Shown: positions 1 to 64,000 of the stretch, piece after piece
How positions within the stretch are numbered: the first letter of the stretch is position 1
How the letters are laid out: every line of letters begins with the position of its first letter
Source of the DNA: a virus
IMG/VR virus record: IMGVR_UViG_2675903591_000001
Coordinates: 5,429 to 69,428 of that record
Length of the DNA stretch: 64,000 nt
Direction: 5' to 3' (one strand)
The notes under the pieces: generated by a model
Told to the model about the DNA's origin: nothing
Seen by the model: the letters and a program-made list of their open reading frames with translations, nothing else
Database searches by the model: none
Made by a program: the position numbers and the translations under genes

Positions 1-9962: not shown

Positions 9963-10402
9963 TCAACACCTGATCAGTTGAAAGCAAAACCTCAAAAATT
10001 TATAAGATAGGTATTTACCTACCTACTTATATCAATTATAGTCGCTTTCGTTTTCGGCGGTGAGCGATTATTTTTACTTTTAAAATAAATGCAAACGACA
10101 CTCAGTACCTGGCAGTAGCGTAATAGCCAAACACCAGCAGGGTCAGTCTCCAGCCCTGTTATCGAAATGGAGCAGACTGAGCGAGTCTGATTACGGAACG
10201 CAGGGACGGTGGCCACGGCCACCCGACCGATGGGGTAACGAGATGGGTGGGGGTAATTCCGACATGAACACCCGGGTTTTAAAGGCACTTCCGCCCATCT
10301 CGTTACGTCATTCCATATTACTTATGTCATTTATTCTTGGGTTGAATAATCGTAGACGTAGCCCGGCTGGCATGGTTAGCCAGCACAAATTCAGGGATCG
10401 AT

Positions 10403-10612
10403 ATGCAAGACGTTGATGAGCTTAAGCGAGCGGCCGCAACACTCTTTGTCAAAGCTATTCAGCAGAATCGTGGTGATTACGGCTCCGCGAGCACTGTAGA
10501 AGCGGTAAAGCAAGGGTGTTCGACGATGACAATAAGCCACGACGGAACTATATCGGCCTACAAAGATGGTGTGCTGAGAGTGCGAATGGGTAGCCTTGTT
10601 GGTGATTCGTAA
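10403..10612 (+). CDS. hypothetical small protein (69 aa)
   Basis: ORF following a 350-bp structured non-coding region. Confidence 0.4.
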   Translation: MQDVDELKRAAATLFVKAIQQNRGDYGSASTVEAVKQGCSTMTISHDGTISAYKDGVLRVRMGSLVGDS

Positions 10613-10740
10613 TGATTCCATACATCTCAGAATTTAGATCCACACCACGCACCTAACCTTGGTGCTCGTGACAAGATTTTTTAGCTTTGCAGTATCAATG
10701 CCCCTCGAAGGGCTACATATAAAATACAAAGGAAAAACAC

Positions 10741-11352
10741 ATGTCAGAAGTCAAAAAGGTTATCACCGCGTCCGACCGTTCAGCTAAAGGCGTTGTTAAA
10801 GCTGTTGCCGATCTGAGCAAGGTTGCAGTCGAGCTGACAGCTCTGGCGCAGTCTAACGTCAACCTGGCCGAAGAAATTGAGTTCAAGCAATCCCAGCTGG
10901 CCGACCTGGATAACCAGATCAACACCAAAGAGCGTGAAGGTGCTGCACAGCTGCGACTGCGTGTTATCGAAAACGAAGACCGCGTACTGGCTGACCTGAT
11001 GAAAGCTCGTGGCCTGGCGACCATCTCCGTTGCTGATCTGAACCAGCTGAACACTCGTGCAGTGAACGCTGAAGCAGGCAATGAGCAGGCAGTTGAAGAA
11101 GCGCGTACCTCTGCATTCCGTCAGGCTGACTCTGCTTCCAAAGCTCAGATTGCTCAGCTGCAGGGCGATCACCGTGTTGAAATGGCTGAACTGAACGCAA
11201 ACAGCAAAGCCAAAGACAACCGCATCGAGTTCCTCGAAGCGCAGGTGACTCAGCTGCAGGGCGAAGTGAAAGCTGAACGTGACACTCGTCTGGAAATCGC
11301 TAAAGCGGAATCTAACCGCCAGGGCGTTACCGTAAACACCGGTAAGAACTAA
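10741..11352 (+). CDS. coiled-coil protein (KfrA-like or structural), strongly biased codon usage
   Basis: heptad-rich, alanine/glutamine/glutamate-rich sequence; canonical AAAACACATG start; codon choice (ctg, cgt, gct, gaa) typical of highly expressed genes. Confidence 0.6.
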   Translation: MSEVKKVITASDRSAKGVVKAVADLSKVAVELTALAQSNVNLAEEIEFKQSQLADLDNQINTKEREGAAQLRLRVIENEDRVLADLMKARGLATISVADLNQLNTRAVNAEAGNEQAVEEARTSAFRQADSASKAQIAQLQGDHRVEMAELNANSKAKDNRIEFLEAQVTQLQGEVKAERDTRLEIAKAESNRQGVTVNTGKN

Positions 11353-11532
11353 GTTGCGTGTCTGTTCCCCTCCGGGGGAACAGCACATCGTAGAGCGGGT
11401 TGGGTTTATTTATTCACTTAAAGACTCCGCTAACAGTCCCCAGCCCGCTCTACGCTGTGTACGCAGCAGATTATGTCTGCAATCGGTAGCTGACATCGTC
11501 GAACTCCAAACCTTACTTATAGCGCAAATACC

Positions 11533-11556
11533 AAAGGGGCTTCGGCCCCTTTTTTG
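11533..11556 (+). terminator. rho-independent terminator AAAGGGGC-TTCG-GCCCCTTTTTT
   Basis: perfect GC stem with a T-run. Confidence 0.7.
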
Positions 11557-11567
11557 TTGAGGCAAAT

Positions 11568-12161
11568 ATGGCAAGAATGAACGATTGGGATGCTTTTGAA
11601 AGGTACAAAGCACAATTACGGGGCTATGAAGATCACGCCAATAATCGCTTCAGCACAAGGATGCCGGCCTGCTTAACGGAAGCATTTGAAAGGTCGATGA
11701 TGAACAGTGATACCTCTTTCACTTACCAGCGTATCCAATACAAGAACACCATGCCTGGGCGGTTCATTCAGGTGATCGGAGATGGTAGAGAAATTCGGCC
11801 ACTGAGCTGTATGCAGTTACGCACAAACTTTCTAAGCAGCCGCGAGCGCTATAACGTTGCTCAAATGCCAATGATGCCTTCGACATTCGAAGATGACCCA
11901 TCAGACCCTCTCGTAAGCAGAGCGTTTAAAACCGTTGCGCTCTCTTCTTTCGTTACCATTTCAATGTCCACGTTGGATAGCAGAAGCCGTCACTTCACTC
12001 TCTACTTTGCAGACAAATTTATAGACGGAGCTATTAGCTTCAGCCCGATATTCTTTGAATCTAACGGCGCACGAGTGCCGGACAACGCACCGGCGGAAGA
12101 ATATCTAACCTGGCCACGTCGCACAGGCAGAAACGAGTTTCTGGCTCGATTTACCAGCTAA
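11568..12161 (+). CDS. hypothetical protein (197 aa)
   Basis: ORF in backbone orientation. Confidence 0.5.
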   Translation: MARMNDWDAFERYKAQLRGYEDHANNRFSTRMPACLTEAFERSMMNSDTSFTYQRIQYKNTMPGRFIQVIGDGREIRPLSCMQLRTNFLSSRERYNVAQMPMMPSTFEDDPSDPLVSRAFKTVALSSFVTISMSTLDSRSRHFTLYFADKFIDGAISFSPIFFESNGARVPDNAPAEEYLTWPRRTGRNEFLARFTS

Positions 12162-12256
12162 GAATAATAGGTAGTGACCTACCAAACATTATTGGCTATT
12201 CTTGTCACGAATTTATTAGGCAATGGACGCCTACATACTCACGAAGGGAATCAAAA

Positions 12257-12745
12257 ATGTCAGAAGTTAAACTGCCAGAGTACCAGAGCATCAAGGTGGT
12301 TGGCGCCGCAAAAATCGCTTCAATCACCGGCACTGCAATCGGCCTGGATCTCCACAAAAGCATCGTAGAGATTGAAGTTGGCCGCGCCTGGGTTGCTCGC
12401 CACCAACCAGAAGTCGGTGGCTACTTTGTTCGCTATGAAGACGGCTATGAGTCGTATTCACCGGCTGAAGCGTTTGAGAAAGGTTATCTGGCGCTCGCAG
12501 ACGCAGGTTTCGCTGCTTCATTTGGCGTCTCGTTTGGTATCGCCATCGAGCTGCTTAAAGAGGGTGATCGTGTGGCTCGCAAGGGCTGGAACGGTAAAGG
12601 GATGTGGCTTGAGCTGCAACGCCCGGACGCTGACAGTGACATGACGCTCCCATACATCTATATGCGTACTGCAGACGGGCAGAACGTACCGTGGCTGGCC
12701 AGCCAAACCGATATGCTCAGTGAAGATTGGGTGATCGTGAAATGA
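12257..12745 (+). CDS. hypothetical protein. The C-terminal domain is reminiscent of the DUF2829 family, the family that contains the Thoeris anti-defence protein Tad2. This is recalled from memory and unverified
   Basis: motif GDRVARKGWNGKGMWLELQ ... TADGQNVPWLASQTDMLSEDWVIV. Confidence 0.5.
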   Translation: MSEVKLPEYQSIKVVGAAKIASITGTAIGLDLHKSIVEIEVGRAWVARHQPEVGGYFVRYEDGYESYSPAEAFEKGYLALADAGFAASFGVSFGIAIELLKEGDRVARKGWNGKGMWLELQRPDADSDMTLPYIYMRTADGQNVPWLASQTDMLSEDWVIVK

Positions 12746-13200
12746 CAGACGCAGAACTGGAACAGCAGCTGCTCGACAAAGGACTAACCGCACCTCGCGT
12801 TACTCTGGAGCACATCGAGAGCCTGATTGCTGAAGAGCATTATTTCTCAGCTTACGACGGCATTCGATCAGCTAACCAGGGCGTCGATGCAGCTTGGTGG
12901 GCTAACACGGCCGCCGACCGTCATACGTTTTGCTATTTGCTACTGACCAACGGTTACACTGTCACGGGTGAGAATGCGTGTGTTAGCAAAGAAAACTTTG
13001 ATCCTGAGTTGAGCCGCCAGCTGGCACGCCGCAACGCTATTGCAAAAATTTGGCCTCTTGAGGGCTACCTTTTAAAACAAACATTGAGTGATGAACAGAA
13101 TGGTAAAAGTGAAAATTTATGGCAAAGAACAGTGCGCCTACTGCAAAAACGCAAAGGAGCTGGCCGAGCAACTACAGAGCCAGGGCAAGCTGACGTTTGA
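12742..13200 (+). CDS. hypothetical protein (start ATGA-coupled at 12742)
   Basis: ATG overlaps the upstream stop; contains a WW pair. Confidence 0.45.
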   Translation: MTDAELEQQLLDKGLTAPRVTLEHIESLIAEEHYFSAYDGIRSANQGVDAAWWANTAADRHTFCYLLLTNGYTVTGENACVSKENFDPELSRQLARRNAIAKIWPLEGYLLKQTLSDEQNGKSENLWQRTVRLLQKRKGAGRATTEPGQADV

Positions 13201-13342
13201 GTACATCGACATCCAGGTCGCCGGAATCGGTGCGGCTGAGCTGAGTGAACTTGTTGGCCAGCCGGTAAAGCAAGTGCCCCAAATCTTCGTTGATGACAAG
13301 CCGGTGGGCGGCTACACTCAGTTTTCAGCGATTAAGTTCTAA
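13088..13342 (+). CDS. glutaredoxin (NrdH/GrxA-like)
   Basis: active-site CAYC, then the C-terminal VPQIFVDDKPVGGY glutaredoxin signature. Confidence 0.8.
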   Translation: MMNRMVKVKIYGKEQCAYCKNAKELAEQLQSQGKLTFEYIDIQVAGIGAAELSELVGQPVKQVPQIFVDDKPVGGYTQFSAIKF

Positions 13343-13435
13343 GACAAGGCTCCGTTCGGAGCCTTTTCATTTGGCTTGGCCACCTTTCCCATTACGTTAA
13401 AAATTACGTAATTCCAGCAATACTGAGTAATAACA

Positions 13436-13774
13436 ATGCGCCATAGAGATACTTTCGACGGTTGGCCTGATGAGCAGGTGATCGCATTCATGACCGAAAA
13501 CCATTACACCAACATCCGAAAATTGCCTGATGGCGAATGGTGTGGATTGTTCCGCCTGGCATTTACGTGGTCGGTTTGTATGGGCGTAACCCCACTCACC
13601 TCTTTCCGCTACCGTTGGTGCTTTGCCGATCGCGAGGAAGCGCTCTACCTCATTGAGACGGCTGAAGAATATGACGGCGTACCGGTTCGAAAAACGTCAC
13701 TGAAGGGGCATCGCTATCCGTATGGCCAGGCTCTATACAAAGAGAAAGACGAGCACGGATTTGAAAAGTGGTGA
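13436..13774 (+). CDS. hypothetical protein (112 aa)
   Basis: ORF followed by the hairpin AAAAAGGCTCCTATGTAGGAGCCTCATTT. Confidence 0.5.
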   Translation: MRHRDTFDGWPDEQVIAFMTENHYTNIRKLPDGEWCGLFRLAFTWSVCMGVTPLTSFRYRWCFADREEALYLIETAEEYDGVPVRKTSLKGHRYPYGQALYKEKDEHGFEKW

Positions 13775-13836
13775 AGAGTAAATGAAAAAGGCTCCTATGT
13801 AGGAGCCTCATTTCTGGTCGAGCGGGATAATGAAAA

Positions 13837-14010
13837 TTATCCGATACTTACTGGCTTTACGCCTTTCTTTGGGCCGACCATATCCATGTCTTTCTCTTTC
13901 TGGCCAACCTTTGCAAGTTTATTGCCATCGATAGACGACCAAAAATCCAGAGAGCGTTTAGCCCCAGCCATCGCCTTATCAGAAGTAATTCGTTTGCTTT
14001 GCTTAATCAT
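13837..14010 (-). CDS. small Lys-rich protein (57 aa from MIKQSKR)
   Basis: - strand ORF within an island of reversed orientation. Confidence 0.35.
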   Translation of the reverse strand: MIKQSKRITSDKAMAGAKRSLDFWSSIDGNKLAKVGQKEKDMDMVGPKKGVKPVSIG

Positions 14011-14102
14011 TTTGTCACCTCTTTGGCCAAAGCCTTCATGAACAATTTTACAACAGTTGCGTTCATTAAACAAACAACCCAATACGCCACATATGTGAGG
14101 GG

Positions 14103-14675
14103 TTATTCTTCATCAGGGTCAATTCCATTAACCTTGATTCGAATAGTGTCGAGAACATCAATCACATCGGCAGACATCTTTGTGAAATCATTCCATACTT
14201 GGGCGAACCCGTAACTACGATAACGCGGTTTCGCTTCTTCTGTCGGGTCTTTAAGGTAAATGGTGTCAAGATCTGCCATCTCGCAGAAGGTTGTTGCGTA
14301 AATTAGCGCAATGATAAGTACATTGCCTGTTAAGTCCGTCTCTTCATGGGCGATAAAATTCTCTAACATGCAGATAGCAAACTGCTCACGGAGCACATCA
14401 TATTTGCAGATAATTACTGCCTGAAGACGTTCAGGTTCATCGCGGTCGATCAGCTTCAATGTTATATCGAGGATTCCATCAACGGCGTTGCCGTTGTAGG
14501 TTTCCATAGCCCATCGCCAATTCAAGTTGCTCTGAACGGTTCCAGCCTCAAGTAGACGTCTTTCCTCTTCACTCAAAATGCCTACTGAGATATTAGTCCA
14601 ACCGATGATCTCAATGGCTTCCTGTGTGGTGGCCAGGCATTGCTCATGGATTTGCTGTATGGATAAGTCGCTCAC
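14103..14675 (-). CDS. hypothetical protein (190 aa), - strand
   Basis: long ORF with no recognisable motif; lies beside the recombinase module. Confidence 0.5.
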   Translation of the reverse strand: MSDLSIQQIHEQCLATTQEAIEIIGWTNISVGILSEEERRLLEAGTVQSNLNWRWAMETYNGNAVDGILDITLKLIDRDEPERLQAVIICKYDVLREQFAICMLENFIAHEETDLTGNVLIIALIYATTFCEMADLDTIYLKDPTEEAKPRYRSYGFAQVWNDFTKMSADVIDVLDTIRIKVNGIDPDEE

Positions 14676-14800
14676 TAAATGGTTCCCTTTAGCTTGATTC
14701 CCTTCGGCAATTGTATCTCCAGCCCCCTTTAAAGTTAATCTATTAACTTCTACACAATCAGCCTGGATAAAATGTCAAAATTCAAGAAACGAGCCTTTTA

Positions 14801-14829
14801 TGATTCCATACTTATATAGTATGGAATCA
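14801..14829. repeat. 29-bp inverted repeat TGATTCCATAC-TTATATA-GTATGGAATCA (11-7-11; 12-bp arms if the spacer is read as TATAT), a candidate recombinase target site
   Basis: perfect arms; lies 46 bp upstream of the tyrosine recombinase start; no T-run, so not a terminator. Confidence 0.5.
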
Positions 14830-14874
14830 TTGTAAAATCCGAGCTATGCTGACCCTAAAAAAGAGGTTTCGCAT

Positions 14875-16005
14875 ATGCGCAGTGATTTTGATCTGGCTAA
14901 GGCAGCAGAGAACTGTTCCGCAGAGACGATCGCGTTTTTGCAGACCGTCATCGAGTCGCCGCTTGACCAGCTGGAAGATTTCAGTGATTCCGACCCGGCA
15001 TTCAGGAAAGCATTCATGCTTTTCACTCGGCTATCTTTGTTAGTGACTCGCCGCCGACCCGAGCTTGGTGTCCACTGTATTTTGATACATGTTTTGCCTA
15101 AAATTGGCGATCTTCCTCTGTCCAAAATCACAAAAGTGGTCGTTAACCGGCTGACTAACCCGCTGATCATGGAAGGCAAAATTGTTCAGGGAAAACGTGT
15201 CTTTTCCATAATGAAGCAATTCCTAGCCTGGTGCGTGTTTCAGGGGTATCTAGAGAACTCACCAGTTGGCGACATTCCACTGAACAAAGTTGGTGGCTCA
15301 AACCCTAAGCCCAGGGAGCGCACTCTAACCGACGCTGAAATCTGGGTGTTCTGGCATGTATGGGATTACTTCGAAGTCTGCGAGGTGACGCGCTGGGCTG
15401 CCAGATTGACGCTTGCTGCTGCTCGACGCCCTGACGAGATACTACGTGCAAAATCCGCTGAGTTTGACCTCACCAATAACATATGGAACCAGGGTCGTCG
15501 CAACAAGTCGAATCGAGACCACCGGTTGCCCATCAGCCCGATTATGAAACTCTGTATCGAACGGCTGCTTGCCGCTGGCGAGGGGAGCGAATGGCTATGC
15601 CCATCTAATAAGAAAGCGGGCCGACCGATGTCTAAGGTGGCCATCAGCCAATCTCTACGCCGAATCCTTGAAACACCTGAAATGCTTGCGCTTGAGCCTT
15701 TCACTCCGCGTGACCTCCGCAGGACTGCAAGAAGCTGCCTGGCAAGCTTGGATGTACCGAGTGACGTATCAAGAAAGGTTTTAAATCAAAGCCTTGAAGG
15801 CATAGATCGTGTATACGATAGGCACGACTATATAGATCAAATGCAAGAAGCACTGTACAAATACTCAGTATTTTTGTTTAATATAGTCGAAAGCGAGGGG
15901 GTGGAGGATTTGAGCCACAAATACAAAGGCGACCGCCTGGATCTCTCAAACAGTCGCCTTGGGCTTGGTGTCGTTAATTTTCGATTGCGGCAAGTATCTT
16001 CTTGA
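14875..16005 (+). CDS. int: tyrosine recombinase / integrase
   Basis: C-terminal catalytic signature FTPRDLRRTA ... H ... VYDRHDY (R-H-R-Y) and an Arg-rich core. Confidence 0.8.
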   Translation: MRSDFDLAKAAENCSAETIAFLQTVIESPLDQLEDFSDSDPAFRKAFMLFTRLSLLVTRRRPELGVHCILIHVLPKIGDLPLSKITKVVVNRLTNPLIMEGKIVQGKRVFSIMKQFLAWCVFQGYLENSPVGDIPLNKVGGSNPKPRERTLTDAEIWVFWHVWDYFEVCEVTRWAARLTLAAARRPDEILRAKSAEFDLTNNIWNQGRRNKSNRDHRLPISPIMKLCIERLLAAGEGSEWLCPSNKKAGRPMSKVAISQSLRRILETPEMLALEPFTPRDLRRTARSCLASLDVPSDVSRKVLNQSLEGIDRVYDRHDYIDQMQEALYKYSVFLFNIVESEGVEDLSHKYKGDRLDLSNSRLGLGVVNFRLRQVSS

Positions 16006-16354
16006 GCTTTTCATCTGAAAGAGTGCCGGATGCTTTTGTTTTGTCTCTTAAGGCATTGATTATCTGGCGCTCTTCGTCACTTAGACCAGGGAGGTTTTTC
16101 TTTATGAATTGGTGGATGACCGGGTATCGTTCTTCCAGCACCAGCATCATAAAGCGGGTCTCATCTGTGCTAAGAGCTTCAGCGAGAAGGGATACTTTTT
16201 CCAATGGCATCGGCAGTCGGCCGGTTTTGATATTGGAAAGGTTGTTTGCGTTTTCGTAGCCAATCTCAGATGCGATCTGAGTCTGGGACTTTGGGGAGGT
16301 CAAAATTAGCCCCTCAATAAACGCTGAAATGCGGTTACCTTTTTTAGCGACCAT
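15974..16354 (-). CDS. XRE-family HTH transcriptional regulator (CI/Cro-like)
   Basis: helix-turn-helix KSQTQIASEIGYENANNLSNIKTGR; divergent from a 250-bp AT-rich control region. Confidence 0.7.
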   Translation of the reverse strand: MVAKKGNRISAFIEGLILTSPKSQTQIASEIGYENANNLSNIKTGRLPMPLEKVSLLAEALSTDETRFMMLVLEERYPVIHQFIKKNLPGLSDEERQIINALRDKTKASGTLSDEKLKKILAAIEN

Positions 16355-16609
16355 AATATATTTTTTTCCTGCTTACTTATGCGAAATAATTCTTAATAGA
16401 GAGGTGTCATTTGCACCATTGCCCTGAGTGTATTACCGGCTAGAAAGTAAGTAAAGGGTTATCCCTGCATAACGATAAGTAACCCACTAACTATTCAGAA
16501 TACGCCCATATCTCAAGGCGTAATGAGAATTGTTTTTGATATAAAACCTTTGATTTTTGTTACATACCGTATAAGATGCCGCCTCATTAAATAAGAACTG
16601 TCTCAAAGG

Positions 16610-16828
16610 TTGTTTATGGATGATCTAATTGCCTCCTTGAAGGCACTTGGCGTAGGTATGATTATCGCCGTTCCTTACCATTTAGTTTCTGACATTATCC
16701 TTCGCTGCAACGGTATTGACATTGACTGCGGAGACGACGCCGTCGCATGTTTTCACATCAGCATTGCGCAAATGAAGTACACCCTTGCCTGCACTGGCGA
16801 AACCAATCTGGTCACACGTTTTCTTTAA
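16610..16828 (+). CDS. small hypothetical protein (72 aa), divergent from the repressor
   Basis: short ORF in the position of a cro-like gene; no HTH recognised. Confidence 0.35.
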   Translation: MFMDDLIASLKALGVGMIIAVPYHLVSDIILRCNGIDIDCGDDAVACFHISIAQMKYTLACTGETNLVTRFL

Positions 16829-16960
16829 TTCTCTTTAGCCTTTCTTAAAATCCAAACCTTGTTACTAGCCTGCGCGTTAATGGTCTCATTCATTGCGCGC
16901 AATGTTATTATCACCACTCAGAAAACAAATTGTTTTCATAAACAAGAAATGGAAAAGCAC

Positions 16961-19243
16961 ATGAAAAACAAACAAAAAATTAGAAAAGAGGTTCAGATAT
17001 TTCGCGAAAGTGTTCGCAAGGTTGTTGTCATGCTCTCCGGTAAAGACATTCCTGTGGCAGAACGTGGAAGCCGCGCATACGTCGAATACAACAAAGATGG
17101 GACGCCTTGCATGGTGAACCTACCTTCTCTGCCAGATGATGCCACTGATGGCCTCATGAACGCGATCCGTGGCTTCCTTGACCATGAAGTCGCCCACCTC
17201 CTTTTCACCGACTCGAAGCTAGCATTTAAGCTACTCGAAAAGAAAGACAGCCCAGCTTTTCACCTCTGGAACGCTGTTGAAGACACCTTCATTGAACGAC
17301 GCATGGGTGAGGTTTTTTCTGGCTCTAAACGCAACCTTGTCAACACGCAACGGCATGTAATTGAAAAACTTTTCGTTCCGAAAGTGGATGATGCACTAAA
17401 GGCTTTATCACGTAACCCGCGGGATCTCTTTCTAAAGTTCCTGTTAATGCCAGCTTTACGTGCCTGGGCGGGACAAACGCCTTTTATTGAGTTCATGGAG
17501 CCGTATTGGGCTTATGTTCGCGATCCTGTATCAAAACTAAGTAAAGGTGGTGTGCCGGCTGCTGTGCCAATGTTGATGAGCACCGAAGATTGCATCAAGC
17601 TGGCAGGCCGCATTTCACTGGCTTTAAAGGAAGAAATGGAGAAACCAGAAGGTGAATCTGGACATGGTGATTCGGAGGAAAATGATTCGCCTGATCATGT
17701 AGGTAGTGAACAACCTACTAAATCAAATGATGAATCTGTTAGTGATAAGCCTGGCAGTGATGATGAGACGCAGGAAGAAGAAGAGCCTGCTCCTGTAAAT
17801 AATAGTAATGAAGATAATATAAAAGATAAGGAAGAAGGCTCTGAATCAGATACTGACTCCAGCAACGCTAATGACTCCCAGCCTAAAGATGGTGACGCTC
17901 ACGAGGATGACGCCCCAGCTACATCAGGTGATGGTGATGGTAAACCAGAAGGTGAAGAGGAATCTGATCAGTCTGAAGGGTTTGGTGGATTTGAGGGCGA
18001 GTCGGACGACAATGAACCATATAATGAGCAGCCTGAAAGTGGTTCGGGCGGTGCAGACGATACTGATTCAGCGGCCAACTCAAATGACCAACAAAGCACA
18101 CCAGGTGATCTAGAAAGTGATGGTCGTCAGGAAGCCACCCAGGGCGATCTAAACGAAGAAGATGGCGGTACTGGTGAAATTCCATTGGACGCAGCGTTTA
18201 AGGCGCTGGAAGGCACTGAGGTGGCTCCAGAGCAAGGTATGGAGGAAGCGCTCAACGAGGTAATGGCCAACGAGCTGAAAGGTGTGCCAAAAGGCTCATA
18301 TCGCCCATATCAACGCTCCTACGACTTTATTGGCCCGATTGATGAAGTTGAGAACCATCTCCGCAAAACTCATAAAGCTTTTGGCCGCATCCATCTTAAC
18401 CGTGTTTTAAAGAACTGGCGTATCGACGACGAAGGCACCAGTTTATTTGCCTCGAATGTCGAGCGTCGTCTCGCTGATGGATCGGCTTCAACACTGGCTA
18501 AAGACCTTGAACGTGCCATTGCGAGCCGTAACAAAGTCCAGTTCGTACCTGGTCAACGTCGTGGAAAAGTGCATAGCGCTAATTTGTACCGACTGTCTAT
18601 GAACGATGACCGCGTATTCCGTCGCAAGGAAGACCATAAGGCAGTAAACGCTTGTGTGCAGCAGGTTATCGACTTGTCTGGCTCGATGCAGGGTTCGAAA
18701 ATTTGTCTCGCACTGGCCTGCGCCTACACAATTTCTGACGCGCTCGATCGCATAAATGTTCCGAACATCATTACCGGGTTTACAACTGCAGGCTGTGACA
18801 TCGATGCAGCAAGGAAGATGGGTCGCGGCTACAACCGCTATGAATCATTGATGCTCCCCACTATCAAGGGTTGGCACGAACGAGCAAACACGCCCACCAC
18901 ACGCAAACGCTTAGGCTGCTTGTCAGAGAGATTCCCCCTTGAAGACAACATTGATGGTGAATCAATTATGGCTTTAGCTCAGCACTTTGCTGGCCGCACT
19001 GAGGATAAGAAAATCATGCTTGTCATGAGTGACGGTGCACCAGCTGGAATCGGTCATGACTTCAGCGACCATCTTAAAGCTGTGGCTGAGTCAATAGAAG
19101 GCAGTGGTCTTATCGAACTAATGGGTATCGGCATTCTTACGGATGCTCCCAGCCGGTTCTACAAGAACCACGTCGAAGTTAAAAAAGTGGAAGACCTGGG
19201 CGCCACTGTCGTGAGGAAATTGTCTCAATTGATACTTGGCTAA
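16961..19243 (+). CDS. vWA-domain protein with a long acidic low-complexity linker (CobT-like)
   Basis: MIDAS motif VIDLSGSMQG; D/E/S-rich 250-aa segment; start taken at the GGAAAAGCACATG context, not the track's upstream Met. Confidence 0.75.
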   Translation: MKNKQKIRKEVQIFRESVRKVVVMLSGKDIPVAERGSRAYVEYNKDGTPCMVNLPSLPDDATDGLMNAIRGFLDHEVAHLLFTDSKLAFKLLEKKDSPAFHLWNAVEDTFIERRMGEVFSGSKRNLVNTQRHVIEKLFVPKVDDALKALSRNPRDLFLKFLLMPALRAWAGQTPFIEFMEPYWAYVRDPVSKLSKGGVPAAVPMLMSTEDCIKLAGRISLALKEEMEKPEGESGHGDSEENDSPDHVGSEQPTKSNDESVSDKPGSDDETQEEEEPAPVNNSNEDNIKDKEEGSESDTDSSNANDSQPKDGDAHEDDAPATSGDGDGKPEGEEESDQSEGFGGFEGESDDNEPYNEQPESGSGGADDTDSAANSNDQQSTPGDLESDGRQEATQGDLNEEDGGTGEIPLDAAFKALEGTEVAPEQGMEEALNEVMANELKGVPKGSYRPYQRSYDFIGPIDEVENHLRKTHKAFGRIHLNRVLKNWRIDDEGTSLFASNVERRLADGSASTLAKDLERAIASRNKVQFVPGQRRGKVHSANLYRLSMNDDRVFRRKEDHKAVNACVQQVIDLSGSMQGSKICLALACAYTISDALDRINVPNIITGFTTAGCDIDAARKMGRGYNRYESLMLPTIKGWHERANTPTTRKRLGCLSERFPLEDNIDGESIMALAQHFAGRTEDKKIMLVMSDGAPAGIGHDFSDHLKAVAESIEGSGLIELMGIGILTDAPSRFYKNHVEVKKVEDLGATVVRKLSQLILG

Positions 19244-19249
19244 GCTGTG

Positions 19250-19285
19250 CCGATAAAGATAAGTAGGCAGCTACTTATCTTTTTA
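19250..19285 (+). terminator. hairpin AAGATAAGTAGGC-AG-CTACTTATCTT followed by TTTT
   Basis: inverted repeat then a T-run after the vWA gene. Confidence 0.5.
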
Positions 19286-19340
19286 TCTTAAAATTATTAC
19301 TATAAGCACCAGATAAACAAAAACGAGAAAGGAAAAGCAC

Positions 19341-20564
19341 ATGAGCGCCGTCCAAGTCCAAGACACCCCAGCGAAGGAAACCATCACCTGCCATTGGTGT
19401 TCTTGCGAGTTCCACCACCTGAAATCGCATCTGCAGGGCAAATGCACCGGCATTCCTGAAGAGCATAAGAGCAGTACCGTAGAAGACATCATCGCGGCAT
19501 ACACCACTCAGTTCCCCAACGCCCCAACGATTTCACCTTTGGCCATTAAGACAATTCAGGCTCGTAAGCAGGAAATTCAAGCTGCTGAGAGCAAAGCACC
19601 GACCGTTAAGGTTGGCTACATCGGCACTGAGGAATACAAGGTGGAGATGGTGGCCGCACACGAGCTGCTTGGCGTAGATCTGAAAAATCTATCCACCGCG
19701 CTAAACCAGCCCCTCAAGGTATCAGTGAACGTAAACACGCCATTCCCAGAGTTTGTACCGGTGGCCAAAGACAACTACGTATACGGTGACTTTGAGCTTA
19801 TCAAAGATGTTCTGATGATGATGGAGCTGGGCATTCCAGGCTATCTGTGGGGTCATGCAGGCACTGGCAAAACCTCTCTACCAACTCAGCTTTGCGCCCT
19901 GATGAATCGACCGGTCATCCGCTCTCAGCACACCGCTTCGACGGAAGAAGCTCATATCTCCGGGCAGATTCTGGCACGAGACGGTTCAACTTATTTCGAG
20001 CCTGGCTTGTTGGCACTGGCAATGCGTCACGGCTGGGTATATCTGGCAGATGAATACGACTTTGCATTCCCTCAAATTTTGGGCATCTACCAGCCAGTGC
20101 TGGAGGGTGAAGGTCTTGTCATCAAAGAAGCTACCCCAGAGTGGCGCCGCGTTGCACCGCACAAACGGTTTGCTTTCATCGCCACCGGCAACACAAACGG
20201 ATCTGGAGACGAAACAGGACTGTATCAGGGTACAAACCTGCAGAACGCCGCCAACTTCTCTCGCTTTGGAATTGTCTCGAAAGTTCATTACATGAGCCAG
20301 CGCGCCGAAACCAACATGCTGGTCAAAGCAGGCGCTACAGATGATTTCGCTCAGAAGCTGGTGCGCTTCGCAACTCTTATTCGTGAAGGCTACGAAACCA
20401 GCGTGATCTCACAACCAATTGGGCCGCGCGAGCTGCTGCTGTCTCTTCAGGTTGGTATTCGCCGCGGTGACATTCCAGCTGGTCTGCAACGCGCATTCAT
20501 CAACAAACTCCCTTCAGCGTCTGCCCAGGCAGCGCGCGAGATCGCGGATCGCATTTTCGTATGA
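19341..20564 (+). CDS. AAA+ ATPase, MoxR/CobS-like, partner of the vWA protein
   Basis: Walker A GHAGTGKTS and Walker B VYLADEYD; conserved CobS/CobT-like pairing. Confidence 0.8.
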   Translation: MSAVQVQDTPAKETITCHWCSCEFHHLKSHLQGKCTGIPEEHKSSTVEDIIAAYTTQFPNAPTISPLAIKTIQARKQEIQAAESKAPTVKVGYIGTEEYKVEMVAAHELLGVDLKNLSTALNQPLKVSVNVNTPFPEFVPVAKDNYVYGDFELIKDVLMMMELGIPGYLWGHAGTGKTSLPTQLCALMNRPVIRSQHTASTEEAHISGQILARDGSTYFEPGLLALAMRHGWVYLADEYDFAFPQILGIYQPVLEGEGLVIKEATPEWRRVAPHKRFAFIATGNTNGSGDETGLYQGTNLQNAANFSRFGIVSKVHYMSQRAETNMLVKAGATDDFAQKLVRFATLIREGYETSVISQPIGPRELLLSLQVGIRRGDIPAGLQRAFINKLPSASAQAAREIADRIFV

Positions 20565-20764
20565 GCAAAGGCTGCTTTGGTTCACTGATAGCAGCCTCTG
20601 AAACTAATCCCGTTTGCATGGCATGTTCCAGCAAGCGGGATTGCTTCGTTAAGGCACAAGAGACCGCTATCAAGATTTACGGGAAGTTCGCTGGCTTCCC
20701 AAACGACAAAATAAAAAAGACAAGTAAGGCAAAAGCACATGAAAGCATTAATGGTACGAACTGA
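20561..20764 (+). CDS. small Cys-containing protein (67 aa)
   Basis: ATGA-coupled; overlaps the dnaE N-fragment start by 26 nt. Confidence 0.35.
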   Translation: MSKGCFGSLIAASETNPVCMACSSKRDCFVKAQETAIKIYGKFAGFPNDKIKKTSKAKAHESINGTN

Positions 20765-23096
20765 CTTCTCCCTGGGTGAGTCGTCTTTGAAGGCAGAGCG
20801 CGCCGTAGAGAAAGCCCGCGAAATGGGTTACTCGTCGGTGATCTCCGCTGACAGCATGAATCTGGCATCCGTAATCCCCTTGCAGATGGCGGCTGGTGAC
20901 GATGTCGCGGTCATTTGTGGTGTAAAGCTGAACCTGGTTGACGATCCTACATACGAGCACCGCGCTCGACTCGCTAAGGAGTCTAAAGGATGTATGGAAT
21001 CATTAACGCGCGCGCGCAGCTACAGCTTCACGGCGCTCATTAAGAACGAGCAAGGTTATGTCGATCTCTGCGAACTGATGACGCTGGCAAACACACGCGA
21101 GCAGTTTTATCACGTTCCCCGTCTTGAGCTGGCGCAACTGCTGGCGACGTTCGCCAAAGGCAACATCATCCTGCTGACCTCGGACATGGGAAGCGTATTC
21201 CAGCGCCCGGACTTCGCGAAGATTATCGCCCAGCTGGTTCACGCTGGCGGCCGTGAGAACTTTTACTGCGCCGTTTATCCGATTGCTACCCCACTCTATG
21301 ACCAGCTGAATAGCAAAGCGCTCAAGGTGGCCAGTGCTCTTAAGATCGAGCCGGTGGCGTTCTACCCTGCTTACTACGAGGCTCCCACTGACGCTGACAT
21401 CAAAGACATCGCGCATATGGTGCTGAACAACATCAAAATCGACCAGCTGCACCGTATGCGAATCCCGTATCAACGTGACAATGGCGTTAATGATCGCCGC
21501 CACTTACTCCAGCTATTGAAGGAGTTTGCGGTGCGGATGGGTGTCAACGTCACGCCAGCAATGGTCTCAACAACTCAGGACGCGATCATTGATGCGTGTA
21601 CATGGCGCTGGCACCCGCTGGAACCCGCTTTACCAACCATGGCAGATGATGAGCCAGCCACATTGCGTAAACTCGCTGTAGAGGGGCTGAGGAAGCGTCT
21701 TAGCACCAAAGAGTTCGGCTATGCACCACCAGCCACAATGCACCGTGATTATGTTGAGCGCCTGAAGTACGAACTTGATGTTTTAACCCGCCTTGGCTTC
21801 TGCGGCTACTTCCTCATGGTTCACGACCTGATGAATTACGCTCGCGGCGCCGGGATTCCTGTTGGGCCTGGCCGTGGTTCATCCGCTGGCTCTCTTGTCG
21901 CCTGGTGCGTGGGGATTACAAACGTAGACCCTATTCGCCATGGATTGCTGTTCGAACGTTTCATTAACCCTGAACGTCTCGACTTGCCCGATGCTGATCT
22001 GGACTTTAGCCAGGCACGTCGTCACGAGGTCATTGAGTACCTGGGTGAGCGTTACGGGGAGGATTACGTCGCTGGCATTCCCAACTTCACATACCTCGGT
22101 GCAGCTTCAGCACTGCGCGACACCGCACGTATCTTTGGCGTGGATTCAGCGGATATGGCGGTATCGAAAGACCTGCGCTTTGTCGATGACGATTCACTGT
22201 CACTCGAAGAGATGCGCGAAGAGCTTTCCAGCCTGGACAAATACGCAGCCAAATACCCGGACGCATTTAACGCGGCCACCAAATTGCAAAGTCTCATGCG
22301 CGGATTCGGCCGCCACGCAGCTGGCATGATCGTAGCCGGTGTGAAACTGACAGAGCGCACACCGGTCGAGCGACGCGGGGATGCGCGTGTAATCGCTTTT
22401 GACAAGCGTTACTGCGAATCCATGGGATTGATTAAGTTGGACGTGCTAGGTCTCGCTACGCTCGATCTGCTGGCTTATGCGCAGCAATACGTGAAAGAAG
22501 CCACGGGAAGCGTGATTGATCTCGATGCAATTCCACTAACTGACAAAAAGGTTCTTGATGGCTTTGCCGGTGGCCACACCCAGGGCGTGTTCCAGCTTGA
22601 ATCAGGATCGATGCGTAAGCTGCTAAAGGATCTGGGCGGCGGCATTGATCCGATGAGCTTTGAAACAGTTGTCGCCACGACAGCATTATTCCGACCTGGC
22701 CCGATCGAATCTGGAATGTTGGACAGCTACGTTTCGGTGGCCAAAGGCTTCAAAGAGGCTGATTCCATCCACCAGGTACTCGATGAGCTTACCTCTGAGA
22801 CCAATGGGGTAATTCTCTTTCAGGAACAAACCATGAAGGCCACGCAGCTGCTGGCCGGCTTCACGCTCGCGGAAGCTGATGGCGTCCGAAAAGCGATCGG
22901 TAAAAAAGACATGGAGAAGATGAAGAAGGTCGGTAACCAGTTTATCGAGCAAGCCCAGGCCGGCTGGATAGAGGTGAAGCTGGAAGACGGAACCACTCGC
23001 CAGTTCCACCGCGCGGAGCACTTCAAATGTGCCGATGGCAAGCTGCGAACCATCGAAGAAGCAATGCACGATGGCGCCGACGTTCTGGGCATCTAA
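20739..23096 (+). CDS. dnaE: DNA polymerase III alpha subunit (DnaE), N-terminal fragment: PHP, palm, thumb and most of the fingers
   Basis: PHP motifs at the N-terminus; palm GRGSSAGSLVAWCVGIT ... DPI; DLPDADLDF catalytic aspartates; finger region ending RKAIGKK. Confidence 0.8.
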   Translation: MKALMVRTDFSLGESSLKAERAVEKAREMGYSSVISADSMNLASVIPLQMAAGDDVAVICGVKLNLVDDPTYEHRARLAKESKGCMESLTRARSYSFTALIKNEQGYVDLCELMTLANTREQFYHVPRLELAQLLATFAKGNIILLTSDMGSVFQRPDFAKIIAQLVHAGGRENFYCAVYPIATPLYDQLNSKALKVASALKIEPVAFYPAYYEAPTDADIKDIAHMVLNNIKIDQLHRMRIPYQRDNGVNDRRHLLQLLKEFAVRMGVNVTPAMVSTTQDAIIDACTWRWHPLEPALPTMADDEPATLRKLAVEGLRKRLSTKEFGYAPPATMHRDYVERLKYELDVLTRLGFCGYFLMVHDLMNYARGAGIPVGPGRGSSAGSLVAWCVGITNVDPIRHGLLFERFINPERLDLPDADLDFSQARRHEVIEYLGERYGEDYVAGIPNFTYLGAASALRDTARIFGVDSADMAVSKDLRFVDDDSLSLEEMREELSSLDKYAAKYPDAFNAATKLQSLMRGFGRHAAGMIVAGVKLTERTPVERRGDARVIAFDKRYCESMGLIKLDVLGLATLDLLAYAQQYVKEATGSVIDLDAIPLTDKKVLDGFAGGHTQGVFQLESGSMRKLLKDLGGGIDPMSFETVVATTALFRPGPIESGMLDSYVSVAKGFKEADSIHQVLDELTSETNGVILFQEQTMKATQLLAGFTLAEADGVRKAIGKKDMEKMKKVGNQFIEQAQAGWIEVKLEDGTTRQFHRAEHFKCADGKLRTIEEAMHDGADVLGI

Positions 23097-23168
23097 CCGT
23101 TTAACGCAGCTTGGATGCCGTATCTGAGCTGCGAAAATTAATACATGGATTGTGATTAAGAGGCACCA

Positions 23169-24338
23169 ATGAAAGTTTTAGAGACGATTTCCACGAAGCC
23201 CGGACTAAGCGACAGCAAAGCAAAAGAGATCTGGGAAGCGTTTGAGAAAAACGGGGCGTATCAGTTCAACAAATCTCACTCAGTGGCTTACTCGCTGATT
23301 AGCTATCAGTCGATGTTCATGAAGACGCACTACCCTGCCCAATTCTTCGCAGCAGCGCTGACTATTTTGGGTGATGACAAGCATCAGGGGCTGGTTAAAG
23401 ACGCTCTGAGCTTTGGCATTCGCATCTTGCCACCAGATGTAAATATCTCGACCAACCGCATTGAGATCCGCCAGATGGAAGACGGTACGCAAGTGCTGTA
23501 TGCGCCCTTCTCAGCTGTTAAAGGATGCTCAGAGAATGGATGCCAGGCGATCATGCGCGCCCGAGCGAAAGTGGGAGGCCATTTCACCGACATCATGCAG
23601 TTTGAAGAGGCGGTTGAGAAGCGCGCCTGCAACAGTCGTGTTCGTGATTCTCTCGATCGTGTCGGTGCATTTGCCAGCATCATCCCCGGCAGCTTACCCG
23701 CAACTTCCGAAGAGCGTCGCCGTGACCAGGCGGAGCTGATGGGTAATCTGGTGATCGATGCGGTAAAAGCGACACGCCGGTTTGAAATGAACCTGAAACG
23801 CCAGGCTGAAGTAAACGTGCTGATGACGAATATGGCCGCTGAAATGGGGCTGGGTGATGAGCTTATCCGTCCGAGCATCGGCATCAAACCACGCTTGATG
23901 ATCATCCTCGACAACGCCAACGGTAACGATGGAAAAACCGGCTACTTCATGGAGAACGGTTATGACGACTTCAAGGCGAAGTTGCTGGTTGCCGGTGATC
24001 TGAAGATGGGCGATTTGTACGTTACCGGCGTTTGCAAGAAGGTGAAGGACAAAGAAAAGGACTACACCAAAGACGAGTTAGGCCAGTTTAACGAGTTCAT
24101 CAAAGCAGAGGTGGCTTTGGTACGACCAACGTACATTCTTACGTGCGGCGCCAAGTCCACCAGCCTGTTTAACAACAAATCGAAGCCATCAGATCTTGTT
24201 GGCCGCAAAGAGTATCTGCCGGAGTTGGATGTCACGGTATTCTATGGCTTTAATCCCAACATTCTCCACTTCCGCCCAGAAGAAGGCGAAAAGCTGGAGT
24301 TGATCCTCGCTGACGTTGCCGAGGCAGTAAATTCGTGA
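23169..24338 (+). CDS. dnaE: DNA polymerase III alpha subunit, C-terminal fragment (end of fingers, HhH, divergent tail)
   Basis: YQFNKSHSVAYSLISYQSMFMKTHYPAQFFAAALT and ILPPDVNIS match the DnaE region after the fingers; has its own SD (AAGAGG) and ATG. Confidence 0.7.
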   Translation: MKVLETISTKPGLSDSKAKEIWEAFEKNGAYQFNKSHSVAYSLISYQSMFMKTHYPAQFFAAALTILGDDKHQGLVKDALSFGIRILPPDVNISTNRIEIRQMEDGTQVLYAPFSAVKGCSENGCQAIMRARAKVGGHFTDIMQFEEAVEKRACNSRVRDSLDRVGAFASIIPGSLPATSEERRRDQAELMGNLVIDAVKATRRFEMNLKRQAEVNVLMTNMAAEMGLGDELIRPSIGIKPRLMIILDNANGNDGKTGYFMENGYDDFKAKLLVAGDLKMGDLYVTGVCKKVKDKEKDYTKDELGQFNEFIKAEVALVRPTYILTCGAKSTSLFNNKSKPSDLVGRKEYLPELDVTVFYGFNPNILHFRPEEGEKLELILADVAEAVNS

Positions 24339-24592
24339 GCAAGCCTCACATCCTCTATAGGGCAGACTTGCGCTGCCCCAACTGCAAATCAGCGCCTGAA
24401 GTCATTCGAATGACGGATGAGAATACCGAGCAATTTTGGTGGGAAGAGAACGGCACGACATATCCCGTTTTATTGCGCCATACAGAGCTGGCAGCACGTC
24501 ATTGCACATTCAGAACTGAGATCTACCACCTGACCCTTCCGCTGGCTATTGGCGTTTGGAAAGAACAAATTAAAAACAGGAATAAACGATAA
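24335..24592 (+). CDS. hypothetical small protein (85 aa, GTG start overlapping the dnaE-C stop)
   Basis: ORF with a CxxC pair. Confidence 0.4.
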   Translation: MSKPHILYRADLRCPNCKSAPEVIRMTDENTEQFWWEENGTTYPVLLRHTELAARHCTFRTEIYHLTLPLAIGVWKEQIKNRNKR

Positions 24593-24969
24593 TGACTACC
24601 GAATTGGCACCGGCGATGATTGAGAAAGCGCGCGAAGCAATTACCCGCTCTAACTTCTGGGAGTTTATCGACCGCACTATGACACTTGAGCTGGCCGTGG
24701 CCAGCGCCAAATACGATGGCGAACGCGCCCCTAATCGTTTACGCAAGGCGGCCAAGGCAATGCTCAACGTCGTTTACGATCCTCTTATGCGTCGATTCGT
24801 TGACGGCATCAGTAGTTCGAGCAAAGCGCTGGAAAAGCTAGATGAGCTAAAGGCGTACCGCGACAGTCTGGTGACAAAGGTAGCCAATGAGTTTACTGAG
24901 GCCGAAAAGTTTGGCGACGTTGGCGAGTACCGCCGTCAAAGAGCTGCGAGAATGATGCAAGCAGCGTAA
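24592..24969 (+). CDS. hypothetical protein (125 aa)
   Basis: ATGA-coupled helical protein. Confidence 0.45.
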   Translation: MTTELAPAMIEKAREAITRSNFWEFIDRTMTLELAVASAKYDGERAPNRLRKAAKAMLNVVYDPLMRRFVDGISSSSKALEKLDELKAYRDSLVTKVANEFTEAEKFGDVGEYRRQRAARMMQAA

Positions 24970-24971
24970 GC

Positions 24972-24994
24972 AAAAGGCGCTATATAGCGCCTTT
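24972..24994. terminator. bidirectional terminator AAAAGGCGCTATATAGCGCCTTT
   Basis: perfect palindromic GC stem between the convergent 24592..24969 (+) and 24997..25797 (-) genes. Confidence 0.6.
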
Positions 24995-24996
24995 AA

Positions 24997-25797
24997 TTAT
25001 TTAACTCTTAGGAAAGTTGTGCTCAATACATTTTTATATCTATTCAAGTCGTTTTGTATTCCTGCTTCATTTACAATTAATCCTGCAGGGTCATATACAA
25101 GGCAAATCAAATGCCCACAATCTGGATGTTTCGTATACTTCATAATATCCTCTATTAACTGTTTTCCAATCTCTTTATCATTTAGACCCGCCCTCGTCAT
25201 TTTGCATTCGATTACGATTTTTTCTTTATGTAAAACAAAATCGATGCGGGCGTTCCGATTAAATGTTGAAGAAACAGCGTCCTCACATCTAATATCATCG
25301 AATTCAATTTTCAGAAGAGCATGGAGTAGGTCTTGCACATCATATTCATCATTCATCAACAATGGTGGTCTTGAAGCATATCTGATTTTCATAGCATCCA
25401 CGACCAGACCGAAACGCTCACATATATTTATGGCTTTTGATAGCGAGTCAACATTAGCAGACCCAAACAATTCGCCTCTATATTTTCTATAGTCAGATGT
25501 TATTTTATTAATTAACCCAACCGTATTTCTAATTATATCATCGCGAACAACTTTATAGTCTAGGTCTCTATCGTAAGATTTCATATCGGTTTTTTTAATG
25601 ACCGCCGAGATTTCCTTCCACTCACTAACAAAATCATGATTTGAAGGATATAAAGCCCTTATAGCTACCTCAATTTCATCAAAGGTCCTTTGGGTAACGC
25701 GGCTTCCAAAACAAATATCCTCTTTATTTTTAATGATAATTTTCCGCGAAATCAACTCATTTATTGCCCGCACTTTGGCGTCAGGATTCAGTTCCAT
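24997..25797 (-). CDS. putative effector of the cyclase operon: an uncharacterised N-terminal domain and a C-terminal PD-(D/E)xK nuclease-like domain
   Basis: C-terminal IDFVLHKEKIVIECK gives the D-(x11)-E-x-K catalytic pattern after an acidic helix; start set at MELNPD (ATG 25795..25797), which has a GAGGT SD. The track's longer ORF would read through the intergenic hairpin. Confidence 0.6.
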   Translation of the reverse strand: MELNPDAKVRAINELISRKIIIKNKEDICFGSRVTQRTFDEIEVAIRALYPSNHDFVSEWKEISAVIKKTDMKSYDRDLDYKVVRDDIIRNTVGLINKITSDYRKYRGELFGSANVDSLSKAINICERFGLVVDAMKIRYASRPPLLMNDEYDVQDLLHALLKIEFDDIRCEDAVSSTFNRNARIDFVLHKEKIVIECKMTRAGLNDKEIGKQLIEDIMKYTKHPDCGHLICLVYDPAGLIVNEAGIQNDLNRYKNVLSTTFLRVK

Positions 25798-25810
25798 TAT
25801 AACCTCTAAA

Positions 25811-25833
25811 AATAGGGGCTTCCGCCCCTTTTG
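25811..25833 (-). terminator. GGGGC-GGAA-GCCCC hairpin plus TATTTTT between the cyclase and effector genes (candidate attenuator or partial terminator)
   Basis: lies just after the cyclase TAA stop and just before the effector SD. Confidence 0.35.
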
Positions 25834-25834
25834 T

Positions 25835-26608
25835 TTATCCGACGTTGATCCGATAACCTTGAACGCCACCTCTGCCTATGTCACTTAATACAAATGACAA
25901 CCTGCCACCTTTTGAGGAAGGCCAAGCTGCTCTCAAATTGCTATCAATAAGAATAACATTGTTGCCACCTGAAAGTTTAGTTGCTCTGAACACGCATTCT
26001 CCATATGCTTTAGCATGTCTAGCTCCTTCAATTCCAGAAAGGCTTACCAGCGCCTTGCTAAGTGCCAATCCAATACCAATCTTCAAGGGCGGAAGGTCGT
26101 ATCTATTTGCTAAGGCGGTGTTTACGATATCTAAAGTATTATTTAAGCAATCTTTAGCCGCATTGTGAGCATCGTAAATGTACTGTTCCGGTTTTTCTTC
26201 TTCTTTTTTGAAAAAACCAAGAACACCATCACCTAAATATTCAGTGACACCCCCTTTATATATATTTATTGTTTTCTCAAGAGCAGGCAAAAGAGCAGAG
26301 GTTTCATAAAACACACGCTGTATTCCCTCAAGCCTAATCGAATTACTGGCAGTAAGCATGTGATCTGTAGAATTGCGCATATCGGCAACAATAGCTATGA
26401 AATCGTCTACTATCGTCTCGCCTTCCATAACTATTTCATGCCCAGGTATTTGACTTGGGGCCGAGTCCATAGCACTCTTATTGAAGGCTTCGGTGCCGAC
26501 TCTACTCTCTGATATTAATTTATATCCACCATTACTCCAATGGTATTCAGCTTGATTAAGAGACCTATCAACTAAGTTAGCAATTATTGACCGCTGATCA
26601 TTATTCAT
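25835..26608 (-). CDS. class III nucleotidyl cyclase domain protein (Pycsar PycC-like or adenylate/guanylate cyclase-like), minimal size
   Basis: FIAIVADMRNST matches the F-A-D-I-x-G-F-T metal site; YLGDGVLGFF matches the I-G-D-A-Y-M second Asp motif; KIGIGLALSKALVSLSGIEGARHAKAYGECVFRATKL matches the RIGIH.G.V..G..G......Y...G..VN.ASR transition-state region; its ATG overlaps the upstream TGA (ATGA). Confidence 0.7.
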   Translation of the reverse strand: MNNDQRSIIANLVDRSLNQAEYHWSNGGYKLISESRVGTEAFNKSAMDSAPSQIPGHEIVMEGETIVDDFIAIVADMRNSTDHMLTASNSIRLEGIQRVFYETSALLPALEKTINIYKGGVTEYLGDGVLGFFKKEEEKPEQYIYDAHNAAKDCLNNTLDIVNTALANRYDLPPLKIGIGLALSKALVSLSGIEGARHAKAYGECVFRATKLSGGNNVILIDSNLRAAWPSSKGGRLSFVLSDIGRGGVQGYRINVG

Positions 26609-27174
26609 GCCTGAACTCCAAAATTGAAGTAATATACAGTAGATAGAAACATACCTAAAGTAAGCCATCCCAAAGTCAAGTTAGTGCATACATTGACCCG
26701 AAGATTTTTAACATTACGAATTAAAGATACTTTCATCTTTTCACTAGCTAGTTCTTCAAGTAATTTTTGTTCATCTTGAGGTATAGCTGATAGGTAAGTT
26801 TGAACATCTTGAGTTGCTCTAACATCACTGATGCTAAAGAAATCCTTCTTCCCTATGAGAGGCATGCCACCCATGTAAAAAGTATCAGCTGGAACTATGC
26901 CGATCATATGTTTTTTTATGTCAGTTATTGGCGACAAACTTTTGAACAAAACATATACCGAGGCAAGCCATAAGAATGCTGTAATTACTGAAACAAATCC
27001 CAAGTGGTAAGGAGAAGTCCAAAGCTTTGCCACTGCTTTGGAAAGGCCTTCAACTGAAGTCAAAGGAAGAAAGATAACGACAAACAAGAAGCCAATCTTG
27101 ACATCTGTTGCACGAATAGTGGCTTGGGTATCATTAATCGATTGATAAAGAAACTCTATTTGTTTTTCTTTCAT
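26605..27174 (-). CDS. 3-TM membrane protein, first gene of the cyclase operon
   Basis: hydrophobic helices IGFLFVVIFLPLTSV, LGFVSVITAFLWLASVYVLF and LTLGWLTLGMFLSTVYYF; stop overlaps the cyclase start; weak candidate promoter TTGTTA-N17-TCAATA upstream on the - strand, around 27200..27240. Confidence 0.6.
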   Translation of the reverse strand: MKEKQIEFLYQSINDTQATIRATDVKIGFLFVVIFLPLTSVEGLSKAVAKLWTSPYHLGFVSVITAFLWLASVYVLFKSLSPITDIKKHMIGIVPADTFYMGGMPLIGKKDFFSISDVRATQDVQTYLSAIPQDEQKLLEELASEKMKVSLIRNVKNLRVNVCTNLTLGWLTLGMFLSTVYYFNFGVQA

Positions 27175-27384
27175 TTTTTACTTAGCGCCATCCGCATTGA
27201 CAAGTTAGATTTATTGAGAAAAATCCCATAGATTTAACAACTTTTTCTGACCCTAGACAACACCTTATGTTTCGTCCCTGAAGTCAAAGCAACGCTGATC
27301 GGCTAATCTCCAATAAATTATTAAATTTTGTTCAATTCTGGTAAAGTTTTGAAACCAAAAATTAGCTAATGAGCTACATGAAAT

Positions 27385-27813
27385 ATGAACAATATTCTTG
27401 ACCAAATTATCATCGACCTTGAGTTTTATCGCGACGACCTTGAGGCGGTCTGGCAACGACAACCAGTGCTGCTCATGCAGTACGGTGCAAGACTGGCGCA
27501 GGCTGAAAGACAAGTGGCTGATGCTAAGCGCGGCCTCGATGCTGTTGAGGCCAAACTTTATGACACACACCGTAAAGACTTGAGTATGAACGGAATCAAG
27601 TTCAACGAATCAATCCTCGACGCCAAGGTAAAGACCAGCGTCAGCTACCTATCCCATCGGCAAAAGCTGGATGATGCTCGTTACCTGGCAGACATGTACA
27701 AACATGCCGTTGCAGCCTTTAACCACCGAAAAGACATGATCGTGCAGGCATCTAAGCTCGCCATTATTGAAATCGAACGCATGGGCGCCGAGCGTTTTAA
27801 TCGCCCCTCCTGA
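27385..27813 (+). CDS. hypothetical protein (142 aa)
   Basis: helical ORF. Confidence 0.5.
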   Translation: MNNILDQIIIDLEFYRDDLEAVWQRQPVLLMQYGARLAQAERQVADAKRGLDAVEAKLYDTHRKDLSMNGIKFNESILDAKVKTSVSYLSHRQKLDDARYLADMYKHAVAAFNHRKDMIVQASKLAIIEIERMGAERFNRPS

Positions 27814-27935
27814 CACCCTGTTTTTATATCTGGATTATAGCTAGTTAACTAGCTATTATGCGCTTGCTCGTTAGCGAGTCACGACTGCCCAAAGTGCAAT
27901 GCACCCTCGGCCAAAAACAATAATGGAGAAACACA

Positions 27936-28939
27936 TGTCATCAGCATTAATGAACCTTCTGAGCAAAGCTCGCGGCGACATCGCAGCTAAGCGTGGTAAC
28001 AACGTCGATATGGCTCGCCTGAAGGATGGCGATAACTACCTGCGTCTGTTCCCAAACAAAGACGATCCTGACGGCGTCTTCTATCAAACGTGGGGTATGC
28101 ACTTCGTTAAGTACCAGAACGACGAAGGCAAAGAAGCAACCACCGCCTACGTGTGTGATCAACACACCCATGGTCGTGCTTGCCAGCTGTGCGAAATGGT
28201 GATGGAAGGTAAAGCTCGTCACAAAGGCAACAAAGCAATGGAAGACCGCATTCAGGCAATGCGCGCCACTCCACGCTATCTGGTTAACGGCGTACTTTCT
28301 GCTCGTGAAGATTTCGCTGATGCGAAAGAAACCCAGCTGATTGAACTGCCAGCAACCGTGTTCGATGACATTCTGAAAGTTATCGGCGAAGACCTTTCCG
28401 ATGAAATTGGTAACCCGCTGAGCAAAACTGAAGGCTATGCGTTCTGCATTACCCGTACCGGTTCTGGTCGCGACACCAAATACAGCGTCTCTCCTAAGCG
28501 CAAAGTCTTCAAAGGCAACATCGAAGACAAGTTCTGGAACAAGCAGCATGACCTGATTGCTTTCGCAAACCAGGCTGACGAAACCAAATTGCTGGCTACC
28601 ACGCGTCACATGAGCCGTCAGATTGGAATCGCTGCACCTTCTGCGATTGCCGCTGTTAAATCAACAACCACCTCAGCAGCAGCACTGCCAGGTTTCGGCT
28701 CCATCACCGGCCACGACGACGCCCCAGCGACTACTCACGGTGCAGCAGCTGTTGCGCGTGAAGAGACCCCGGCGCCTTCGTCCATCGTTGATGAAGAAGT
28801 TGCTCGTGCGGTTGAAGCTGAGTTCGTGCCAGAAGCTGAAAAAGTTTCTGAACCAGTGGCGGCAACGCCAGCGGCAGAAGCACCTGCAGCAGCAGACCCG
28901 GCACTGGATTCACTTCTGGCTGAGCTGGAAGGTCTGTAA
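27936..28939 (+). CDS. single-stranded DNA-binding protein, T4 gp32-like, with an acidic Ala/Pro/Glu-rich C-terminal tail
   Basis: YLRLFPNKDDPDGVF resembles the gp32 IRFLPSKNDEQAPF region; Cys/His zinc site CDQHTHGRACQLC; Ala/Pro/Glu-rich acidic tail; biased codon usage. Confidence 0.55.
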
Positions 28940-28957
28940 TCGTCGAATAGACGGAAA

Positions 28958-28986
28958 GAAGGCGTCTTCGGACGCCTTACTTTTTG
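28958..28986 (+). terminator. terminator AAGGCGTC-TTCG-GACGCCTT plus T-run (same stem as at 57652)
   Basis: perfect stem, TTCG loop, ACTTTTT. Confidence 0.6.
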
Positions 28987-28999
28987 GAAGGAGCATACC

Positions 29000-29950
29000 T
29001 TGAACTACTTATTCGTCGATGGTAACAGCCTCGGCTACTACCACCAGCAGCAGAAAGAGAAACTTCACAACGGTGAAATGGAAGTGCAGGCGATTTTTGG
29101 CTTCGTCAAAAACGTTCGTCGTTATGCCTCTATCCTTCGCGCGCGGCCAATTGTCTTTTGGGACGGATTCAGCGATCGCCGCCGTTCGTTTTACCCAGAG
29201 TACAAAGCCAACCGAGACGACAACCCAGAAATGCTGAAGATGAAAGAAGGCTTTTCCAAGCAAAAGCCTTACATCGTCAACATGATGAAAGTGCTGGGCG
29301 TAAACCAGTTCACGGCCAAAGATGGCGAAGCTGATGATCTGGCCGGCATGTTCGTTGAGAAGTTAGTTGATTCACCTGCAGTTGAACACATCTATTTGCT
29401 CACTGGCGATCAGGACTGGCTTCAGCTGGTTAGCGAAAAGGTTACATGGGTGACAGTACGAGCCGACGCCCAGCATAAACAGATCAACTTCGAGCAGTTT
29501 TCGGAGCTTACTGGCTATGCAACTCCCCGCGGCTTTCTCGAAGGCAAAGCACTCCAGGGCGACAAGTCCGACAATATTGCTGCTGTAGGTGGCATTGGTG
29601 ACGGTGGCGCCAAGGAGATTATTGCGGAGTACGGCAGCGTTGTAACGATGGTGCGGGGCATTATGGGCGGCAGCATTGTCATCGACAAAGGTCGCCATAA
29701 AACAGCATTCAACAACCTGGCCAAGAACGCTTTCAACGAGAAAACCAAATGTCGGATGCTCGAAACCTTCAAGCGCAACATGTCACTGATGAACCTCATC
29801 AAAACTCAATTCCCACCGACTGTAATCGAGCCAGTAAAAGCTGAGCGCGACCAGAAAGCATTTGAGCAAATGTGCCTGGAGCTTAACTTCCGGTCGTTCC
29901 TTGAAGATATGGACGTGTTCAAGCTGCCATTTGAAAGGTACTGCGCATGA
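29000..29950 (+). CDS. 5'-3' exonuclease / flap endonuclease (T4 RNase H / T5 D15 / Pol I N-domain family)
   Basis: N-terminal LFVDGNSLGYY; helix-3-turn-helix GDKSDNIAAVGGIGDGGAKEII; TTG start 6 nt after GGAAGGAG. Confidence 0.85.
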   Translation: MNYLFVDGNSLGYYHQQQKEKLHNGEMEVQAIFGFVKNVRRYASILRARPIVFWDGFSDRRRSFYPEYKANRDDNPEMLKMKEGFSKQKPYIVNMMKVLGVNQFTAKDGEADDLAGMFVEKLVDSPAVEHIYLLTGDQDWLQLVSEKVTWVTVRADAQHKQINFEQFSELTGYATPRGFLEGKALQGDKSDNIAAVGGIGDGGAKEIIAEYGSVVTMVRGIMGGSIVIDKGRHKTAFNNLAKNAFNEKTKCRMLETFKRNMSLMNLIKTQFPPTVIEPVKAERDQKAFEQMCLELNFRSFLEDMDVFKLPFERYCA

Positions 29951-30207
29951 TCCGCTCTTTGTTCACCGGACACCCATCAACCTACACCGCGCTGGCCAAA
30001 GAGGTCGTTTTCCTTCATGGGGAAAGCGCAGTGACCTGTCTGCCAACAATTCTGTCACGCGCCGGGATGAGCGTTACCAAACGCGAGCTGGGGCAGGTTT
30101 CAGATCAGGTTGTGAAAATGCTTTCACGCGTAAAGAAAAACCTTAATTGCGACTCGATTGAGTGGAACGAGGCGAAAGCCGCAGAACGTATAAAACCACA
30201 AGGATAA
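29947..30207 (+). CDS. hypothetical small protein (86 aa)
   Basis: ATGA-coupled. Confidence 0.4.
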   Translation: MIRSLFTGHPSTYTALAKEVVFLHGESAVTCLPTILSRAGMSVTKRELGQVSDQVVKMLSRVKKNLNCDSIEWNEAKAAERIKPQG

Positions 30208-30212
30208 AACAC

Positions 30213-31289
30213 ATGGCTAAATCAAAACTCGCTCAGGCGCTGAATAAAGCGATGGGCAAAAACGACACTATCCAGAAAGTCGAGCAGTGGCTCGATACCG
30301 GATATGCCCCGCTGAATCGCGCCATTTCTGGCCGCTACGATGGCGGTATGCCAGCTGGTCGGATCGTTGAGATCTTCGGTCCACCTTCTGCCGGCAAAAC
30401 GTTTCTCGCCACCAGAGCGATGATTGCTGCTCAGCGTATGGGTGGCGTTGCAGCCTTCTTTGACCACGAAAACAGCTTTGATGTTGGCCTGGCGGTGGGT
30501 ATGGGATTAGATGCTGACGAAGATGAAGGGTTTTGGGTGTACAAGCAGCCAAACACCTTCGAGGACTCAGTGGAAAACATCGGCATCCTGCTTAACACCA
30601 TCCGTAGCAACGAGCTGATTCCCAAAGATGCGCCGATCGTCATCGTGACCGACTCCCTGGCATCAATGGTGCCGCGCTCGAAAGCAGAGAAGTTCACCAA
30701 GATGGCTGAAGGCACTGCGAAGGATAAAGACGAGCTGAACATGAACGACAACACAGCTCTGGCGCGCGCAACATCAGCGAACTTCCCTACCCTTGCCCAA
30801 TGGTGCCGCCAGTACAACTGTCTTCTGATCGTGCTCAACCAGGTGCGTACCAAGATTGGCGTGATGTTTGGCGATCCGACCACTTCACCCGGTGGTGATT
30901 CACCGAAGTTCTACGCTTCTGTGCGCATCCGTTTGGGTGCAAGCCAGCTGAAGGATGGCAAAGAGAAGATCGGCCAGTGTGTTGGTGCTGAAGTCGTTAA
31001 AAACAAAGTGGCGCCGCCATTCGAGAAATGCAGCTGGAATTTCTATTACGACACTAACCGCGGCCTCGATGTGGTGGAGTCACTGGTTGAGCATATGCTT
31101 GAAGAAGGCTTGCTACCAAAGAATTCTTCTGGCCGCGTTGAGATTGGCGATAAGAAATACACCAAATCTCAGATCGTCGATATGTACCGCCAAAAGCCGA
31201 TGGAAGAAATCGTTGCGGCGCTGGCCAAGATCGACAGCGATAAGCGCGCCAAAGTTGAGGCCGCGAAAGAGACCGCTGAAGTAGAGTAA
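30213..31289 (+). CDS. RecA/UvsX-family recombinase
   Basis: Walker A EIFGPPSAGKT and Walker B IVIVTDSLAS; canonical ATAAAACACATG start. Confidence 0.8.
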   Translation: MAKSKLAQALNKAMGKNDTIQKVEQWLDTGYAPLNRAISGRYDGGMPAGRIVEIFGPPSAGKTFLATRAMIAAQRMGGVAAFFDHENSFDVGLAVGMGLDADEDEGFWVYKQPNTFEDSVENIGILLNTIRSNELIPKDAPIVIVTDSLASMVPRSKAEKFTKMAEGTAKDKDELNMNDNTALARATSANFPTLAQWCRQYNCLLIVLNQVRTKIGVMFGDPTTSPGGDSPKFYASVRIRLGASQLKDGKEKIGQCVGAEVVKNKVAPPFEKCSWNFYYDTNRGLDVVESLVEHMLEEGLLPKNSSGRVEIGDKKYTKSQIVDMYRQKPMEEIVAALAKIDSDKRAKVEAAKETAEVE

Positions 31290-31314
31290 TAAGGCTAACA
31301 AATAGCCATTTAAT

Positions 31315-31344
31315 CGAGGGGTGCTAACGCACCCCTTCTTTTTT
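31315..31344 (+). terminator. terminator GAGGGGTGC-TAAC-GCACCCCTTC plus T-run
   Basis: GC stem with TTTTTT. Confidence 0.65.
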
Positions 31345-31361
31345 GATTGCAATTAGGTAGG
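31344..31361. repeat. TAGGTAGG-TA-ACTACCTA palindrome family member
   Basis: one mismatch from perfect; 45 bp upstream of the 31407 gene. Confidence 0.55.
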
Positions 31362-31406
31362 TAACTACCTATTTTATATAAGCACTATAAAACATCGGAA
31401 AAACAC

Positions 31407-31595
31407 ATGATTAAGTTCTACACCTTCACAATTGGAGTGATTGCATCTGCCTTAGAGGTGTATCGATTCATTGTGCCAGCACTGTTCTCACTGAGTGATG
31501 ATTTCGCCATGGTTTTGGCCGTTGTTATCGCTCTTTCTTATCCGGTCGCCCTGGTGACCATTTCTAAAAATGTATGGAAACGCAAAAAGAAATGA
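31407..31595 (+). CDS. small membrane protein (62 aa)
   Basis: two hydrophobic helices; ends in basic KRKKK. Confidence 0.4.
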   Translation: MIKFYTFTIGVIASALEVYRFIVPALFSLSDDFAMVLAVVIALSYPVALVTISKNVWKRKKK

Positions 31596-32437
31596 AAAAG
31601 GTAATTGTCGCGCTGCTATTAGCAGCATCCGCATTCACGCTGACAGGGTGTGATCGTGAAACCGTACCTGCGGGCTACGTTGGTGTGAAAGTCGATCTGT
31701 ATGGCACTGAGAAGGGCGTACAGCAGCAGGTTGTTGGTGTTGGCCGCTACTGGCTGACCATTAACGAAGAGCTGTACAAGTTCCCAACATTTAACCAGCT
31801 GCACACGTATCAAGACCCGTTCGTCTTCCAGACTTCGGACAGCATGACCATCTCCGCGCATGTTGGCGTTGAGTACGCTGTCGAGCCTGACAAGGTGGCC
31901 AAAGTCTTCCAGACGTACCGCAAAGGCGTTGATGACATTACCACCAGCAATCTACGTCAGAACATCTCGGACGCACTGATTAAGCACTCCACCGACATGA
32001 ACATAACTCAGCTGGCTGCCGGTGGAAAAACCAAGCTGCTCGATGAAGTGACCAAGGATCTGCGCGCCGGTCTTGAGCCTATTGGCATTCACATTGTGAA
32101 ACTGAGCTGGACGACTGACCTGGATTATCCAAAGCAGGTTAAAGACTCCATTAACGCTAAGATCGAAGCAAACCAAAAAGCAGCGCGGGTAGAGAACGAA
32201 GTCGCTCAATCTAAAGCTGAAGCCCAAAAGGCTATCGAGTTGGCGCGAGGTGAAGCCGAATCCAATCGCATTCGTGCTGAAGCGGAGGCTAACGCTATCA
32301 CCCTGCGCGGCCAGGCGCTTCGTAGTAATCCTGAAGTGCTGCAACTGGAGGCGATCAATCGCTGGGATGGTAAGACGCCGGTTTATGTCGCTGGAGGCGG
32401 CAACAGCGCCCCACCATTCGTACAGTTCAAGCCGTAA
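31574..32437 (+). CDS. SPFH/band-7 (prohibitin/HflC-like) lipoprotein
   Basis: signal peptide with lipobox LTGC; HflK/C-like helical AEAxAxA C-terminus. Confidence 0.6.
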   Translation: METQKEMKKVIVALLLAASAFTLTGCDRETVPAGYVGVKVDLYGTEKGVQQQVVGVGRYWLTINEELYKFPTFNQLHTYQDPFVFQTSDSMTISAHVGVEYAVEPDKVAKVFQTYRKGVDDITTSNLRQNISDALIKHSTDMNITQLAAGGKTKLLDEVTKDLRAGLEPIGIHIVKLSWTTDLDYPKQVKDSINAKIEANQKAARVENEVAQSKAEAQKAIELARGEAESNRIRAEAEANAITLRGQALRSNPEVLQLEAINRWDGKTPVYVAGGGNSAPPFVQFKP

Positions 32438-32444
32438 CAAACAC

Positions 32445-32470
32445 AAGGCGTCCAGTTGGACGCCTTTTTC
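32445..32470 (+). terminator. terminator AAGGCGTCC-AGTT-GGACGCCTTTTTC
   Basis: GC stem with a T-run. Confidence 0.6.
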
Positions 32471-32512
32471 TTTCTGTCATTATGACCCATAAGAAAACAA
32501 CTTGTTTGCTGA

Positions 32513-32755
32513 GTGAATATGAAATTCAAACACATACCTCTTATTGACGTTACAACGCCCCGCTCTTTTCGGATCGCGATAGTTGACTGCTATTGGCTGA
32601 CCAAGGGAGAGAACGTTGTAACTAATGAGCGTTACGGGAACTACATGTACAACTCAGACAGGCGCGTTGTGGAGCGAGTATTCGAACGTCACATTCAAGA
32701 GGATGGTTACAGTGTCACACATATCCCCCTCGCGTTTATTGAAAGGAGAGATTAA
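32513..32755 (+). CDS. hypothetical small protein
   Basis: ORF. Confidence 0.4.
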   Translation: MNMKFKHIPLIDVTTPRSFRIAIVDCYWLTKGENVVTNERYGNYMYNSDRRVVERVFERHIQEDGYSVTHIPLAFIERRD

Positions 32756-33457
32756 GTGTCTTTTGCATTAGAACCCATTGAACCAGAAATGACCCAGGTT
32801 CGGGGCGATAACGTTTCAAATCACCCTGCTTTTGGGATGGTTTCAGTAAACCGCATCCACTCAACCGGCACGACCTTATTCGCTTCTGACCTTCGCCATG
32901 CTGAAATCATAGAGCTGGAGATCTACGAAGGCCAGATGGTTGAAAGGGATGGTGTGCAAAACCCGGCGCGCGCTACACGACGCCCTATAACATCCATCAG
33001 CCTCAGTTCAGCTCAATGGGCGACTCTGGTTTGCAGCTTTGGCCTCGGCGAAGGTGTTCCATGTACGCTCAATCGCACTAAGACCGGCGATAGCGTTCGC
33101 ATCCCTCCCATCAAACGGATGGAGTCCACACGTCAGCGATTTGACCGGAACATTGAAGAAGCAGCCCAGCGCCAGCTGGGAAACCTTGCTGAAGATCTGC
33201 AATCCCTCAGAACTTTAATGGCCAAGGGAAAAGCCGGTAAGCGCGAGCTGGAAGAATTGTACCGTTCAATGTCTGCCCATCTGGGCAACCTGCCTAAAAA
33301 CCTATCGTTCTCAACCCAACTAATCCAAGAGTCGATGGACAGCATTGTGTCGGCCGGAAAAGCCGAATTAGAAGCGTCAGCCGTTGGCGTGGCACTTCGC
33401 CTGGGGATCAAAGAAATTGGCCGCCTGGCCGAACTGGAGAACAAAACTGATGAGTAA
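32756..33457 (+). CDS. hypothetical protein (233 aa, GTG start)
   Basis: ORF. Confidence 0.45.
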   Translation: MSFALEPIEPEMTQVRGDNVSNHPAFGMVSVNRIHSTGTTLFASDLRHAEIIELEIYEGQMVERDGVQNPARATRRPITSISLSSAQWATLVCSFGLGEGVPCTLNRTKTGDSVRIPPIKRMESTRQRFDRNIEEAAQRQLGNLAEDLQSLRTLMAKGKAGKRELEELYRSMSAHLGNLPKNLSFSTQLIQESMDSIVSAGKAELEASAVGVALRLGIKEIGRLAELENKTDE

Positions 33458-33806
33458 CATCGAAGGTATCAAATGGGTGGCTGATGGTGAGCCGAATTTC
33501 TACACGCTGCTTTCAGACAAGAACTGGTTCGGGAAACTCCAGCTGAACGGAGAGATGCACCCCGTCGCGCAGGAGAAGTTTTTAAATGCCCTGTTCCCAC
33601 ACTTGAAAGAAGAGGCGAGTAAGTCAGCAACGCCGCTCACACCGGTAAAAATCATCGAAATCATGATCGATTGGCTGGAGTGCAATGTGGATATGGGCAC
33701 ACCGATCATCTTTGACAATGATGATGACAACACTGATTCGGCAAAAGCCTTACCAGCTATGTACGAAGCGCTGCGCGTTCTTAGAGGTATAGGGGGGCAA
33801 TCTTGA
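33450..33806 (+). CDS. hypothetical protein (118 aa from MSNIEGIK)
   Basis: ATGA-coupled. Confidence 0.45.
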   Translation: MSNIEGIKWVADGEPNFYTLLSDKNWFGKLQLNGEMHPVAQEKFLNALFPHLKEEASKSATPLTPVKIIEIMIDWLECNVDMGTPIIFDNDDDNTDSAKALPAMYEALRVLRGIGGQS

Positions 33807-34146
33807 CTGTTGTATGCGAAAGCGTGTGGCCGGGTGTCGATTGGTTTACTCCGGGTAAGGAGTATAGCGGTGTGTCAGATTCTGATGGCCAGGCGCTGCA
33901 TACCACTGACGACTTTGGTGACGATGCCCTGATCTTCATTGACCACTCTCATCACGGCATCTTCAAAACCAAGAAGGATTAACTGATGGTAAGCCAGCAG
34001 AAAGATGAGAAGGCAGCTGAGCGCCAGAGATGGATTGCGGAAGGTGTAGAACTCGCCATAAGACACCTTGAAAGCTCTGACTTTGGTGAAGAAAACGACA
34101 TTCGCCTACTTCGCGAATTGTCTTTGCAACTCAAAAAGGAAATGCC

Positions 34147-34593
34147 ATGACCAGTAAACCAAAGGGAAGCGCTCTGACAGCGCTTTACAGCGCTTCAAAC
34201 GCTGCGCTTGATGAAGTAGACCAGTTAAGAGCGGATGGCTTCCCGCAGCCATTGTGGGCTGAATCCATGCGCACTGCGATTAGCGAAATGGGCGCCCCCG
34301 ATGTGGCTGAGAATGAGCAGCCCTGGCAAAAGCTGATCCGCGTGTATGCCGAAGAGATTGGGCCTACACCAGAACCAGAACAGGCATTGCTGCTGAAGCT
34401 GTTCAAGGAGGCAGGTGAGAACTTACCAATTTGGCCAGGCACTTGCCACGAGATTTTTCATTCGCAATTTAGAAAGATCGACATCTTTGAAAATTCAGTA
34501 GATGGCAAAGAGGCGATCGTCTGGTTCCTCCTTCACCTGGATGATTACTTCCCCCGAGTAGCCGCGAAGATGTGGCCTGTAGATAACAATTAA
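34147..34593 (+). CDS. hypothetical protein (148 aa)
   Basis: ORF. Confidence 0.45.
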   Translation: MTSKPKGSALTALYSASNAALDEVDQLRADGFPQPLWAESMRTAISEMGAPDVAENEQPWQKLIRVYAEEIGPTPEPEQALLLKLFKEAGENLPIWPGTCHEIFHSQFRKIDIFENSVDGKEAIVWFLLHLDDYFPRVAAKMWPVDNN

Positions 34594-34653
34594 TCGCCTA
34601 TTTAAGTCAGATATAATTAAGTAACCAACAACTTATAATAAGGGTATAAACAC

Positions 34654-34923
34654 ATGAAAACGCTTGTCAGAATCCACTCAAGTTGTGATTTCTCAGTCTT
34701 CCCTCTGTTCATTGTTGAAGCAGAGAATGAGGAACTGATGGACGAGGCCATTGAACGCGCTATTAACAAATGCACCGGCTATGACGATGACCAGATAACC
34801 ATCGACGAGAGCAATGTACGCTGGCGCGGCAGCCAATGTTGGTATCAGGAAGATACCCAACCGCTCTCCAATGAGGATGCAGAAACACTGGTGAGGATCT
34901 TATCGTTAGAAACCTACAGCTAA
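34654..34923 (+). CDS. hypothetical small protein
   Basis: ATAAACACATG start context. Confidence 0.45.
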   Translation: MKTLVRIHSSCDFSVFPLFIVEAENEELMDEAIERAINKCTGYDDDQITIDESNVRWRGSQCWYQEDTQPLSNEDAETLVRILSLETYS

Positions 34924-35124
34924 CGCTTTCCTTACATTTCGAAAATAGGTTACTATCTACCTATCTTATGGAGTTCGCATGACAGTAGCTTTGCAATTAA
35001 CCTCTCTCCTTCTGGTAGTTTTATGCCGTCAGATGAAGAAAGCCTTCGAGCCAATGCCCGGGCGCGTTTATTACGCCTTCATGCTCAGCACCGCATTATT
35101 CATGTTCCTGTCGCCGGTGCTGAA

Positions 35125-35490
35125 ATGAAACGGATCTCGTTAATCGCATTATTGATGCTTCCCACTTTAGCCCAGGCTAATAGCCTGAAAACGTTGCAGT
35201 GTCACGCTGCCATCGTTCATTCAGCTGGAGAGCGAATCACTGGAGTTTCAGAGCGGATGACCGGTGCGCTGGTCGTTGACAGCGGTATGGAGTTTTACGC
35301 GCTGCTCGGCTCTACGATTTACAAGTCTCCCCCGCTGAAATCGCGGAAGAAGATGAAATTTGGTGTTGGCTCGGATGGCCAGACCTTTATTAAAAAGGAT
35401 GCCGTGTACAGCGTGTCTTCTCAGGACACCAGTATCATATTTGACGAGTGTTCCGAGGTTAGTAATGATTTACACCATGCAGAAAAGTGA
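35125..35490 (+). CDS. secreted small protein (signal peptide MKRISLIALLMLPTLAQA)
   Basis: classical Sec signal with AQA-N cleavage site. Confidence 0.45.
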   Translation: MKRISLIALLMLPTLAQANSLKTLQCHAAIVHSAGERITGVSERMTGALVVDSGMEFYALLGSTIYKSPPLKSRKKMKFGVGSDGQTFIKKDAVYSVSSQDTSIIFDECSEVSNDLHHAEK

Positions 35491-35721
35491 GATCCAAAAA
35501 GAGAGCGGTTACTGGCGCGCAAAGGGCTTTAAGCGTGAAGGGAACGAAGAGCTTCTGGATCGCTGGGACTGCACCATCACCTTCAAGCGCAAGCAGTGGC
35601 AGCACTTTGATAAGCTGAAAAACGAAATGACGATCACCGCACCAACACTCTTTGGGCTTCTTAAGAAAATCATCTAATTGGTTATCAAGAATTGACTGAG
35701 GTATGTGGCTTTTACATACCG

Positions 35722-35950
35722 CAGTCAATGGCGTTTGCCGAAGTACGCAACTCTACATACCGCAGTCAAGAAATCACATATTCTGGTTGGTTCAGGGTGG
35801 TTTTCATTGACTGCGGTATGCGTATTACGTATCGCAGTCAAGATGGGATGTGAGACGCATATCTCAGTGAAGATTGCATACCGCAGTCAATATTACATAC
35901 CGCAGCAAACAAACCGCATATCGCAGTCAATAAACTGCATACCTCAGTCA
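35722..35950. repeat. iteron array, 9 copies (consensus ACATACCGCAGTCAA, one inverted), downstream of repA; equivalent to the incA copy-number control locus
   Basis: copies near 35725, 35756, 35800 (inverted), 35827, 35861, 35879, 35896, 35914 and 35935. Confidence 0.75.
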
Positions 35951-36967
35951 ATTTTCGGGTTTGGATTTAGCGAGAGCTTCTGCCAGTTTGACGGGATCTA
36001 TACCTGCAGTTTTCAAAGCCTTAATGACTTCGTCGTAGTTCTCTTCTGACGGCGGCTGCTCTTCAACCTTTTGTTTAGGCAGCTTAGAAGTCTGGATCAG
36101 CTTCGGATTGCGGTAGTGAACGACGAAGAAGGTGGAGTTTCCGCGTTTAGTTTCAGTGTATTCGAGGTACCCGATTTCTTTCAGTTGCTCCATGGCCTTT
36201 CTAACAGTGTGATTTTGCGTGTAAACGCTTGAAGTCAGGTTAAGCCGGTCACGAAGGCGCTTCATCGAAATGGGAGCGTGGTTCTGGGGTAGACTTTCAA
36301 TGAAGGTGTATAGAGCCTGGGCTGATTCTTTACGTGGCAGTGCATCAATGGCTTTAAGTCGAAGCAGCACACGCCTGTCCATGTCATAGAGTTCGAAGAG
36401 TTTAGGCTCAGCTTCAATTTCAACAACGTTTTCAACGACATCGTATGAGGCTGATTTTACCAGGTGTGTCACCCACCCTTTCGTATCGTTCTGGAACTTA
36501 AGCGTTACGGATGCCAATTTAAACAGGGAGTTACTGATACGATCTCGCATCTTCTGGTTGGAGCGCCGGCTATCGAACCCACACATCTTAACGAACTCGA
36601 CAAACGTGAGCTTAAGCGCACTTCCCTGCACCCCATGCTCAGCCATTGAGCGAACGATCCCCAGCCATACCTTGAAATCAGTGTCCATATCCAAACGTGA
36701 CCCTGTAATTTTCACGTCGTTGTAGCCTTCGCTCTTGGCTATGGACAACTGGACAAGTTCTTCGGTCGCATCTGTGATATTTTTACGGTTAGTCTTGCTC
36801 TTACTCGTTGATTTCAGTGTAGGAACAAACAGGCCGAGACGCATGAGAGGAACCGGCTGAACAGTGCTGGAGCTGTTAATATCCAGTGAAACAATCTCAC
36901 CTGTCGATTTGTTTGTTTCTTCCAAATTCATCGGTAAGGTTTTGGATTTCTTGACCATTTCATGCAC
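35948..36967 (-). CDS. repA: iteron-binding replication initiator (RepA-like)
   Basis: 339-aa protein flanked on both sides by arrays of the same 15-19-bp repeat (5 upstream, 9 downstream), the P1 RepA/incC/incA architecture; call is by context. Confidence 0.65.
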   Translation of the reverse strand: MHEMVKKSKTLPMNLEETNKSTGEIVSLDINSSSTVQPVPLMRLGLFVPTLKSTSKSKTNRKNITDATEELVQLSIAKSEGYNDVKITGSRLDMDTDFKVWLGIVRSMAEHGVQGSALKLTFVEFVKMCGFDSRRSNQKMRDRISNSLFKLASVTLKFQNDTKGWVTHLVKSASYDVVENVVEIEAEPKLFELYDMDRRVLLRLKAIDALPRKESAQALYTFIESLPQNHAPISMKRLRDRLNLTSSVYTQNHTVRKAMEQLKEIGYLEYTETKRGNSTFFVVHYRNPKLIQTSKLPKQKVEEQPPSEENYDEVIKALKTAGIDPVKLAEALAKSKPEN

Positions 36968-36994
36968 CAGCAGTTGTTCACATGCCGTAAGTGT

Positions 36995-37105
36995 AACTGC
37001 ATATCTCAGTCAAGGTAAATACATACCGCAGTTAATGGATTTGCGTACCGCAGTTGGTAGGTTCACATGTCGCAGTCATGATTCTGCACACTACAGTCAA
37101 TATCG
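36995..37105. repeat. iteron array, 5 copies upstream of repA (origin core, incC-like)
   Basis: copies near 36998, 37020, 37043, 37063 and 37088, spaced about 21-23 bp apart. Confidence 0.75.
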
Positions 37106-37200
37106 ATCCTGTCTCAGCCCTGTGGTGGCGTGGGTTTGCGGCGATCGGGGATCTCTTTTGGATCTCCGTTGGGATCACTTTAGGATCAATTTATTGGATC
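37105..37200. promoter_or_regulatory. cluster of 8 GATC (Dam) sites in repeated GGATCNN heptamers next to the origin iterons; a weak DnaA-box-like TGTGGAAAT at 37207
   Basis: GATC at 37105, 37143, 37150, 37161, 37173, 37184, 37197 and others within about 95 bp; P1 oriR has a comparable GATC heptamer cluster. Confidence 0.6.
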
Positions 37201-37300
37201 GACACTGTGGAAATTGGGGATAAACAAAACAGGCAGTTACAGCCTAACGCCAAATTTATGCGCTACAGTCGCAAATATTTCCACCGGCAAGAGTAGACCA

Positions 37301-37945
37301 ATGGATCTGAAACGTACACGCTGGGTTCGCCGCCTCGAAGATGGCACCTATACCATTGAGCCAGATAGCAAACTTAACTCCCAGAAAGAACTATGCGACC
37401 TCTGTGGGATTGCGTCAAAATGCCCAATCAATGAGGCACGGCACAAGTTCAAGGCTACAGGGGCTGACTTCCACTTAAATTCTTGTCTGCGGTATGTGCC
37501 ACTTATCGCGTTTCGTAAACCGATCATCGGATTGAATGAGCCTTACTTCAACACGCTCCGCAGCGGAGTTACCTGGGTGAACCGTGTAGAGCCAGGCAAA
37601 ATCGTGTGTCTGGTAGACGCAGCGAACGGAGAGCGCATCAGGTTCGCAAAAGTGGATCGAGTCTGTTCGGGGCCATACGAAGAAATGCTTCGCAAACATA
37701 GCCGATTCAACCACCTTTGCATGGGTGGTGAAAGCGTGGAAAAGGTTTCTGAAGTGATCCGCAAGTCCTATGGGCATTTTCTGAAGCCTGATAGTCAGCT
37801 GACGGCCATTTATCTGCGGAGCATCAGCCGTGAACATGACGTTGAGTATCACACGGATCATGAGCTTGAATTAGAAGATCCTCGTGCGAAAGCACCAGTG
37901 ATAGATATGGCCTCGCTTCGCAGAAAGCACGAGAAGACGATTTAA
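37301..37945 (+). CDS. hypothetical protein (214 aa from MDLKRT)
   Basis: ORF downstream of the origin. Confidence 0.5.
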   Translation: MDLKRTRWVRRLEDGTYTIEPDSKLNSQKELCDLCGIASKCPINEARHKFKATGADFHLNSCLRYVPLIAFRKPIIGLNEPYFNTLRSGVTWVNRVEPGKIVCLVDAANGERIRFAKVDRVCSGPYEEMLRKHSRFNHLCMGGESVEKVSEVIRKSYGHFLKPDSQLTAIYLRSISREHDVEYHTDHELELEDPRAKAPVIDMASLRRKHEKTI

Positions 37946-37956
37946 CCCCCTCCAAT

Positions 37957-37985
37957 GAGCGAACGTACCAGAAATTACGTTCGCC
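37957..37985. terminator. bidirectional hairpin GAGCGAACGTA-N-TACGTTCGC
   Basis: 9-bp stem between convergent genes. Confidence 0.5.
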
Positions 37986-38018
37986 CTCTTAGAGAAGCGC
38001 ACAGCGGGCTTGTGCTAT

Positions 38019-38387
38019 CTACCGCTCAATCAAATCGCCATCCCCATTCATCCACATGCCATCAGCCAAATAAACCCACTCATCTGGATCATCAGTGACT
38101 CGCAGATCTTCATAGAGTGAAGTCAGGTCGCTACCAACAATCATTTGTTTGTATTTGTTATAATTTCTCCGAACGTCGTAATAAGTTTCAACATCGTAAT
38201 CCTGTTCCCTCAGCTCATCATCTGAAGAGACATTTAGTGTTTTCTTTAGGCCTACTATGTTGAAGATCCATTTTAAGCCGTTTTTGACATAGTATGCCGA
38301 CGTATAGGCGTCCTCGTCTGGCACACGTTCATAACCAAGTTTTAATGCGATCTGAATTTGTTCAGTCACTGAAAGCACAATTGCCAT
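38019..38387 (-). CDS. hypothetical protein (122 aa), AT-rich - strand singleton
   Basis: ORF in reverse orientation with lower GC than its flanks. Confidence 0.5.
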   Translation of the reverse strand: MAIVLSVTEQIQIALKLGYERVPDEDAYTSAYYVKNGLKWIFNIVGLKKTLNVSSDDELREQDYDVETYYDVRRNYNKYKQMIVGSDLTSLYEDLRVTDDPDEWVYLADGMWMNGDGDLIER

Positions 38388-38607
38388 TTTGATCCCTATT
38401 ATGCTGTGTAAAACATCATCTTAGAGTCCCTTTGCTATGGAGTTAAGGAAATTAATATTTGTCCCTTTAGATGATAGGTAGTTAGCTACTTATAAATATT
38501 GCATAATAGCTAGCCTGCGAACCAACCCAATAGCCTGTAGCTCTGAATTGATGGCCTATTCAGTGTTGGTAACATTGCGTTGAATTTATAACAAGCTGGA
38601 AGAACAC

Positions 38608-39693
38608 ATGACTATACCGTATGGCGTGATCTCTGATCCCCACTACCACAACTGGAATACTTTCGCGGTTTCTGACGCCAACGGGCTTAATTCCCGCCTG
38701 GCCATTCTGCTTGAATCGACAAAGGAAGCTGCGATTGCCATCAAAGAGGCTGGCGCAAAGCATCTGCTTGTTGCAGGTGACACGTTCCATGTACGCGGCA
38801 CTATAACGCCATCTGTACTGCACTACGTGACGGAAACCTACAAGTGGATCATCAATGAGCTTGGCCTTGAAGTGGTCATGCTGGCCGGCAACCACGACCT
38901 CGAAACTAACGATTCTGTCTACAGCGCTAACGCAGCTGCCTCACTGCAGTCGATCGGGGTGCATATCGTTTGTGGGCAGCAGCCGTTCAGCATTGAAGTT
39001 GGTGATGTGAATGTTCATTTCATCAGCTGGCGTAACTCCCACGCCGAGCTTTTGAGTGATATGAAAGCGTTGCGAAATCGTCTTGAGGGCGACAACCACG
39101 ACATCATCATTCATACCTCAGTCAATAAAGCGATTCCGACCATGCCCGATGTGGGCATCGATGCGCAGGAGCTGAAGGACATTGGCTTCCGCCTGGTTTT
39201 GTCTGGTCATTACCATAACCACAAAGAAGTCCTGCCCGGAGTCGTCAGTGTAGGTGCGTTAACGCACCAGAATTGGGGCGATGTTGGAACTTTGGCCGGC
39301 TACATGATCGTACAGCCAGATGGCAGTTTTACCCAGCATGAAACCTCCGCTCCAAAGTTCGTCAACCTCGAAGAGGGCGTTGATGACAGCGAAGTACGCG
39401 GCAATTACGTTCGTTTCTACGCGACTATTGAAGCCGACGAAGAAGGCGTAAAGATAAAAAACACCCTCAACTCCATGGGCGCCAAAGGCGTCGTGTGCAA
39501 CTTCGTTCGTAAATCCTCAATGATGACCGGCTCCGCCAGCACTTCAGCTACGTCAAAGATAGATAGCCTTGGAGAGTCAGTAAGCGCTTACTGTCAGATT
39601 ATGCACGACACTGACGGCGGTTTTGATGTGAAGGCATTAGGCGCGCTTTGCAGCGACATCCTGCTTGAAGCGGAAACCGGAACTTCAGAATGA
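38608..39693 (+). CDS. sbcD: SbcD/Mre11-family nuclease
   Basis: calcineurin-like motifs GDTFHVRG, LAGNHD and GHYH. Confidence 0.8.
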   Translation: MTIPYGVISDPHYHNWNTFAVSDANGLNSRLAILLESTKEAAIAIKEAGAKHLLVAGDTFHVRGTITPSVLHYVTETYKWIINELGLEVVMLAGNHDLETNDSVYSANAAASLQSIGVHIVCGQQPFSIEVGDVNVHFISWRNSHAELLSDMKALRNRLEGDNHDIIIHTSVNKAIPTMPDVGIDAQELKDIGFRLVLSGHYHNHKEVLPGVVSVGALTHQNWGDVGTLAGYMIVQPDGSFTQHETSAPKFVNLEEGVDDSEVRGNYVRFYATIEADEEGVKIKNTLNSMGAKGVVCNFVRKSSMMTGSASTSATSKIDSLGESVSAYCQIMHDTDGGFDVKALGALCSDILLEAETGTSE

Positions 39694-39926
39694 TCACCGG
39701 CAAATACCAGTGGGCTGTAAATATCCTGAACAACGGAGGGACGGTCACACTCCATCGTTTTACATACCGCAGTGAACGAGTGCGCTACAAGCTCAACCGT
39801 CTTTATCGTGACGGAGTCTTAGATCGCGCTTTGTACAAAACTCACCTGGAGTTTCGTCTCAAGAAAGATCAGCCAAAGCTGACTAACCTGGCATCCAAAA
39901 TAAAACATACAGAGAAAAGCACATGA
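39690..39926 (+). CDS. small protein (78 aa) containing one isolated iteron copy
   Basis: ATGA-coupled between sbcD and sbcC. Confidence 0.4.
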   Translation: MITGKYQWAVNILNNGGTVTLHRFTYRSERVRYKLNRLYRDGVLDRALYKTHLEFRLKKDQPKLTNLASKIKHTEKST

Positions 39927-41839
39927 AATTTTTGTCAATGAAGGTTGAGAACTTCATGGCGCTGGCCGAAGCGGAAGTTGAACTCTCCGACCGCGGGCTG
40001 GTGCTGATCCAGGGTATCAACACTGACGACTCATCAGCTTCCAGCAATGGCGCTGGCAAGTCCACCCTCATGAACAGCTTAATGTGGTGCATCTATGGCG
40101 AAACTGCCCACGGTGTGAAGGGTGACGATGTTCTGTCAACGGGGAACGAGAAGAACTGTCGCGTTCAAGTGACCATAGAGGACGAAGGCAAAAAGTTCGC
40201 GATCATCCGTCACCGCAACCACAAAGAGTTTAAAAACCGTCTGATTGTTCGTGGTGAAGATGGCGACATGACTAAAGGCAAAGACACGCTTACGCAGGAG
40301 CTTGTCGAACGGCTGATTGGTGCATCGAAGGAAGTGTTCACCGCATCGATTTATGCAAGCCAAGAGGCTATGCCAGACCTGCCGGGCATGACTGACAAGA
40401 ACCTTAAAGCGATAGTGGAAGAAGCTGCTGGCGTTGACCGTTTGACCCGGGCGTATTCAATTGCTCGCGAACGAGCAAATGCAGCTGCCGCGCGGGTAGA
40501 TAACGTTAAGACCAAGATGGAAGGCACTCTGTCGCTGGTGGACTCAGCTGAAACAGAGCTGAAGTCTGCAAAGGCATCCTCAGAAGAGTGGGAAAAGAGC
40601 CGCAGCCAGCGTTTGGAAAAGTCCCGCGAAGATCTGACCGGCGCTGAAGTTGAGCTGGCAGAGGCGGAGCTGGAGCTGCGAACCATTCCAGAACAGATCC
40701 GCGATAAGCAGAACGCCATTACCGCAGAGCGTGAAAAACTGGCAACTAAAGATGAACACGACAAAAAGCTGGTTCGTGTCCGGGCTGTTATTTCCGAAGC
40801 GGAAGGCAACATCCGTTCCGCAGAGACGTTAAAAGCGTCAGCGGTTAAACGTGCCCACAATAACAAAGCGCAGGCTGATGCCATTGATTCCAAGGTTGGC
40901 ACTCCGTGCCCAACATGCGGAAAGGCTTATTGCAGCGAAGATTTATCAACCGTTAAGGAGAACTATATTGGCCAGGCACGCAGTGAAATTGCAGAAGCGC
41001 AGGCATCAGCAGCGACAGTGGCTGAACAGCAAGGCCGTCTTGATAAAGCGCGCGGCATCGAGCGAGCACTTATCGACGCAACACCAGACGTCTCAGCCAT
41101 CGTTGCCCGAATCCAGCAGCTGAATGGTGAGCTAAGCACCTTAAACAAGCGCTCCGGTGAGCTGGGTTTGCTTGAGACCACCTTCCGCCGCGCTAAGGCT
41201 GAAGTGGATCGTGTCATGGCAGAAGTGAATCCGTTTCTGGCGAGCATTACGCGCCATGAAGAGAGCCTGCGCGCCAATAAATCTAAATACGCAGAACTTA
41301 AAACAGAACTTAAAAACCATCAGGATCAGGCTCAGCTGCTTGAGAAAGCGCGACAGGTATATTCCCCAGCCGGTGTCCGTTCGCACATTCTCAGCTCAGT
41401 GACGCCGTTCCTGAACATGCGTACCGCCGAATATCTCAACACTCTGTCTGACGGCAATATCGTTGCTGAATGGTCAACTATGGAGACCACTAAGAAAGGT
41501 GAGATCCGCGACAAATTCAACATCAATGTGTCGAAAGCAGGTTCCAGCAAATCATTCATGGGTTTATCCGGTGGTGAGAAACGAAAGGTGCGAATTTCTT
41601 GCTCACTGGCATTGCAGGATCTGGTGGCCAGCCGCGCCAGCAAAAACATCCAGCTGTTTATCGGTGATGAAATTGACGATGCGCTGGACTCAGCAGGGCT
41701 TGAGCGCTTGATGGGCATCCTTGAAACCAAGGCGCGCGAGCGTGGCACCGTGATGATCATCAGTCACAAAGAAATGAAATCATGGTTCCGCGAAACTATC
41801 ACCGTTGAAGTGAAGGATGGCCGCAGTTATGTCAGTTAA
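39923..41839 (+). CDS. sbcC: SbcC/Rad50-family ATPase
   Basis: Walker A NGAGKSTL; long coiled coils; zinc-hook CPTCGKAYC; ABC signature LSGGEKRKV; Walker B FIGDEIDDALD. Confidence 0.8.
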   Translation: MKFLSMKVENFMALAEAEVELSDRGLVLIQGINTDDSSASSNGAGKSTLMNSLMWCIYGETAHGVKGDDVLSTGNEKNCRVQVTIEDEGKKFAIIRHRNHKEFKNRLIVRGEDGDMTKGKDTLTQELVERLIGASKEVFTASIYASQEAMPDLPGMTDKNLKAIVEEAAGVDRLTRAYSIARERANAAAARVDNVKTKMEGTLSLVDSAETELKSAKASSEEWEKSRSQRLEKSREDLTGAEVELAEAELELRTIPEQIRDKQNAITAEREKLATKDEHDKKLVRVRAVISEAEGNIRSAETLKASAVKRAHNNKAQADAIDSKVGTPCPTCGKAYCSEDLSTVKENYIGQARSEIAEAQASAATVAEQQGRLDKARGIERALIDATPDVSAIVARIQQLNGELSTLNKRSGELGLLETTFRRAKAEVDRVMAEVNPFLASITRHEESLRANKSKYAELKTELKNHQDQAQLLEKARQVYSPAGVRSHILSSVTPFLNMRTAEYLNTLSDGNIVAEWSTMETTKKGEIRDKFNINVSKAGSSKSFMGLSGGEKRKVRISCSLALQDLVASRASKNIQLFIGDEIDDALDSAGLERLMGILETKARERGTVMIISHKEMKSWFRETITVEVKDGRSYVS

Positions 41840-42545
41840 TGAGCTGAGTTACATCCAGTTCCGGCAAGTGGTTTCTGTACTGGCATCCATTAACCTCCTG
41901 TCGGATTACGTGGACGAGCCGGTACGGCCTAAGTGGTACTTTGAGCTAAGCGAGGTAGATGACGCGCAGCGCGCCGCGTTAACGGAGTTGCTTGACGCCA
42001 GCCCGGTCATGACGACGCTGACGCATGAAAGCAACACAAAGCCGCTTATGATCAACTTAGCAGATCCGAGCGGCTATCTGCCTCGCGAGTGCGGTCTGGT
42101 CACTCTGAGTGACGTAAACACGTTGACCATGAGTATTGGCGACCCGTCACTGTATCTGGATAGCCAGCAAATCAGCGCGTTCAACACTTTTATCCGCCGT
42201 CTAAAAAACAAATCGGAGCTGGTGGCCAGCGGTGGCACTGCATTCGAAAGCGTTGCTATCAAATTCGAAGAAGGTGATGACCTCATCCGAAACACTATTG
42301 TTGAGTTTAAGGATGGCAAAGGTGAGACCATTTTTGTCGCTGACGGCGATACACATGAAAATGTTAAGCACAATCTGCCGAAGAACTACTTAAGTGAATT
42401 GTGTGAGTTCGTTGCGCAAACAATGATGACCTCAGAGGATGATGATTCATTGTTCAATGAGCTGCTGGGCGTACCATCAAGAAGCCAGCAAAAAGAAGAA
42501 CCGGTTAAAACGCAGGAAGCCCACCCTCAGTGGGGAACATGGTAA
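41817..42545 (+). CDS. hypothetical protein (242 aa)
   Basis: ORF. Confidence 0.5.
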   Translation: MAAVMSVNELSYIQFRQVVSVLASINLLSDYVDEPVRPKWYFELSEVDDAQRAALTELLDASPVMTTLTHESNTKPLMINLADPSGYLPRECGLVTLSDVNTLTMSIGDPSLYLDSQQISAFNTFIRRLKNKSELVASGGTAFESVAIKFEEGDDLIRNTIVEFKDGKGETIFVADGDTHENVKHNLPKNYLSELCEFVAQTMMTSEDDDSLFNELLGVPSRSQQKEEPVKTQEAHPQWGTW

Positions 42546-42554
42546 GGAGACCAT

Positions 42555-43124
42555 ATGAGTAAGTTGATTAAAATCGTCGGGTTAGACCCCAGCATGAGTA
42601 ACTTTGGTATCGCTGCCGGCACACTCGATCTGGACACCAATGAAGTTAAGGTCACGCGCTTTGAGCTGGCTGAAACGAAGGCCGGTGGCAAGAAGAAAAC
42701 GGTTCGCGTGAACAGCGACGATCTGCGCCGCGCTGGTGAGATTTGGGCGAAAGCAAAGCCAATGATTGATGAGGCACATATCGTTTTTGCTGAGCTGCCG
42801 GTGGGTAGCCAATCGTCTCGTGCTCAAACCAGCTATGGCATTTGCATCGGCGTTCTGGCAAGCATTCAAAAGGCGTTAATTCAGATCACCCCTGACGAAA
42901 TCAAGAAGTATGTCGGCGGTAAAGCGAGTGTTGCCAAAGAGGACATCATTGAGTGGGCTATTCAGGAGCAACCAGACGCCCCCTGGCTGCGTCACAAGTC
43001 CAAAGGTGAAATGGTGCTGACCGGCAAGAATGAGCATCTTGCTGACGCTGTAGCGGCGATTTACGTCGGTTTAGATACTGATCAATTCAAGCAGGTGGTA
43101 AGCGTACTGAAAGCAATTTTATGA
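42555..43124 (+). CDS. RuvC-family Holliday junction resolvase-like nuclease
   Basis: N-terminal IVGLDPSMSNFGIA (catalytic Asp), FAELPV (Glu) and HLADAVAAIYVGL (Asp) arranged in the RuvC-like RNase H fold order. Confidence 0.6.
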   Translation: MSKLIKIVGLDPSMSNFGIAAGTLDLDTNEVKVTRFELAETKAGGKKKTVRVNSDDLRRAGEIWAKAKPMIDEAHIVFAELPVGSQSSRAQTSYGICIGVLASIQKALIQITPDEIKKYVGGKASVAKEDIIEWAIQEQPDAPWLRHKSKGEMVLTGKNEHLADAVAAIYVGLDTDQFKQVVSVLKAIL

Positions 43125-43135
43125 TTTATCGTTGA

Positions 43136-43153
43136 TAGGTAGTCAACTACCTA
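43136..43153. repeat. TAGGTAGT-CA-ACTACCTA palindrome family member upstream of nrdA
   Basis: perfect 8-bp arms. Confidence 0.6.
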
Positions 43154-43201
43154 CTATCATGACGGCCACTATATGTAGTGGCCTTTTTATTGGGAAAACA
43201 C

Positions 43202-45526
43202 ATGATTAACATCCAGAAACGTGACGGGCGATCGGAGCCACTGAGCGAAGAAAAGTACAACCGCGTGGTAATGTGGGCGGTCGAAGGCGTTGAAAACGTC
43301 AGTGCATCAGCCATTGCCCTCGGTGCTTCTGCCAGCATTTTTGACGGCATGACCACCAGCCAGTTGCATGAGGCGCTGGTGAAAGCCGCAGCTGACTTGA
43401 TCAGCCCGGAAACTCCGAACTACTCCCAGGTTGCAGCCCGTCTTAATCTGTTCAAAATGCGCAAAGATGCGTTTGGTCAGTACGAATACCCCGACCTGTA
43501 CATGCACATCGTGAACCTCGTTAATCGTGGCATTTACGATGAAGATCTGTTGAAACGCTATCATCCAAACGAAATTAACGAGCTGGGCAAATATCTCGAT
43601 ACCGCTCGCGATGATCTGTTTGGCTACGCGGCCACCGTGCAGCTGCAGGGCAAATATCTTGTCCAGAACCGCGTCACTGGAAAAATTCACGAAGCACCGC
43701 AACACATTTATATGCTGGTGGGTATGTGTCTGTTCCAGGATTGGCAGGACGGCACCAGTGGTAAAACTCGTCTGGAAATGGTCAAAGGCTTCTATGATGT
43801 CACCAGTACATTCAAGCTCTCATTGCCAACCCCAATCATGGCAGGCGTTCGCACACCGACGCGCCAGTTCTCAAGCTGCGTACTGATTGAATCTGGCGAC
43901 AGTCTGAAAGCCATTAATGGTACAGCTGCCGCGATCGTCGATTACGTTTCTCAACGTGCCGGCATCGGCATTAGCTTTGGCCGCATCCGTGCGCTGGGAA
44001 GCGAAATCCGTGGTGGCGAAGCGACCCACACTGGCGTTATCCCCTTCCTGAAGCATTTCCAGACAGCCGTTAAATCCTGTTCGCAGGGCGGTGTCCGTGG
44101 CGGCGCAGCTACTGCGTATTATCCGTTCTGGCATCTGGAAACTGAAAGCCTGCTGGTGCTGAAAAACAACCGCGGTGTGGATGAGAACCGTGTACGTCAT
44201 CTTGACTACGGTGTGTTGCTGAACCGTCTGATGTACCGCCGTCTTATTCGTGAAGAGAACATCACTCTGTTTAGCCCGAATGATGTGCCTGGTCTGTATG
44301 ACGCTTATTTCGAAGATCAGGATCTGTTCGAAGAGCTTTACCTGAAATACGAAGCTGACCCGGCTATTCGCAAGAAGAGTGTTTCCGCCGTTGAGCTGTT
44401 CTCTTCCATGATGCAGGAGCGCGCCTCTACCGGTCGTATTTATATCGGCAACGCTGACCACATGAATGAGCATAGCTCCTTCATCCAGAGCATTGCGCCA
44501 GTGCGTATGTCAAACCTGTGTGCTGAGATTACGCTGCCAACCAAACCGCTGGTGAAAACAGACGATCCCAACGGCGAGATCGCTCTTTGCACACTGTCAG
44601 CGTTTAACCTCGGCGCCATCGATTCTCTGGGTGACCTGCAGGAAGTCGCATTCTTTGCAGTCGCGGCACTCGACTCACTGCTTGATTACCAAAACTACCC
44701 AATGGAAGCCGCAGAGCGTGGAGCAAAAGCGCGCCGCAGCTTGGGTATTGGTGTAACCAACTTTGCGTATTACCTGGCGAAGAATGGCTTTAAATACTCC
44801 GATCTTGAAGGCAACAAGCTGGTTCACGAAACGTTTGAAGCGATTCAGTATTACCTTCTGGACGCCAGCTGCAAATTAGCTGAAGCGAAAGGCGCGTGTG
44901 AGTGGTTCGACGAAACCAAATACTCTCTCGGCCAGCTGCCAATTGACCACTATCGCAAGTCCCTGGATGGTCAGGAGATCAATGCGAAGCATCCGCTGCT
45001 ACTCCCATGGGAACAGCTGCGCCACCGCATCAAAGTGCATGGTCTGCGTAACTCTACGCTGACAGCTCAGATGCCGTGCGAAACGTCGAGCCAGATCACC
45101 AACTCAACGAACGGCATCGAGCCGCCGCGCGGGGCTGTGTCCATCAAATCCTCCAAAGAAGGCGCCATCAAAATGGTTGTGCCTGATTTTGAGAACCTGA
45201 AAGGGCAATACGAATACCTGTGGGATATGCCGAGTAACTACGGCTATCTGACCAAAGTGGCGATCATTCAGAAGTTCTTCGACCAGTCTATTTCGACCAA
45301 CACGAACTATGATCCTGAGCGCTTCCCTAATGGCAAAGTCCCAATGGAAACGCTGCTTGATGATCTGCTCACCGCCTACCAGCTGGGCATCAAAACTCTC
45401 TATTACCACAACACGCGCGACGGTGCCGGCCAAACGGAAGACACCAGCGATGTGAGCAGCGCGCCCCAGGCTATTCAAGAGCCAATTCTTGACGACGAGC
45501 CTGATTGCGACACCTGCACCATCTAA
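43202..45526 (+). CDS. nrdA: class I ribonucleotide reductase large subunit
   Basis: N-terminal ATP-cone (QKRDGRSEPL...); RNR catalytic core; C-terminal Cys pair CDTC; start at the GGAAAACACATG context. Confidence 0.9.
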   Translation: MINIQKRDGRSEPLSEEKYNRVVMWAVEGVENVSASAIALGASASIFDGMTTSQLHEALVKAAADLISPETPNYSQVAARLNLFKMRKDAFGQYEYPDLYMHIVNLVNRGIYDEDLLKRYHPNEINELGKYLDTARDDLFGYAATVQLQGKYLVQNRVTGKIHEAPQHIYMLVGMCLFQDWQDGTSGKTRLEMVKGFYDVTSTFKLSLPTPIMAGVRTPTRQFSSCVLIESGDSLKAINGTAAAIVDYVSQRAGIGISFGRIRALGSEIRGGEATHTGVIPFLKHFQTAVKSCSQGGVRGGAATAYYPFWHLETESLLVLKNNRGVDENRVRHLDYGVLLNRLMYRRLIREENITLFSPNDVPGLYDAYFEDQDLFEELYLKYEADPAIRKKSVSAVELFSSMMQERASTGRIYIGNADHMNEHSSFIQSIAPVRMSNLCAEITLPTKPLVKTDDPNGEIALCTLSAFNLGAIDSLGDLQEVAFFAVAALDSLLDYQNYPMEAAERGAKARRSLGIGVTNFAYYLAKNGFKYSDLEGNKLVHETFEAIQYYLLDASCKLAEAKGACEWFDETKYSLGQLPIDHYRKSLDGQEINAKHPLLLPWEQLRHRIKVHGLRNSTLTAQMPCETSSQITNSTNGIEPPRGAVSIKSSKEGAIKMVVPDFENLKGQYEYLWDMPSNYGYLTKVAIIQKFFDQSISTNTNYDPERFPNGKVPMETLLDDLLTAYQLGIKTLYYHNTRDGAGQTEDTSDVSSAPQAIQEPILDDEPDCDTCTI

Positions 45527-45617
45527 AGCGTGGGGCAGCCGCCCCACCGTCTCCAATCAATTGAACACCTGTGCCAGCGCATCACAATGCTGGCACGTAA
45601 AACAACGAGGAAAACAC

Positions 45618-46751
45618 ATGAGCCAATATTCAACGTTCCGGCTTGGGGCGAACGACGCGACAAAAGAACCTATGTTCCTTGGCCTGTCAGTAAACGTATC
45701 TCGCTATGACCAGCAAAAATATCGCCTGTTTGAGAAGCTGATCGAGAAGCAGCTCTCTTTCTTCTGGCGCCCTGAAGAAGTGGACATTTCTAAAGATCGC
45801 ATTGAGTTCAACAACAAACTGCAACCGCATGAGCGACACATCTTCCTGAGCAACCTCCGTTACCAAACTCTGCTGGACTCCGTACAGGGTCGCAGCCCGA
45901 ACGCTACACTGCTGCCGCTGGCGTCCATTCCAGAGCTGGAGACGTGGATTGAAACGTGGTCATTCTCAGAGACAATTCATAGCCGCAGCTACACGCACAT
46001 CATTCGTGGCATGGTCGATAACCCGGCTGAAATTTTCGACGGCATTGTGAGCGATGAAGAAATTGTGAGCCGCGCCGCATCGGTTACTGAGCAGTATGAC
46101 GCCCTGTATCAGCTGATCTGCGCTCGCGAGTATCTATCAGAGCAGGAAGGCCGTTTTGGTGAGATTTATGGCGAACTTGCCATGGAGAAACAGGTTTACC
46201 GCACCTTGGTAGCTGTAAACGCTCTGGAGGCAATCCGCTTCTATGTCAGCTTCGCCTGCACGTTTTCTTTTGGTGAGCGTGGACTACTGGAAGGCAATAC
46301 AAAAATTATGCGCTTCATCGCGCGTGATGAGGCTCTGCATTGTCACTCTACAGAAATGATGATCAAGTACATGCGCGTCGGCAAAGAGGGTGAGCAGTGG
46401 AAGGCTGTGGCTGATGAGCTTGAGCCCTTTGTTTACCAGACCATGAAGGACGTGGCTGAGCAGGAGATGCGCTGGGCAGAACACCTTTTCAAAGATGGCT
46501 CTATGATCGGCCTCAATGCAGAAATCCTGAAGCAGTATGTGAAATATCGCACTAACGTTAGCCTGCGTCGCATGGGGCTTAAGCCAATTTTCGAAGATGC
46601 TTTGAATGATCCACTGCCGTGGATGAACAAATGGCTGCTGAGTGACCAGGTGCAAGTGGCGCCGCAAGAAGTTGAGGTTGGCTCATATCTGGTTGGGCAG
46701 ATCGACTCAACGGTGAGTTCGAAGAGCCTGAAGAAGTTCGCCGACATTTGA
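45618..46751 (+). CDS. nrdB: class I ribonucleotide reductase small subunit
   Basis: di-iron ligand motifs SETIHSRSY and ARDEALH; start taken at the GGAAAACACATG context, not the track's upstream Met. Confidence 0.85.
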   Translation: MSQYSTFRLGANDATKEPMFLGLSVNVSRYDQQKYRLFEKLIEKQLSFFWRPEEVDISKDRIEFNNKLQPHERHIFLSNLRYQTLLDSVQGRSPNATLLPLASIPELETWIETWSFSETIHSRSYTHIIRGMVDNPAEIFDGIVSDEEIVSRAASVTEQYDALYQLICAREYLSEQEGRFGEIYGELAMEKQVYRTLVAVNALEAIRFYVSFACTFSFGERGLLEGNTKIMRFIARDEALHCHSTEMMIKYMRVGKEGEQWKAVADELEPFVYQTMKDVAEQEMRWAEHLFKDGSMIGLNAEILKQYVKYRTNVSLRRMGLKPIFEDALNDPLPWMNKWLLSDQVQVAPQEVEVGSYLVGQIDSTVSSKSLKKFADI

Positions 46752-46833
46752 TGAATTTACGTGTTGGATGCCTACGTCCAACACGTTACTATGTTGAAAA
46801 TAAAGTGATTGTTTATATAAATAAGGAAACAAG

Positions 46834-47691
46834 ATGTTTACTGGCATTATGGACAAAGTGAAGCTGTTCGGTGACAAAGTTGTCGGCTTCAAGCCAGATC
46901 TTTACGAGCTGCATCCGGGTTATGGCGATCATACTCTGGACATCTATGAGATGGTTAACCAATTCCACGGGCTGTTTCAGCATCCTCAGCGTATAGCTGC
47001 AACACCGGCGCTGCTTCGCTTACGTGCAAAACTTATTCGCGAAGAAGCTGTTGAAGAAGGCATCCCAGCTGCCGATAACTCAAATTTAGAGAAGATATTG
47101 GATGCGATGGCCGACTTCCTCTATGTCGGTATTGGCACTATGGTGGCGATCCGCGGCGGCGCACCTATGGGGATGAGTATTTATACCCAGGATCAAAGCG
47201 TAGGTCGATTCCATGAGACTTTGTCTATGACTTCCGCAGCGATCGATGATGTGAAGCTACCGTTTTATGAAGCTGGCAAAGTCGCTGATGAGCTTGAGGC
47301 TCTTGCGACTAAAATTGAGTCAGAGAATTTGTCAGAAGGTGCTCTTATTAACGAGCTGCGCCGAGTCCTGAACATGCTTTATGTCGCCTGCAGCATGACC
47401 TATCGCCTGGCTGATTTAATGGACATCAACATTGTAGAGCTGGTGGCGGAAGTTCACCGTTCCAACATGACGAAGCTGTGGCCGGGTGACGATGCAGAGC
47501 GGGCTGTGGCGGTGGATCGCTGCCAGTACGACCATTCAGATCTGGGCTTCCGTGCTTGTGAAGGTACTGATTTAAGAATCGGATTCCGCATCTCAGATGG
47601 CAAAATCCTCAAGTCACCAACCTACAGTGAAGCTGATCTGGTTGGCTTTGTTGCGACGGCTAAGACGTCTACTATTGTGAAGGAATTATGA
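46834..47691 (+). CDS. MazG-like nucleoside triphosphate pyrophosphohydrolase (all-alpha NTP-PPase)
   Basis: helical; acidic EExxEE and D-rich motifs consistent with the MazG/HisE fold; low certainty. Confidence 0.45.
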   Translation: MFTGIMDKVKLFGDKVVGFKPDLYELHPGYGDHTLDIYEMVNQFHGLFQHPQRIAATPALLRLRAKLIREEAVEEGIPAADNSNLEKILDAMADFLYVGIGTMVAIRGGAPMGMSIYTQDQSVGRFHETLSMTSAAIDDVKLPFYEAGKVADELEALATKIESENLSEGALINELRRVLNMLYVACSMTYRLADLMDINIVELVAEVHRSNMTKLWPGDDAERAVAVDRCQYDHSDLGFRACEGTDLRIGFRISDGKILKSPTYSEADLVGFVATAKTSTIVKEL

Positions 47692-47772
47692 AGATGCGCC
47701 TTGTAGTTAAATGGCTATAAAGGTATATTTGATTCTTATGCGAAATAAACCTTATCAGAATATCTGATTTAT

Positions 47773-47800
47773 AGACGCCCTTCTGGGCGTCTTTTTTTTT
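47773..47800 (+). terminator. terminator AGACGCCC-TTCT-GGGCGTCT plus T9
   Basis: perfect stem with a long T-run. Confidence 0.75.
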
Positions 47801-47886
47801 GCTTTTAAGTTATAGGGTTGCTTTGATGGCGCTCTTTTTTTACTTATTATAAGATAGGTATTCACCTACCTATCAAAGAAACCAAG

Positions 47887-48972
47887 ATGACAAGTTTACT
47901 CAACAAACCTTTCACTAATGGCCTGGCGACGGATTACACATACCGTTCAGTAATTAGCCGGGTTCAATCAGAAGGCATGGCCTCTGGCGACAGAACTGGA
48001 ACCGGCACAAAAGGAACCTGTTTCTTAGCAACCGATTACCTGCTGACTGGTGCATCAGTGCCACTTGTTTCCAGCAAAAAAACCAACCTCAAACCTCTTC
48101 TGGTTGAGCTGGAGTGGTATCTCAAAGGCACTGGCAATATCGGCTTCCTGAAAGAGCATGGCGTCAAAATCTGGGACGCATGGGCCGATGAGAACGATGA
48201 CCTCGGGCCGGTCTACGGAAAGCAATGGCGCAGCCTGGAAGACACCCGGATTATCCTTAGCAGCGATCTACAAAAATATCTTGAGCGCGGTTACTTGCTT
48301 GAAACTGAAATCGACGACAAACGTTCCCTTGTCACCAGAAACGTTGACCAGTTGGCGCGTATCGTTAACACGCTTCGCACTAACCCATCCGATCGCCGAA
48401 TGCTGATGAGTGCATGGAACGTGGCTCAGCTGGAAGACATGGCACTGCCACCTTGCCACTTTGCGTTTTACGTGTGGAGTCGTGAGCTGGATTTCCCAAC
48501 CCGTTTGTCGATGGCGAGTGATGTCGGCCGGACGCACTCTCAGTACGGGCATGAAAGCATGTATAGCCGCCTGCTTGAGCTGCTGGATTCTGGCACTGAG
48601 ATTAATGACGAGCTGATGGACAGCCTGGGTATTCCAAAGCGAGTTCTTTGCTCTACGGTAATGCAGCGCAGCGTTGATGTGTTTGTCGGTATGCCTTTCA
48701 ACATTGCTGGGTACGGCATCCTGACTCACTTCATTGCCCAAATTACCGGACACATGGCCGCGTCTCTGACTCATTACGGATGTGACGTCCATCTCTATGA
48801 CAATCACCAAGAGGCGGTTGAAGAACTTCAGGCGCGCGAGATCCCCAAAAGCTCTGACCCGGTGGTCATCCTTCCCGAAGCATGGGAAGAGATTGACGAT
48901 TTCCGCTGGGATGGCGTCGTGGTTGAAGGCTATGAACCACTGCCATGGATCAAGGTTCCGGTGGCGGTGTAG
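47887..48972 (+). CDS. thyA: thymidylate synthase (ThyA-like; a dCMP/dUMP hydroxymethylase-type paralogue cannot be excluded)
   Basis: RRMLMSAWNVAQLEDMALPPCHFAFYVW contains the ThyA SAWNP and PPCH catalytic Cys motifs. Confidence 0.75.
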   Translation: MTSLLNKPFTNGLATDYTYRSVISRVQSEGMASGDRTGTGTKGTCFLATDYLLTGASVPLVSSKKTNLKPLLVELEWYLKGTGNIGFLKEHGVKIWDAWADENDDLGPVYGKQWRSLEDTRIILSSDLQKYLERGYLLETEIDDKRSLVTRNVDQLARIVNTLRTNPSDRRMLMSAWNVAQLEDMALPPCHFAFYVWSRELDFPTRLSMASDVGRTHSQYGHESMYSRLLELLDSGTEINDELMDSLGIPKRVLCSTVMQRSVDVFVGMPFNIAGYGILTHFIAQITGHMAASLTHYGCDVHLYDNHQEAVEELQAREIPKSSDPVVILPEAWEEIDDFRWDGVVVEGYEPLPWIKVPVAV

Positions 48973-49391
48973 CAATGGCCAGGGGAATGATTGTTTTTTG
49001 TGAGATCGACAATGTTTTGGCTGAGGTAAATCACCGCAGCTCATTGTCGGCCGAGGATGATCGTCTGGTAATGGGCGATGGTCTTATCTTCCCCACCAGT
49101 CGAATGCTCCGGGGCTTCATGCGCTCCGGGGCAGAGATTGCTTTGGTTTCAAATCGCTCAGCCAAATTGAGTGAGGCTACGAAGCAATGGCTAAAAGGGG
49201 CTGGCATTGATTACGACTGGCTTTACTTCGGCGGAATGACGCCCAAGTACGGAGCTTTTTTGAAAAAGACTTTGCAGGAGCATCGGGTCGATCGACTTAT
49301 TGCAGCGGTAGGCGCCAGCCAAGAGTTTGTCAGCGTAATGGCAAGCCACCCAAACCGCCCTGTTTGTTATGTCGTCCGAAAGGGAGAGTGA
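48945..49391 (+). CDS. HAD-like phosphatase (possible nucleotidase)
   Basis: motif I FCEIDNVLA (DxDx[VT]); small; sits inside the nucleotide metabolism cluster. Confidence 0.35.
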   Translation: MDQGSGGGVAMARGMIVFCEIDNVLAEVNHRSSLSAEDDRLVMGDGLIFPTSRMLRGFMRSGAEIALVSNRSAKLSEATKQWLKGAGIDYDWLYFGGMTPKYGAFLKKTLQEHRVDRLIAAVGASQEFVSVMASHPNRPVCYVVRKGE

Positions 49392-49393
49392 CC

Positions 49394-49897
49394 ATGTTTA
49401 TGATTGCTGCGGTGGCCAAGAACGGCGCCATCGGAAAAGGGAATCAGCTGCCATGGCGCAGCAAAGAAGATCTGCAAATTTTCAAGCGCATGACGACCGG
49501 TAAGATTGTTGTTATGGGGCGTAAAACAGCGGAAAGCCTGGGTAAGCCACTGCCTGACCGTGTCAACGTTGTTATCAGCCGTGATGCAGCTCGTGTACCG
49601 GCTGGATTCGCCCATCTCAGAGGTATGTCAGATGTGGCGAAGCTGTCGGTCTATTCAAACTGCGAGGTGGCCATCATTGGTGGAGCTGAGGTCTATCGAC
49701 TCGCCATGCCATACGTCTATCGTGTTTATCTGACGCACCTTGATGTTGAAGTGCCCGATGCAGATACCTTTTTCCCCATGGAAGAAATGGCCGCCGCAAA
49801 TCTGATTTCCCTTGAGACGTTAGTGGTGCAAGAGGAAACGGAAACAACGCCAGCCTTTAAACAAGTTGTTTATGGAGATAAAGAATGGATCGCATAG
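49394..49897 (+). CDS. folA: dihydrofolate reductase
   Basis: MIAAVAKNGAIGKGNQLPW...GRKT..S.G.PLP.R.NVVISR is the canonical DHFR signature. Confidence 0.85.
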   Translation: MFMIAAVAKNGAIGKGNQLPWRSKEDLQIFKRMTTGKIVVMGRKTAESLGKPLPDRVNVVISRDAARVPAGFAHLRGMSDVAKLSVYSNCEVAIIGGAEVYRLAMPYVYRVYLTHLDVEVPDADTFFPMEEMAAANLISLETLVVQEETETTPAFKQVVYGDKEWIA

Positions 49898-50520
49898 GTT
49901 TGGCTGGCGCCCAGGGAACGGGCAAAACGACTTTAGCCAAGCGTCTCGCACTTAAGTACGGTTACAAGTTTGTCGATGCTGGCGTTGGCGCGCTGATGAG
50001 TAAGCTAGGCGTTGTGGTTGGCAAAGAAATGCCTCTCTTCGAACGACTGCAGGTGCAGCTGGCCGTCGCAAACCACATTGCCGACAAATCCAATGGCTCA
50101 GGCAGTTTCGTAATGGATCGAACGCCAATTGACGTTATGGCCTACACCATCGACCTCTTCCACCAGGTTAATGATGATCGTTGTGTTTCGCTGTTTGATG
50201 AGATTCAACAGGTGTGTTCGCGAACCGCAATTGCGAACTACAACGTGATTGTTGGTTTGCGCCCGGGGATCGCGCTTTCTCAAGAGGACAAAGATCGAGA
50301 GCAGCGAGGCTCTCTCGACCCTTTGTATGTTCGCAGAATTGATGCGCTGGTGTGTGGCGAACTGAACAATCTCAACCTCTTTGAGAACAAGCGGAATCTT
50401 GCAGTCGGCTTTTTCCCGCCAACTTTAACGGATCTGGATGCGCGGATTACTTCATTTGGCCAATACATCCGAAACTCCGCAGAAGCACACAAGCGGCCAG
50501 TTGATAGCGCCTTGCACTAA
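49885..50520 (+). CDS. P-loop nucleotide/deoxynucleotide kinase
   Basis: Walker A GAQGTGKTT at the N-terminus; size and context fit a dNMP kinase. Confidence 0.55.
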   Translation: MDRIGLAGAQGTGKTTLAKRLALKYGYKFVDAGVGALMSKLGVVVGKEMPLFERLQVQLAVANHIADKSNGSGSFVMDRTPIDVMAYTIDLFHQVNDDRCVSLFDEIQQVCSRTAIANYNVIVGLRPGIALSQEDKDREQRGSLDPLYVRRIDALVCGELNNLNLFENKRNLAVGFFPPTLTDLDARITSFGQYIRNSAEAHKRPVDSALH

Positions 50521-50581
50521 ATGTTGAACCCCTCTCGTGGTGCGCAACAATACGCGCACCACATGATCACGGAATACAAGC

Positions 50582-51001
50582 ATGACCACCGACCTTCTCT
50601 TGCAGGATGAAATCGACCGGAAGACGGTTGAAGCGCTCGAACGAGTGGTGACCGAATTTGAGTCAAAACTTCTGACTGCTCGTGAGGCAAGAATTGCCAT
50701 CCGCGCAGTGTTTGAGAGTGTCCAGGGGCTGCTGACTGAATCCATCAGCGAAATTCTAAATCAGGTGATGACTCAGTTTGCTAACGAACCAGGCAAGCCC
50801 ATTTTTCCCATGCACCTGGCTATGCCAGGCGGCAACACTATTTTCATCAGCGTTGATCTCGACGACAAAACGATGCGTGTTCTAAACGTCACCACCGGTG
50901 CTGAACTGGCCAAGGTCGTGTGTGACACGCAGACCGAGACAATCAAAAAGGCAGCTGCGTTTGCCAAAAACGCCATTGTCAAAGGAGCTAAAAAATTATG
51001 A
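50582..51001 (+). CDS. hypothetical protein (139 aa)
   Basis: ORF. Confidence 0.45.
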   Translation: MTTDLLLQDEIDRKTVEALERVVTEFESKLLTAREARIAIRAVFESVQGLLTESISEILNQVMTQFANEPGKPIFPMHLAMPGGNTIFISVDLDDKTMRVLNVTTGAELAKVVCDTQTETIKKAAAFAKNAIVKGAKKL

Positions 51002-51540
51002 TCGCAACCGGGCTGGACATTGAATCAACTGGGCTGGACTTCCGCGGTGGCCATCGAGTCATCGAGATCGCCCTATCCTCCTACAACATCATCACCAAAG
51101 AGAAGATAGCAAGCCTGGAGATGCGCTTTAACCCGCGGCGAACCATCCAACCAGAAGCGCAAAAGGTGCATGGCATCTCATTAGAGATGCTGGCCACCGC
51201 TCCACTCTTTGAAGACAAAGCCCCTGAGCTTATCGCGATGTTGGACGCCAGCGACTTTTACATTGCTCACAATGGAGAAGGCTTTGATGGCCCGTTCCTG
51301 CAACATGAGTTCAATCTCTCTGGTCACACCATGCCAGACAAGCCCATGTTTGACACGATGTTAGAGGGGCTGTGGGCTACAGAAGATGGGAAGCGCCCTC
51401 GTCTGCAAGAGCTGGCTTTTGCGTTGGGGCTGGTCTATGACACGGAGAAAGCGCATAGCGCCCTCTACGATGTAGATCTGATGATGGAATGCTTCTTCCT
51501 TGCGCGCGAGAAATACGGTCTATTCCAACTATCTTTCTAA
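50998..51540 (+). CDS. DEDDh 3'-5' exonuclease (DnaQ-like)
   Basis: Exo I GLDIESTG, Exo II HNGEGFDGPFL and Exo III HSALYDVD. Confidence 0.75.
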   Translation: MIATGLDIESTGLDFRGGHRVIEIALSSYNIITKEKIASLEMRFNPRRTIQPEAQKVHGISLEMLATAPLFEDKAPELIAMLDASDFYIAHNGEGFDGPFLQHEFNLSGHTMPDKPMFDTMLEGLWATEDGKRPRLQELAFALGLVYDTEKAHSALYDVDLMMECFFLAREKYGLFQLSF

Positions 51541-51567
51541 CCTTGCACAATGGCCGCGCTAAGCGGC

Positions 51568-51957
51568 CTATTTACATGGGTAAATAGTAATAAAAGCTTT
51601 GAGAGCAGCAGCTTCAAGTGGACTATCTCCCATATTCTTTATGACACGTTGACCTTCTTCCCCCTTGAGGTAGCTTTGCAATGTCAACTCCAACATATCT
51701 CCATTAATAATTAAACTATTCGGTGTACAAAAAAGGGGCTTTTGATTAATGACGTCTGAGAAGGCATTTGAAGTATTAAAACCACTGGCGACACCGTTAA
51801 GGTATGCCTTGTAAATTTGCACATTACTATTCGTTACGCCTTTGGATGCAACTTCATGATATTTAAGGTAATCATTTACAGAAAAAATATTTGCTGAGGA
51901 TGAAATTGCAGGGAAGGAACAGAGGGCTGCAACCAAAAGAAATATTGTTTTTTTCAT
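51568..51957 (-). CDS. secreted periplasmic protein (129 aa), AT-rich - strand singleton
   Basis: Sec signal MKKTIFLLVAALCSFPAISSSA; reverse orientation; low GC. Confidence 0.5.
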   Translation of the reverse strand: MKKTIFLLVAALCSFPAISSSANIFSVNDYLKYHEVASKGVTNSNVQIYKAYLNGVASGFNTSNAFSDVINQKPLFCTPNSLIINGDMLELTLQSYLKGEEGQRVIKNMGDSPLEAAALKAFITIYPCK

Positions 51958-52117
51958 ACTTAAATTAAATTTTATAGAGAGGGGATAACTATGTTAAACC
52001 AACCTATGACGGTTTCAAAATATTTCTGAGCCTAACTTAATTGCTTTTTCCCCTAACTCAGTTTGGCAAAATAGTTGTCATCACGAAGTACATTTAAAAC
52101 AAAGAAAGGAAAAGCAC

Positions 52118-52921
52118 ATGTCCAACGCAGCCCAAACAAACGTTTCTGATCTCGATGCTCTGTCTGCGATCTTGGCATCCCTTGATGAAACCCCAGCCGC
52201 CGCTGACACTCAGATGAAAGGCATCGATTCTTTGCTCGATGAGCTGGAAACGAACGCAGCTGAAGCCGCCACATCGACACCAGAGAGCATCGCGGCAAAG
52301 ATCGAAAACGAATTACCGGTTACGACAGCTGCTGTTTCAGGTGATATGGAGCAGGTGATCATTGATTTAGAAGAGTCGAACACGGCCACACCGCCAGAGA
52401 AATCAACGGAGATTTTGGCTGGTGGCGAAGAGAATATTCTCCCGGTGATTGAAGAACCGGCAGCACCTGAAGTTCTGGAGGAAAAGCAACCTGAGCCTAA
52501 GCCTAAAAAAGCCAGCACACCTCGTGGTGCTCGATTCACCTTTGACGGTAAGGACGATGCCTTCTTTGAGAAAGCTGGCCTGCAGCGCGAGGATTTCATG
52601 AAGTGCTACAACGAGGCTCCAGTGAAGGCAATGGACAAAATTCAAAACATTATGCACTGGTTCAGTGGTGGCCCGGATCTGAGCGTGTATACCCGTATTT
52701 CGTTACACTCATTAATCGCTGACAAAACGGCCAGCAGCAATAGCCTCAAACTGGCTATGATGAGCTATCCAGAGAAGCCTTATCCAGTTGGCACTGCCTC
52801 CACTCAGGCTGGCCAAATGATGGCAGTATTTCCGGCGCTGGGTATCGCTGAGAAAGATGGGAAATCATTAACCCTTAATGCTGATTCTCCTATCGTCAAA
52901 AAGTTTATGGCGGAAGAATAA
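52118..52921 (+). CDS. acidic hypothetical protein (267 aa)
   Basis: GGAAAAGCACATG start; Glu/Ala-rich N-terminal half. Confidence 0.5.
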   Translation: MSNAAQTNVSDLDALSAILASLDETPAAADTQMKGIDSLLDELETNAAEAATSTPESIAAKIENELPVTTAAVSGDMEQVIIDLEESNTATPPEKSTEILAGGEENILPVIEEPAAPEVLEEKQPEPKPKKASTPRGARFTFDGKDDAFFEKAGLQREDFMKCYNEAPVKAMDKIQNIMHWFSGGPDLSVYTRISLHSLIADKTASSNSLKLAMMSYPEKPYPVGTASTQAGQMMAVFPALGIAEKDGKSLTLNADSPIVKKFMAEE

Positions 52922-53085
52922 AGAGACCATCTAAATTCGCCCACGGGAAGGACGCTGTGGGCTTAACGCAAATAAGCAATACAAACCCACCCACTTCGCG
53001 AGAAACGCTTCCCTCGCGCTTCCCTGAACGTATTTTTCATGCTGATATAGTCAAACAAAAACAATACCACTCTGGGGTAGAGGGA

Positions 53086-53481
53086 ATGACAACAGTAACC
53101 ACTGAGAAAGAACTCGCAGAAGCAATAAAATCTAACCAATCCACTATTACCATCACCGGCGATCTGTCTAAGAAAACATTAAAAATTCACGCGACAGGCT
53201 CAGTTGCATGGGCAGTCGTAGCCGCCAGTCTTATCGTGGCGGGTGGCGCAGCGTTTATAACCATGGGATCTGGTGGAACCGCGACCCCTGTTGCCGCCCC
53301 CACCGCTGCACTGGCAGGTGCTGGCGCAACGTCGGTGCTGGGAATTGGCGCTACCACGTCAGCCATCAGTGTGATCTTGGCCTCTGGGGGCGTAGCTGCT
53401 GGCATGAAAACTCTTAAGTCCCTTAGAAAATATAAAGTCGTCGAGAAATCAGAAGGTATGCTTGTCCTAAACCGTAGATAA
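53086..53481 (+). CDS. Gly/Ala-rich membrane protein
   Basis: long glycine-zipper-like hydrophobic segment. Confidence 0.45.
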   Translation: MTTVTTEKELAEAIKSNQSTITITGDLSKKTLKIHATGSVAWAVVAASLIVAGGAAFITMGSGGTATPVAAPTAALAGAGATSVLGIGATTSAISVILASGGVAAGMKTLKSLRKYKVVEKSEGMLVLNRR

Positions 53482-53537
53482 CATGAGGGCGCTTTGCGCC
53501 CTTATTGCATTGCTAACGGAAAAATAATTTGCGATCA

Positions 53538-53559
53538 TGTAGGTAGTTAACTACCTACA
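53538..53559. repeat. 22-bp perfect palindrome TGTAGGTAGTTAACTACCTACA, archetype of the TAGGTAGT-NN-ACTACCTA family
   Basis: perfect dyad directly abutting the GAGGA SD of the methyltransferase gene. Confidence 0.6.
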
Positions 53560-53569
53560 GAGGATTATC

Positions 53570-54184
53570 ATGATTGCCGCAGAGAAGATTAAAAAGCGCG
53601 AGCGTGACAAAGAGCTGCGCGACCTGTGGCGCACTCCGCGGTGGCTATTTGAGGCCATTCAGAAATACCTGGGCATACAGTTTAACGTTGACGTGGCTTG
53701 TGATGCCGGCAACGCGTTGCTGCCTGACTTTATAGGCAAGGAAAGAGACGCGCTTGTTTGTGAATGGGGCGAGCCAGGCACCAATGCTTTTCTCAATCCG
53801 CCGTATTCCAAGATTAGACCCTGGATAGAGGCAGCTAGGCGTGAGCAGCGTCGCGGCGTATCGACAGTAATGCTGATCCCCCAATCACTTGATACCGCCT
53901 GGTATGAGTTCGCCACTGAATCAGCTAATGAGACGGTGGTGCTGACCGGTGGGCGTGTAGCCTTTCTTGAACCAGACGTGGAGCTGGGGCTGGTAGAAGT
54001 ACGTGAAAACCCTGGTGGGAGTATGCTGGTGGTCTTCCGCGGCCACTGCCACCAAGCTGGGCACATTCTTCGCAAGGTTTCACTGCCAGTAATGAAAGAG
54101 CTGGGTGGTTATGATCCTTCAAAAGCAATCAGAAAGAAGCGCCCCTCCAAGAAGAAACAACCCACGTTGGAGCTGGCAGCTTAG
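53570..54184 (+). CDS. phage-type DNA N6-adenine methyltransferase (Dam-like)
   Basis: NPPYS catalytic motif; small size; layout of the phage_N6A_met family. Confidence 0.8.
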   Translation: MIAAEKIKKRERDKELRDLWRTPRWLFEAIQKYLGIQFNVDVACDAGNALLPDFIGKERDALVCEWGEPGTNAFLNPPYSKIRPWIEAARREQRRGVSTVMLIPQSLDTAWYEFATESANETVVLTGGRVAFLEPDVELGLVEVRENPGGSMLVVFRGHCHQAGHILRKVSLPVMKELGGYDPSKAIRKKRPSKKKQPTLELAA

Positions 54185-54363
54185 CACCACCACAAACCCA
54201 ATTTATCCAACCTGCTTCCGTATATTTATATACTGGTTAGTTATTTATAGAGAAGCAGGTCGGTCGTAAGCAAACCACCAGCCCTTGTCATACCTGGGTT
54301 TTTTGATAGATCACCTTCCCAGAAAAATTATGATCGCTGGACATCAATCAGAAGGAATTACAC

Positions 54364-54597
54364 ATGGCACACCCTACCAACGTAGTGGCACTGATCGACA
54401 CTGATTTTCTCGCCAATGCACGTCAGCTACTAAAAAGCCGCGATCAGTCATTCACGCTTTATGAGTGGGCGCTTAAGGCGATCCGCGGTGGGCAGCATAC
54501 AAATGAAGTTGAGCAGCTGATCGGCGAGTTAATCAACGAAGTTCATGGGCTGAATGTTCAACTTCACGGACGCACTGAGCAGAAAGCCACCGCTTAA
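54364..54597 (+). CDS. hypothetical small protein
   Basis: ORF. Confidence 0.4.
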   Translation: MAHPTNVVALIDTDFLANARQLLKSRDQSFTLYEWALKAIRGGQHTNEVEQLIGELINEVHGLNVQLHGRTEQKATA

Positions 54598-55203
54598 AAT
54601 AGTAACGTTGTTAAATAGCCATTTAGCTATTTACCGTCTGATCTACCAGTGCTAACATCCCGCCGTCATTTTTCGGAATGGCTCGGCAGATGGGTGGAGG
54701 ATTATGGCGCTGGCGTCTGCTTAAAGGAACCTGTTACCAGCGATCGAACCGGGACGCGAAAGCCGCTCGGGGAGAGGGAGAATCAAAGCAGGAGAGAAAA
54801 GGAGTCACTGTAGGTTGTCGAAACCAGACGAGTTCCAAGAGGTTGGTGTCTGGTGTTCCCCTCCTACAGTGAGGAAGGATCTTGATTCTGGGGTATTGCT
54901 GCCCACAACCTTCCTAACCGGGACTGGCATTGGATCTCGGTCATAGTTTCTGGCTATGATTTGCTCAGGTTAGCGTGGGATTTTCAACCCTGCTTCCCTG
55001 GGTGAATTATATCCAGAACACACAACCTCTCACTCCGTTCGAGGGAAACCTCACATTCGTTCGGTTTCTCACTTCTAAACCCATTCTGGGTAATGTATAT
55101 ATTTTTCAATTACTTACTTGTTTCGCGCGAGAAATTTCCAAATCTCCTTGATCTATTCCATTCATCATATATGATTTTGTTTATGGAAATTTTGGGGTGT
55201 TAC

Positions 55204-55794
55204 ATGAAAAAGTTAAACATTAGTGATCACATTTATACCAGGCTGGCTAAACACGCAGTTGGCTTTGAAACCCCTGAAAGCGTAATCGAACGACTGCTAG
55301 ATGCTTATGAAATTGTTCCGGGGCAGAAGCCGAAATTGACCTTCATACCTGAAAACGAAGAAGAATTTAAAGCAAGACTAGTTGAGTCTCGTCATGCTTA
55401 CGTCGAACTCAGAATGGAAGATGGCACGATTCAGGCCGGTGAATGGAGTGCTCATTCATTCAAAGAAAGCTCGAACTTAAGAGCGAATATCTGGTCGGGT
55501 TATCTTCGGAACTGGTCGAAAAGGGGAATCGTTGCAGCAACTTTTGAGGTCGTAATGTCCCCAAACAGTGAAGACAAAATAGTACAATCCGCCGAATTCG
55601 AAAAGTATGTAATTAACCAACACGCAAGTGGCTCCATTTCCGTTAAGGTTAACGATATGGATGCAAGACCAGTCAAACCAATGCTGAGGAAGATAGCTGA
55701 GGCACTCGATGTCAGCATCGTCAATTCAAACAACAATGATCTAAATACGCGCCAGCTTGGGGCATCCATTATCAAAGCTCTTACCCCCCTATGA
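55204..55794 (+). CDS. hypothetical protein (196 aa), AT-rich
   Basis: ORF after a 600-bp non-coding region; followed by the hairpin CCCCTATGAGGGGGTTTTT. Confidence 0.5.
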   Translation: MKKLNISDHIYTRLAKHAVGFETPESVIERLLDAYEIVPGQKPKLTFIPENEEEFKARLVESRHAYVELRMEDGTIQAGEWSAHSFKESSNLRANIWSGYLRNWSKRGIVAATFEVVMSPNSEDKIVQSAEFEKYVINQHASGSISVKVNDMDARPVKPMLRKIAEALDVSIVNSNNNDLNTRQLGASIIKALTPL

Positions 55795-55967
55795 GGGGGT
55801 TTTTAAACAATCATTTAATAAGTAGTTGACTACCTACATACAAAATATTAAATTAACCGCGTCAGGACGACGACGGCGCTGGTTTAGCGCTTGCTCCATG
55901 GACGGAGCACAAACACGGCTGGGTTCGCCCAGCCGTAACTCTTTGTGTCTCAAGAAGGGATTCGTTT

Positions 55968-56279
55968 GTGAACATGTTGTTGTCTTACGCAGACGTTTTG
56001 ACCGGCATTAAAACCGGCGCCTCCTTCGCACGTCAGAAATGGCCTGCCGACACATCCATACGACTCCGCACCGGGGTGATCAGCTCAAGCGAATACCAGA
56101 AAACTGAAGGCAAAGTGTTATTCGGCCTTCCACTCAACATTTTTGAAGTCCACCAGCCAGACGGTTACACCGTATTTCCTGGTTTAGAGATGGTTCTTCC
56201 TAATGGCAAGGTGGTTGATTACCTGGCTTCGATGATTGACCAGCTCGCCTGCGATTGGAAACGAGTGGAAACTAAATGA
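55968..56279 (+). CDS. hypothetical protein (103 aa)
   Basis: ORF. Confidence 0.4.
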   Translation: MNMLLSYADVLTGIKTGASFARQKWPADTSIRLRTGVISSSEYQKTEGKVLFGLPLNIFEVHQPDGYTVFPGLEMVLPNGKVVDYLASMIDQLACDWKRVETK

Positions 56280-56794
56280 TCAGCTATTTGTTCTTCAAGC
56301 GCCGCTTCGAGCGCCAGCTTCGGCAGATGGAAATCCGCATCCGTGAACTTGAGTCACGTTGCGATCGCCTGTCCGATGCTTTGGTTACGTTCGGCACCGC
56401 AGCCGGTGTACAGCATGTCGAGAAGCAACGTGGCCGTTCTGAAGTGGAGTTGTGGGGGTTGTCCGATCCGCCAGTATATCTAGGGAAGGAAAAATCTCAT
56501 GCAGCAGTACCAGCTTCGACGACTTCGACGCGCAGCGCAGCCCCTGTTAGTGATGTTAGCCATGTGCCTTTTGTGTACATCGATAACGACGATGTTCCAG
56601 CTCGCGCCAGCGTCTCTCAGAGTGCCAGCAGTTCGCACCATAGCAGCCCCGCAAGCAGTTGCTCCGTCAGCAGCAGTTCCAGCCACACCAGCCACCATTC
56701 TTCCCACGGGAGCCATAGTGGATTCGACCATGGCTGTGGAAGCTATGACTCAGGCAGTTCCTTCGATTCAGGTGGAACGATTGGCTTCGATTAA
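56276..56794 (+). CDS. hypothetical protein with a Ser/His-rich C-terminus
   Basis: ATGA-coupled; low-complexity tail. Confidence 0.4.
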   Translation: MISYLFFKRRFERQLRQMEIRIRELESRCDRLSDALVTFGTAAGVQHVEKQRGRSEVELWGLSDPPVYLGKEKSHAAVPASTTSTRSAAPVSDVSHVPFVYIDNDDVPARASVSQSASSSHHSSPASSCSVSSSSSHTSHHSSHGSHSGFDHGCGSYDSGSSFDSGGTIGFD

Positions 56795-56806
56795 AGGAGA
56801 CGCCTG

Positions 56807-56980
56807 ATGTGGTTCAAAGGCTTAGTGCTTTTTGGTTTTGTGGTGATTGTTTCGTGGATCACCAATCTCGTGAAGGTTTTCATGACTGACATCCCGGTGC
56901 CCCTCTGGGGAGGCAAAGAGATTGCCAGAGTAATCGGCATTTTCATTCCGCCCCTGGGTGCAGCGCTCGGATTCTTTTAG
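56807..56980 (+). CDS. small hydrophobic membrane protein (57 aa), not in the ORF track
   Basis: SD AAAGGAGA; two hydrophobic helices. Confidence 0.35.
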   Translation: MWFKGLVLFGFVVIVSWITNLVKVFMTDIPVPLWGGKEIARVIGIFIPPLGAALGFF

Positions 56981-57069
56981 CCCGTAACGTAGTGCTTTTA
57001 CCCCGTTTTGGGCGCGCTACGATATGACCACTTAGAAAACAAGTTGTTAAATAAACAAAGGAAAAACGC

Positions 57070-57495
57070 ATGTTTGGTTTGCTGAAAAAGAAAACCCGTA
57101 AAGCAGTAATCGAAGTTAAAAAAATGGAGAACCGCGACGCGGTTGAAGCGACTGTCTGGGGCGGTTACTACATTTCATATTTCGATGGCGACTGCTCACC
57201 AGCAGAAGTCGCTGTGCTTGAAAAGACCATGGCCGCAACTCCTTCATTTGCGCCTTTCGCTGGTGAGATCGCTCAGCTCAGCTCTAACGTGCGTCAGCAG
57301 TTCGAAGCAAGCGCGCGCCGGGCGGCGGCCCAAGCTCTTCGTAAGTTAGAAGATATTGCCGGCACTACGGATGCTGTGGACGTTCTGTGCCTGTGTATCG
57401 ATATTGCTGACAACGATGGCATTGGTGAAGATGAAATGAAAGCCCTGAAGAAGATTGCTCAGGCACTTCAGCTTTCACTCGATCCTTACCTCTGA
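57070..57495 (+). CDS. TerB-like domain protein
   Basis: IADNDGIGEDEMKALKKIA resembles the TerB ADG..D..E motif; low certainty. Confidence 0.4.
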   Translation: MFGLLKKKTRKAVIEVKKMENRDAVEATVWGGYYISYFDGDCSPAEVAVLEKTMAATPSFAPFAGEIAQLSSNVRQQFEASARRAAAQALRKLEDIAGTTDAVDVLCLCIDIADNDGIGEDEMKALKKIAQALQLSLDPYL

Positions 57496-57647
57496 TGATC
57501 CGCAACATTCGCCTCGGTGCTGCCGGATTTTTTGCACTGCTTGCGGTCATGGTTGATTTTGCCAGCCGGCTGTTGTCTGTGCTTACCGATGGCGCATTGC
57601 TGGCGGTAGCAGTTGTCATTCTCCTACCGCTACTGAAAAAGCAGTAA
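57495..57647 (+). CDS. small membrane protein (50 aa), not in the ORF track
   Basis: TGATG overlap with the upstream gene; hydrophobic. Confidence 0.3.
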   Translation: MIRNIRLGAAGFFALLAVMVDFASRLLSVLTDGALLAVAVVILLPLLKKQ

Positions 57648-57649
57648 CC

Positions 57650-57676
57650 AAAGGCGTCTTCGGACGCCTTTTTAGT
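57650..57676 (+). terminator. terminator AAAGGCGTC-TTCG-GACGCCTTTTT
   Basis: perfect stem with a T-run. Confidence 0.7.
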
Positions 57677-57794
57677 CGCTCTACCCCCCTGCCCAAGCCG
57701 AATCAAATTGCTTAGTGGCCTTCTCCGATGGTGGCAATATACATCCATCGAGAAAACAAATTGTTATCACCAATAAGAAAACAAGGAAAAGCAC

Positions 57795-58334
57795 ATGTGT
57801 ATTTTATGCGAATTAAAAAAAGCTGCCGCCAAGCAATCTGAAGAGCGCACCTCTGAAATCAACCTCTCAGAAGTGGCCAAACATGCTCGCGCGATCGTCA
57901 GCAAAGAGAATGTGCATCCTATGCAAGCTATTGCAGCACTGCAATTCCTGATGCCGGTAATGAAAGACCCGGAGATGATGCTGGAGTTGCTTATTAAAGC
58001 TGACGATGAAGCCCAAGCAAACAAAGCACCGCGTACTGGTGATAGCACTGTAGGCTCAAACCAACGTGCAGAAGAACTGGAAAAAGAAGTAGCCCGTCTC
58101 AATGCCCAGACCAATCTGCAGGCCACCAATGGCAAAGCAATGGGTGACGCTCTGGCATCGTTAAGCGCGAGTATGAATATCGAGCTGCCGGTTCTGGATG
58201 GGTCAAACCCTCGTTCCACGGTAAAAGCTTTGTCGGCCGTGGCTGACAAACTCGAAAGCCATAAAGCAGGCATTGAGTTCTGGATGCGTGAAATCACCAA
58301 CCGCTACGATCTGAACAAAACGACCTCTCATTAA
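57795..58334 (+). CDS. hypothetical protein (179 aa)
   Basis: GGAAAAGCACATG start. Confidence 0.5.
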   Translation: MCILCELKKAAAKQSEERTSEINLSEVAKHARAIVSKENVHPMQAIAALQFLMPVMKDPEMMLELLIKADDEAQANKAPRTGDSTVGSNQRAEELEKEVARLNAQTNLQATNGKAMGDALASLSASMNIELPVLDGSNPRSTVKALSAVADKLESHKAGIEFWMREITNRYDLNKTTSH

Positions 58335-58376
58335 TTTAAAATGGGCGCTACGGCGCCCATCTCATTTAGGTAAATT

Positions 58377-58979
58377 ATGGACATCATCATCGACAAAGCT
58401 CGCACTTATGCGACCGCTGCTCACGGCGCTGTTGGTCAACGCCGCAAGTACACTAACGAGCCATACATCACCCACCCAACCGCTGTTGCCGAGCTGGTTC
58501 GTGCGCATGGCGGAACCAGAGACATGATTGCGGCCGCGTATCTTCACGATGTCATTGAAGACACTCAGTTGACCTTTGACGATCTGAAAGAGGCGTTTGG
58601 CGAGAGTATTGCGTGGAAGGTTGACGCATTGACTAATAAAGCCGGCAAAGAAGATGGCAACCGCGTACAGCGTTTTGTTATCAACTGCCGCGCGCTGATT
58701 AATAGCCTCGATGAAGAAACGATGGTGATTAAGCTGTGTGATCTGCTGCATAACACCTCTTCCATCGTTGAGCATGACCACGGATTCGCTGCGATCTACC
58801 TCGCTGAAAAAGAGTTCATGATGGATGAAATCTTTGGCCTGATGGAGGGCTGTCTGGCCGACATTGTCCGTGCAAAATTAGTGTGGGGCTATGAGCAGTT
58901 GAGCACCAGCTTCAAGGCGCGCCATTTGAAGCATCTGCGCACTATCCAGACTGCGTGGAGTGAACAAGATGCAGCATGA
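58377..58979 (+). CDS. HD-domain (p)ppGpp hydrolase (SpoT/Mesh1-like small alarmone hydrolase)
   Basis: HD motif AAYLHDVIEDT with upstream His and downstream Asp, typical of the RelA/SpoT hydrolase domain. Confidence 0.7.
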   Translation: MDIIIDKARTYATAAHGAVGQRRKYTNEPYITHPTAVAELVRAHGGTRDMIAAAYLHDVIEDTQLTFDDLKEAFGESIAWKVDALTNKAGKEDGNRVQRFVINCRALINSLDEETMVIKLCDLLHNTSSIVEHDHGFAAIYLAEKEFMMDEIFGLMEGCLADIVRAKLVWGYEQLSTSFKARHLKHLRTIQTAWSEQDAA

Positions 58980-59709
58980 GACCACCAGCACACTCGATCG
59001 CCAGGCGTTGATGGAGACGTTTCTAAAGGGTGTGCCAACCGAAGAGCTTCTCAACCACGATATTAACAGTTGGTATGCGCACAAAGCGCAAGAGCAAGCC
59101 GAGGAAATGCGCGATGAAATGGACTCACCCGCTGGTGGACTTTTGAAATTCCTAAGTAGTGGGCCGATGTCAGGTATGGCAGCAATGATGTTCGCCAGGG
59201 AGTTTAAGGACACACCGGCCAAAAACTATTATGAGCTGGTATATCAATTGCCTGAAATGGGGGCTTTCACGGTCACTATCCAGCGTAATGATGGAGAGAC
59301 GCCAGCTCTTCAACTGGCCGCAGCCAAAGACCGTATTGCCATGCTCGAAGAATCACACGCTCAGGTGATTCAGGCGCGTGATTTGTACAAGCAGAGCTGG
59401 CAGCTGTCATCTCTACAATCCATGTCACGATCATTCCGCGAGGCAGTGAGAGCGGCGCGCAAGGTGTGGCTCGATGAGAATGACCCAAAGGACGGCACTG
59501 ACTGCGTCACACCATTCGACCAGTTCCTATACACGGAAGTTATTTCTGGCGAGGGTGTCGATTTGCCAGACCTCTTCGAGCTGATGGAGTGGGCGAAATA
59601 CCCAGCCGATGGGCGCGATCTCAACTCAGTGGCTAAGGGCAAGATGTCACGTCTTATTCTGGCCGCGACCGGTTTGGGGGATGCGTCACTTACAGTAAGC
59701 GATCGGTAA
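58960..59709 (+). CDS. hypothetical protein (249 aa)
   Basis: ORF. Confidence 0.45.
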   Translation: MNKMQHETTSTLDRQALMETFLKGVPTEELLNHDINSWYAHKAQEQAEEMRDEMDSPAGGLLKFLSSGPMSGMAAMMFAREFKDTPAKNYYELVYQLPEMGAFTVTIQRNDGETPALQLAAAKDRIAMLEESHAQVIQARDLYKQSWQLSSLQSMSRSFREAVRAARKVWLDENDPKDGTDCVTPFDQFLYTEVISGEGVDLPDLFELMEWAKYPADGRDLNSVAKGKMSRLILAATGLGDASLTVSDR

Positions 59710-60951
59710 TTCCTTCAGACATGTGGTGTAGCGCGGGGAAAGCATCTCGCGCTTCATCTGCCATTGGTTATCAACCCCCTGCCCTGCGAACCAAACCTTC
59801 CCCAACCCTGTTTTATTAATCTTGTCGATGACACCCATTAGCTCATCTGCTTTGGCTCGCGGCTGGTGCTCGCTGAACATATCCAATTGAGCGACACCGC
59901 CCTGGAAGAAGTCACCGAGCATGATACCCGCGCGCGCGTAACGATAGCCATCACGCCATATCCTTTTCAGACACTGCATGGCAAACGCTACAATGTCACG
60001 CGTGTCGGCAGTCGAGTACTCGCAGGTGATCGAAGAGCTGTTGCCATATTGAGGCTCATTGGCGTAGCGGCTCGTTGCAATGAAAACAGTAATAAGCCGG
60101 CAACGTGATTTTTGTTCTCTCAATTTCTCTGAGGCACGAACGGCATAAGTGCAAACGGCATGTTCCATGTCTTCCAGGCGCTCAACGCGCTGCCCAAAGG
60201 ATTTGGAGGTGACGATCTGCTGCTTTGGTGGCGGCTGCTCTTCAAGTGGGATGCACGATTCACCATTCAGCTCACGGACGGTGCGCTCAAGCACTACACC
60301 GAAATGTTTGCGGATCATCGTCGTGTTGGCCTGTGCCAGCTGTAGCGCCGTTTCAATGCCCATCTGGTTGAGCCTCTTAGTTAATCGGCTCCCAACACCC
60401 CAGACATCACTTACATCGACGAGAGCCATCAGTTTGCGCTGTCGCACCGGGCTGGATAAGTCCAGCACCCCGTTTGTTTTTGACCATTTTTTGGCAGCGT
60501 GATTTGCCAGCTTTGCCAAAGTTTTACTTTGCGCAAACCCCACACCTACGGTTAGAAACGTTTCTTTTTTGATGCGATCTCGAAGCTGATGCCCAAAATC
60601 TTCAAGAGGTATACAACTGGAAATGCCTGTTACATCGAGAAAACTTTCGTCAATGCTGTAAATTTCTTGGCCTGGCGCCATCTCACCCATGATGGTCATC
60701 ATTCGTCGGCTCATGTCGGCATACAGAGCATAATTGCTGGAAAAGACCACTACGCCCTTCTCTTCAAAGAAACGCTCGTTTTTGAACAGTGGATCACCCA
60801 TTTTTATGCCAAATTTCTTGGCTTCAGCTGACCGTGCCACGATGCAGCCATCGTTGTTAGAACAGACCACAACTGGCTTCCCGCGCAAGTCAGGTCGAAA
60901 AATGGTCTCACATGAAGCGTAGAACGAATTTGCATCAACAAGGGCAAACAT
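59686..60951 (-). CDS. umuC: Y-family translesion DNA polymerase, UmuC-like
   Basis: N-terminal MFALVDANSFYASCE and the conserved Y-family palm and fingers. Confidence 0.85.
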   Translation of the reverse strand: MFALVDANSFYASCETIFRPDLRGKPVVVCSNNDGCIVARSAEAKKFGIKMGDPLFKNERFFEEKGVVVFSSNYALYADMSRRMMTIMGEMAPGQEIYSIDESFLDVTGISSCIPLEDFGHQLRDRIKKETFLTVGVGFAQSKTLAKLANHAAKKWSKTNGVLDLSSPVRQRKLMALVDVSDVWGVGSRLTKRLNQMGIETALQLAQANTTMIRKHFGVVLERTVRELNGESCIPLEEQPPPKQQIVTSKSFGQRVERLEDMEHAVCTYAVRASEKLREQKSRCRLITVFIATSRYANEPQYGNSSSITCEYSTADTRDIVAFAMQCLKRIWRDGYRYARAGIMLGDFFQGGVAQLDMFSEHQPRAKADELMGVIDKINKTGLGKVWFAGQGVDNQWQMKREMLSPRYTTCLKELPIAYCK

Positions 60952-60972
60952 TTGACGGCCTTACTATGATAA

Positions 60973-60988
60973 CTGTACGTATATACAG
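60973..60988. promoter_or_regulatory. LexA (SOS) box CTGTACGTATATACAG, 22 bp upstream of umuC
   Basis: perfect CTGT-N8-ACAG with an AT-rich palindromic spacer. Confidence 0.65.
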
Positions 60989-61045
60989 TTATTTTAGGTC
61001 GTCTTTTGCATAACGCCAAGCTAAACGGGGCAAATTGCCCCTAAG

Positions 61046-61696
61046 TTAGTAGTCTGCGAACTGAGCATATGGAATGCGAAGCCCAACGCGCTTGCCGAAA
61101 GAGTTGGCGAAAGTGTTCTGGTATTTGCTGACGTAGCGAGCTTGTAACTCAGAACCTGTCCAGCGGATGATCACCCCAGAATATCCAGTAACCGTGCCAT
61201 CATCTGAAATATTACCTGGTACTGCATTCATTAAGAACCAAGGGTTAAAACCGGGAGACGTTGAGACTGTTACATTGTCAACGTTCGAGTTTGGTTTCAG
61301 CTCAAGGAATCCCCGGATGCGTGGTGCAAGGTTAGCGCTTTTGGCACTCCATACTAAGTTTCCATTAGCATCAAGAACATCAAGATAGCCACTTTGAATA
61401 GGTACATTTCGGCTTGTTCGTAAGATACGACCGCTGTTGTTCTGGAAGGACTGGGCGCCAGGGAAGCAGAACGCGCCCGGATTAAGCTGAACCCAGTATA
61501 AATATCCCGGAACTGGACTATCGGCCGGTTTCAGAAAGCCAAATGGGTAATCACCCCCAAATGGATTTTTAACCATGTAATAACCAATATCAGTAAGACC
61601 GGTTATGTTACGGACATCACTCACTAGTGTATTTCGGTGTTGCGAATCAACCTGAAGTGCCCCTGCACTGTTGTATACCTCAAACCCCATTGCCAT
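61046..61696 (-). CDS. hypothetical protein (216 aa)
   Basis: ORF with a β-rich sequence. Confidence 0.5.
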   Translation of the reverse strand: MAMGFEVYNSAGALQVDSQHRNTLVSDVRNITGLTDIGYYMVKNPFGGDYPFGFLKPADSPVPGYLYWVQLNPGAFCFPGAQSFQNNSGRILRTSRNVPIQSGYLDVLDANGNLVWSAKSANLAPRIRGFLELKPNSNVDNVTVSTSPGFNPWFLMNAVPGNISDDGTVTGYSGVIIRWTGSELQARYVSKYQNTFANSFGKRVGLRIPYAQFADY

Positions 61697-61708
61697 AACT
61701 GCATCTCC

Positions 61709-61999
61709 TTATGCGTAACTGTAAACCTCGACCGTATAGGTCTCGCCATAACTCGTCCCAAACAACCGGTAGACTGTAATTGCATTCGTGCTTGCTTCAG
61801 CAAATGCCTCAATAAATAAGTTCGGTTTGACTATCGCACCAAATGCGGTGGTTGCTGAGATGCCTGCTACTCCGACAGTTGCCGAGTTCTGCCCCCGAGG
61901 AATTGTGATGTCATAGGTTCCAATATACCTGCAATTGTAATCACTGAGATCGACGACAAGTTTGCCGCTTGCATCCCAGCATTGAAGCCCGAAAGCCAT
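61709..61999 (-). CDS. hypothetical small protein (about 96 aa from MAFGLQ)
   Basis: SD AAGGA; the upstream part of the track ORF overlaps the promoter palindromes. Confidence 0.45.
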   Translation of the reverse strand: MAFGLQCWDASGKLVVDLSDYNCRYIGTYDITIPRGQNSATVGVAGISATTAFGAIVKPNLFIEAFAEASTNAITVYRLFGTSYGETYTVEVYSYA

Positions 62000-62134
62000 G
62001 GTTAAAATCCTTTTCAACCGTTGAAAGTCTTGACATTTTACAATTAGCATGACGCCGTAAACAAATTGTTTTATGTCGTGTCTTATATGGAATAATAACA
62101 CCAATAAGAAAACAATTTGTTTAATGGTGGGTAA

Positions 62135-63160
62135 ATGAGCGCAGCACTCTCAATCATCGAAGCATCATCCCCTGGCAGCAGCGTGGCATTCCGCGAAGAG
62201 CTGGCGATAATCAATAACATCGTAGCTGAGTGCGATCGTGAGATTGCCCTGATGCACGAGGTGCACGGCTACGTTTATGGTGATGACCGTTATCAGATGA
62301 TTAATCGTTTGTTGGAACTGAACCACCAGCCAGATTGCAATGCGCGCCCGGGAAGCACCCTCTCCAAAGTTAACTTGCAGCATGTGAAGGAAAACATTCA
62401 CGCGCGTTACTGGCAGCGGGTTACGGAAATGACCAATGTCTTAATGATCATGCCAGCTGCGCGCCGCGAGGAATGGCGAGAGCAGTTTATCCAGGGGAAG
62501 ATAGAAGTTTCCGAAGAACGCAAAACGGGAATGTTCAAGGACACGTACCGAGCTAAGAAGTATGTAGGCGTCCCGGAGTTCACCCTTCAAACAGTTGTGC
62601 CGACAATGGTCTCGTTATTGAATGACCGCCACAAGTACCTGGTCGAGCGTGTGCATGGCTTATTCAAGGCACTCAGCCCACACCACAAAACTAACAAGGT
62701 GTTTGGCTTTTCTGAAAAGATGATCATCTCCTATGTCTTTACCGACTACTGGAATGACAGCGTTTCAATCAACCACCGCAAAGAGGATGTGCTCGACGAC
62801 CTGCGAGTGATGCTTCACTTCTTCGCGCATCAGGAAATTACAGAGGTGGCGCCGTCACGTCATGTGTTTAGCGCGCTTTACCGTGACAACAAGGCAATGA
62901 ACACCTGGTACAGCATCGACGGCAACTTGATGCGAGTGAAGATGTTCAAGAACGGCAACCTGCACATTCAGGTTCACCCGGACGTAGCCTGGAAACTCAA
63001 TGAAGTTCTGGCGGTGGCCATGCCGGCCTCAATCCCGTCAGAGCTTCGTAAGCCACCTGCAAAGAGCGCCCCGCCAAAAGAGTTTGGGCATGTTCACACG
63101 GAAGTGAGCAGCCAGGCGAGAAGAGCGTTATCAACGATGAGTAATCGTTACGGCAGCTAG
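62135..63160 (+). CDS. hypothetical protein (341 aa)
   Basis: two GAAAACAA-type palindromes upstream. Confidence 0.5.
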   Translation: MSAALSIIEASSPGSSVAFREELAIINNIVAECDREIALMHEVHGYVYGDDRYQMINRLLELNHQPDCNARPGSTLSKVNLQHVKENIHARYWQRVTEMTNVLMIMPAARREEWREQFIQGKIEVSEERKTGMFKDTYRAKKYVGVPEFTLQTVVPTMVSLLNDRHKYLVERVHGLFKALSPHHKTNKVFGFSEKMIISYVFTDYWNDSVSINHRKEDVLDDLRVMLHFFAHQEITEVAPSRHVFSALYRDNKAMNTWYSIDGNLMRVKMFKNGNLHIQVHPDVAWKLNEVLAVAMPASIPSELRKPPAKSAPPKEFGHVHTEVSSQARRALSTMSNRYGS

Positions 63161-63289
63161 TCGTATAGTCATCATGGTTTATCCAAATCAGAGATAGAGA
63201 AGGCTGACGCTGTCATTAAGCGGATCGGCGGCGTTCAAACCAGCAGCCATTGCTTTAAATTCCCATATGAGCCTGGCAACATCATTAGC

Positions 63290-63820
63290 ATGATCATGGC
63301 CACCGGTCAGATACCGGATGTAGTTGCCCACCAGTTCTACCCTACCCCAAAAACAATCGCAGATTATATTGCGGCGGCGCTCAATATGAAGCCAGGCGAA
63401 ACACTGCTTGAGCCTTCAGCTGGTCGAGGTGATTTGTTGGCGTCCGTTCCGTTGGCAAGCGAGTTCGCGACCTGCATTGAAGTGGCTCCGTTGTTTGCTG
63501 AAATCTTAAAAGAGAAAGGCTACCAAGATGTTCATAACGCCGACTTCATTGCCTGGTCGAAAGACTATGCCCAGATGAAGTTCGATAAGATCGCCATGAA
63601 TCCGCCTTACTCCGAAGGCCGTGCCAAAGCTCACACACTCACCGCTCTGGAACATCTGAATGTTGGTGGCCGGCTGGTGGCAGTCCTGCCTGGTGTGCCA
63701 AACCTGACAGAGTGGATTGATGAACGTCGATTTGCGTGTGTGATCGGTAAGACATTTGAGAGAGAGTTTGAGGACACCGGCGTAACAGTGACGGTCTGTA
63801 TCTTTAAGCGCATCAGCTAA
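63290..63820 (+). CDS. small N6-adenine DNA methyltransferase (gamma-class motif order)
   Basis: motifs in the order FYPTP (X), LEPSAGRGDL (I), NPPYS (IV). Confidence 0.7.
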   Translation: MIMATGQIPDVVAHQFYPTPKTIADYIAAALNMKPGETLLEPSAGRGDLLASVPLASEFATCIEVAPLFAEILKEKGYQDVHNADFIAWSKDYAQMKFDKIAMNPPYSEGRAKAHTLTALEHLNVGGRLVAVLPGVPNLTEWIDERRFACVIGKTFEREFEDTGVTVTVCIFKRIS

Positions 63821-63825
63821 ATAAA

Positions 63826-63850
63826 GGGCTTCTTCGGAAGCCTTTTTTTA
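63826..63850 (+). terminator. terminator AAAGGGCTTC-TTCG-GAAGCCTTTTTTT
   Basis: perfect stem with a T-run. Confidence 0.7.
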
Positions 63851-63912
63851 TGACTTCGCTCCCGCTTTCACGCATTAGATAATTACACCACTTAGAAAAC
63901 AAAGGAATAAAT

Positions 63913-64000
63913 CATGTGCATTATGGCAGCAGCTCGGGCAGTACGTGCGGATCGTCACTTAAACAAATACATCCGCTACAACGGCATGGCGTTATCAAAA
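63913..64000 (+). CDS. 5' end of an ORF that runs off the window
   Basis: AATAAATCATG start context; truncated. Confidence 0.3.

Follow-up and report, generated by a model that had tools for sequence, protein, structure and literature searches.

In a 64,000-nucleotide stretch of viral DNA (IMG/VR record IMGVR_UViG_2675903591_000001, positions 5,429 to 69,428; hereafter the window), a perfect palindrome lies just upstream of a tyrosine recombinase gene, raising the question of whether the two belong together and, if so, what they do for the replicon that carries them. The palindrome, a putative recombinase core site, occupies positions 14800..14830 (no strand assigned) and reads ATGATTCCATAC-TTATATA-GTATGGAATCAT. 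In its maximal form it consists of 13-bp arms around a 5-bp spacer (ATGATTCCATACT-TATAT-AGTATGGAATCAT), so that the perfect inverted repeat noted in a preliminary description of this DNA, with 11-bp arms and a 7-bp spacer, grows by 1–2 pairs per side. Its placement upstream of the recombinase gene was also borne out, but the distance was corrected from 46 bp to 44 bp, measured from the end of the palindrome to the ATG at 14875. Five perfect inverted repeats with arms of at least 11 bp and spacers of at most 10 bp were found in the entire window, compared with 0.1 in Markov-1 shuffles. Among relatives, the arms range from 11 to 15 bp and the spacer measures 7 bp without exception (>220 loci), and arms of 11–12 bp with a 7-bp spacer represent the predicted functional geometry there. 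An origin or terminus signal at the palindrome was considered and rejected, as GC skew shows no extremum at this position and the iteron origin is located 21 kb away.

We characterized the recombinase (int; 14875..16005, + strand, 376 aa) by Pfam search, AF2 modelling, Foldseek and sequence alignment. A match to PF00589 (Phage_integrase; 6.5e-8, 33 bits versus a cut-off of 27.1 bits) confirmed the earlier assignment to the tyrosine recombinase family, and PF22022 scored 24.5 bits, slightly under its 27-bit cut-off. The AF2 model (pLDDT 83.9) comprises a core-binding and a catalytic domain together with a novel helical N-terminus, and Foldseek matched it with a probability of 1.0 to lambda Int, Tn1549 Int, XerH and IntI; in a PDB sequence search, XerH was the only match, and a weak one (E = 0.009). 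The Pfam search detected no arm-binding domain PF13356, unlike in the P4-type integrases, which constitute the nearest outgroup. Residues R185, E188, K211, R282 and Y314 do not vary among 25 diverse homologues and are the predicted catalytic residues, with active-site positions assigned by motif alignment rather than structure superposition. The first active-site histidine is replaced by Arg279 in all 25 homologues, and the second is kept in most but is Gln305 in the clade of the window; given these two replacements, one family-wide and one clade-specific, activity of the enzyme is not guaranteed.

Next, we evaluated whether palindrome and recombinase are inherited together, a check that the preliminary description had proposed. 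Exact 11–12 bp arms were present in 100 IMG/VR viral contigs with varying flanks and a varying 7-bp spacer, and at every IMG/VR locus with enough DNA an Int (57–100% identity) adjoined the palindrome. A metagenome scan with a degenerate pattern returned about 120 loci whose arms belong to one of two types; here, too, Int adjoined the site, except at seven loci where the site lies 2–123 bp from a contig end, and at one asymmetric match that is probably due to chance. Palindrome and recombinase thus co-occur in every context, and int is the sole gene common to all palindrome contexts, XRE and CobT being missing from Chimaeribacter and megaplasmid contexts. The arms co-vary with the recombinase clade. 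Int proteins of at least 53% identity are found with TGATTCCATAC arms, and a diverged clade (42–51% identity; Pantoea, Rahnella, Ewingella and Providencia) with TGACTCCAGAC-N7-GTCTGGAGTCA, a type in which both arms have changed identically and the 7-bp spacer length is kept, as is the placement upstream of int (45–150 bp). One locus carries a site intermediate between the two arm types.

Together, these data indicate that the palindrome is almost certainly the DNA site recognized by the adjacent tyrosine recombinase, as judged from sequence comparison. The covariation, with two arm types and one Int clade for each, further suggests that recombinase and site are specificity-matched as a cognate pair, and the previously noted lox-like core-site geometry, with arms of 11–15 bp and a constant 7-bp spacer, holds throughout. 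By extension, the TGATTCCATAC and TGACTCCAGAC arms may represent two orthogonal lox-like pairs and candidate genetic tools. Spacer sequences are lineage-specific at a fixed length and, therefore, Int-mediated exchange between lineages should be hindered. Reverse-complement spacers, CTATTAA and TTAATAG, are present in both clades; we did not count these inversions as a signature of recombination because template switching at palindromes can produce them as well.

The site also overlaps the putative int promoter. A -10-like hexamer, TATGCT (14845..14850, + strand), belongs to a block that is invariant and equally spaced in 6 loci, 14 bp past the right arm and 13 bp past an invariant ATCATT block; the megaplasmid clade has TAGAAT or TAAAAT in its place. 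The corresponding -35 element falls within the right arm, such that occupancy of the site should repress int, and we infer that the gene is autoregulated in this manner.

We then asked on which replicons the module resides. The gene is found on 1012 PLSDB plasmids, and its carriers are SSU5/pHCM2/pMT1-type phage-plasmids and megaplasmids of Pantoea, Rahnella and Ewingella. Of 5,426 complete E. coli genomes, 206 contain the site, once each, and the complete Cyrano genome likewise has one full site. This layout, plasmid-borne, with a single site per replicon and the gene beside it, is that of multimer resolution, and the role in plasmid maintenance proposed in the preliminary description, similar to that of Cre/loxP, fits the distribution on plasmids only, the single site per replicon and the missing arm-binding domain. 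We inspected large cointegrate plasmids for a split palindrome; three carry the site unbroken, and in pWDMF9A palindrome, promoter and LexA box are gone and a group II intron abuts int; the cointegrates examined gave no sign of Int-made fusions.

On balance, we favor the interpretation that palindrome and int form a Cre/loxP-like, self-regulated module for resolution or recombination, and we consider it somewhat probable. One recombinase monomer would bind each 11–13 bp arm, and the 7-bp spacer would serve as the crossover region, gene and site together making up a self-contained, two-part module of large low-copy plasmids. Directly repeated sites, as they arise in plasmid multimers or terminally redundant phage DNA, would be recombined to yield monomers, and the site, when occupied, would shut down int through the promoter overlap. 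If related replicons occasionally crossed over with one another at the site, the DNA on its left would, in turn, be explained as a reshuffled cargo slot. In the literature searched, we found neither a published characterization of, or experiment on, an SSU5-type int, its site or the motif, nor a description of multimer resolution and single-spot cargo accumulation in SSU5-type phage-plasmids; this lox-like module, present on more than 1000 SSU5/pHCM2/pMT1-type phage-plasmids as well as on megaplasmids of Pantoea and Rahnella, is uncharacterized. Such phage-plasmids, which bring resistance and virulence cargo with them, are frequently encountered in clinical E. coli, Klebsiella, Salmonella Typhi and Yersinia pestis. 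A 31-bp site with its own recombinase would explain their stability as plasmids, and the site would mark a cargo hotspot with the F1 capsule operon of pMT1, arsenic-resistance and toxin genes, and the Cyrano moron.

The closest parallel in organization is Cre/loxP of P1, where loxP lies ~0.4 kb upstream of cre. Both are phage-plasmid systems with a tyrosine recombinase of core-binding and catalytic domains only, one symmetric site per replicon upstream of the gene, an asymmetric spacer and similar arms (13 bp in lox, 11–13 bp here); neither calls for accessory arm-type sites, and by analogy the presumed functions here are multimer resolution and cyclization. In contrast to Cre/loxP, however, the spacer here is 7 bp rather than 8 bp, the site overlaps the int promoter at a distance of 44–100 bp from the gene, arginine replaces the first histidine and solo arm copies are present. 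The two proteins have no detectable sequence relation, and Cre ranks 40th or lower by fold (E ~0.1). XerS/difSL and XerH/difH likewise pair one dedicated recombinase with a neighboring two-arm site of ~30 bp, used for dimer resolution; those systems are chromosomal and FtsK-linked with imperfect, asymmetric arms, whereas the present family is plasmid-only, its arms are perfectly symmetric and its sequence is not Xer-like.

The preliminary description had not included the promoter overlap, the LexA box of sister lineages or an additional set of solo arm copies. These copies, AATGATTCCATACATC, occupy conserved positions 4–6 kb on either side of the palindrome, and all of them face it. Site A (GTGATTCCATACATC; 8693..8707, + strand) is located where a DNA-ligase gene stops and a small membrane-protein ORF (MIPYI...) starts, with one mismatch in the lineage of the window and an exact match in others. 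Site B (AATGATTCCATACATC; 10611..10626, + strand) is intergenic and directed toward the palindrome, and site D (AATGATTCCATACATC; 20989..21004, - strand) lies antisense within dnaE, 253 nt from the start of the gene. There it encodes a lineage-specific GCMESL loop that is missing from the Providencia DnaE homologue and whose codons never vary, even synonymously. Some lineages contain a further solo copy inside int. All Enterobacteriaceae lineages have 3–4 conserved, syntenic copies, and complete Cyrano contains 5 exact 11-mers (0.05 expected), all within ~9 kb of the palindrome. The solo copies represent the core-type motif rather than a second motif, and the "spacer" that follows them (ATC...) is unlike any palindrome spacer.

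Three other origins or roles for the copies were tried and rejected. Paralogous MIPYI... peptides could not be their source, since only site A opens a conserved ORF, reading from B and D along the motif strand reaches stops within a few codons and alignment fails past the 15-mer. Rfam gave no matches at the sites, and the window contains no tRNAs, which leaves no known RNA family or tRNA. A role in RNA-RNA pairing was set aside because it would leave the identity with the Int arms unexplained. SSU5, a virulent phage rather than a plasmid, lacks the entire grx-cargo-site-int-XRE block; it retains sites A and D exactly and site B with one mismatch, but its deletion is probably too recent to inform on the loss of solo copies after the loss of int.

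A lox-like system does not require these solo copies, and they hint at a DNA-binding or regulatory role. At its strongest, this reasoning turns Int into mainly a regulator of the MrpR/YopR kind, with the palindrome as its autoregulatory operator and the solo 15-bp copies (where the small membrane-protein ORF begins, upstream of a tRNA or gene cluster, in dnaE and in int) as regulatory or roadblock sites that tie the expression of replication genes to an SOS-controlled Int, recombination being secondary or lost. We judge this account unlikely, although several observations speak for it: the copies are exact and syntenic across Enterobacteriaceae lineages and clustered near the palindrome in Cyrano, the dnaE copy is free of synonymous variation, its loop is absent in Providencia, the active site has arginine and, in the clade of the window, glutamine in place of its histidines, and YopR is among the fold matches. 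In most phage-plasmid lineages, moreover, int is preceded by a sigma-70 promoter bearing a perfect LexA box, which the lineage of the window lacks; LexA control of int is unexpected for a housekeeping resolvase. There is also precedent in MrpR (YopR) of SPbeta, a master repressor with a recombinase fold that acts through a 15-bp element at ~9 sites (PMC10516654) and, like int, is encoded in the lysogeny region. MrpR, however, has lost all but 3 of 7 catalytic residues and is inactive in recombination, and its SPBRE sites are intergenic operators, a lox-like palindrome not being described (PMC10516654). In the present family, by contrast, the tyrosine, the lysine and both arginines are invariant, and the structural similarity to MrpR is weak (TM 0.32). 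Furthermore, solo copies are lacking from the megaplasmid, Chimaeribacter and Providencia members, all of which carry the palindrome, and the ancestral module must therefore work without them; a lone autoregulated regulator lacking other targets makes little sense. Finally, a strict 7-bp spacer between 11–15 bp arms is the layout of a recombination site.

These points bring us back to the Cre/loxP-like module, to which the solo copies may have been added. TnpI/IRS of Tn4430 and Tn5401 offers a comparable arrangement, in which the resolution site lies directly upstream of the module's own recombinase gene, a motif of ~12–14 bp forms the core as an inverted pair and recurs in additional single copies, and the promoter is repressed upon binding. 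In Tn4430, the extra copies DR1 and DR2 immediately adjoin the core on a single side, no more than ~100 bp away; those described here, in contrast, are 2–7 kb away, on both sides, mirrored and partly within coding sequence, and the module has no transposon context. We tentatively suggest, as a conjecture that falls short of probable, that in the SSU5-type phage-plasmids of Enterobacteriaceae the recombinase has gained a non-recombination use through the solo arms, one of them placed in a tolerant loop of the phage DnaE and one in int itself. This use might be SOS-tuned regulation, a roadblock or an architectural function, the last by looping or insulating a ~10-kb lysogeny-replication domain or by biasing recombination to resolution, while the same site would move cargo, including caf1, between plasmids. 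If true, this would provide a rare example of a recombinase that is catalytically intact and doubles as a site-specific DNA-binding factor.

We next turned to the DNA on the left of the palindrome, where the preliminary description had suspected a module boundary. The boundary is real, with homology breaking at the palindrome edge. A variable slot (13775..14799, no strand assigned) extends from a conserved 112-aa gene to the palindrome and holds, in the window, the two previously noted - strand ORFs, of 81 aa (13837-14082) and 190 aa (14103-14675; phrog_4350). Neither gave a Pfam match, and a PADLOC search for defence systems returned no matches. The slot abuts the palindrome in all lineages and varies in size from 98 bp ("empty") to >2 kb, and more in pMT1. 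It contains the caf1 capsule operon in Yersinia pestis pMT1 and, elsewhere, HEPN/Toprim-associated and YafO toxin genes, an ars operon or a highly expressed moron (Cyrano). For each site type, we found one right-flank class and 5–9 unrelated left-flank classes; homology was lost within 10 bp of the left edge in 382 of 1010 pairs, compared with 0 of 298 at the right edge, and by Megablast against the two closest plasmids it begins 1–5 bp before the palindrome. One clear case of the same left flank on two different site and int lineages was observed. Selection alone can also account for the break, since cargo replacement has to stop at the first base under constraint.

A hexamer, [CTA]AGA[AT]T, recurs ~25 bp to the left of the palindrome in 31 of 64 unrelated left-flank classes (6/320 in controls), and in 29 of the 31 it is placed exactly at -25/-24. 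The window carries a weak match, CAAAAT (14775..14781, + strand), as a candidate accessory or promoter-like element. That otherwise unrelated left flanks share this hexamer at -25 suggests that they originate from sister modules.

The diversity of cargo next to the palindrome in all lineages could also be read as the work of an integron- or island-like capture platform, with Int inserting circular cargo at the palindrome and thereby building the left slot; the solo copies on the left, oriented as the left arm, would then resemble leftover junctions. We consider this highly unlikely. No second full or half site was found at the distal end of the cargos examined, where integron cassettes would carry an attC-like site. 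The solo copies are located past conserved backbone genes, with one in dnaE and one in int on the other side, and the ATC... that follows them fits no palindrome spacer. In addition, the protein is not IntI-like in sequence, IntI being a distant fold match.

Still less can be said for the palindrome as the attP core of a conventional, chromosome-inserting integrase, which the preliminary description had offered as an alternative and which we regard as extremely unlikely. The gene is labelled "site-specific integrase" in databases everywhere, and the P4-type integrases are the closest sequence outgroup of the family (25–34% identity), with PF22022 and PF00589 shared between them. P4 and CP4-57 integrases, however, have PF13356, arm sites, excisionases and integration at tRNA genes, whereas the present family has the helical segment in place of PF13356, and hence no arm-binding domain, as well as a symmetric site. 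In the complete E. coli genomes, none of the 206 sites and none of the 255 places at which the gene occurs were chromosomal. A comparison with attB-like sequences, as previously proposed, yielded no symmetric site without int in the metagenome scan, where the single asymmetric match was the exception. Since the site has perfect symmetry and does not differ between plasmid and megaplasmid contexts, it is not a hybrid attL or attR.

It remains to place the neighboring regulator gene (15974..16354, - strand, 126 aa), which is putatively XRE/CI-like and matches PHROGs transcription-regulator families (1e-6); Pfam gave no HTH match at E <0.01 and only a sub-threshold DUF3450. The repressor had been called divergent, which is correct relative to the downstream 72-aa ORF and cobT operon but not relative to int, with which it is convergent, overlapping the int 3' end by 32 bp. 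Only in phage-plasmids does it adjoin the module, and many contexts with int and palindrome lack it, so that it is better regarded as a neighbor than, as previously proposed, a part of the module. The repeated AAGTAA elements noted earlier do exist in the XRE-cobT divergent control region, as three TAAGTAA/TTACTTA repeats (16373..16482, no strand assigned; TTACTTA at 16373-16379, TAAGTAA at 16448-16454 and 16476-16482) that are conserved in close relatives, and in other lineages the XRE control region has a GGTAAGTGCTTACC palindrome instead. The TAAGTAA repeats are presumed to be the XRE operators, unrelated to the palindrome upstream of int. That this palindrome is itself an operator of the XRE/CI-like repressor or of a host factor, or else a transcript hairpin or terminator, is scarcely credible despite the nearby HTH gene and the divergent promoter region between cargo genes and int, as Chimaeribacter and megaplasmid loci keep it without XRE, both types of XRE control-region repeat differ from it, its 24 invariant bp are too many for an HTH dimer, arm type is independent of host family (Yersiniaceae hosts have both), and neither strand has a T-run after the stem, with a terminator scan making no call. 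The 126-aa gene is the putative lysogeny repressor, and in Cyrano the gene is annotated as "putative repressor" (see also PMC9928086).

The perfect inverted repeat that the preliminary description placed beside a tyrosine recombinase gene is present at 14800-14830 as ATGATTCCATACT-TATAT-AGTATGGAATCAT, with 13-bp arms, and can equally be described as 12-bp arms around the 7-bp spacer TTATATA. It lies upstream of a 376-aa ORF (Int; 14875..16005, + strand) that matches Pfam Phage_integrase, at 44 bp from the ATG (14875) rather than the 46 bp first given. Perfect inverted repeats with arms of at least 11 bp number five in the window, compared to 0.1 in Markov shuffles, and three of the other four resemble terminator hairpins. 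The 126-aa XRE-like gene (15974..16354, - strand) had been called divergent, which holds with respect to the operon of a 72-aa ORF, cobT, AAA-ATPase and dnaE; with int it is convergent, with a 3′ overlap of 32 bp. TAAGTAA occurs three times in the XRE control region of the window, where other lineages have GGTAAGTGCTTACC. Between cobT and the AAA-ATPase gene, the arms of a palindrome at 19255-19282 (AAAGATAAGTAG-GCAG-CTACTTATCTTT, perfect 12-bp arms) include GATAAGTA, which resembles the TAAGTAA repeats preceding XRE; this palindrome may serve as an additional operator for XRE or as a terminator. A spacerless 22-bp perfect palindrome at 53538-53559, TGTAGGTAGTTAACTACCTACA, has an operator-like look.

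Scanning IMG/VR for ATGATTCCATAC-N7-GTATGGAATCAT recovered 100 contigs, many of 100-114 kb. In every sufficiently long locus an Int homologue (57-100% identity) begins 44-101 bp from the palindrome, followed by an XRE homologue and then CobT. The arms are invariant in the alignment of loci, compared to a mean column identity of 62% in the flanks, and the conservation among relatives raised in the preliminary description was borne out. The spacer varies by lineage, the main types being, int-oriented, CTACTAT, CTATTAA, TTGGTAG, TTGTAAG, TTATATA and TATGTAA, plus others. Each of the two site/Int clades (L050, L131, L112/L160/L168/L182/L193/L214) includes both CTATTAA and TTAATAG, one the exact reverse complement of the other, so the asymmetric spacer has changed its orientation to int on more than one occasion. 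A TATGCT hexamer, invariant in the window's clade, lies 14 bp past the right arm (13 bp past the invariant ATCATT block) and would fit a -10 element with its -35 inside the right arm; in the megaplasmid clade this position is taken by TAGAAT or TAAAAT. On pWDMF9A, a 339-kb cointegrate plasmid of K. pneumoniae (L242, 927-2500), palindrome, promoter and LexA box are all missing upstream of int, and a group II intron, whose RT gene stops 86 bp short of int, abuts int directly.

The same palindrome, with an Int of 74-76% identity, is found on three Chimaeribacter contigs in a non-phage context without XRE, among genes for old yellow enzyme, a luciferase-like monooxygenase, UvdE and DUF3750. Beside Ints of ~48-50% identity, on Pantoea and Rahnella megaplasmids (0.45-0.72 Mb) and in Ewingella, and beside the Int of a Providencia phage-plasmid, a palindrome occupies the same position with arms TGACTCCAGAC/GTCTGGAGTCA, which carry two mirrored substitutions per arm and again enclose 7 bp; one locus has an intermediate left arm. 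Among 120 loci from a degenerate-pattern scan of metagenome contigs, arm type tracks Int clade with no exception (at least 53% identity with TGATTCCATAC, 42-51% with TGACTCCAGAC), and Int is adjacent in all except sites at a sequence edge and one asymmetric match. The neighbouring genes are wholly different between contexts (TonB receptors, PagP, H-NS, MCP, StcE), and Int is therefore the sole candidate for a common partner of the palindrome. This covariation gives high confidence in the palindrome as the site that Int recognises. The sole int-less match to the degenerate pattern (L150; OIYP01001320.1, 5193-5221), with asymmetric arms TGACTCCATAC / GTCTGGAATCA, is probably due to chance.

Judged by its sequence, Int is a derived P4-type integrase minus the arm-binding domain: the family forms a tight clade to about 45% identity, followed by a drop to 25-34% against P4-type integrases, whose PF13356 arm-binding domain it is missing. 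In an AlphaFold model (pLDDT 83.9) an all-helical N-terminus precedes the core-binding and catalytic domains, and Foldseek groups the model with Tn1549 Int, lambda Int, XerH and IntI, with YopR/MrpR also matched. R185, E188, K211, R282 and Y314 are invariant in 25 diverse homologues, all of which have Arg279 in place of the first active-site His; the second is kept in most, and is Gln305 in the window's clade. The kept nucleophile would favour catalysis by Int, while the His substitutions leave this open.

Cre/loxP in P1 is a multimer-resolution system, and by analogy a lone symmetric site beside a simple recombinase, carried by large low-copy plasmids, would represent the same architecture; the complete genome of Cyrano, a related phage-plasmid, has one full site. 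Cre/loxP is the closest functional likeness, and TnpI/IRS is similar in its promoter overlap and reuse of the binding motif. Alternatively, Int may be a regulator rather than a resolvase. In most phage-plasmid lineages a sigma-70-like promoter, TTGATC-17-TAATAT, separates the palindrome from int and carries TACTGT-N8-ACAGT, a perfect LexA box (among them those of E. coli, Klebsiella and Salmonella, and pMT1; for example L010, L031, most ~60%-identity loci, L108 at 4960-4990, and L243); the 44-bp leader of the window's lineage lacks it. Cyrano is inducible by genotoxic stress (PMC9928086). LexA control of int would be unusual for a resolvase, and this SOS link keeps the regulator model alive.

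To the left of the palindrome lies a cargo slot, bounded on its other side by GrxA or a 112-aa gene and ranging from 98 bp ("empty") to >2 kb. It holds two ORFs without known function in the window, a 356-aa ORF in pCP102, a HEPN/Toprim-associated gene in a Cronobacter plasmid, an ars operon with YafO toxin in a Shigella plasmid, a colicin-immunity gene with YafO in a Klebsiella plasmid, and in Cyrano a 184-aa gene expressed 723-fold above local background (PMC9928086). In Yersinia pestis Antiqua pMT (pMT1; L243, NZ_CP009904.1, 1613-7400), the F1 capsule operon caf1R-caf1M-caf1A-caf1 sits directly left of an intact palindrome and int. On a non-phage replicon of Chimaeribacter californicus (L004, 4984-5785), the palindrome has to its left homologues of both cargo ORFs of the window (54% and 63% identity), so the same cargo pair accompanies the site on very different backbones.

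Each site type has one right-flank class and 5-9 unrelated left-flank classes. Among pairs with homologous right flanks, left-flank similarity is lost within 10 bp of the palindrome in 382/1010, and none breaks at its right edge; homology between the window and its closest plasmids begins 1-5 bp ahead of the palindrome. The hexamer [CTA]AGA[AT]T occurs at -36 to -13 in 31/64 mutually unrelated left-flank classes (control windows, 6/320), and 29 of the 31 lie exactly 24-25 bp before the site, which suggests sister modules as the source of the replacing flanks, as crossovers at the site would predict. Selection alone could also set the breakpoints at the left edge, and a left flank common to two site lineages was found in one clear case only, so the flank evidence is supportive, not conclusive.

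The int gene occurs in 1012 PLSDB plasmids and at 255 places in complete E. coli genomes, none chromosomal; the CTACTAT-type site occurs in 206/5,426 such genomes, one copy each, likewise never on a chromosome. The attP core favoured as an option in the preliminary description is not supported, given the lone symmetric plasmid site, the simple recombinase and the lack of chromosomal places in these E. coli genomes, and Xer/dif and integron were both rejected as the class of the module. We found no description of the module in the searchable literature. It is ordinary in principle; what is noteworthy is that it is spread very widely among plasmids of medical relevance, that it bounds a cargo hotspot, and that it is accompanied by the polar solo sites described below.

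The window replicon is an SSU5/pHCM2-type phage-plasmid, with genes for a DnaB-like helicase, primase, ATP-dependent ligase, GrxA, CobT/CobS-like proteins and dnaE. Eight ~20-bp iterons, T[A/G]CATACCGCAGTCAA (35713-35955), overlap the 3′ end of a Rep3-family RepA gene (35948-36967, - strand) and run past it; they form the replication origin of the plasmid, which lies 21 kb away from the palindrome. Its only near-identical PLSDB relatives are two ~109-kb non-mobilisable plasmids (Enterobacter, Cronobacter), and the top protein match is encoded on a 108.7-kb Nissabacter archeti contig. The window's dnaE lies in two ORFs, of 785 aa (20739-23096) and 389 aa (23169-24338), where Cyrano has a single 1168-aa gene; this is either a genuine split, or a frameshift or stop.

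The 12-mer arm also occurs singly in the window, in exact form at 10612 (+) and 20992 (-) and, with one base mismatched, at 8693 (+); each of these three copies extends to (A)ATGATTCCATACATC. They are syntenic in every Enterobacteriaceae lineage sampled, relatives having two + strand copies 1-7 kb left of the palindrome, one where the ligase gene stops and a small membrane ORF starts, the other intergenic (upstream of a tRNA cluster in Cyrano), and a - strand copy about 6.0-6.3 kb to its right, 253 nt into dnaE. Lineages at ~60% identity have a one-mismatch copy inside int, on the - strand. Complete Cyrano has five exact copies of the 11-mer, the two arms and three solo ones, all within 9.2 kb, against 0.05 expected. 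Every conserved solo copy points to the palindrome, which is only suggestive given just three or four sites. In the dnaE copy, which encodes GCMESL, synonymous variation is zero; the dnaE genes concerned share ~79% identity with that of the window over the 253 N-terminal residues sampled. The Providencia dnaE homologue lacks both loop and motif, and neither its plasmid nor the megaplasmids nor the Chimaeribacter loci have solo copies of either arm type. The solo copies are thus a DNA-level, lineage-specific addition. The closest parallels are DR1 and DR2, the adjacent accessory TnpI motifs in Tn4430, and, for MrpR, a repressor with a recombinase fold, its SPBRE sites (PMC10516654).

A GCGCGCGCGCG run at 21008-21018 adjoins the solo site in the window's dnaE. 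One-mismatch arm copies without the ATC extension at 14187-14198 (+; ATCATTCCATAC, in a 190-aa cargo gene) and 2169-2180 (-; ATGAATCCATAC) are probably chance occurrences, the latter running against the polarity rule. SSU5 (L117, JQ965645.1, 9526-9762) is without the entire grx-cargo-palindrome-int-XRE block, tRNA-Asn being followed directly by cobT, which fits its description as virulent. Its counterparts of the window's solo copies at 8693..8707 and 20989..21004 are exact, and that of the copy at 10611..10626 has one mismatch.

Follow-up and report, generated by a model that had tools for sequence, protein, structure and literature searches.

A two-gene DNA polymerase III alpha in a phage-plasmid with a candidate split-intein relic at its break

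Several systems in which a gene is carried in pieces have been described. The set of 'fractured genes' reported by Dassa et al. (2009, PMC2677866) includes, as that report outlines it, three dnaE loci from ocean metagenomes. The nrdA gene of Aeromonas phage Aeh1, one of the 'genes in pieces', is split by the HNH endonuclease gene mobE, and its products have unique C- and N-terminal tails at the break which are essential for activity, and function is regained although neither RNA nor protein is spliced (Crona et al. 2011, PMC3045599). In cyanobacteria (Ssp and Npu; Wu et al. 1998) the dnaE split lies close to FNKSHS in the fingers, at an active intein that ligates the halves and, in the published outline, sits immediately before CFNKSHS, with the halves at separate loci and lacking an endonuclease gene. 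Some T4-like phages have a split gp43, for which non-covalent assembly is presumed (Petrov, Karam and co-workers, as summarised in PMC2677866).

The window analysed here, a stretch of 64,000 nucleotides on which all features below lie on the plus strand, is part of an SSU5/pHCM2-like phage-plasmid. Its dnaE gene is best explained, at a probability that we put at roughly 0.72, as a fractured gene in which a split intein would have decayed to a splicing-dead stub and the polymerase would be assembled non-covalently. With the fractured genes, to the extent that their report describes them, it shares the host gene dnaE, collinear and adjacent halves at one locus, an IntN-like end on the first ORF and an IntC-like start on the second, hairpins near the junction and a free-standing endonuclease gene located between the halves, which here occurs in relatives. 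In contrast to those outlined loci, the intein of the window is a stub of about 52 aa without any splicing residue, so that the halves cannot be ligated, the endonuclease gene has been lost from the window or was never there, and the family is found on phage-plasmids whose hosts are clinical Enterobacterales and Acinetobacter. Exactly the fractured-gene arrangement was seen at locus L096, which holds the nearest true intein found.

As with Aeh1 nrdA and mobE, an HNH gene lies between the halves of an essential replication-related enzyme, here in relatives only, and tails are present at the break in the window. The host enzyme differs, however, and the Aeh1 tails are reported as originating with the insertion (PMC3045599), whereas a Hint ancestry appears to be detectable in those of the window, which are also retained in re-fused genes. 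The window tail is most similar to the cyanobacterial split DnaE intein family in sequence and predicted fold, although the break is 32 residues upstream of the cyanobacterial-type insertion point. The likeness to the T4-like gp43 is that of a phage replicative polymerase made from two genes, with a homing endonuclease gene in the insert in one case, but gp43 belongs to polymerase family B, its inserts measure 2-3 kb and that summary reports no intein relic. Literature searches on phage-plasmids, SSU5, DnaE and HNH gave no description of the dnaE arrangement of the window.

The N-fragment (20739..23096, 785 aa) encodes the PHP, palm, thumb and initial portion of the fingers. The polymerase's acidic motifs, PDADLDF (residues 417-423) and KLDVLGL (566-572), are located on it, and it ends in HDGADVLGI followed by the stop. 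The C-fragment (23169..24338, 389 aa) begins MKVLETISTKPGLSDSKAKEIW and encodes the remaining fingers, an HhH region (HHH_6) and a UDG-like C-terminal domain. Pfam matches were PHP (1.2e-12), DNA_pol3_alpha (2.1e-76) and DNA_pol3_finger (2.4e-45) in the N-fragment and HHH_6 (7.9e-15) in the C-fragment, and the Pol III alpha (DnaE, family C) set of PHP, core, fingers and HhH is complete, spread over the two ORFs. For the C-terminal OB fold or tau-binding region Pfam gave no tRNA_anti/OB match in the window's DnaE; the C-terminal 150 aa or so, from about 23886, are UDG-like and replace that region (PF03167 at E 0.0066 in the window, with precomputed PF03167 in many homologues). The FNKSHS motif (23265-23282) starts at residue 33 of the C-fragment, so that the break is 32 residues upstream of it and not about 25 residues upstream of the intein site as the first-pass annotation had stated, while its account of two ORFs of 785 and 389 aa in one frame with a 72-nt spacer, three in-frame stops and an AAGAGG Shine-Dalgarno and ATG of the C-fragment's own was exact.

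The intergenic spacer (23097..23168, 72 nt) is the site of an HNH homing endonuclease gene in relatives. In the window it holds the second and third in-frame TAA stops (23139 and 23157, the first at 23094 being the N-fragment's own), a 13-bp hairpin (23105..23133, CGCAGCUUGGAUG-CCG-UAUCUGAGCUGCG) without a U-run on its 3' side, and the Shine-Dalgarno AAGAGG (23158..23163), 5 nt upstream of the C-fragment ATG at 23169. Comparable hairpins of 11-15 bp were present in all four endonuclease-less spacers examined. A promoter and terminator scan gave no promoter-like or terminator-like sites in the 72 nt, and the two ORFs are probably co-transcribed. Both ORFs start at multiples of 3 and therefore share a reading frame; since relatives that share the split have their ORFs offset by +1 or +2, sequence comparison indicates that the common frame is a coincidence of the window's lineage.

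The break falls in a lineage-specific insert of about 52 aa in the fingers domain, which consists of an N-fragment tail of about 42 residues, IEVKLEDGTTRQFHRAEHFKCADGKLRTIEEAMHDGADVLGI (22968..23093, I744-I785), and a C-fragment head of about 10, MKVLETISTKP (23169..23201, M1-P11). The tail would represent the block-B region, the C-terminal half of a DnaE-type IntN, and the head a predicted beta-strand in the position of the first IntC strand. When profiles of tail plus head (A2) and of the tail only (A3) were compared with 177,635 PDB sequences, the natural-protein matches at E<0.1 were to DnaE inteins only, with E-values of 8e-5 to 1e-4 for 7qil, 1.5e-3 to 5e-3 for Npu entries and 0.03-0.08 for Ssp with A2 (1-1.5 with A3). 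Matches to de novo TIM-barrel and ankyrin-design entries were set aside as repeat-summed matches to a helix-strand motif. The tail aligned without gaps to residues 60-101 of the 102-residue Npu IntN, stopping at the IntN end. Fragments with an intact TxxH (P0212, P0220, P0224 and P0225), all matching Pfam Intein_splicing, were retrieved with the tail profile from 1.84e9 proteins, and the C-terminal segment of P0225 matched PDB DnaE inteins at 1.6e-8. DnaE inteins were also top-ranked for the predicted tail fold by two structure-comparison programs. With Pfam, neither the tail by itself nor a continuous insert matched an intein family at E up to 10, so that the relation emerged only from profile searches.

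What can be recognised in the stub is limited to IntN's block-B half and the initial strand of IntC. Absent from the window stub are Cys/Ser1, block A, blocks F/G, the HN pair and the +1 nucleophile; the first stub position is W|IEV and not Cys/Ser, family members have E, A or K at the block-B His position, and an invariant His stands in place of T69. The tail appears, from sequence and modelled fold, to be a splicing-dead relic of a DnaE-type IntN, and the head, which is too short for a statistical test, resembles the first IntC strand. The first-pass annotation had reported no intein blocks, which is borne out in that there is no functional intein but not in that the tail aligns ungapped to the block-B half of IntN; this alignment to an intein block, an outcome that the annotation had itself named as a refutation, overturns a lack of relation to inteins and leaves the absence of splicing untouched.

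The closest real intein found, that of L096, belongs to a fractured dnaE with an IntN, a free-standing LAGLIDADG endonuclease gene and an IntC beginning MKICKIKSIKHLG, and its site is FN(K/R)|SHS. No active intein at exactly the window's site was found with the tail profile among 1.84e9 representatives, in 80 IMG/VR loci, or with an intein-fragment profile among 5.8e9 proteins. The cyanobacterial DnaE intein and that of L096 both insert some 30 residues downstream of the stub, so that decay in situ cannot explain everything, and an endonuclease gene flanked by intein sequence must be assumed to have inserted ectopically. An insert site that differs from known DnaE intein sites, the failure of Pfam intein models to detect the tail, the moderate E-values and the Aeh1 precedent for tails arising with an insertion would fit novel sequence derived from an endonuclease insertion, with the intein likeness due to chance or to convergence on a small beta-rich fold. 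We consider this origin unlikely, as two independent libraries gave DnaE-type inteins alone as natural-protein matches at E<0.1, the 42-residue ungapped alignment has its terminus at the IntN end, both structure-comparison programs placed DnaE inteins first, and the endonuclease gene of relatives occupies the canonical intein position.

The AF2 model of the fused window protein is confident (pLDDT 88.5) and places the head strand, residues 788-795, after the strands and helix of the tail; in a natural fusion the head strand is at 70-77. The head strand is predicted to complete the sheet of the tail in this single fused chain, which gives no measure of inter-chain binding. The break itself is positioned in the fingers domain between two packed helices.

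The same split, with identical coordinates, was present in two independent complete plasmids of 97.5% and 95.8% nucleotide identity, which originate from Cronobacter sp. JZ38 (Saudi Arabia) and Enterobacter sp. CP102 (Colombia). Over a range of 99% to 33% identity, stand-alone C-fragments (385-421 aa) begin at one and the same residue with M-K-[IV]; stand-alone N-fragments of 756-792 aa end directly after the tail, and both kinds are broken at the same residue down to about 35% identity, Acinetobacter included. Every split relative has its own Shine-Dalgarno and ATG with an M-K/A-I/V start. Between the window and L001 there were 35 synonymous and 6 non-synonymous changes in the N core (dN/dS 0.05) and 50 and 4, respectively, in the C-fragment (dN/dS 0.02), while dN/dS relative to L002 was 0.026 (N) and 0.035 (C). 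These substitution patterns indicate that both halves are under purifying selection. The suggestion that the enzyme might be inactive thus finds no support, given a dN/dS of 0.02-0.05 on both halves and a split that persists to about 35% identity.

The UDG-like C-terminal domain and the source annotation of the C-fragment (NCBI, 'uracil-DNA glycosylase family protein') might indicate that the products no longer cooperate, the C-fragment being a UDG-like/HhH DNA-binding protein and the N-fragment a PHP exonuclease or crippled polymerase. Such separate functions are improbable because the break lies between packed fingers helices and parts FNKSHS from the palm, the two genes are collinear neighbours in all lineages, a full-length DnaE is restored by repeated in-frame re-fusion, and constraint is equally strong on both halves.

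Approximately 378 plasmids and 6 phage records matched at about 75% nucleotide identity, and the relatives examined at this level, as well as the top matches listed, have a continuous dnaE of 1168-1172 aa. The continuous relatives encode the same insert in-frame, with splice junction residues absent, and the tail and head were therefore not made by a split in the window's lineage. The earlier proposal that they are remnants of an excised element holds for the link to a mobile element and fails for their formation by the split here. In a neighbour-joining tree rooted on insert-less forms every deep insert-bearing branch was split, and continuous forms occurred in at least three derived clades with differing junction peptides. 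It can be inferred that the split is the ancestral state and the continuous forms are secondary re-fusions, an inference from neighbour-joining that is vulnerable to recombination at the junction, as between P0056 and P0060. A continuous ORF in related elements, which the first-pass annotation would have taken as a sign of assembly error or recent pseudogenisation, does exist at 75% nucleotide identity, yet such forms appear to be derived re-fusions and so provide no evidence of error in the window.

These continuous genes, and the absence of a CDS across the dnaE region in the PLSDB gene tables of the two closest plasmids, which is consistent with a pseudogene call, are the case for an assembly error or a recently pseudogenised, non-functional locus. 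This is very improbable in view of the identical split in two independent complete plasmids, the low dN/dS on both halves after the split, the same break point with its own SD/ATG in relatives down to 33% identity, and deepest branches that are all split.

The gap of hundreds of related phage-plasmids contains free-standing HNH homing-endonuclease genes of two architectures. In L008/L014 an N-fragment of 787 aa, a NUMOD4-HNH_3 protein of 231 aa and a C-fragment of 389 aa are encoded; L013 has 761 aa, an HNH protein of 176 aa and 388 aa, the Acinetobacter L015 has 785 aa, a NUMOD4 protein of 191 aa and 421 aa, and L005 has a 63-aa remnant. The three endonucleases share 40-43% identity. A second architecture, HTH/NUMOD3-HNH_3, is found in the same gap in L016, L022, L033, L098 and L099. 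In a PLSDB census, type 1 was counted in about 242 enterobacterial and 97 Acinetobacter plasmids and type 2 in about 25, and the number of plasmids encoding this dnaE segment with at least 60% identity was about 815. Endonuclease genes at the exact gap in relatives were absent from the first-pass annotation.

No endonuclease homologue was found in the whole window by tblastn with three endonucleases, with nothing below E 0.4. The spacers of the window and L009, when locally aligned to four endonuclease regions, scored inside the shuffle distribution, and the spacer is thus not recognisable as an endonuclease remnant. Outside residues ~660-815 P0056 and P0060 were 100% identical, within them only 31-77%, and an identity minimum at the junction was seen in three of four comparisons. 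The junction behaves in these alignments like a mobile cassette.

The position of the endonuclease fits intein architecture, and together with a tail that is homologous to IntN and stops at its end, and a head like the start of IntC, it might suggest a very small active split intein that joins the halves by protein trans-splicing. This is hardly credible for a stub of 42 plus ~10 aa, as against at least 88 plus 35 aa in known split inteins, that lacks block A, Cys/Ser1, blocks F/G, His-Asn and a C/S/T at +1, has its block-B His and T69 substituted, and is in-frame in continuous relatives without splice junction residues. Recoding over the spacer into a single polypeptide, by stop-codon read-through or by bypassing like that of T4 gene 60, which is associated with a homing-endonuclease cassette, is favoured by the single frame and the stable hairpin 3' of the stop but is scarcely tenable against three in-frame stops, the absence of matching take-off and landing codons, relatives with ORFs at +1 or +2 and gaps of 67-73 nt or filled by an endonuclease, and a strong SD and ATG with a conserved MK[IV] start in all.

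According to the preferred reading of a fractured dnaE with a decayed intein, the Pol III alpha gene would be two adjacent ORFs broken within the insert of about 52 aa, itself a catalytically dead stub made of the last ~42 residues of the IntN and the first ~10 of the IntC of a DnaE-type split intein. The gap between the stub halves corresponds to the place at which inteins have their endonuclease domains and at which they are naturally split. In the window's lineage only the 72-nt spacer with its hairpin, SD and ATG occupies this gap, and the N- and C-fragments would be translated separately. As the palm acidic motifs are on the N-fragment and FNKSHS, HhH and the UDG-like domain on the C-fragment, the enzyme must need both polypeptides. 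Their non-covalent assembly may proceed via packing of the split fingers helices and also via beta-strand complementation between tail and head, equivalent to the association step of a split intein minus splicing. Assembly through tail and head, already proposed in the first-pass annotation, is the best-supported mechanism, and the stub would then act as a clasp between the halves.

We advance more tentatively, at somewhat short of even odds, that this is a domesticated split intein that has lost its chemistry, the association half having been selected as the non-covalent clasp of a two-subunit replicative polymerase. The clasp would correspond to IntN's C-terminal part together with the strand that opens IntC. 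A decay series would be preserved, from an active fractured dnaE (L096-like) to a dead stub with an endonuclease gene, then to loss of that gene as in the window, and finally to in-frame re-fusion leaving a permanent Hint-derived insert in DnaE, while unrelated HNH endonuclease genes would continue to land in the gap.

Splitting the gene of an essential enzyme is generally regarded as hard to survive, and to our knowledge inteins are seldom caught at intermediate stages of their life and death. The dnaE family described here provides hundreds of examples, sequenced and cultivable, in phage-plasmids of Klebsiella, E. coli, Enterobacter, Cronobacter and Acinetobacter, and with all states side by side, stub association versus splicing, endonuclease-driven cassette exchange and re-fusion are directly testable. 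Small, non-splicing heterodimerisation tags might also be obtained from the stub. In automated annotation the locus seems to be labelled a pseudogene, or its C-fragment a 'uracil-DNA glycosylase', which hides an apparently functional polymerase of these phage-plasmids.

The dnaE locus of this SSU5/pHCM2-like phage-plasmid was read as a gene broken at a splicing-dead split-intein stub, akin to a 'fractured gene' or 'genes in pieces', and no published description of such a dnaE was found in the searchable literature. The observation made in the first-pass annotation was confirmed and its interpretation was supported in part. Re-reading of the ORFs bore out a 785-aa N-fragment (20739..23096, + strand) and a 389-aa C-fragment (23169..24338, + strand) in a common reading frame and 72 nt apart, with stops at 23094, 23139 and 23157 and an AAGAGG sequence 5 nt 5' of the second ATG. 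The break lies just upstream of the FNKSHS motif as described, but at 32 residues from the classical cyanobacterial intein site rather than about 25, since FNKSHS begins at C-fragment residue 33.

The N-fragment carries the Pfam PHP, polymerase core and fingers domains of Pol III alpha and the palm acidic motifs PDADLDF and KLDVLGL, and the C-fragment carries FNKSHS, an HhH domain and a UDG-like domain, with a Pfam match to HHH_6. The C-terminal ~150 aa of the C-fragment (23886-24335) form a UDG-superfamily-like domain that replaces the usual DnaE OB-fold/tau-binding end (Pfam UDG E 0.0066 in the window, PF03167 precomputed on many homologues), which explains why stand-alone C-fragments are named 'uracil-DNA glycosylase (family protein)' by NCBI. 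Two ORFs without a Pfam match overlap the dnaE start (67 aa, 20561-20764) and stop (85 aa, 24335-24592), followed by a DUF7740 gene (24592-24969) as in relatives and, on the - strand, a 290-aa ORF (24997-25869) with a DpnII/MboI-type restriction endonuclease domain (E 1.5e-40). Likeness to the two closest plasmids ends at ~24338/9, and the region just 3' of dnaE is therefore variable cargo; in one of them, L002, an adenylate/guanylate cyclase gene lies just downstream of dnaE. The neighbours of dnaE are CobT-like and AAA genes upstream and, in relatives, gp32-like, 5'-3' exonuclease and RecA-like genes downstream.

The stub, read as a remnant of the Hint fold, consists of the N-fragment tail (I744-I785) and the C-fragment head (M1-P11). 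In relatives with a continuous dnaE, tail and head are likewise present and run on in-frame as a single insert of 47, 51 or 55 aa depending on the clade. This insert is absent from more distant relatives and bacterial DnaE, and the GKK motif is about 54 residues from FNKSHS without it compared to 101-109 with it. Likeness of the tail to intein block B was first noticed by eye. An insert profile built without any DnaE flank and searched against all PDB sequences matched, among natural proteins at E<0.1, only DnaE inteins (7qil 1e-4; Npu DnaE 2e-3 to 9e-3; Ssp 0.03-0.08), and with a profile of the tail alone 7qil scored 7.9e-5 and Npu 1.5e-3 to 2.3e-3. The tail aligned without gaps across about 42 residues to positions 60-101 of the 102 in the Npu split-intein half IntN, so that the N-fragment ends where IntN ends. 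Among 1.84e9 representative proteins the tail profile recovered N-fragments of the family together with four short proteins in which the TxxH motif is intact (E 7e-5 to 7.5e-4). These four matched Pfam Intein_splicing at 8e-6 to 4e-3, and the C-terminal segment of one, P0225, matched PDB DnaE inteins at 1.6e-8. In an AF2 model of a natural fusion including flanking helices, the insert had a pLDDT above 90 and the order was four short strands, helix, split-point loop, long head strand and fingers helix. The top six Foldseek matches were all DnaE inteins, with Npu IntN (4qfq) aligned across 40 columns (1.9 A, 25% identity). Beside these matches, a non-intein origin of the tails is improbable.

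Splicing residues were absent from the stub, which lacks block A and does not begin with Cys or Ser. The block-B His column holds E, A or K in the family, the Thr column holds an invariant His, and blocks F and G, His-Asn and a +1 nucleophile are missing. The claim that no intein blocks are present thus stood for the splicing residues and blocks A, F and G but not for the tail, which matches the DnaE IntN block-B region. Tail and head had also been viewed as element remnants, which fits an intein-like insert, although it is also retained in-frame in continuous relatives. The stub retains the parts of IntN and IntC, the second split-intein half, that flank the canonical endonuclease-insertion and split site. 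Shah et al. in 2013, as summarised in PMC11766414, are said to have found that split-intein halves associate first via disordered IntN and IntC regions, and the stub may correspond to these.

A profile of bridging fragments reached the nearest real intein, on L096, a metagenomic contig of 1618 nt (JGI 3300045424) in which the dnaE N-extein ends '...FSEYGFNR' and is followed by an IntN ('CVTKDN...VYEIELDNGITLRTTLDHKFMCSNGLYHTIQEIFDNDLEIL...', then a stop), a 366-aa free-standing LAGLIDADG endonuclease ORF and lastly an IntC ('MKICKIKSIKHLGMQKTYNLTMASEQHNYAI...FVISRN', then S after the junction). In L096 and a second locus, L097, 3-5 nt separate IntN from the endonuclease ORF and the intein site lies between FN(K/R) and SHS, at a distance of three residues from that of cyanobacteria. 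Both are apparently active fractured dnaE loci, L096 being of the same kind as those of Dassa et al. 2009 (PMC2677866), by whom three are reported. The start of the L096 IntC resembles the C-fragment heads MKIKSLNILNDG, MAKIKSCKPLSDG and MKVLETISTKPG. The L096 intein is inserted at FNK|SHS, some 30 residues further downstream than the stub. The stub would therefore be either what is left of an unknown intein that occupied a new site, or the result of ectopic insertion of an endonuclease gene that brought partial intein flanks with it. The RecA-like gene of Acinetobacter phage-plasmids (L005/L006, 8550-9266) carries an Intein_splicing domain, and bona fide inteins therefore circulate in this phage-plasmid family.

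With the palm motifs on the N-fragment and FNKSHS on the C-fragment a working polymerase needs both, and independent functions for the halves are unlikely as the break cuts the fingers domain. Since a scan of the window spacer found no promoter-like or terminator-like site and the C-fragment SD is strong, co-transcription with independent initiation would be the simplest reading. In a fused model of the two products (pLDDT 88.5, pTM 0.79) the head forms a strand (788-795) adjoining the tail strands and helix, and confidence dips solely at the artificial junction. The best explanation would be non-covalent assembly of the fragments with the stub acting as a clasp. In function the nearest precedent is Aeh1 NrdA, which was broken by an HNH endonuclease and, with no splicing involved, cannot be active unless it has the tails at its break (PMC3045599). 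The absence of catalytic residues contradicts joining of the halves by trans-splicing, as does the stub that continuous proteins still contain. Recoding across the spacer into one product is contradicted by the three stops in the spacer region, the varying frame relation of the halves among relatives and the conserved SD/ATG of the C-fragment.

Two complete plasmids, one of Cronobacter sp. JZ38 at 97.5% nt identity and one of Enterobacter sp. CP102 at 95.8%, repeated the 785 + 389-aa split exactly and had a near-identical spacer. Changes in this trio were overwhelmingly synonymous (35 synonymous + 6 non-synonymous or 86 + 8 in the N core, 50 + 4 or 50 + 7 in the C-fragment; dN/dS 0.02-0.05). 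Among 5.8e9 proteins, the C-fragment matched stand-alone proteins of 385-421 aa at identities between 99% and 33%, all of which begin M-K/A-I/V at one alignment position; an Acinetobacter baumannii cluster of 218 members is among them. N-fragment matches were of two kinds, mixed throughout the range of identity: proteins of 784-792 aa that end with the tail, and continuous ones of 1168-1210 aa. The inactive enzyme offered as an alternative in the first-pass annotation was not borne out, and an assembly error or pseudogene is contradicted by the conserved split, identical in the two complete plasmids, and by selection on both halves.

The dnaE gap serves relatives as a landing site for homing endonucleases and is unoccupied in the window, in whose 64 kb no homologue of three of the relatives' endonucleases was found. 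The gap holds a NUMOD4-HNH_3 gene of 231 aa in the Klebsiella-type allele (L008, annotated copy L014; N 787 aa, C 389 aa), an endonuclease of 176 aa in a tailings-metagenome relative of 39% identity (L013; N 761, C 388 aa), one of 191 aa in Acinetobacter plasmids (L015; N 785, C 421 aa) and a decayed 63-aa remnant in the Acinetobacter relatives L005/L006. The three endonucleases share 40-43% identity, a divergence about equal to that of the host genes. A second architecture, HTH/NUMOD3 then HNH_3, occupies the same gap in L016, L022, L033, L098 and L099, with carriers in E. coli, Enterobacter, Cronobacter and metagenomic relatives. Some 815 PLSDB plasmids have this dnaE segment at >= 60% identity; in that database the NUMOD4-bearing type is carried by about 242 enterobacterial and 97 Acinetobacter plasmids and the second type by about 25. 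Endonuclease-less split alleles have spacers of 67-73 nt in two unrelated sequence types; the left part of the AT-rich type is common to sequence just upstream of the second-type endonuclease gene, and the GC-rich spacer of the window matched no endonuclease region compared. Each of the four such spacers examined contains a hairpin of 11-15 bp (window 23105-23133, L009, L011 and L012, the last with z = -5.3). There are two unrelated sequence types, both lack a U-run, and the SD remains accessible. Several deletion chimeras (P0122, P0146, P0024, P0010 and L007/P0019) have breakpoints at or near the junction, among them fusions of a dnaE N-part, broken within the tail, to a RecA-like protein, of a C-fragment to a gp32-like protein and of an endonuclease to a truncated C-fragment. 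These breakpoints suggest that the endonuclease site is a rearrangement hotspot.

The relatives' proteins P0056 and P0060 are 100% identical at residues 1-645 and 826-1060 and 31-77% identical across ~660-815, a junction-centred cassette exchange as expected under endonuclease-driven co-conversion. When the sequence was compared with four continuous relatives, identity reached its global minimum at the junction in three cases, and junction dN was about three times core dN. An NJ tree of the N-fragment cores was rooted on forms that lack the insert. Its deep insert-bearing branches were all split, and continuous forms fell into three or more derived clades, whose junction peptides differ from one clade to the next. 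The E. coli 1168-aa form approximates the Klebsiella endonuclease-bearing allele minus the tail end, endonuclease gene and head start, an in-frame deletion. Continuous ORFs therefore exist in related elements, as the earlier check had foreseen, but their derived positions and differing junction peptides argue for re-fusion, and the split is probably ancestral for the insert-bearing family, with moderate support as recombination can mislead an NJ tree.

The PLSDB/RefSeq gene tables of the two closest plasmids, L001 and L002, list no CDS over either dnaE fragment, and the C-fragment is likewise absent from that of L014. In L001 and L002 the in-frame stops probably led to the locus being called a pseudogene. 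Annotation at this dnaE locus hides an apparently functional polymerase.

Follow-up and report, generated by a model that had tools for sequence, protein, structure and literature searches.

A variable cargo cassette of an SSU5-like phage-plasmid carries a divergent Pycsar system and a probably independent nuclease gene

In classical Pycsar systems, the cyclase PycC is found together with a PycTM or PycTIR effector; the cyclases fall into clades A–E and the signals are cCMP and cUMP. A further arrangement, Liu-DS6 of Escherichia coli, is a 'Clade F Pycsar + type IV Thoeris' operon that has been tested against phages (Nucleic Acids Res 2026, PMC13069673). In Liu-DS6, the transmembrane (TM) and cyclase pair alone protected E. 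coli, and the active site of the cyclase was required (PMC13069673). A preprint describes Pucsar as a Pycsar offshoot that makes 3',5'-cGMP and uses TIR and TM effectors (bioRxiv 10.64898/2026.08.12.744502).

The window (the whole 64-kb stretch of DNA that was analysed) contains an insert of three minus-strand genes, which is cargo in an SSU5-like phage-plasmid and occupies a variable slot. The features of the insert, listed from the lowest coordinate, are:

24956–27382, no strand: variable cargo cassette, bounded by the edges of homology to the JZ38 plasmid and with the lowest GC
24973–24994, no strand: terminator-like hairpin closing the cassette and also serving a convergent plus-strand gene (stem/loop scan)
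24997–25797, minus strand: gene 3, a 266-aa protein with a predicted N-terminal four-helix bundle (approximately residues 1–140) and a C-terminal PF18742 (REase_DpnII-MboI) PD-(D/E)xK nuclease domain
25814–25829, minus strand: terminator-like hairpin and T-run between the cyclase and nuclease genes (hairpin scan)
25835–26608, minus strand: gene 2, a Pycsar-type class III-fold nucleotide cyclase of 257 aa with metal-site residues D76 and D127 (PADLOC and predicted fold)
26605–27174, minus strand: gene 1, a PycTM-family membrane effector of 189 aa with three hydrophobic segments (PADLOC and hydropathy)
27175–27272, minus strand: upstream region that moves with the cassette, presumed to hold the promoter and leader (nucleotide homology)

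We read this cassette, with a probability of about 65%, as two defence modules carried by a phage-plasmid, namely a two-gene Pycsar system and a stand-alone nuclease gene.

The limits of the insert were set by comparison with the plasmid of Cronobacter sp. JZ38, whose backbone is 96% identical. Homology ends at 24955 and returns at 27383, and between the same backbone edges the JZ38 plasmid has three different genes, none of which gave a match in PADLOC or Pfam. The slot is filled by different minus-strand genes both in JZ38 and in Klebsiella phage pJN2-26. The GC content of the cassette is 0.35–0.41 versus 0.50–0.55 in the flanks, and is the minimum of the whole window. These results bear out a preliminary description of the locus, in which three minus-strand open reading frames more AT-rich than their surroundings were proposed to be acquired cargo with a boundary terminator near 24972. 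The hairpin found there has a 9-pair stem and a 4-nt loop, and lies between the stop codons of the plus-strand DUF7740 gene (24969) and the nuclease gene (24997). At the other end, upstream homology reaches 27272 with a cassette in the Enterobacter soli chromosome and 27244 with a Klebsiella variicola plasmid module. A sigma-70 promoter scan of the cassette produced matches at chance level and no promoter is claimed. Megablast searches of the cassette against phages and E. coli genomes gave no match, and Rfam returned just one chance-level snoRNA match.

Three hydrophobic segments were seen in the hydropathy profile of the gene 1 product, as had been proposed. The PADLOC PycTM model PDLC02364 matches this protein over its full length (2.2e-11) and the PycTM models match 26/26 of its relatives; neither Pfam nor NCBIfam gave a match. 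On these profile matches the protein is a PycTM-family effector, rather than an extra component standing in for the Pycsar effector as first suggested. Because of this, genes 1 and 2 match an already named system. The preliminary description had not recognised the operon as any described system and had set such a match beforehand as grounds for abandoning that view, which we do.

The accompanying proposal that gene 2 encodes a class III-type cyclase of the Pycsar kind has stood up well. The PADLOC PycC models match the cyclase at 5e-11, and also match all 20 relatives, across which D76 (in VADM) and D127 (in GDG) are invariant. When the cyclase was compared with the PDB by profile search, CyaC was found at 1.7e-5 and the solved BcPycC was marginal at 0.007. 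An AF2 model of the cyclase (pLDDT 82.6) was matched by Foldseek to Cya2 (6e-12), EaPycC (1e-9) and BcPycC (3e-8). The PADLOC, PDB-profile and predicted-fold matches are the basis of the class III assignment. A check with Pfam PF00211, which had been put forward as a way of confirming the cyclase, found no match to it at E≤1 and none to 20 relatives at E≤0.01, and the protein is recognised by neither Pfam nor NCBIfam. However, because PF00211 matches 0/20 cyclase relatives and PF18967 matches only 2/26 relatives of the TM protein, Pfam can be used neither to confirm nor to deny Pycsar membership in this family. Judged from their sequences, genes 1 and 2 are a recognisable Pycsar system, a new example rather than a new kind.

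The genomic context of the cyclase family was examined in 35 species-level loci. A homologous protein of approximately 190 aa, with three hydrophobic segments in most cases, adjoins the cyclase in 25 of them. In seven loci a PycTIR protein (cNMP_binding plus PF10137) is found nearby, with the cyclase directly adjacent in four and a canonical PycC gene in between in three. As the family pairs with PycTM or PycTIR proteins, it is a Pycsar cyclase whatever the effector. The TM and cyclase pair is conserved in many species, and its close relatives in Serratia, Yersinia and E. coli consist of these two genes alone. Loci of the cyclase family are found on mobile elements and in defence neighbourhoods, where GmrSD, Kiwa-like, retron RT and type IV Thoeris genes lie close by.

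Like classical Pycsar, module 1 has a class III-fold cyclase with two metal-binding Asp residues beside an effector, matches to both PycTM and PycC profiles, and a cyclase family that also associates with PycTIR proteins. It differs in that the profile matches are distant (E of approximately 1e-11), most members of the family escape PF00211 and PF18967, and sequence similarity to BcPycC is marginal. A further difference is that in 12/35 loci the cyclase family supplies a second cyclase beside a canonical PycC.

A TM-cyclase-TIR-caspase-ORF operon of E. coli (locus L137) has the architecture described for Liu-DS6. The cyclase of this operon is 47% identical to the one in the window over the full length (7e-83), and its TM protein, called 'Pycsar system effector family protein' in RefSeq, is 40% identical over the full length (1e-39). 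As in the Clade F system Liu-DS6, the TM effector gene comes first and is followed by a cyclase of approximately 260 aa; the likeness of the cassette to Clade F rests on this gene order and on the 47% and 40% identities to the E. coli operon. Both the cassette and the Clade F type are found in Gammaproteobacteria and on mobile elements, and in both a further, co-oriented defence module tends to follow immediately downstream. The companions differ, being a single PF18742 nuclease gene here but a TIR and caspase-like Thoeris pair with a fifth gene in the Liu-DS6 type. Homologs of the TIR, caspase and fifth genes of the E. coli operon were found neither in the window nor in 44 related loci.

The residue E123 is invariant in the cyclase family and aligns with the purine-specifying Lys of adenylyl cyclases, a position where Glu is typical of guanylyl cyclases. 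Together with the best fold match, to the guanylyl cyclase Cya2, this residue may point to cGMP as the product. Lys200, at the second specificity position, belongs to neither the canonical adenylyl nor the canonical guanylyl pattern, and the combination of E123 and K200 fits no characterised pattern. Like Pucsar as reported, the family has both TIR and TM partners.

Module 1 would therefore be a divergent 'TM gene first' Pycsar system consisting of a PycTM gene and a cyclase gene. We infer that the trigger is phage infection, upon which the class III-fold cyclase, as a homodimer, would make a 3',5'-cyclic mononucleotide; the candidates for this signal are cCMP and cUMP, the Pycsar signals, and possibly cGMP. 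The small three-TM protein would respond by damaging the inner membrane, and the infected cell would die before phage release.

The third gene encodes an intact PD-(D/E)xK nuclease at its C-terminus, in agreement with the preliminary description, and PF18742 matches the protein at 1.5e-40 in Pfam. The catalytic motif has the spacing D-x10-E-x-K, not D-x11-E-x-K as originally read, and 24 relatives all retain its residues D186, E197 and K199. Because the nuclease domain begins at approximately residue 145 (PF18742 and the structure model), the unassigned N-terminal part is about 140 aa long and not the 170 aa given before. This part had been suggested to be a cNMP-binding, SAVED-like or CARF-like domain. 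In the structure model it is a plain four-helix bundle resembling no known nucleotide-sensor fold; cNMP-binding, SAVED and CARF folds were absent from the protein when the model was examined with Foldseek, and the protein has no similarity to PycTM. PADLOC and PDB matches to the protein are confined to the nuclease domain, for which Foldseek also gave weak matches to Can2 and Cdn1. A phmmer search with the N-terminal domain by itself, run on 1.84 billion representatives, recovered nothing beyond its own cluster. The reading of it as an orphan domain was dropped when hhalign showed it to be homologous to the N-terminal domains of solitary PF18742 relatives (95.6%).

Several described systems include comparable nucleases. 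AgaN and the REase variants of Detocs share the PF18742 domain, an intact D...ExK motif and a helical N-terminal part with the gene 3 product. Unlike these, gene 3 has no Argonaute or Detocs partner in the window, and its N-terminal domain, predicted to be a short four-helix bundle, is of a type common to the solitary relatives; a literature search on AgaN gave nothing relevant. In CBASS Cap4 and type III CRISPR Can2, as here, a restriction-fold nuclease is encoded beside a nucleotide cyclase. However, the nuclease here is without a SAVED or CARF sensor domain, the cyclase is of class III and not a CD-NTase or Cas10, and there is no family-wide co-occurrence of nuclease and cyclase. Type II restriction-modification (R-M) systems of the DpnII/MboI-like kind differ in another way, as no cognate DNA methyltransferase gene lies beside the nuclease gene and none was found in the cassette or its flanks.

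Conserved synteny of all three genes, which had been expected of a three-gene system, was not seen. The nuclease gene is in 0/35 species-level cyclase loci, a cyclase or PycTM gene is in 0/84 loci of PF18742 relatives, which have no recurring neighbour, and adjacency of nuclease and cyclase is limited to one enterobacterial sub-lineage. Within it, either module can be lost. In K. variicola pE25a and a Klebsiella michiganensis contig, the TM and cyclase genes are intact and the nuclease gene is reduced to a dead 125-nt 5' stub in which the ATG has become ATA. A nuclease-gene stub of 39 nt is left at another locus (L139). Conversely, at L048 the nuclease gene is intact and about 100 nt of the 3' end of the cyclase gene remain. 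These reciprocal remnants show that each module persists after loss of the other.

The most likely role of gene 3 is that of a companion defence gene independent of Pycsar. Module 2, made up of a gene for a four-helix bundle joined to a PF18742 restriction-fold nuclease, would have become attached downstream of the cyclase gene, in the same orientation, in the one sub-lineage. The nuclease would most likely act alone as a nuclease-type defence or toxin, not switched by a cyclic nucleotide, and would at most add to or synergise with Pycsar.

It is possible, but unlikely, that the nuclease has instead a selfish or maintenance function for the mobile element and lies beside Pycsar by linkage only. 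It might be a solitary restriction-type enzyme that is tolerated through host methylation, or a toxin that stabilises the cassette. PF18742 has the DpnII/MboI-like restriction fold, and the fold of the nuclease resembles those of BamHI, BglII and BstYI. Full-length relatives sit in unrelated contexts, including the inside of a type I R-M/Mrr island and positions beside Rhs toxin cassettes, and a methyltransferase neighbour was found in just 3/84 loci. However, no immunity gene, antitoxin or methylase adjoins the nuclease gene in the window, the family is scattered singly in contexts that resemble defence islands, and the PF18742 domain is an abortive-infection effector in described systems.

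A true three-component system, in which the cyclase product or the cyclase protein activates both PycTM and the PF18742 nuclease, seems to us quite unlikely. The four-helix bundle would then be a new kind of signal sensor. Some observations are in keeping with such a unit. The trio has been kept both in the phage-plasmid slot and, in an unrelated setting, in the E. soli chromosome; between the two, dS is similar for all three genes (0.55–0.80), each of which is under purifying selection. All nuclease orthologs whose N-terminal domain has exactly this sequence adjoin a cyclase gene or a cyclase remnant, and PF18742 is a signal-controlled effector in the Detocs variants and in the Argonaute-associated AgaN. 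Only 15 nt separate the cyclase gene from the nuclease gene in E. soli, so the trio there is in all likelihood one operon.

The situation in the window is different. The tight coupling reported for the three genes applies to the first two, where the stop codon of the TM gene and the start codon of the cyclase gene overlap by 4 nt (ATGA), but not to the nuclease gene, which lies behind a 37-nt spacer that contains the hairpin 25814–25829 and a T-run. The 51-nt stretch 25795–25845 that includes this hairpin has a folding energy of -13.2 kcal/mol (z of -1.7 versus shuffles). The hairpin corresponds to an insertion of approximately 21 nt that is specific to the phage-plasmid lineage, being present in the window, in pCP102 and in a Cronobacter dublinensis contig but absent from the E. 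soli cassette. This terminator-like separation, the homology of the N-terminal domain to that of solitary relatives, the lack in the nuclease of a cNMP-binding, SAVED or CARF fold and of likeness to PycTM, the missing nuclease in 35/35 cyclase loci, the 84 nuclease relatives with no cyclase nearby, and the survival of each module after loss of the other all speak against a three-component system. We consider it very doubtful that the nuclease is a second Pycsar effector switched through its four-helix bundle by the cyclase product, the cyclase itself or PycTM. The nuclease may nevertheless contain an unrecognised sensor; some PycTM proteins also have no recognisable cNMP-binding domain, so the fold alone is not decisive.

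That the cyclase and membrane protein are ordinary cAMP or cGMP signalling genes of the plasmid, with no role in defence, is scarcely credible: RefSeq labels the cyclase relatives simply adenylate/guanylate cyclase and the closest folds belong to cyanobacterial adenylyl and guanylyl cyclases, but Pycsar-specific models match all relatives, the partners are PycTM or PycTIR effectors, the loci are on mobile elements or in defence neighbourhoods, and an operon of the same architecture is reported to protect against phage (PMC13069673).

Under the two-module reading, an SSU5-like phage-plasmid carries Pycsar in a fixed slot whose cargo can be swapped, in agreement with the idea that elements of this kind equip their hosts against other phages. 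For Pycsar biology, the nuclease may be less important than the cyclase family itself, with its frequent role as a second cyclase next to a canonical PycC and its Glu at the purine-specifying position. If the nuclease were a Pycsar effector after all, this would be the first nuclease arm of a Pycsar-type system, and would bring a new kind of cyclic-mononucleotide sensor in a three-gene unit found in a small enterobacterial lineage. The published Pycsar-Thoeris operons have likewise raised the question whether adjacent defence genes of an operon work together or simply travel together; the narrow but stable linkage of the nuclease, with its natural reciprocal deletions, provides a ready test of it.

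The window is the replication/recombination portion of an SSU5-like phage-plasmid, with backbone genes for a split DnaE, CobT/AAA_5, a gp32-like regulator, a 5'-3' exonuclease, a Rep3 initiator, a ligase and ribonucleotide reductase. This backbone matched about 390 enterobacterial plasmids of ~110 kb and Klebsiella phage-plasmids at ~75%, and three near relatives, Enterobacter pCP102, a Cronobacter dublinensis contig and a Cronobacter sp. JZ38 plasmid, at 93-98%. Homology to the JZ38 plasmid (96% backbone identity) ends at 24955 and restarts at 27383, and the JZ38 plasmid (locus L044, 7160-8582) carries at this point three unrelated - strand genes of 248, 97 and 57 aa, with no Pfam or PADLOC matches. 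In the Klebsiella phage pJN2-26 (locus L138, 1472-1900) the same slot holds a cold-shock-family gene and a 41-aa ORF. The contents have therefore been swapped at a real cargo slot, and the JZ38 breakpoints together with the other slot contents bear out the preliminary description of an acquired-cargo interval. The three AT-rich - strand genes described there are likewise real and well delimited, with a GC content of 0.35-0.41 against 0.50-0.55 in both flanks, the minimum of the entire 64-kb window.

Genes and hairpins of the cassette
27174..26605, - strand: ORF, TM protein gene (gene 1), 189 aa
26608..25835, - strand: ORF, cyclase gene (gene 2), 257 aa from an ATG overlapping the TM stop as ATGA
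25814-25829: GC-rich hairpin, then UAUUUUU, within the 37-nt cyclase-nuclease spacer (terminator scan)
25797..24997, - strand: ORF, nuclease gene (gene 3), 266 aa
24973-24994: hairpin of 9 pairs between the convergent ends of the nuclease gene (-) and the DUF7740 gene (+)

Across SSU5-like phage-plasmids, the interval from the DUF7740 gene to a 142-aa gene acts as a hotspot for cargo. A segment of 259 nt beside it (24339-24597), encoding an 85-aa CxxC-containing ORF (24335-24592), is also present in the C. dublinensis contig and is cleanly missing from pCP102 and the JZ38 plasmid; it is therefore a small indel gene. The rest of the backbone is mostly on the + strand, and a UmuC/ImpB-type Y-family polymerase gene (59689-60951, -) and an unassigned 216-aa ORF (61049-61696, -) may mark a second cargo position.

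Genes 1 and 2 are predicted to constitute a Pycsar system. The TM protein has three hydrophobic segments and matched the PADLOC PycTM model PDLC02364 over its full length (2.2e-11), as did all 26 aligned relatives; PF18967 (PycTM) reached just two of the 26. The cyclase matched six PADLOC PycC models (best 5e-11), PycC models were matched by 20/20 aligned relatives, and neither Pfam PF00211 nor NCBIfam recognised it. When its profile was compared with the PDB, class III adenylyl cyclases were found, with CyaC at 1.7e-5 and BcPycC at just 0.007. Its AlphaFold model (pLDDT 82.6) matched the class III structures of Cya2 (6e-12), the cCMP synthase EaPycC (1e-9) and the cUMP synthase BcPycC (3e-8), and the metal-site aspartates, D76 in VADM and D127 in GDG, are invariant. 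Judged by sequence, the TM-cyclase pair is a member of a divergent clade that general libraries miss.

One genome per species was scanned to give 35 loci with a cyclase relative. A TM-protein homolog adjoins the cyclase in 25 of these, upstream in 24, while in seven loci, from Burkholderia, Caballeronia, Paraburkholderia and Pseudomonas, the TM effector is replaced by a cNMP_binding + PF10137 'CAP12/Pycsar effector TIR' protein that matched PADLOC PycTIR at 5e-106. One cyclase family is therefore wired to both canonical Pycsar effector types. In 12/35 loci the 257-aa cyclase family (cyc257) supplies the second cyclase of the operon, and the arrangements are canonical PycC (240 aa, PADLOC 2e-93)-PycTM-cyc257, PycTIR-PycC (228 aa, 1e-95)-cyc257 and PycTM-PycC-like-cyc257. 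Such operons could mean heterodimers or two sensors. Two Xenorhabdus loci (L035 and L036, 4281-5211 and 5698-6549) contain two tandem cyclase-like paralogs of 280-283 aa that resemble the family in their central part alone; tblastn found neither PycTM nor PycTIR there.

Two-cyclase loci
L003, L008, L009, L011, L012, L015, L023: ~700 nt upstream of the TM gene
L016, L017, L024 (5299-5985); L021 (5025-5996); L032 (5185-5961)

A distant DNA search among E. coli complete genomes led to a chromosomal operon of five genes (locus L137): first one for a 'Pycsar system effector family protein', then one for a hypothetical protein of 262 aa, followed by the genes of a TIR protein and a caspase-family protein and by an ORF of 149 aa. 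Liu-DS6, a 'Clade F Pycsar + type IV Thoeris' operon, is published with this architecture, a likeness judged by gene order. The Liu-DS6 TM and cyclase pair is reported to protect E. coli by itself, and mutation of the cyclase active site to abolish the contribution of that pair (PMC13069673). The window cyclase is 47% identical to that of L137 (7e-83) and the TM protein 40% identical (1e-39), both over their full length, and on these alignments the pair is clearly homologous to that of an operon with a phage-tested architecture. The L137 operon sits in an integrase-bounded island (2680-3573 and 7813-10579) that also has a KwaB-like gene, sce7725/sce7726 family genes and a RES-family NAD+ phosphorylase gene.

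The C-terminal half of the gene 3 product is a PF18742 REase_DpnII-MboI domain (1.5e-40), and D186, E197 and K199 (D-x10-E-x-K) and the DEYDVQDLLHALL motif are invariant in 24 relatives. This domain is shared by PADLOC 'Aga_Helical-REase' (5e-23) and PDB 23wq 'EcbAgaN' (1.6e-6), both from Argonaute-associated systems, and it also occurs as an REase variant of Detocs effectors (bioRxiv 10.1101/2023.01.24.525353); it is known as an effector module. In the AlphaFold model (pLDDT 81) the N-terminal ~140 residues are all-helical and precede the alpha/beta nuclease domain. Foldseek against the PDB gave weak matches to the nuclease domain alone (CdiA-CT toxin, XPF/Mus81 and Can2/Cdn1) and no likeness to a cNMP-binding barrel, SAVED or CARF domain, so the suggestion that the N-terminal part could be a ligand sensor finds no support in a known sensor fold. 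Profile comparison of the nuclease with the PycTM family was also empty.

That the nuclease is under cyclic-nucleotide control appears improbable. It was found in 0/35 species-level cyclase loci, and 0/84 loci of PF18742 relatives (80 metagenomic and four individually looked up; 45 of at least 4 kb) contained a cyclase or PycTM homolog or any recurrent neighbour. Full-length relatives are solitary genes that lie close to Rhs cassettes, within a type I R-M/Fic/Mrr island, next to AAA_14/DUF4143 genes or amid small phage-like genes. The N-domain found its own cluster only among 1.84 billion representatives using phmmer, and hhalign aligned it with the corresponding domains of these solitary relatives (95.6%, E 1e-8, 131 columns). 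It is therefore the usual N-domain of the nuclease family and no addition peculiar to Pycsar.

Linkage is seen in the sub-lineage of cyclases at least 83% identical to that of the window. The Enterobacter soli chromosome carries the full trio, flanked by unrelated metabolic genes, with homology from 27272 to 24980 (83.7%). Between the two, dS was 0.55, 0.75 and 0.80 and dN/dS 0.05, 0.07 and 0.13 for the TM, cyclase and nuclease genes, respectively; the trio has therefore long travelled together under purifying selection on all three genes. Both pE25a, a plasmid of Klebsiella variicola, and a contig of K. michiganensis have intact TM and cyclase genes (dN/dS 0.07-0.08 for pE25a against the window); next come the first ~125 nt of the nuclease gene, whose start codon has become ATA, and then unrelated DNA. 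One contig (L139) has a 5'-truncated TM gene, the cyclase gene and 39 nt of the nuclease gene. In another (L048) the nuclease gene is intact (82% identical), and all that is left of the cyclase gene in front of it is the 3' ~100 nt. No nuclease trace was found in the remoter two-gene relatives (Serratia, Yersinia, E. coli) or contig L053.

The E. soli cyclase-nuclease spacer is just 15 nt, without a hairpin. Relative to it, the hairpin in the window spacer (25798-25834) corresponds to a ~21-nt insertion (CGGAAGCCCCTATTTTTAGAG), which looks like the origin of a terminator-like structure between the modules in the phage-plasmid lineage only; the 51 nt at 25795-25845 folded at -13.2 kcal/mol (z -1.7 against shuffles). 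With this structure in a 37-nt spacer, gene 3 is not tightly coupled to gene 2, contrary to what had been proposed, and the counts above show that three-gene synteny is not general. Nor is the system undescribed, as genes 1 and 2 match one that already has a name and gene 3 appears to have been added, in one lineage, from a family of nucleases that otherwise stand alone. The cassette is best read as a Pycsar system with an independent companion nuclease, comparable to published Pycsar-Thoeris operons, whose two systems act in synergy although neither activates the effectors of the other (PMC13069673).

HMMER alignment to CyaC puts an invariant E123 where the adenine-specifying Lys would be and an invariant K200 at the second specificity position (Thr/Asp), with F207 and K211 where the canonical Asn and Arg stand. 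Guanylyl cyclases typically have Glu at the first of these positions, and the closest match by fold, Cya2, is itself a guanylyl cyclase. The cyclase might thus make cGMP and not a cyclic pyrimidine, which would be as in Pucsar, a Pycsar offshoot with TIR and TM effectors that a 2026 preprint describes as making cGMP; the preprint mentions 'Clade F' once (bioRxiv 10.64898/2026.08.12.744502). By analogy with the family, infection would trigger cyclic mononucleotide synthesis by the cyclase, and PycTM would then damage the membrane, aborting infection. The likely history is that the widespread TM-cyclase module came first and a solitary helical-REase gene was gained directly downstream in one enterobacterial lineage. 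The trio would then have spread to a chromosome, IncF-type plasmids and the phage-plasmid slot, with either half later lost independently of the other. The cassette is a further example of a known system, with a modest evolutionary twist.

What the first reader, a model, noticed from the sequence alone, without database searches (positions are those of the whole stretch)
35722..37215. P1-type plasmid replicon: repA bracketed by 5 and 9 iterons, with an 8-site GATC heptamer cluster
The 15-19-bp repeat ACATACCGCAGTCAA occurs 5 times upstream of the 339-aa - strand gene (36995-37105) and 9 times downstream (35722-35950, one inverted). This is the P1 oriR/repA/incA organisation, with 5 origin iterons and 9 copy-control iterons. 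Adjacent to the 5-iteron block, 8 GATC sites lie within about 95 bp in repeated GGATCNN heptamers, as in P1 oriR, where Dam methylation is required. The element encodes its own Dam-like MTase at 53570. A weak DnaA-box-like TGTGGAAAT follows. Together with parA and the recombinase, this shows that the element is maintained as a low-copy plasmid, that is, a phage-plasmid.
Basis: partly seen in the sequence, partly recalled or inferred. Interest (0 to 1): 0.5.

Follow-up and report, generated by a model that had tools for sequence, protein, structure and literature searches.

The report
P1/RepFIB-type plasmid replicon in phage-plasmid
This is an ordinary but complete plasmid replication module of the well-studied P1/RepFIB family: an initiator gene between two arrays of its own binding sites, next to a methylation-site-rich origin. 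It sits on an SSU5-like phage that lives as a plasmid, and its closest relatives are the IncFIB(K) replicons of Klebsiella/Enterobacter plasmids rather than P1 itself.

Summary
A minus-strand repA (35948-36958, 336 aa from the likely ATG; the 339-aa ORF starts at GTG 36967) has 5 direct iterons upstream (36997-37104). Downstream there are 10, not 9, and two are inverted (35689-35954). Next to the origin iterons lie 7, not 8, GATC sites in 96 bp (P about 5e-7), six of them in about 11-bp heptamer repeats. A GC-rich spacer and a tandem DnaA-box-like pair (37206-37223) complete the origin.

RepA passes both Pfam Rep_3 domain cut-offs. It is 51% identical to P1 RepA (E 7e-95), 57% to SSU5 RepA and 79-80% to IncFIB(K) RepA. 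The block of DnaA boxes, heptamers and spacer aligns at 62-70% DNA identity with P1 oriR, SSU5 and IncFIB(K). The iteron sequence matches only IncFIB(K).

Gene order matches phage SSU5. Two 93.8%-identical circular plasmids (pCP102, Cronobacter JZ38) carry a full siphovirus module. The Dam-family methyltransferase, ParA-like ATPase and tyrosine recombinase are confirmed.

I class it as a new member of a known kind, of low interest. Function, Dam dependence and incompatibility are inferred, not tested.

The parts
37206..37223 (-). Tandem DnaA-box-like pair. In repA-sense it reads TTATCCCCA + ATTTCCACA. It lies at the outer edge of the origin, in the position of P1's two tandem DnaA boxes.
   Evidence: Only tandem pair in the 64-kb window with at most 1 mismatch per box to TTWTNCACA; 0.06 expected in shuffles. 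17 of its 18 bases are invariant in the three sister plasmids; JZ38 changes the first base of the outer box. P1's DnaA site is annotated in the same relative position.
37143..37200 (-). Array of six GATC-containing heptamers (repA-sense GATCCNN, about 11-bp period). The heptamer array plus the adjacent DnaA boxes (37143-37232) is 42% GC. This is the presumed unwinding and SeqA/Dam-sensing region.
   Evidence: GATC starts at 37143, 37150, 37161, 37173, 37184 and 37197. All are invariant in pCP102 and JZ38. The array aligns with the P1 oriR Dam sites 1-5 and with the IncFIB(K) and SSU5 origins.
37109..37142 (-). GC-rich spacer between the heptamers and the iterons.
   Evidence: 37106-37142 (this spacer plus the tail of the adjacent GATC) is 65% GC, against 49% for the whole window. 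A homologous GC-rich block (…CGCCGCAAACCC…) is present in SSU5, IncFIB(K) and P1.
37105..37108 (.). Seventh GATC, abutting origin iteron 1.
   Evidence: The same GATC-next-to-first-iteron arrangement occurs in IncFIB(K) and SSU5.
36997..37104 (-). Five direct origin iterons, the equivalent of P1 incC. Cores at 37087-37100, 37066-37079, 37044-37057, 37022-37035 and 37000-37013, with 21-22 bp spacing.
   Evidence: PWM 17.6-25.7 bits. P1 has five iterons at about 21-bp spacing in the same place.
36990..37019 (-). Weak candidate repA promoter, TTTACC-18-TACACT, overlapping the last origin iteron. This would allow autorepression by RepA. Inferred only.
   Evidence: 8 of 12 consensus matches. The stricter scan found no promoter here. 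P1's PrepA is annotated inside its last iterons.
35948..36958 (-). repA, the Rep_3-family (WH1+WH2) iteron-binding initiator. It is 336 aa from ATG 36958; the ORF can be read from GTG 36967 as 339 aa.
   Evidence: Pfam Rep3_N 41.8 bits (cut-off 22.4) and Rep3_C 24.6 bits (cut-off 21.1). PHROG 775, 2.2e-127. 51% identity to P1 RepA, E 7e-95. 79-80% to IncFIB(K) RepA and 57.5% to SSU5 RepA. 62 synonymous versus 6 nonsynonymous codon differences against pCP102.
35689..35954 (-). Ten copy-control iterons, the equivalent of P1 incA and of FIB repeats E-K. Cores at 35938, 35917, 35896, 35877, 35858, 35828, 35807 (inverted), 35756, 35715 and 35692 (inverted). The first overlaps the repA stop codon.
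   Evidence: PWM 20-29.8 bits. JZ38 lacks exactly one 19-bp unit. P1 has nine iterons in the same place, starting at the repA stop.
37483..37496 (+). Outlying inverted iteron 380 bp beyond the origin iterons, inside the phrog_2105 gene. It corresponds to the small third iteron cluster of the IncFIB(K) and SSU5 origins.
   Evidence: 18.6 bits. Identical in both sister plasmids. Third clusters at L004 1059-1137 and L008 20938-21024.
35276..35289 (+). Outlying iteron-like site 0.4 kb beyond the control array.
   Evidence: 16.2 bits. Identical in both sisters.
33803..33816 (+). Outlying iteron-like site 1.9 kb beyond the control array.
   Evidence: 20.4 bits. Retained, at 25.2 bits, in pCP102 within a stretch that is only 84% identical.
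39112..39125 (+). Outlying iteron-like site inside the metallophosphoesterase (SbcD-like) gene.
   Evidence: 22.8 bits. Identical in both sisters.
39763..39776 (+). Outlying iteron-like site in the small ORF 39690-39926.
   Evidence: 22.2 bits. Conserved in both sisters, with 0-1 change.
53570..54184 (+). Dam-family N6-adenine DNA methyltransferase. It could methylate the origin GATCs in trans; its sequence specificity was not established.
   Evidence: PF05869, 119.8 bits against a cut-off of 28.1. PHROG 111, 1.7e-58.
175..840 (+). ParA/MipZ-type partition ATPase. It belongs to the plasmid-maintenance equipment but is not adjacent to the replicon.
   Evidence: PF09140 MipZ 53 bits and AAA_31. 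PHROG 164 'ParA-like partition protein', 2.2e-43.

Best explanation
This is the plasmid-prophage maintenance replicon of an SSU5-like phage-plasmid. It is an iteron-controlled theta replicon of the P1/RepFIB family, with IncFIB(K)-type iteron specificity.

The proposed mechanism is inferred by homology to P1 and FIB.
1. RepA monomers bind the five direct 21-22-bp-spaced iterons at 36997-37104.
2. Host DnaA binds the tandem boxes at 37206-37223.
3. Together they open the intervening region of GATC heptamers (42% GC with the adjacent DnaA boxes), where the host helicase is loaded.
4. Full methylation of the six or seven GATCs by host Dam, or possibly by the element's own Dam-family enzyme, permits initiation.
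5. Hemimethylated GATCs after passage of the fork would be sequestered by SeqA, which limits re-initiation.
6. RepA bound to the last origin iteron represses its own weak promoter.
7. The ten downstream iterons, and probably the few outlying ones, titrate RepA and pair with the origin iterons ('handcuffing') in cis and in trans. This holds copy number low and causes incompatibility.
8. Stable inheritance then depends on the ParA-like partition ATPase and the tyrosine recombinase encoded elsewhere on the element.

Shown here: the anatomy, its statistical significance, its conservation, and its homology to characterised replicons. Inferred: every biochemical step above.
For: Anatomy. The order DnaA boxes, GATC heptamers, GC spacer, 5 iterons, repA, iteron array matches the annotated P1 record feature by feature.

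Statistics. Seven GATC in 96 bp gives P=5e-7, with a shuffle maximum of 5. The tandem DnaA-like pair is unique in the window, against 0.06 expected. The 15 clustered iterons score 17.6-29.8 bits, while the best hit outside 33.8-44.2 kb scores 10.3.

Initiator. Both Rep_3 domains are above the Pfam cut-offs. RepA is 51% identical to P1 RepA, E 7e-95, and 79-80% to IncFIB(K) RepA.

Origin core. It is 62-70% identical pairwise among the window, IncFIB(K), SSU5 and P1.

Specificity. The window's iteron PWM detects all 16 IncFIB(K) iterons and none in SSU5 or P1.

Selection. repA shows 62 synonymous versus 6 nonsynonymous codon changes against pCP102. All GATCs are invariant, and the DnaA boxes nearly so, in three plasmids that are about 94% identical. 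JZ38 shows a unit-length (19-bp) iteron deletion.

Plasmid state. pCP102 and the JZ38 plasmid are complete circular 109-110 kb records.

Phage nature. There is synteny with SSU5, and pCP102 has a structural module.

Literature. FIB replicons have upstream origin iterons and downstream control iterons that act by handcuffing, and the downstream block alone displaces a FIB plasmid (PMC11983097). In P1, DnaA opens the origin and RepA facilitates this (PMC5043065). P1 has an array of DnaA boxes upstream of the DUE (PMC4980987). Most typed phage-plasmids are IncFIB and belong mainly to the SSU5 supercommunity (PMC7969092).
Against: There are no functional data for this sequence.

The repA promoter is weak and ill-defined: 8 of 12 consensus matches, and no hit in the stricter scan. 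The Shine-Dalgarno sequence is poor. The F-plasmid FIB replicon is known to be crippled by exactly such an expression defect (PMC11983097).

Both DnaA boxes deviate from the consensus. P1's second DnaA-box array, between the iterons and repA, has no clear counterpart here.

SSU5 has lost half of the heptamer GATCs, so Dam dependence is not guaranteed in this clade.

The target sequence of the Dam-family MTase is unknown.

I did not check the part of the element outside the window, or the rest of the window, for a second replicon.
Confidence: 0.88

Rival explanations
1. It is a genuine P1/IncY replicon. P1 would be the closest relative, with the same specificity and the P1-style rep-par maintenance block.
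For: It has the same part list and order as P1 oriR-repA-incA. RepA is 51% identical to P1 RepA.
Against: RepA is far closer to IncFIB(K) (79-80%) and somewhat closer to SSU5 (57.5%) than to P1. The iteron sequence TTGACTGCGGTATG is unrelated to the P1 iteron GATGTGTGCTGGAGGGAAA, and the window's PWM finds no P1 iteron. No parAB operon follows the control iterons, whereas P1 parA starts 270 bp after incA. The orientation pattern of the control iterons differs: 8 direct + 2 inverted here, 3 direct + 6 inverted in P1. The backbone is SSU5-like, not P1-like.
Confidence: 0.03
2. It is a decayed or silent replicon, like the FIB replicon of F. In that case the element would be maintained from another origin, and the iteron arrays would serve only as incompatibility or titration determinants.
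For: The promoter and ribosome-binding site look weak. F's FIB replicon is nearly inactive because of a weak rep RBS, yet it keeps its iterons (PMC11983097). The element encodes its own DnaB-like helicase, Pol III alpha subunit and ligase, so other replication modes exist.
Against: repA is intact and under strong purifying selection, with 62 synonymous against 6 nonsynonymous codon changes. All origin motifs are conserved in three plasmids. Weak, autorepressed expression is normal for this family. It is the only gene annotated as a plasmid replication initiator in the complete 110-kb sister plasmid. Functional SSU5-type phage-plasmids are typed by this same locus (PMC7969092).
Confidence: 0.06
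3. The locus is the phage's lytic (vegetative) origin rather than the plasmid-maintenance origin.
For: It is embedded in a block of phage DNA-metabolism genes, including RecA-like, SbcCD-like, Pol III alpha and helicase genes.
Against: Every characterised homologue (P1 oriR, RepFIB, IncFIB(K)) is a low-copy plasmid-maintenance replicon with negative control by extra iterons. That control is the opposite of what a lytic origin needs. More than 3000 non-phage plasmids use the about 80%-identical RepA.
Confidence: 0.03

Closest known systems
IncFIB(K) replicon of Klebsiella/Enterobacter F-type plasmids (e.g. pF93-1_1, NZ_CP026161; RepA WP_064081476)
   Same: RepA is 79-80% identical over its full length, including the about 40-aa C-terminal tail that P1 lacks. 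The iteron sequence is the same: the window's PWM scores all 16 IncFIB(K) iterons at 12-29 bits. The layout of the six-heptamer GATC array, the GC spacer and the GATC abutting iteron 1 is the same. Outlying iterons are present in both.
   Different: Nucleotide identity of repA is only 72.7%. That is well below the usual replicon-typing thresholds (general knowledge), and PLSDB gives no replicon type for the two sister plasmids. IncFIB(K) has a perfect DnaA box (TGTGGATAA) between the iterons and repA and lacks the outer tandem pair; here it is the reverse. IncFIB(K) has 7-8 control iterons against 10 here. The carrier is mostly a conjugative F-type plasmid, against a non-mobilizable SSU5-like phage-plasmid here.
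Bacteriophage P1 plasmid replicon (oriR / incC - repA - incA; IncY)
   Same: The order of parts is identical: tandem DnaA boxes, GATC heptamers (including the shared motif AGATCCC[C/T]GATCG), a GC-rich spacer, five iterons at about 21 bp, repA, then an iteron array that starts at the repA stop codon. The origin core is 68% identical in DNA. RepA is 51% identical, E 7e-95. Both elements are phage-plasmids that encode a Dam-type MTase.
   Different: The iteron sequences are unrelated. P1 has 5 GATCs against 6+1 here. P1 has 9 control iterons (3 direct + 6 inverted, 30-41 bp apart), against 10 here (8 direct + 2 inverted, mostly 19-21 bp apart). P1 has a second DnaA-box array next to repA, and parAB-parS immediately downstream; neither is present here. 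P1 RepA is 286 aa and lacks the C-terminal tail.
Salmonella phage-plasmid SSU5 replicon (and IncFIB(pHCM2)-type relatives)
   Same: The genomic position is the same, between the phrog_804 (SSU5_068) and phrog_2105 (SSU5_070) genes, in a syntenic backbone. The flanking proteins are 72-76% identical. The heptamer/spacer block is homologous at 67%. The orientation of repA, against the flanking genes, is the same.
   Different: RepA is only 57.5% identical. SSU5's iterons are CCACTGTAGAGAG, unrelated to those here. SSU5 has about 15 control iterons and a third cluster upstream. Only three of its six heptamers retain GATC. The intergenic origin region is 745 bp in SSU5 against 343 bp here.
Classical RepFIB of F / P307 / pO157 (IncFIB)
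   Same: rep is flanked by the upstream origin iterons BCDD'D'' and the downstream control iterons E-K. There is a DnaA site, weak autoregulated Rep expression and handcuffing control (PMC11983097). RepA is about 56% identical.
   Different: Sequence identity is lower. The experimentally proven CTG start codon of F/P307 Rep (PMC11983097) has no demonstrated equivalent here. In-frame CTG codons do exist at 36970 and 36973, but PGAP and the homology with IncFIB(K) favour ATG 36958.

Membership tests
P1/RepFIB family of iteron-controlled theta replicons | Initiator homologous to P1 RepA / RepFIB RepA (Rep_3 fold, WH1 + WH2). | tested here: met
   Pfam Rep3_N 41.8 bits (cut-off 22.4) and Rep3_C 24.6 bits (cut-off 21.1). 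BLASTP to P1 RepA gives 51% identity over 274 aa, E 7e-95. PHROG 775, 2.2e-127.
P1/RepFIB family of iteron-controlled theta replicons | Array of about five direct iterons at about two-helical-turn spacing immediately upstream of rep (origin / incC). | tested here: met
   Five copies at 37000-37100, with spacing 22, 22, 22 and 21 bp, all in one orientation.
P1/RepFIB family of iteron-controlled theta replicons | Second array of the same iterons downstream of rep (incA / repeats E-K) for negative copy control. | tested here: met
   Ten copies at 35689-35954, starting at the repA stop codon. The copy-control role itself is inferred from PMC11983097 and from the P1 annotation.
P1/RepFIB family of iteron-controlled theta replicons | Origin core with repeated GATC-containing heptamers and a GC-rich spacer next to the origin iterons. 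| tested here: met
   Six heptamer GATCs plus one at the iteron edge, P=5e-7. The spacer is 65% GC. The core aligns with P1, IncFIB(K) and SSU5 at 62-70% identity.
P1/RepFIB family of iteron-controlled theta replicons | DnaA box(es) flanking the origin. | tested here: met
   Tandem pair at 37206-37223, with one mismatch each to TTWTNCACA. It is unique in the window against 0.06 expected, and it occupies the position of P1's annotated DnaA site. DnaA binding itself was not tested.
P1/RepFIB family of iteron-controlled theta replicons | Autonomous, RepA- and DnaA-dependent replication at low copy number; Dam-methylation dependence. | not testable with these tools
   This needs cloning of 35.6-37.3 kb into a conditional vector, and dam, seqA and dnaA host tests.
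IncFIB(K) incompatibility type | Same iteron specificity as reference IncFIB(K) replicons. | tested here: met
   The window-derived PWM scores all 16 iterons of pF93-1_1 at 12-29 bits and none in SSU5 or P1. The RepA WH2 region is nearly identical.
IncFIB(K) incompatibility type | High nucleotide identity of repA to the typing reference, as used operationally by replicon-typing schemes. | tested here: not met
   72.7% nucleotide identity to the pF93-1_1 repA. PLSDB/MOB-suite assigns no replicon type to pCP102 or to the JZ38 plasmid. It should therefore be described as IncFIB(K)-like, not filed as IncFIB(K).
IncFIB(K) incompatibility type | Experimental incompatibility with an IncFIB(K) plasmid. 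| not testable with these tools
   This needs co-residence or displacement assays.
P1 (IncY) plasmid maintenance region | P1-type iteron sequence and an adjacent parA-parB-parS operon. | tested here: not met
   No P1 iteron is recognised by the window's PWM, and the sequences are unrelated. The genes beyond the control iterons are small + strand phage ORFs. The ParA-like gene is at 175-840.
SSU5-supercommunity phage-plasmids | Syntenic SSU5-like backbone, a phage structural module, and a plasmid replicon and partition genes. | tested here: met
   The window is syntenic with SSU5 40-80 kb. The flanking proteins are 72-76% identical. The structural module was seen only in the sister plasmid pCP102, not within the window itself.

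The most novel reading that the evidence does not exclude
Because its iterons are IncFIB(K)-type, this phage-plasmid could act as a natural, phage-delivered incompatibility agent. It carries ten control iterons plus five conserved outlying iterons spread over about 6 kb of flanking phage genes. On lysogenisation these would titrate or handcuff the RepA of resident IncFIB(K) resistance and virulence plasmids of Klebsiella/Enterobacter and displace them, or the phage-plasmid would itself be excluded by them. The outlying iterons inside phage genes might also couple RepA occupancy to expression of those genes.
Probability: 0.2. Interest if true: 0.5.

Novelty: new member of a known kind. Interest (0 to 1): 0.2.

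Why it matters
The result identifies how this element is maintained as a plasmid, and it gives exact coordinates for every origin component. None of these components is annotated in the near-identical public records, where only 'RepB family plasmid replication initiator protein' is marked.

It also shows that an SSU5-type backbone can carry a replicon whose iteron specificity is that of the clinically dominant IncFIB(K) plasmids rather than that of SSU5. This fits the known pattern of conserved phage genes with variable plasmid genes (PMC7969092). It yields a testable prediction of cross-incompatibility with IncFIB(K) plasmids.

It does not reveal a new mechanism.

Tried and rejected
(1) Mosaic origin. 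In alignment A3 the heptamer/spacer block looked SSU5-like while the iterons and RepA looked IncFIB(K)-like. Pairwise identities of the core are all 62-70%, so there is no evidence of a recombination junction inside the origin.

(2) Covariation test for the outlying iterons. I scanned 40 kb of SSU5 with SSU5's own iteron. It has a third small cluster near the origin but no dispersed sites in the homologous flanking genes. The distal orphans are therefore not a conserved SSU5-backbone feature. IncFIB(K) does have outlying sites.

(3) Conservation of the orphans against their flanks in the sister plasmids gave 6/220 versus 45/832 mismatches. This is suggestive but not significant, and it is confounded by coding constraint.

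(4) Antisense-RNA control. The Rfam scan of 35-38 kb found only sub-threshold miRNA-model hits caused by the inverted iterons.

(5) Solved structures. phmmer of RepA against PDB sequences found nothing meaningful. I did not pursue structure prediction because the sequence homology to P1 RepA is already decisive.

(6) Strict sigma-70 scan. It found no promoter upstream of repA. Only a weak candidate (8 of 12 matches) appeared with relaxed rules.

(7) Nucleotide search against the phage collection found no match. The primary P1 origin papers (PMC208038, PMC553761, PMC523184) are not held, so statements about Dam dependence of P1 rest on the P1 GenBank annotation, on titles in reference lists and on general knowledge.
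Full report
OBSERVATION

The repeats are real. A repeat search and a mismatch scan find the core CATACCGCAGTCAA (repA-sense TTGACTGCGGTATG) five times in one orientation. The copies start at 37000, 37022, 37044, 37066 and 37087, spaced 22, 22, 22 and 21 bp apart, just upstream of a minus-strand ORF.

Downstream of that ORF there are ten copies, at 35938, 35917, 35896, 35877, 35858, 35828, 35807 (inverted), 35756, 35715 and 35692 (inverted).

A position weight matrix built from the 15 copies scores them at 17.6-29.8 bits. The best score anywhere outside 33.8-44.2 kb is 10.3 bits.

The GATC cluster has seven sites, not eight, within 37105-37200. The eighth GATC, at 37304, is 104 bp away. The Poisson probability is 5e-7. 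The next densest 100 bp in the window holds 4 sites, and 200 shuffles never exceeded 5. Six sites sit in about 11-bp-spaced heptamers (repA-sense GATCCNN). The seventh abuts the first origin iteron.

The 'weak DnaA box' is one half of a tandem pair at 37206-37223 (repA-sense TTATCCCCA-ATTTCCACA). It is the only such pair in the 64 kb, against 0.06 expected.

The ORF is 339 aa from GTG 36967. The two sister genes are annotated from the ATG equivalent to 36958, giving 336 aa. In-frame CTG codons lie just upstream. This matters because the proven start of F/P307 FIB Rep is a CTG that is commonly misannotated (PMC11983097). The true start here is unresolved.

WHAT IT IS

RepA passes the Pfam cut-offs for both Rep_3 domains: WH1 at 41.8 bits and WH2 at 24.6 bits. 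It matches PHROG 775 at 2e-127.

By BLASTP it is 51% identical to P1 RepA over 274 residues, which is nearly the whole P1 protein (E 7e-95). Translated searches give the following identities:
- 57.5% to SSU5 RepA
- about 56% to classical RepFIB
- 79-80% to the RepA of more than 3000 IncFIB(K)-type plasmids of Klebsiella and Enterobacter
- 98% to two plasmids only: pCP102 of Enterobacter sp. CP102 (109,870 bp) and an unnamed plasmid of Cronobacter sp. JZ38 (109,007 bp)

At the DNA level the replicon is 93.8% identical to those two plasmids. It has no nucleotide match in the phage collection.

COMPARISON WITH THE ANNOTATED P1 REPLICON

The P1 RefSeq record annotates the following, in repA-sense order: a DnaA site of two tandem boxes; five Dam sites; a spacer; five incC iterons at about 21-bp spacing that contain PrepA; repA; nine incA iterons beginning at the repA stop codon; and parA.

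The window read in the same orientation shows the same order: tandem DnaA-like boxes, six heptamer GATCs, a 65%-GC spacer, a GATC, five iterons, repA, and ten iterons beginning at the stop codon. The heptamer blocks are homologous in sequence. P1 reads AGATCCCTGATCG where the window reads AGATCCCCGATCG.

A four-way alignment of the origin cores, together with pairwise identities, puts the window, IncFIB(K), SSU5 and P1 at 62-70% to one another. This block is a family-wide conserved module. I found no sign of a recombination junction inside it.

The iterons, by contrast, are lineage-specific. The window's matrix recognises all 16 iterons of an IncFIB(K) reference at 12-29 bits, but none in SSU5 (CCACTGTAGAGAG) or in P1 (GATGTGTGCTGGAGGGAAA). 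The RepA WH2 region is almost identical between the window and IncFIB(K).

The replicon is therefore P1-type in architecture and ancestry, and IncFIB(K)-like in specificity. It should not be filed as IncFIB(K) by the operational criterion. The repA nucleotide identity is 72.7%, and PLSDB gives the sister plasmids no replicon type.

EVIDENCE OF SELECTION AND FUNCTION

Against pCP102, repA has 62 synonymous and 6 nonsynonymous codon differences. Against JZ38 the figures are 50 and 5. All seven GATCs and the iteron cores are conserved in the three plasmids, and the DnaA boxes nearly so (JZ38 changes one base of the outer box). JZ38 lacks exactly one 19-bp iteron unit, which is the expected behaviour of a tandem binding-site array.

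A weak promoter candidate, TTTACC-18-TACACT, overlaps the last origin iteron. This is the P1 arrangement for autorepression. It is only 8 of 12 matches, however, and the stricter scan found nothing. Rfam gives no sign of an antisense-RNA control system.

THE ELEMENT

Gene order around the replicon matches phage SSU5. The order runs CobT-like, Pol III alpha, RecA-like, SPFH, small ORFs, repA on the opposite strand, phrog_2105, SbcD/SbcC-like, nrdAB, thyA, DHFR and an N6-adenine MTase. The flanking proteins are 72-76% identical to those of SSU5.

The window itself holds no virion genes. The sister plasmid pCP102 carries terminase, portal, major capsid, tape-measure and tail genes.

The side claims hold. 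There is a Dam-family MTase at 53570-54184 (PF05869, 119.8 bits), a ParA/MipZ ATPase at 175-840 and a tyrosine recombinase at 14875-16005. Unlike P1, the partition gene is 35 kb from the replicon.

Pfeifer et al. report that most typed phage-plasmids are IncFIB and belong mainly to the SSU5 supercommunity (PMC7969092). An FIB-family replicon on such a backbone is therefore the expected situation.

MECHANISM (inferred by homology)

- RepA binds the five origin iterons.
- DnaA bound at the outer boxes, helped by RepA, opens the heptamer region. [quoted passage not shown] P1 has a DnaA-box array upstream of the DUE (PMC4980987).
- Dam methylation of the heptamer GATCs is required in P1. This rests on the P1 record's Dam-site annotation and on Abeles & Austin 1987, which is cited in PMC2865523.
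- The role of SeqA is general knowledge and was not tested here.
- The downstream iterons control copy number by handcuffing. In FIB replicons the downstream block alone suffices to displace a resident plasmid (PMC11983097).

One caveat applies. SSU5 keeps the heptamer periodicity but has lost three of the six GATCs. Dam dependence may therefore vary within the clade. The link to the element's own methylase is speculation.

NOTICED IN PASSING

Six iteron-like sites of at least 16 bits lie outside the two arrays, against 0.14 expected in 200 dinucleotide shuffles. Three reach at least 20 bits, against 0.01 expected. The sites are at 33803, 35276, 37483, 39112, 39763 and 44202.

In the complete 110-kb pCP102, the only such sites are the first five of these, all within about 2.7 kb of the replicon. 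They are almost unchanged in both sisters. Because they lie mostly in coding sequence, the excess conservation is not significant.

IncFIB(K) also has outlying iterons. SSU5 has a third small cluster but no dispersed sites. The outlying sites probably add to RepA titration or handcuffing.

VERDICT

This is a correctly recognised, complete P1/RepFIB-family iteron replicon. It is a new sequence variant of a well-known kind, closest to IncFIB(K), on an SSU5-like phage-plasmid. It is useful for annotation and for an incompatibility prediction. It is not mechanistically surprising.

Noticed in passing
window 33803-33816 (-), 35276-35289 (-), 37483-37496 (-), 39112-39125 (+), 39763-39776 (+), 44202-44215 (-): Single iteron-like sites lie outside the two arrays, mostly inside flanking phage genes. 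Six reach at least 16 bits against 0.14 expected, and three reach at least 20 bits against 0.01 expected. In the whole 110-kb sister plasmid pCP102, the only such sites are the first five, all within about 2.7 kb of the replicon. IncFIB(K) has similar outliers; SSU5 does not. They may be extra RepA titration or handcuffing sites, or roadblocks to transcription entering the replicon.
   Followed up: partly
L007 (Cronobacter sp. JZ38 plasmid), aligned to window 35893-35911: JZ38 lacks exactly one 19-bp control-iteron unit relative to the window and pCP102. It has 9 downstream iterons instead of 10. Iteron number therefore varies by unit-length deletion between near-identical plasmids.
   Followed up: yes
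window 35948-36075 (RepA residues about 296-336): RepA carries a C-terminal tail of about 40 aa (…EENYDEVIKALKTAGIDPVKLAEALAKSKPEN). It is shared with IncFIB(K) RepA, replaced by a different, longer tail in SSU5 RepA, and absent from P1 RepA. Its function is unknown.
   Followed up: no
window 35023-35677 and 37301-37945: repA is the only minus-strand gene in a long run of plus-strand phage genes. Transcription from both neighbours therefore converges on or runs through the iteron arrays. The neighbours are conserved proteins of unknown function: phrog_804, the homologue of SSU5_068, which the SSU5 record annotates as 'putative Cre-associated protein'; and phrog_2105, the homologue of SSU5_070.
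   Followed up: partly
window 2951-4291, 7362-8684, 20739-23096, 38608-41839: The element encodes its own DnaB-like helicase, DNA ligase, Pol III alpha-like polymerase (PHP + NTPase + finger domains) and an SbcCD-like nuclease pair. This is presumably the lytic replication machinery, separate from the RepA plasmid replicon. In the window the Pol III alpha ORF is 785 aa, whereas the SSU5 gene (3519 nt) encodes about 1170 aa, and a separate 389-aa ORF follows (23169-24338). The gene may be split or interrupted here.
   Followed up: no
L003/L008 (SSU5 origin, L003 1232-1300): The SSU5 origin keeps the heptamer periodicity, but three of its six heptamers read GAACC or GACCC instead of GATCC. The heptamer itself, and not only the Dam site, seems to be the conserved unit in this origin family.
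   Followed up: partly
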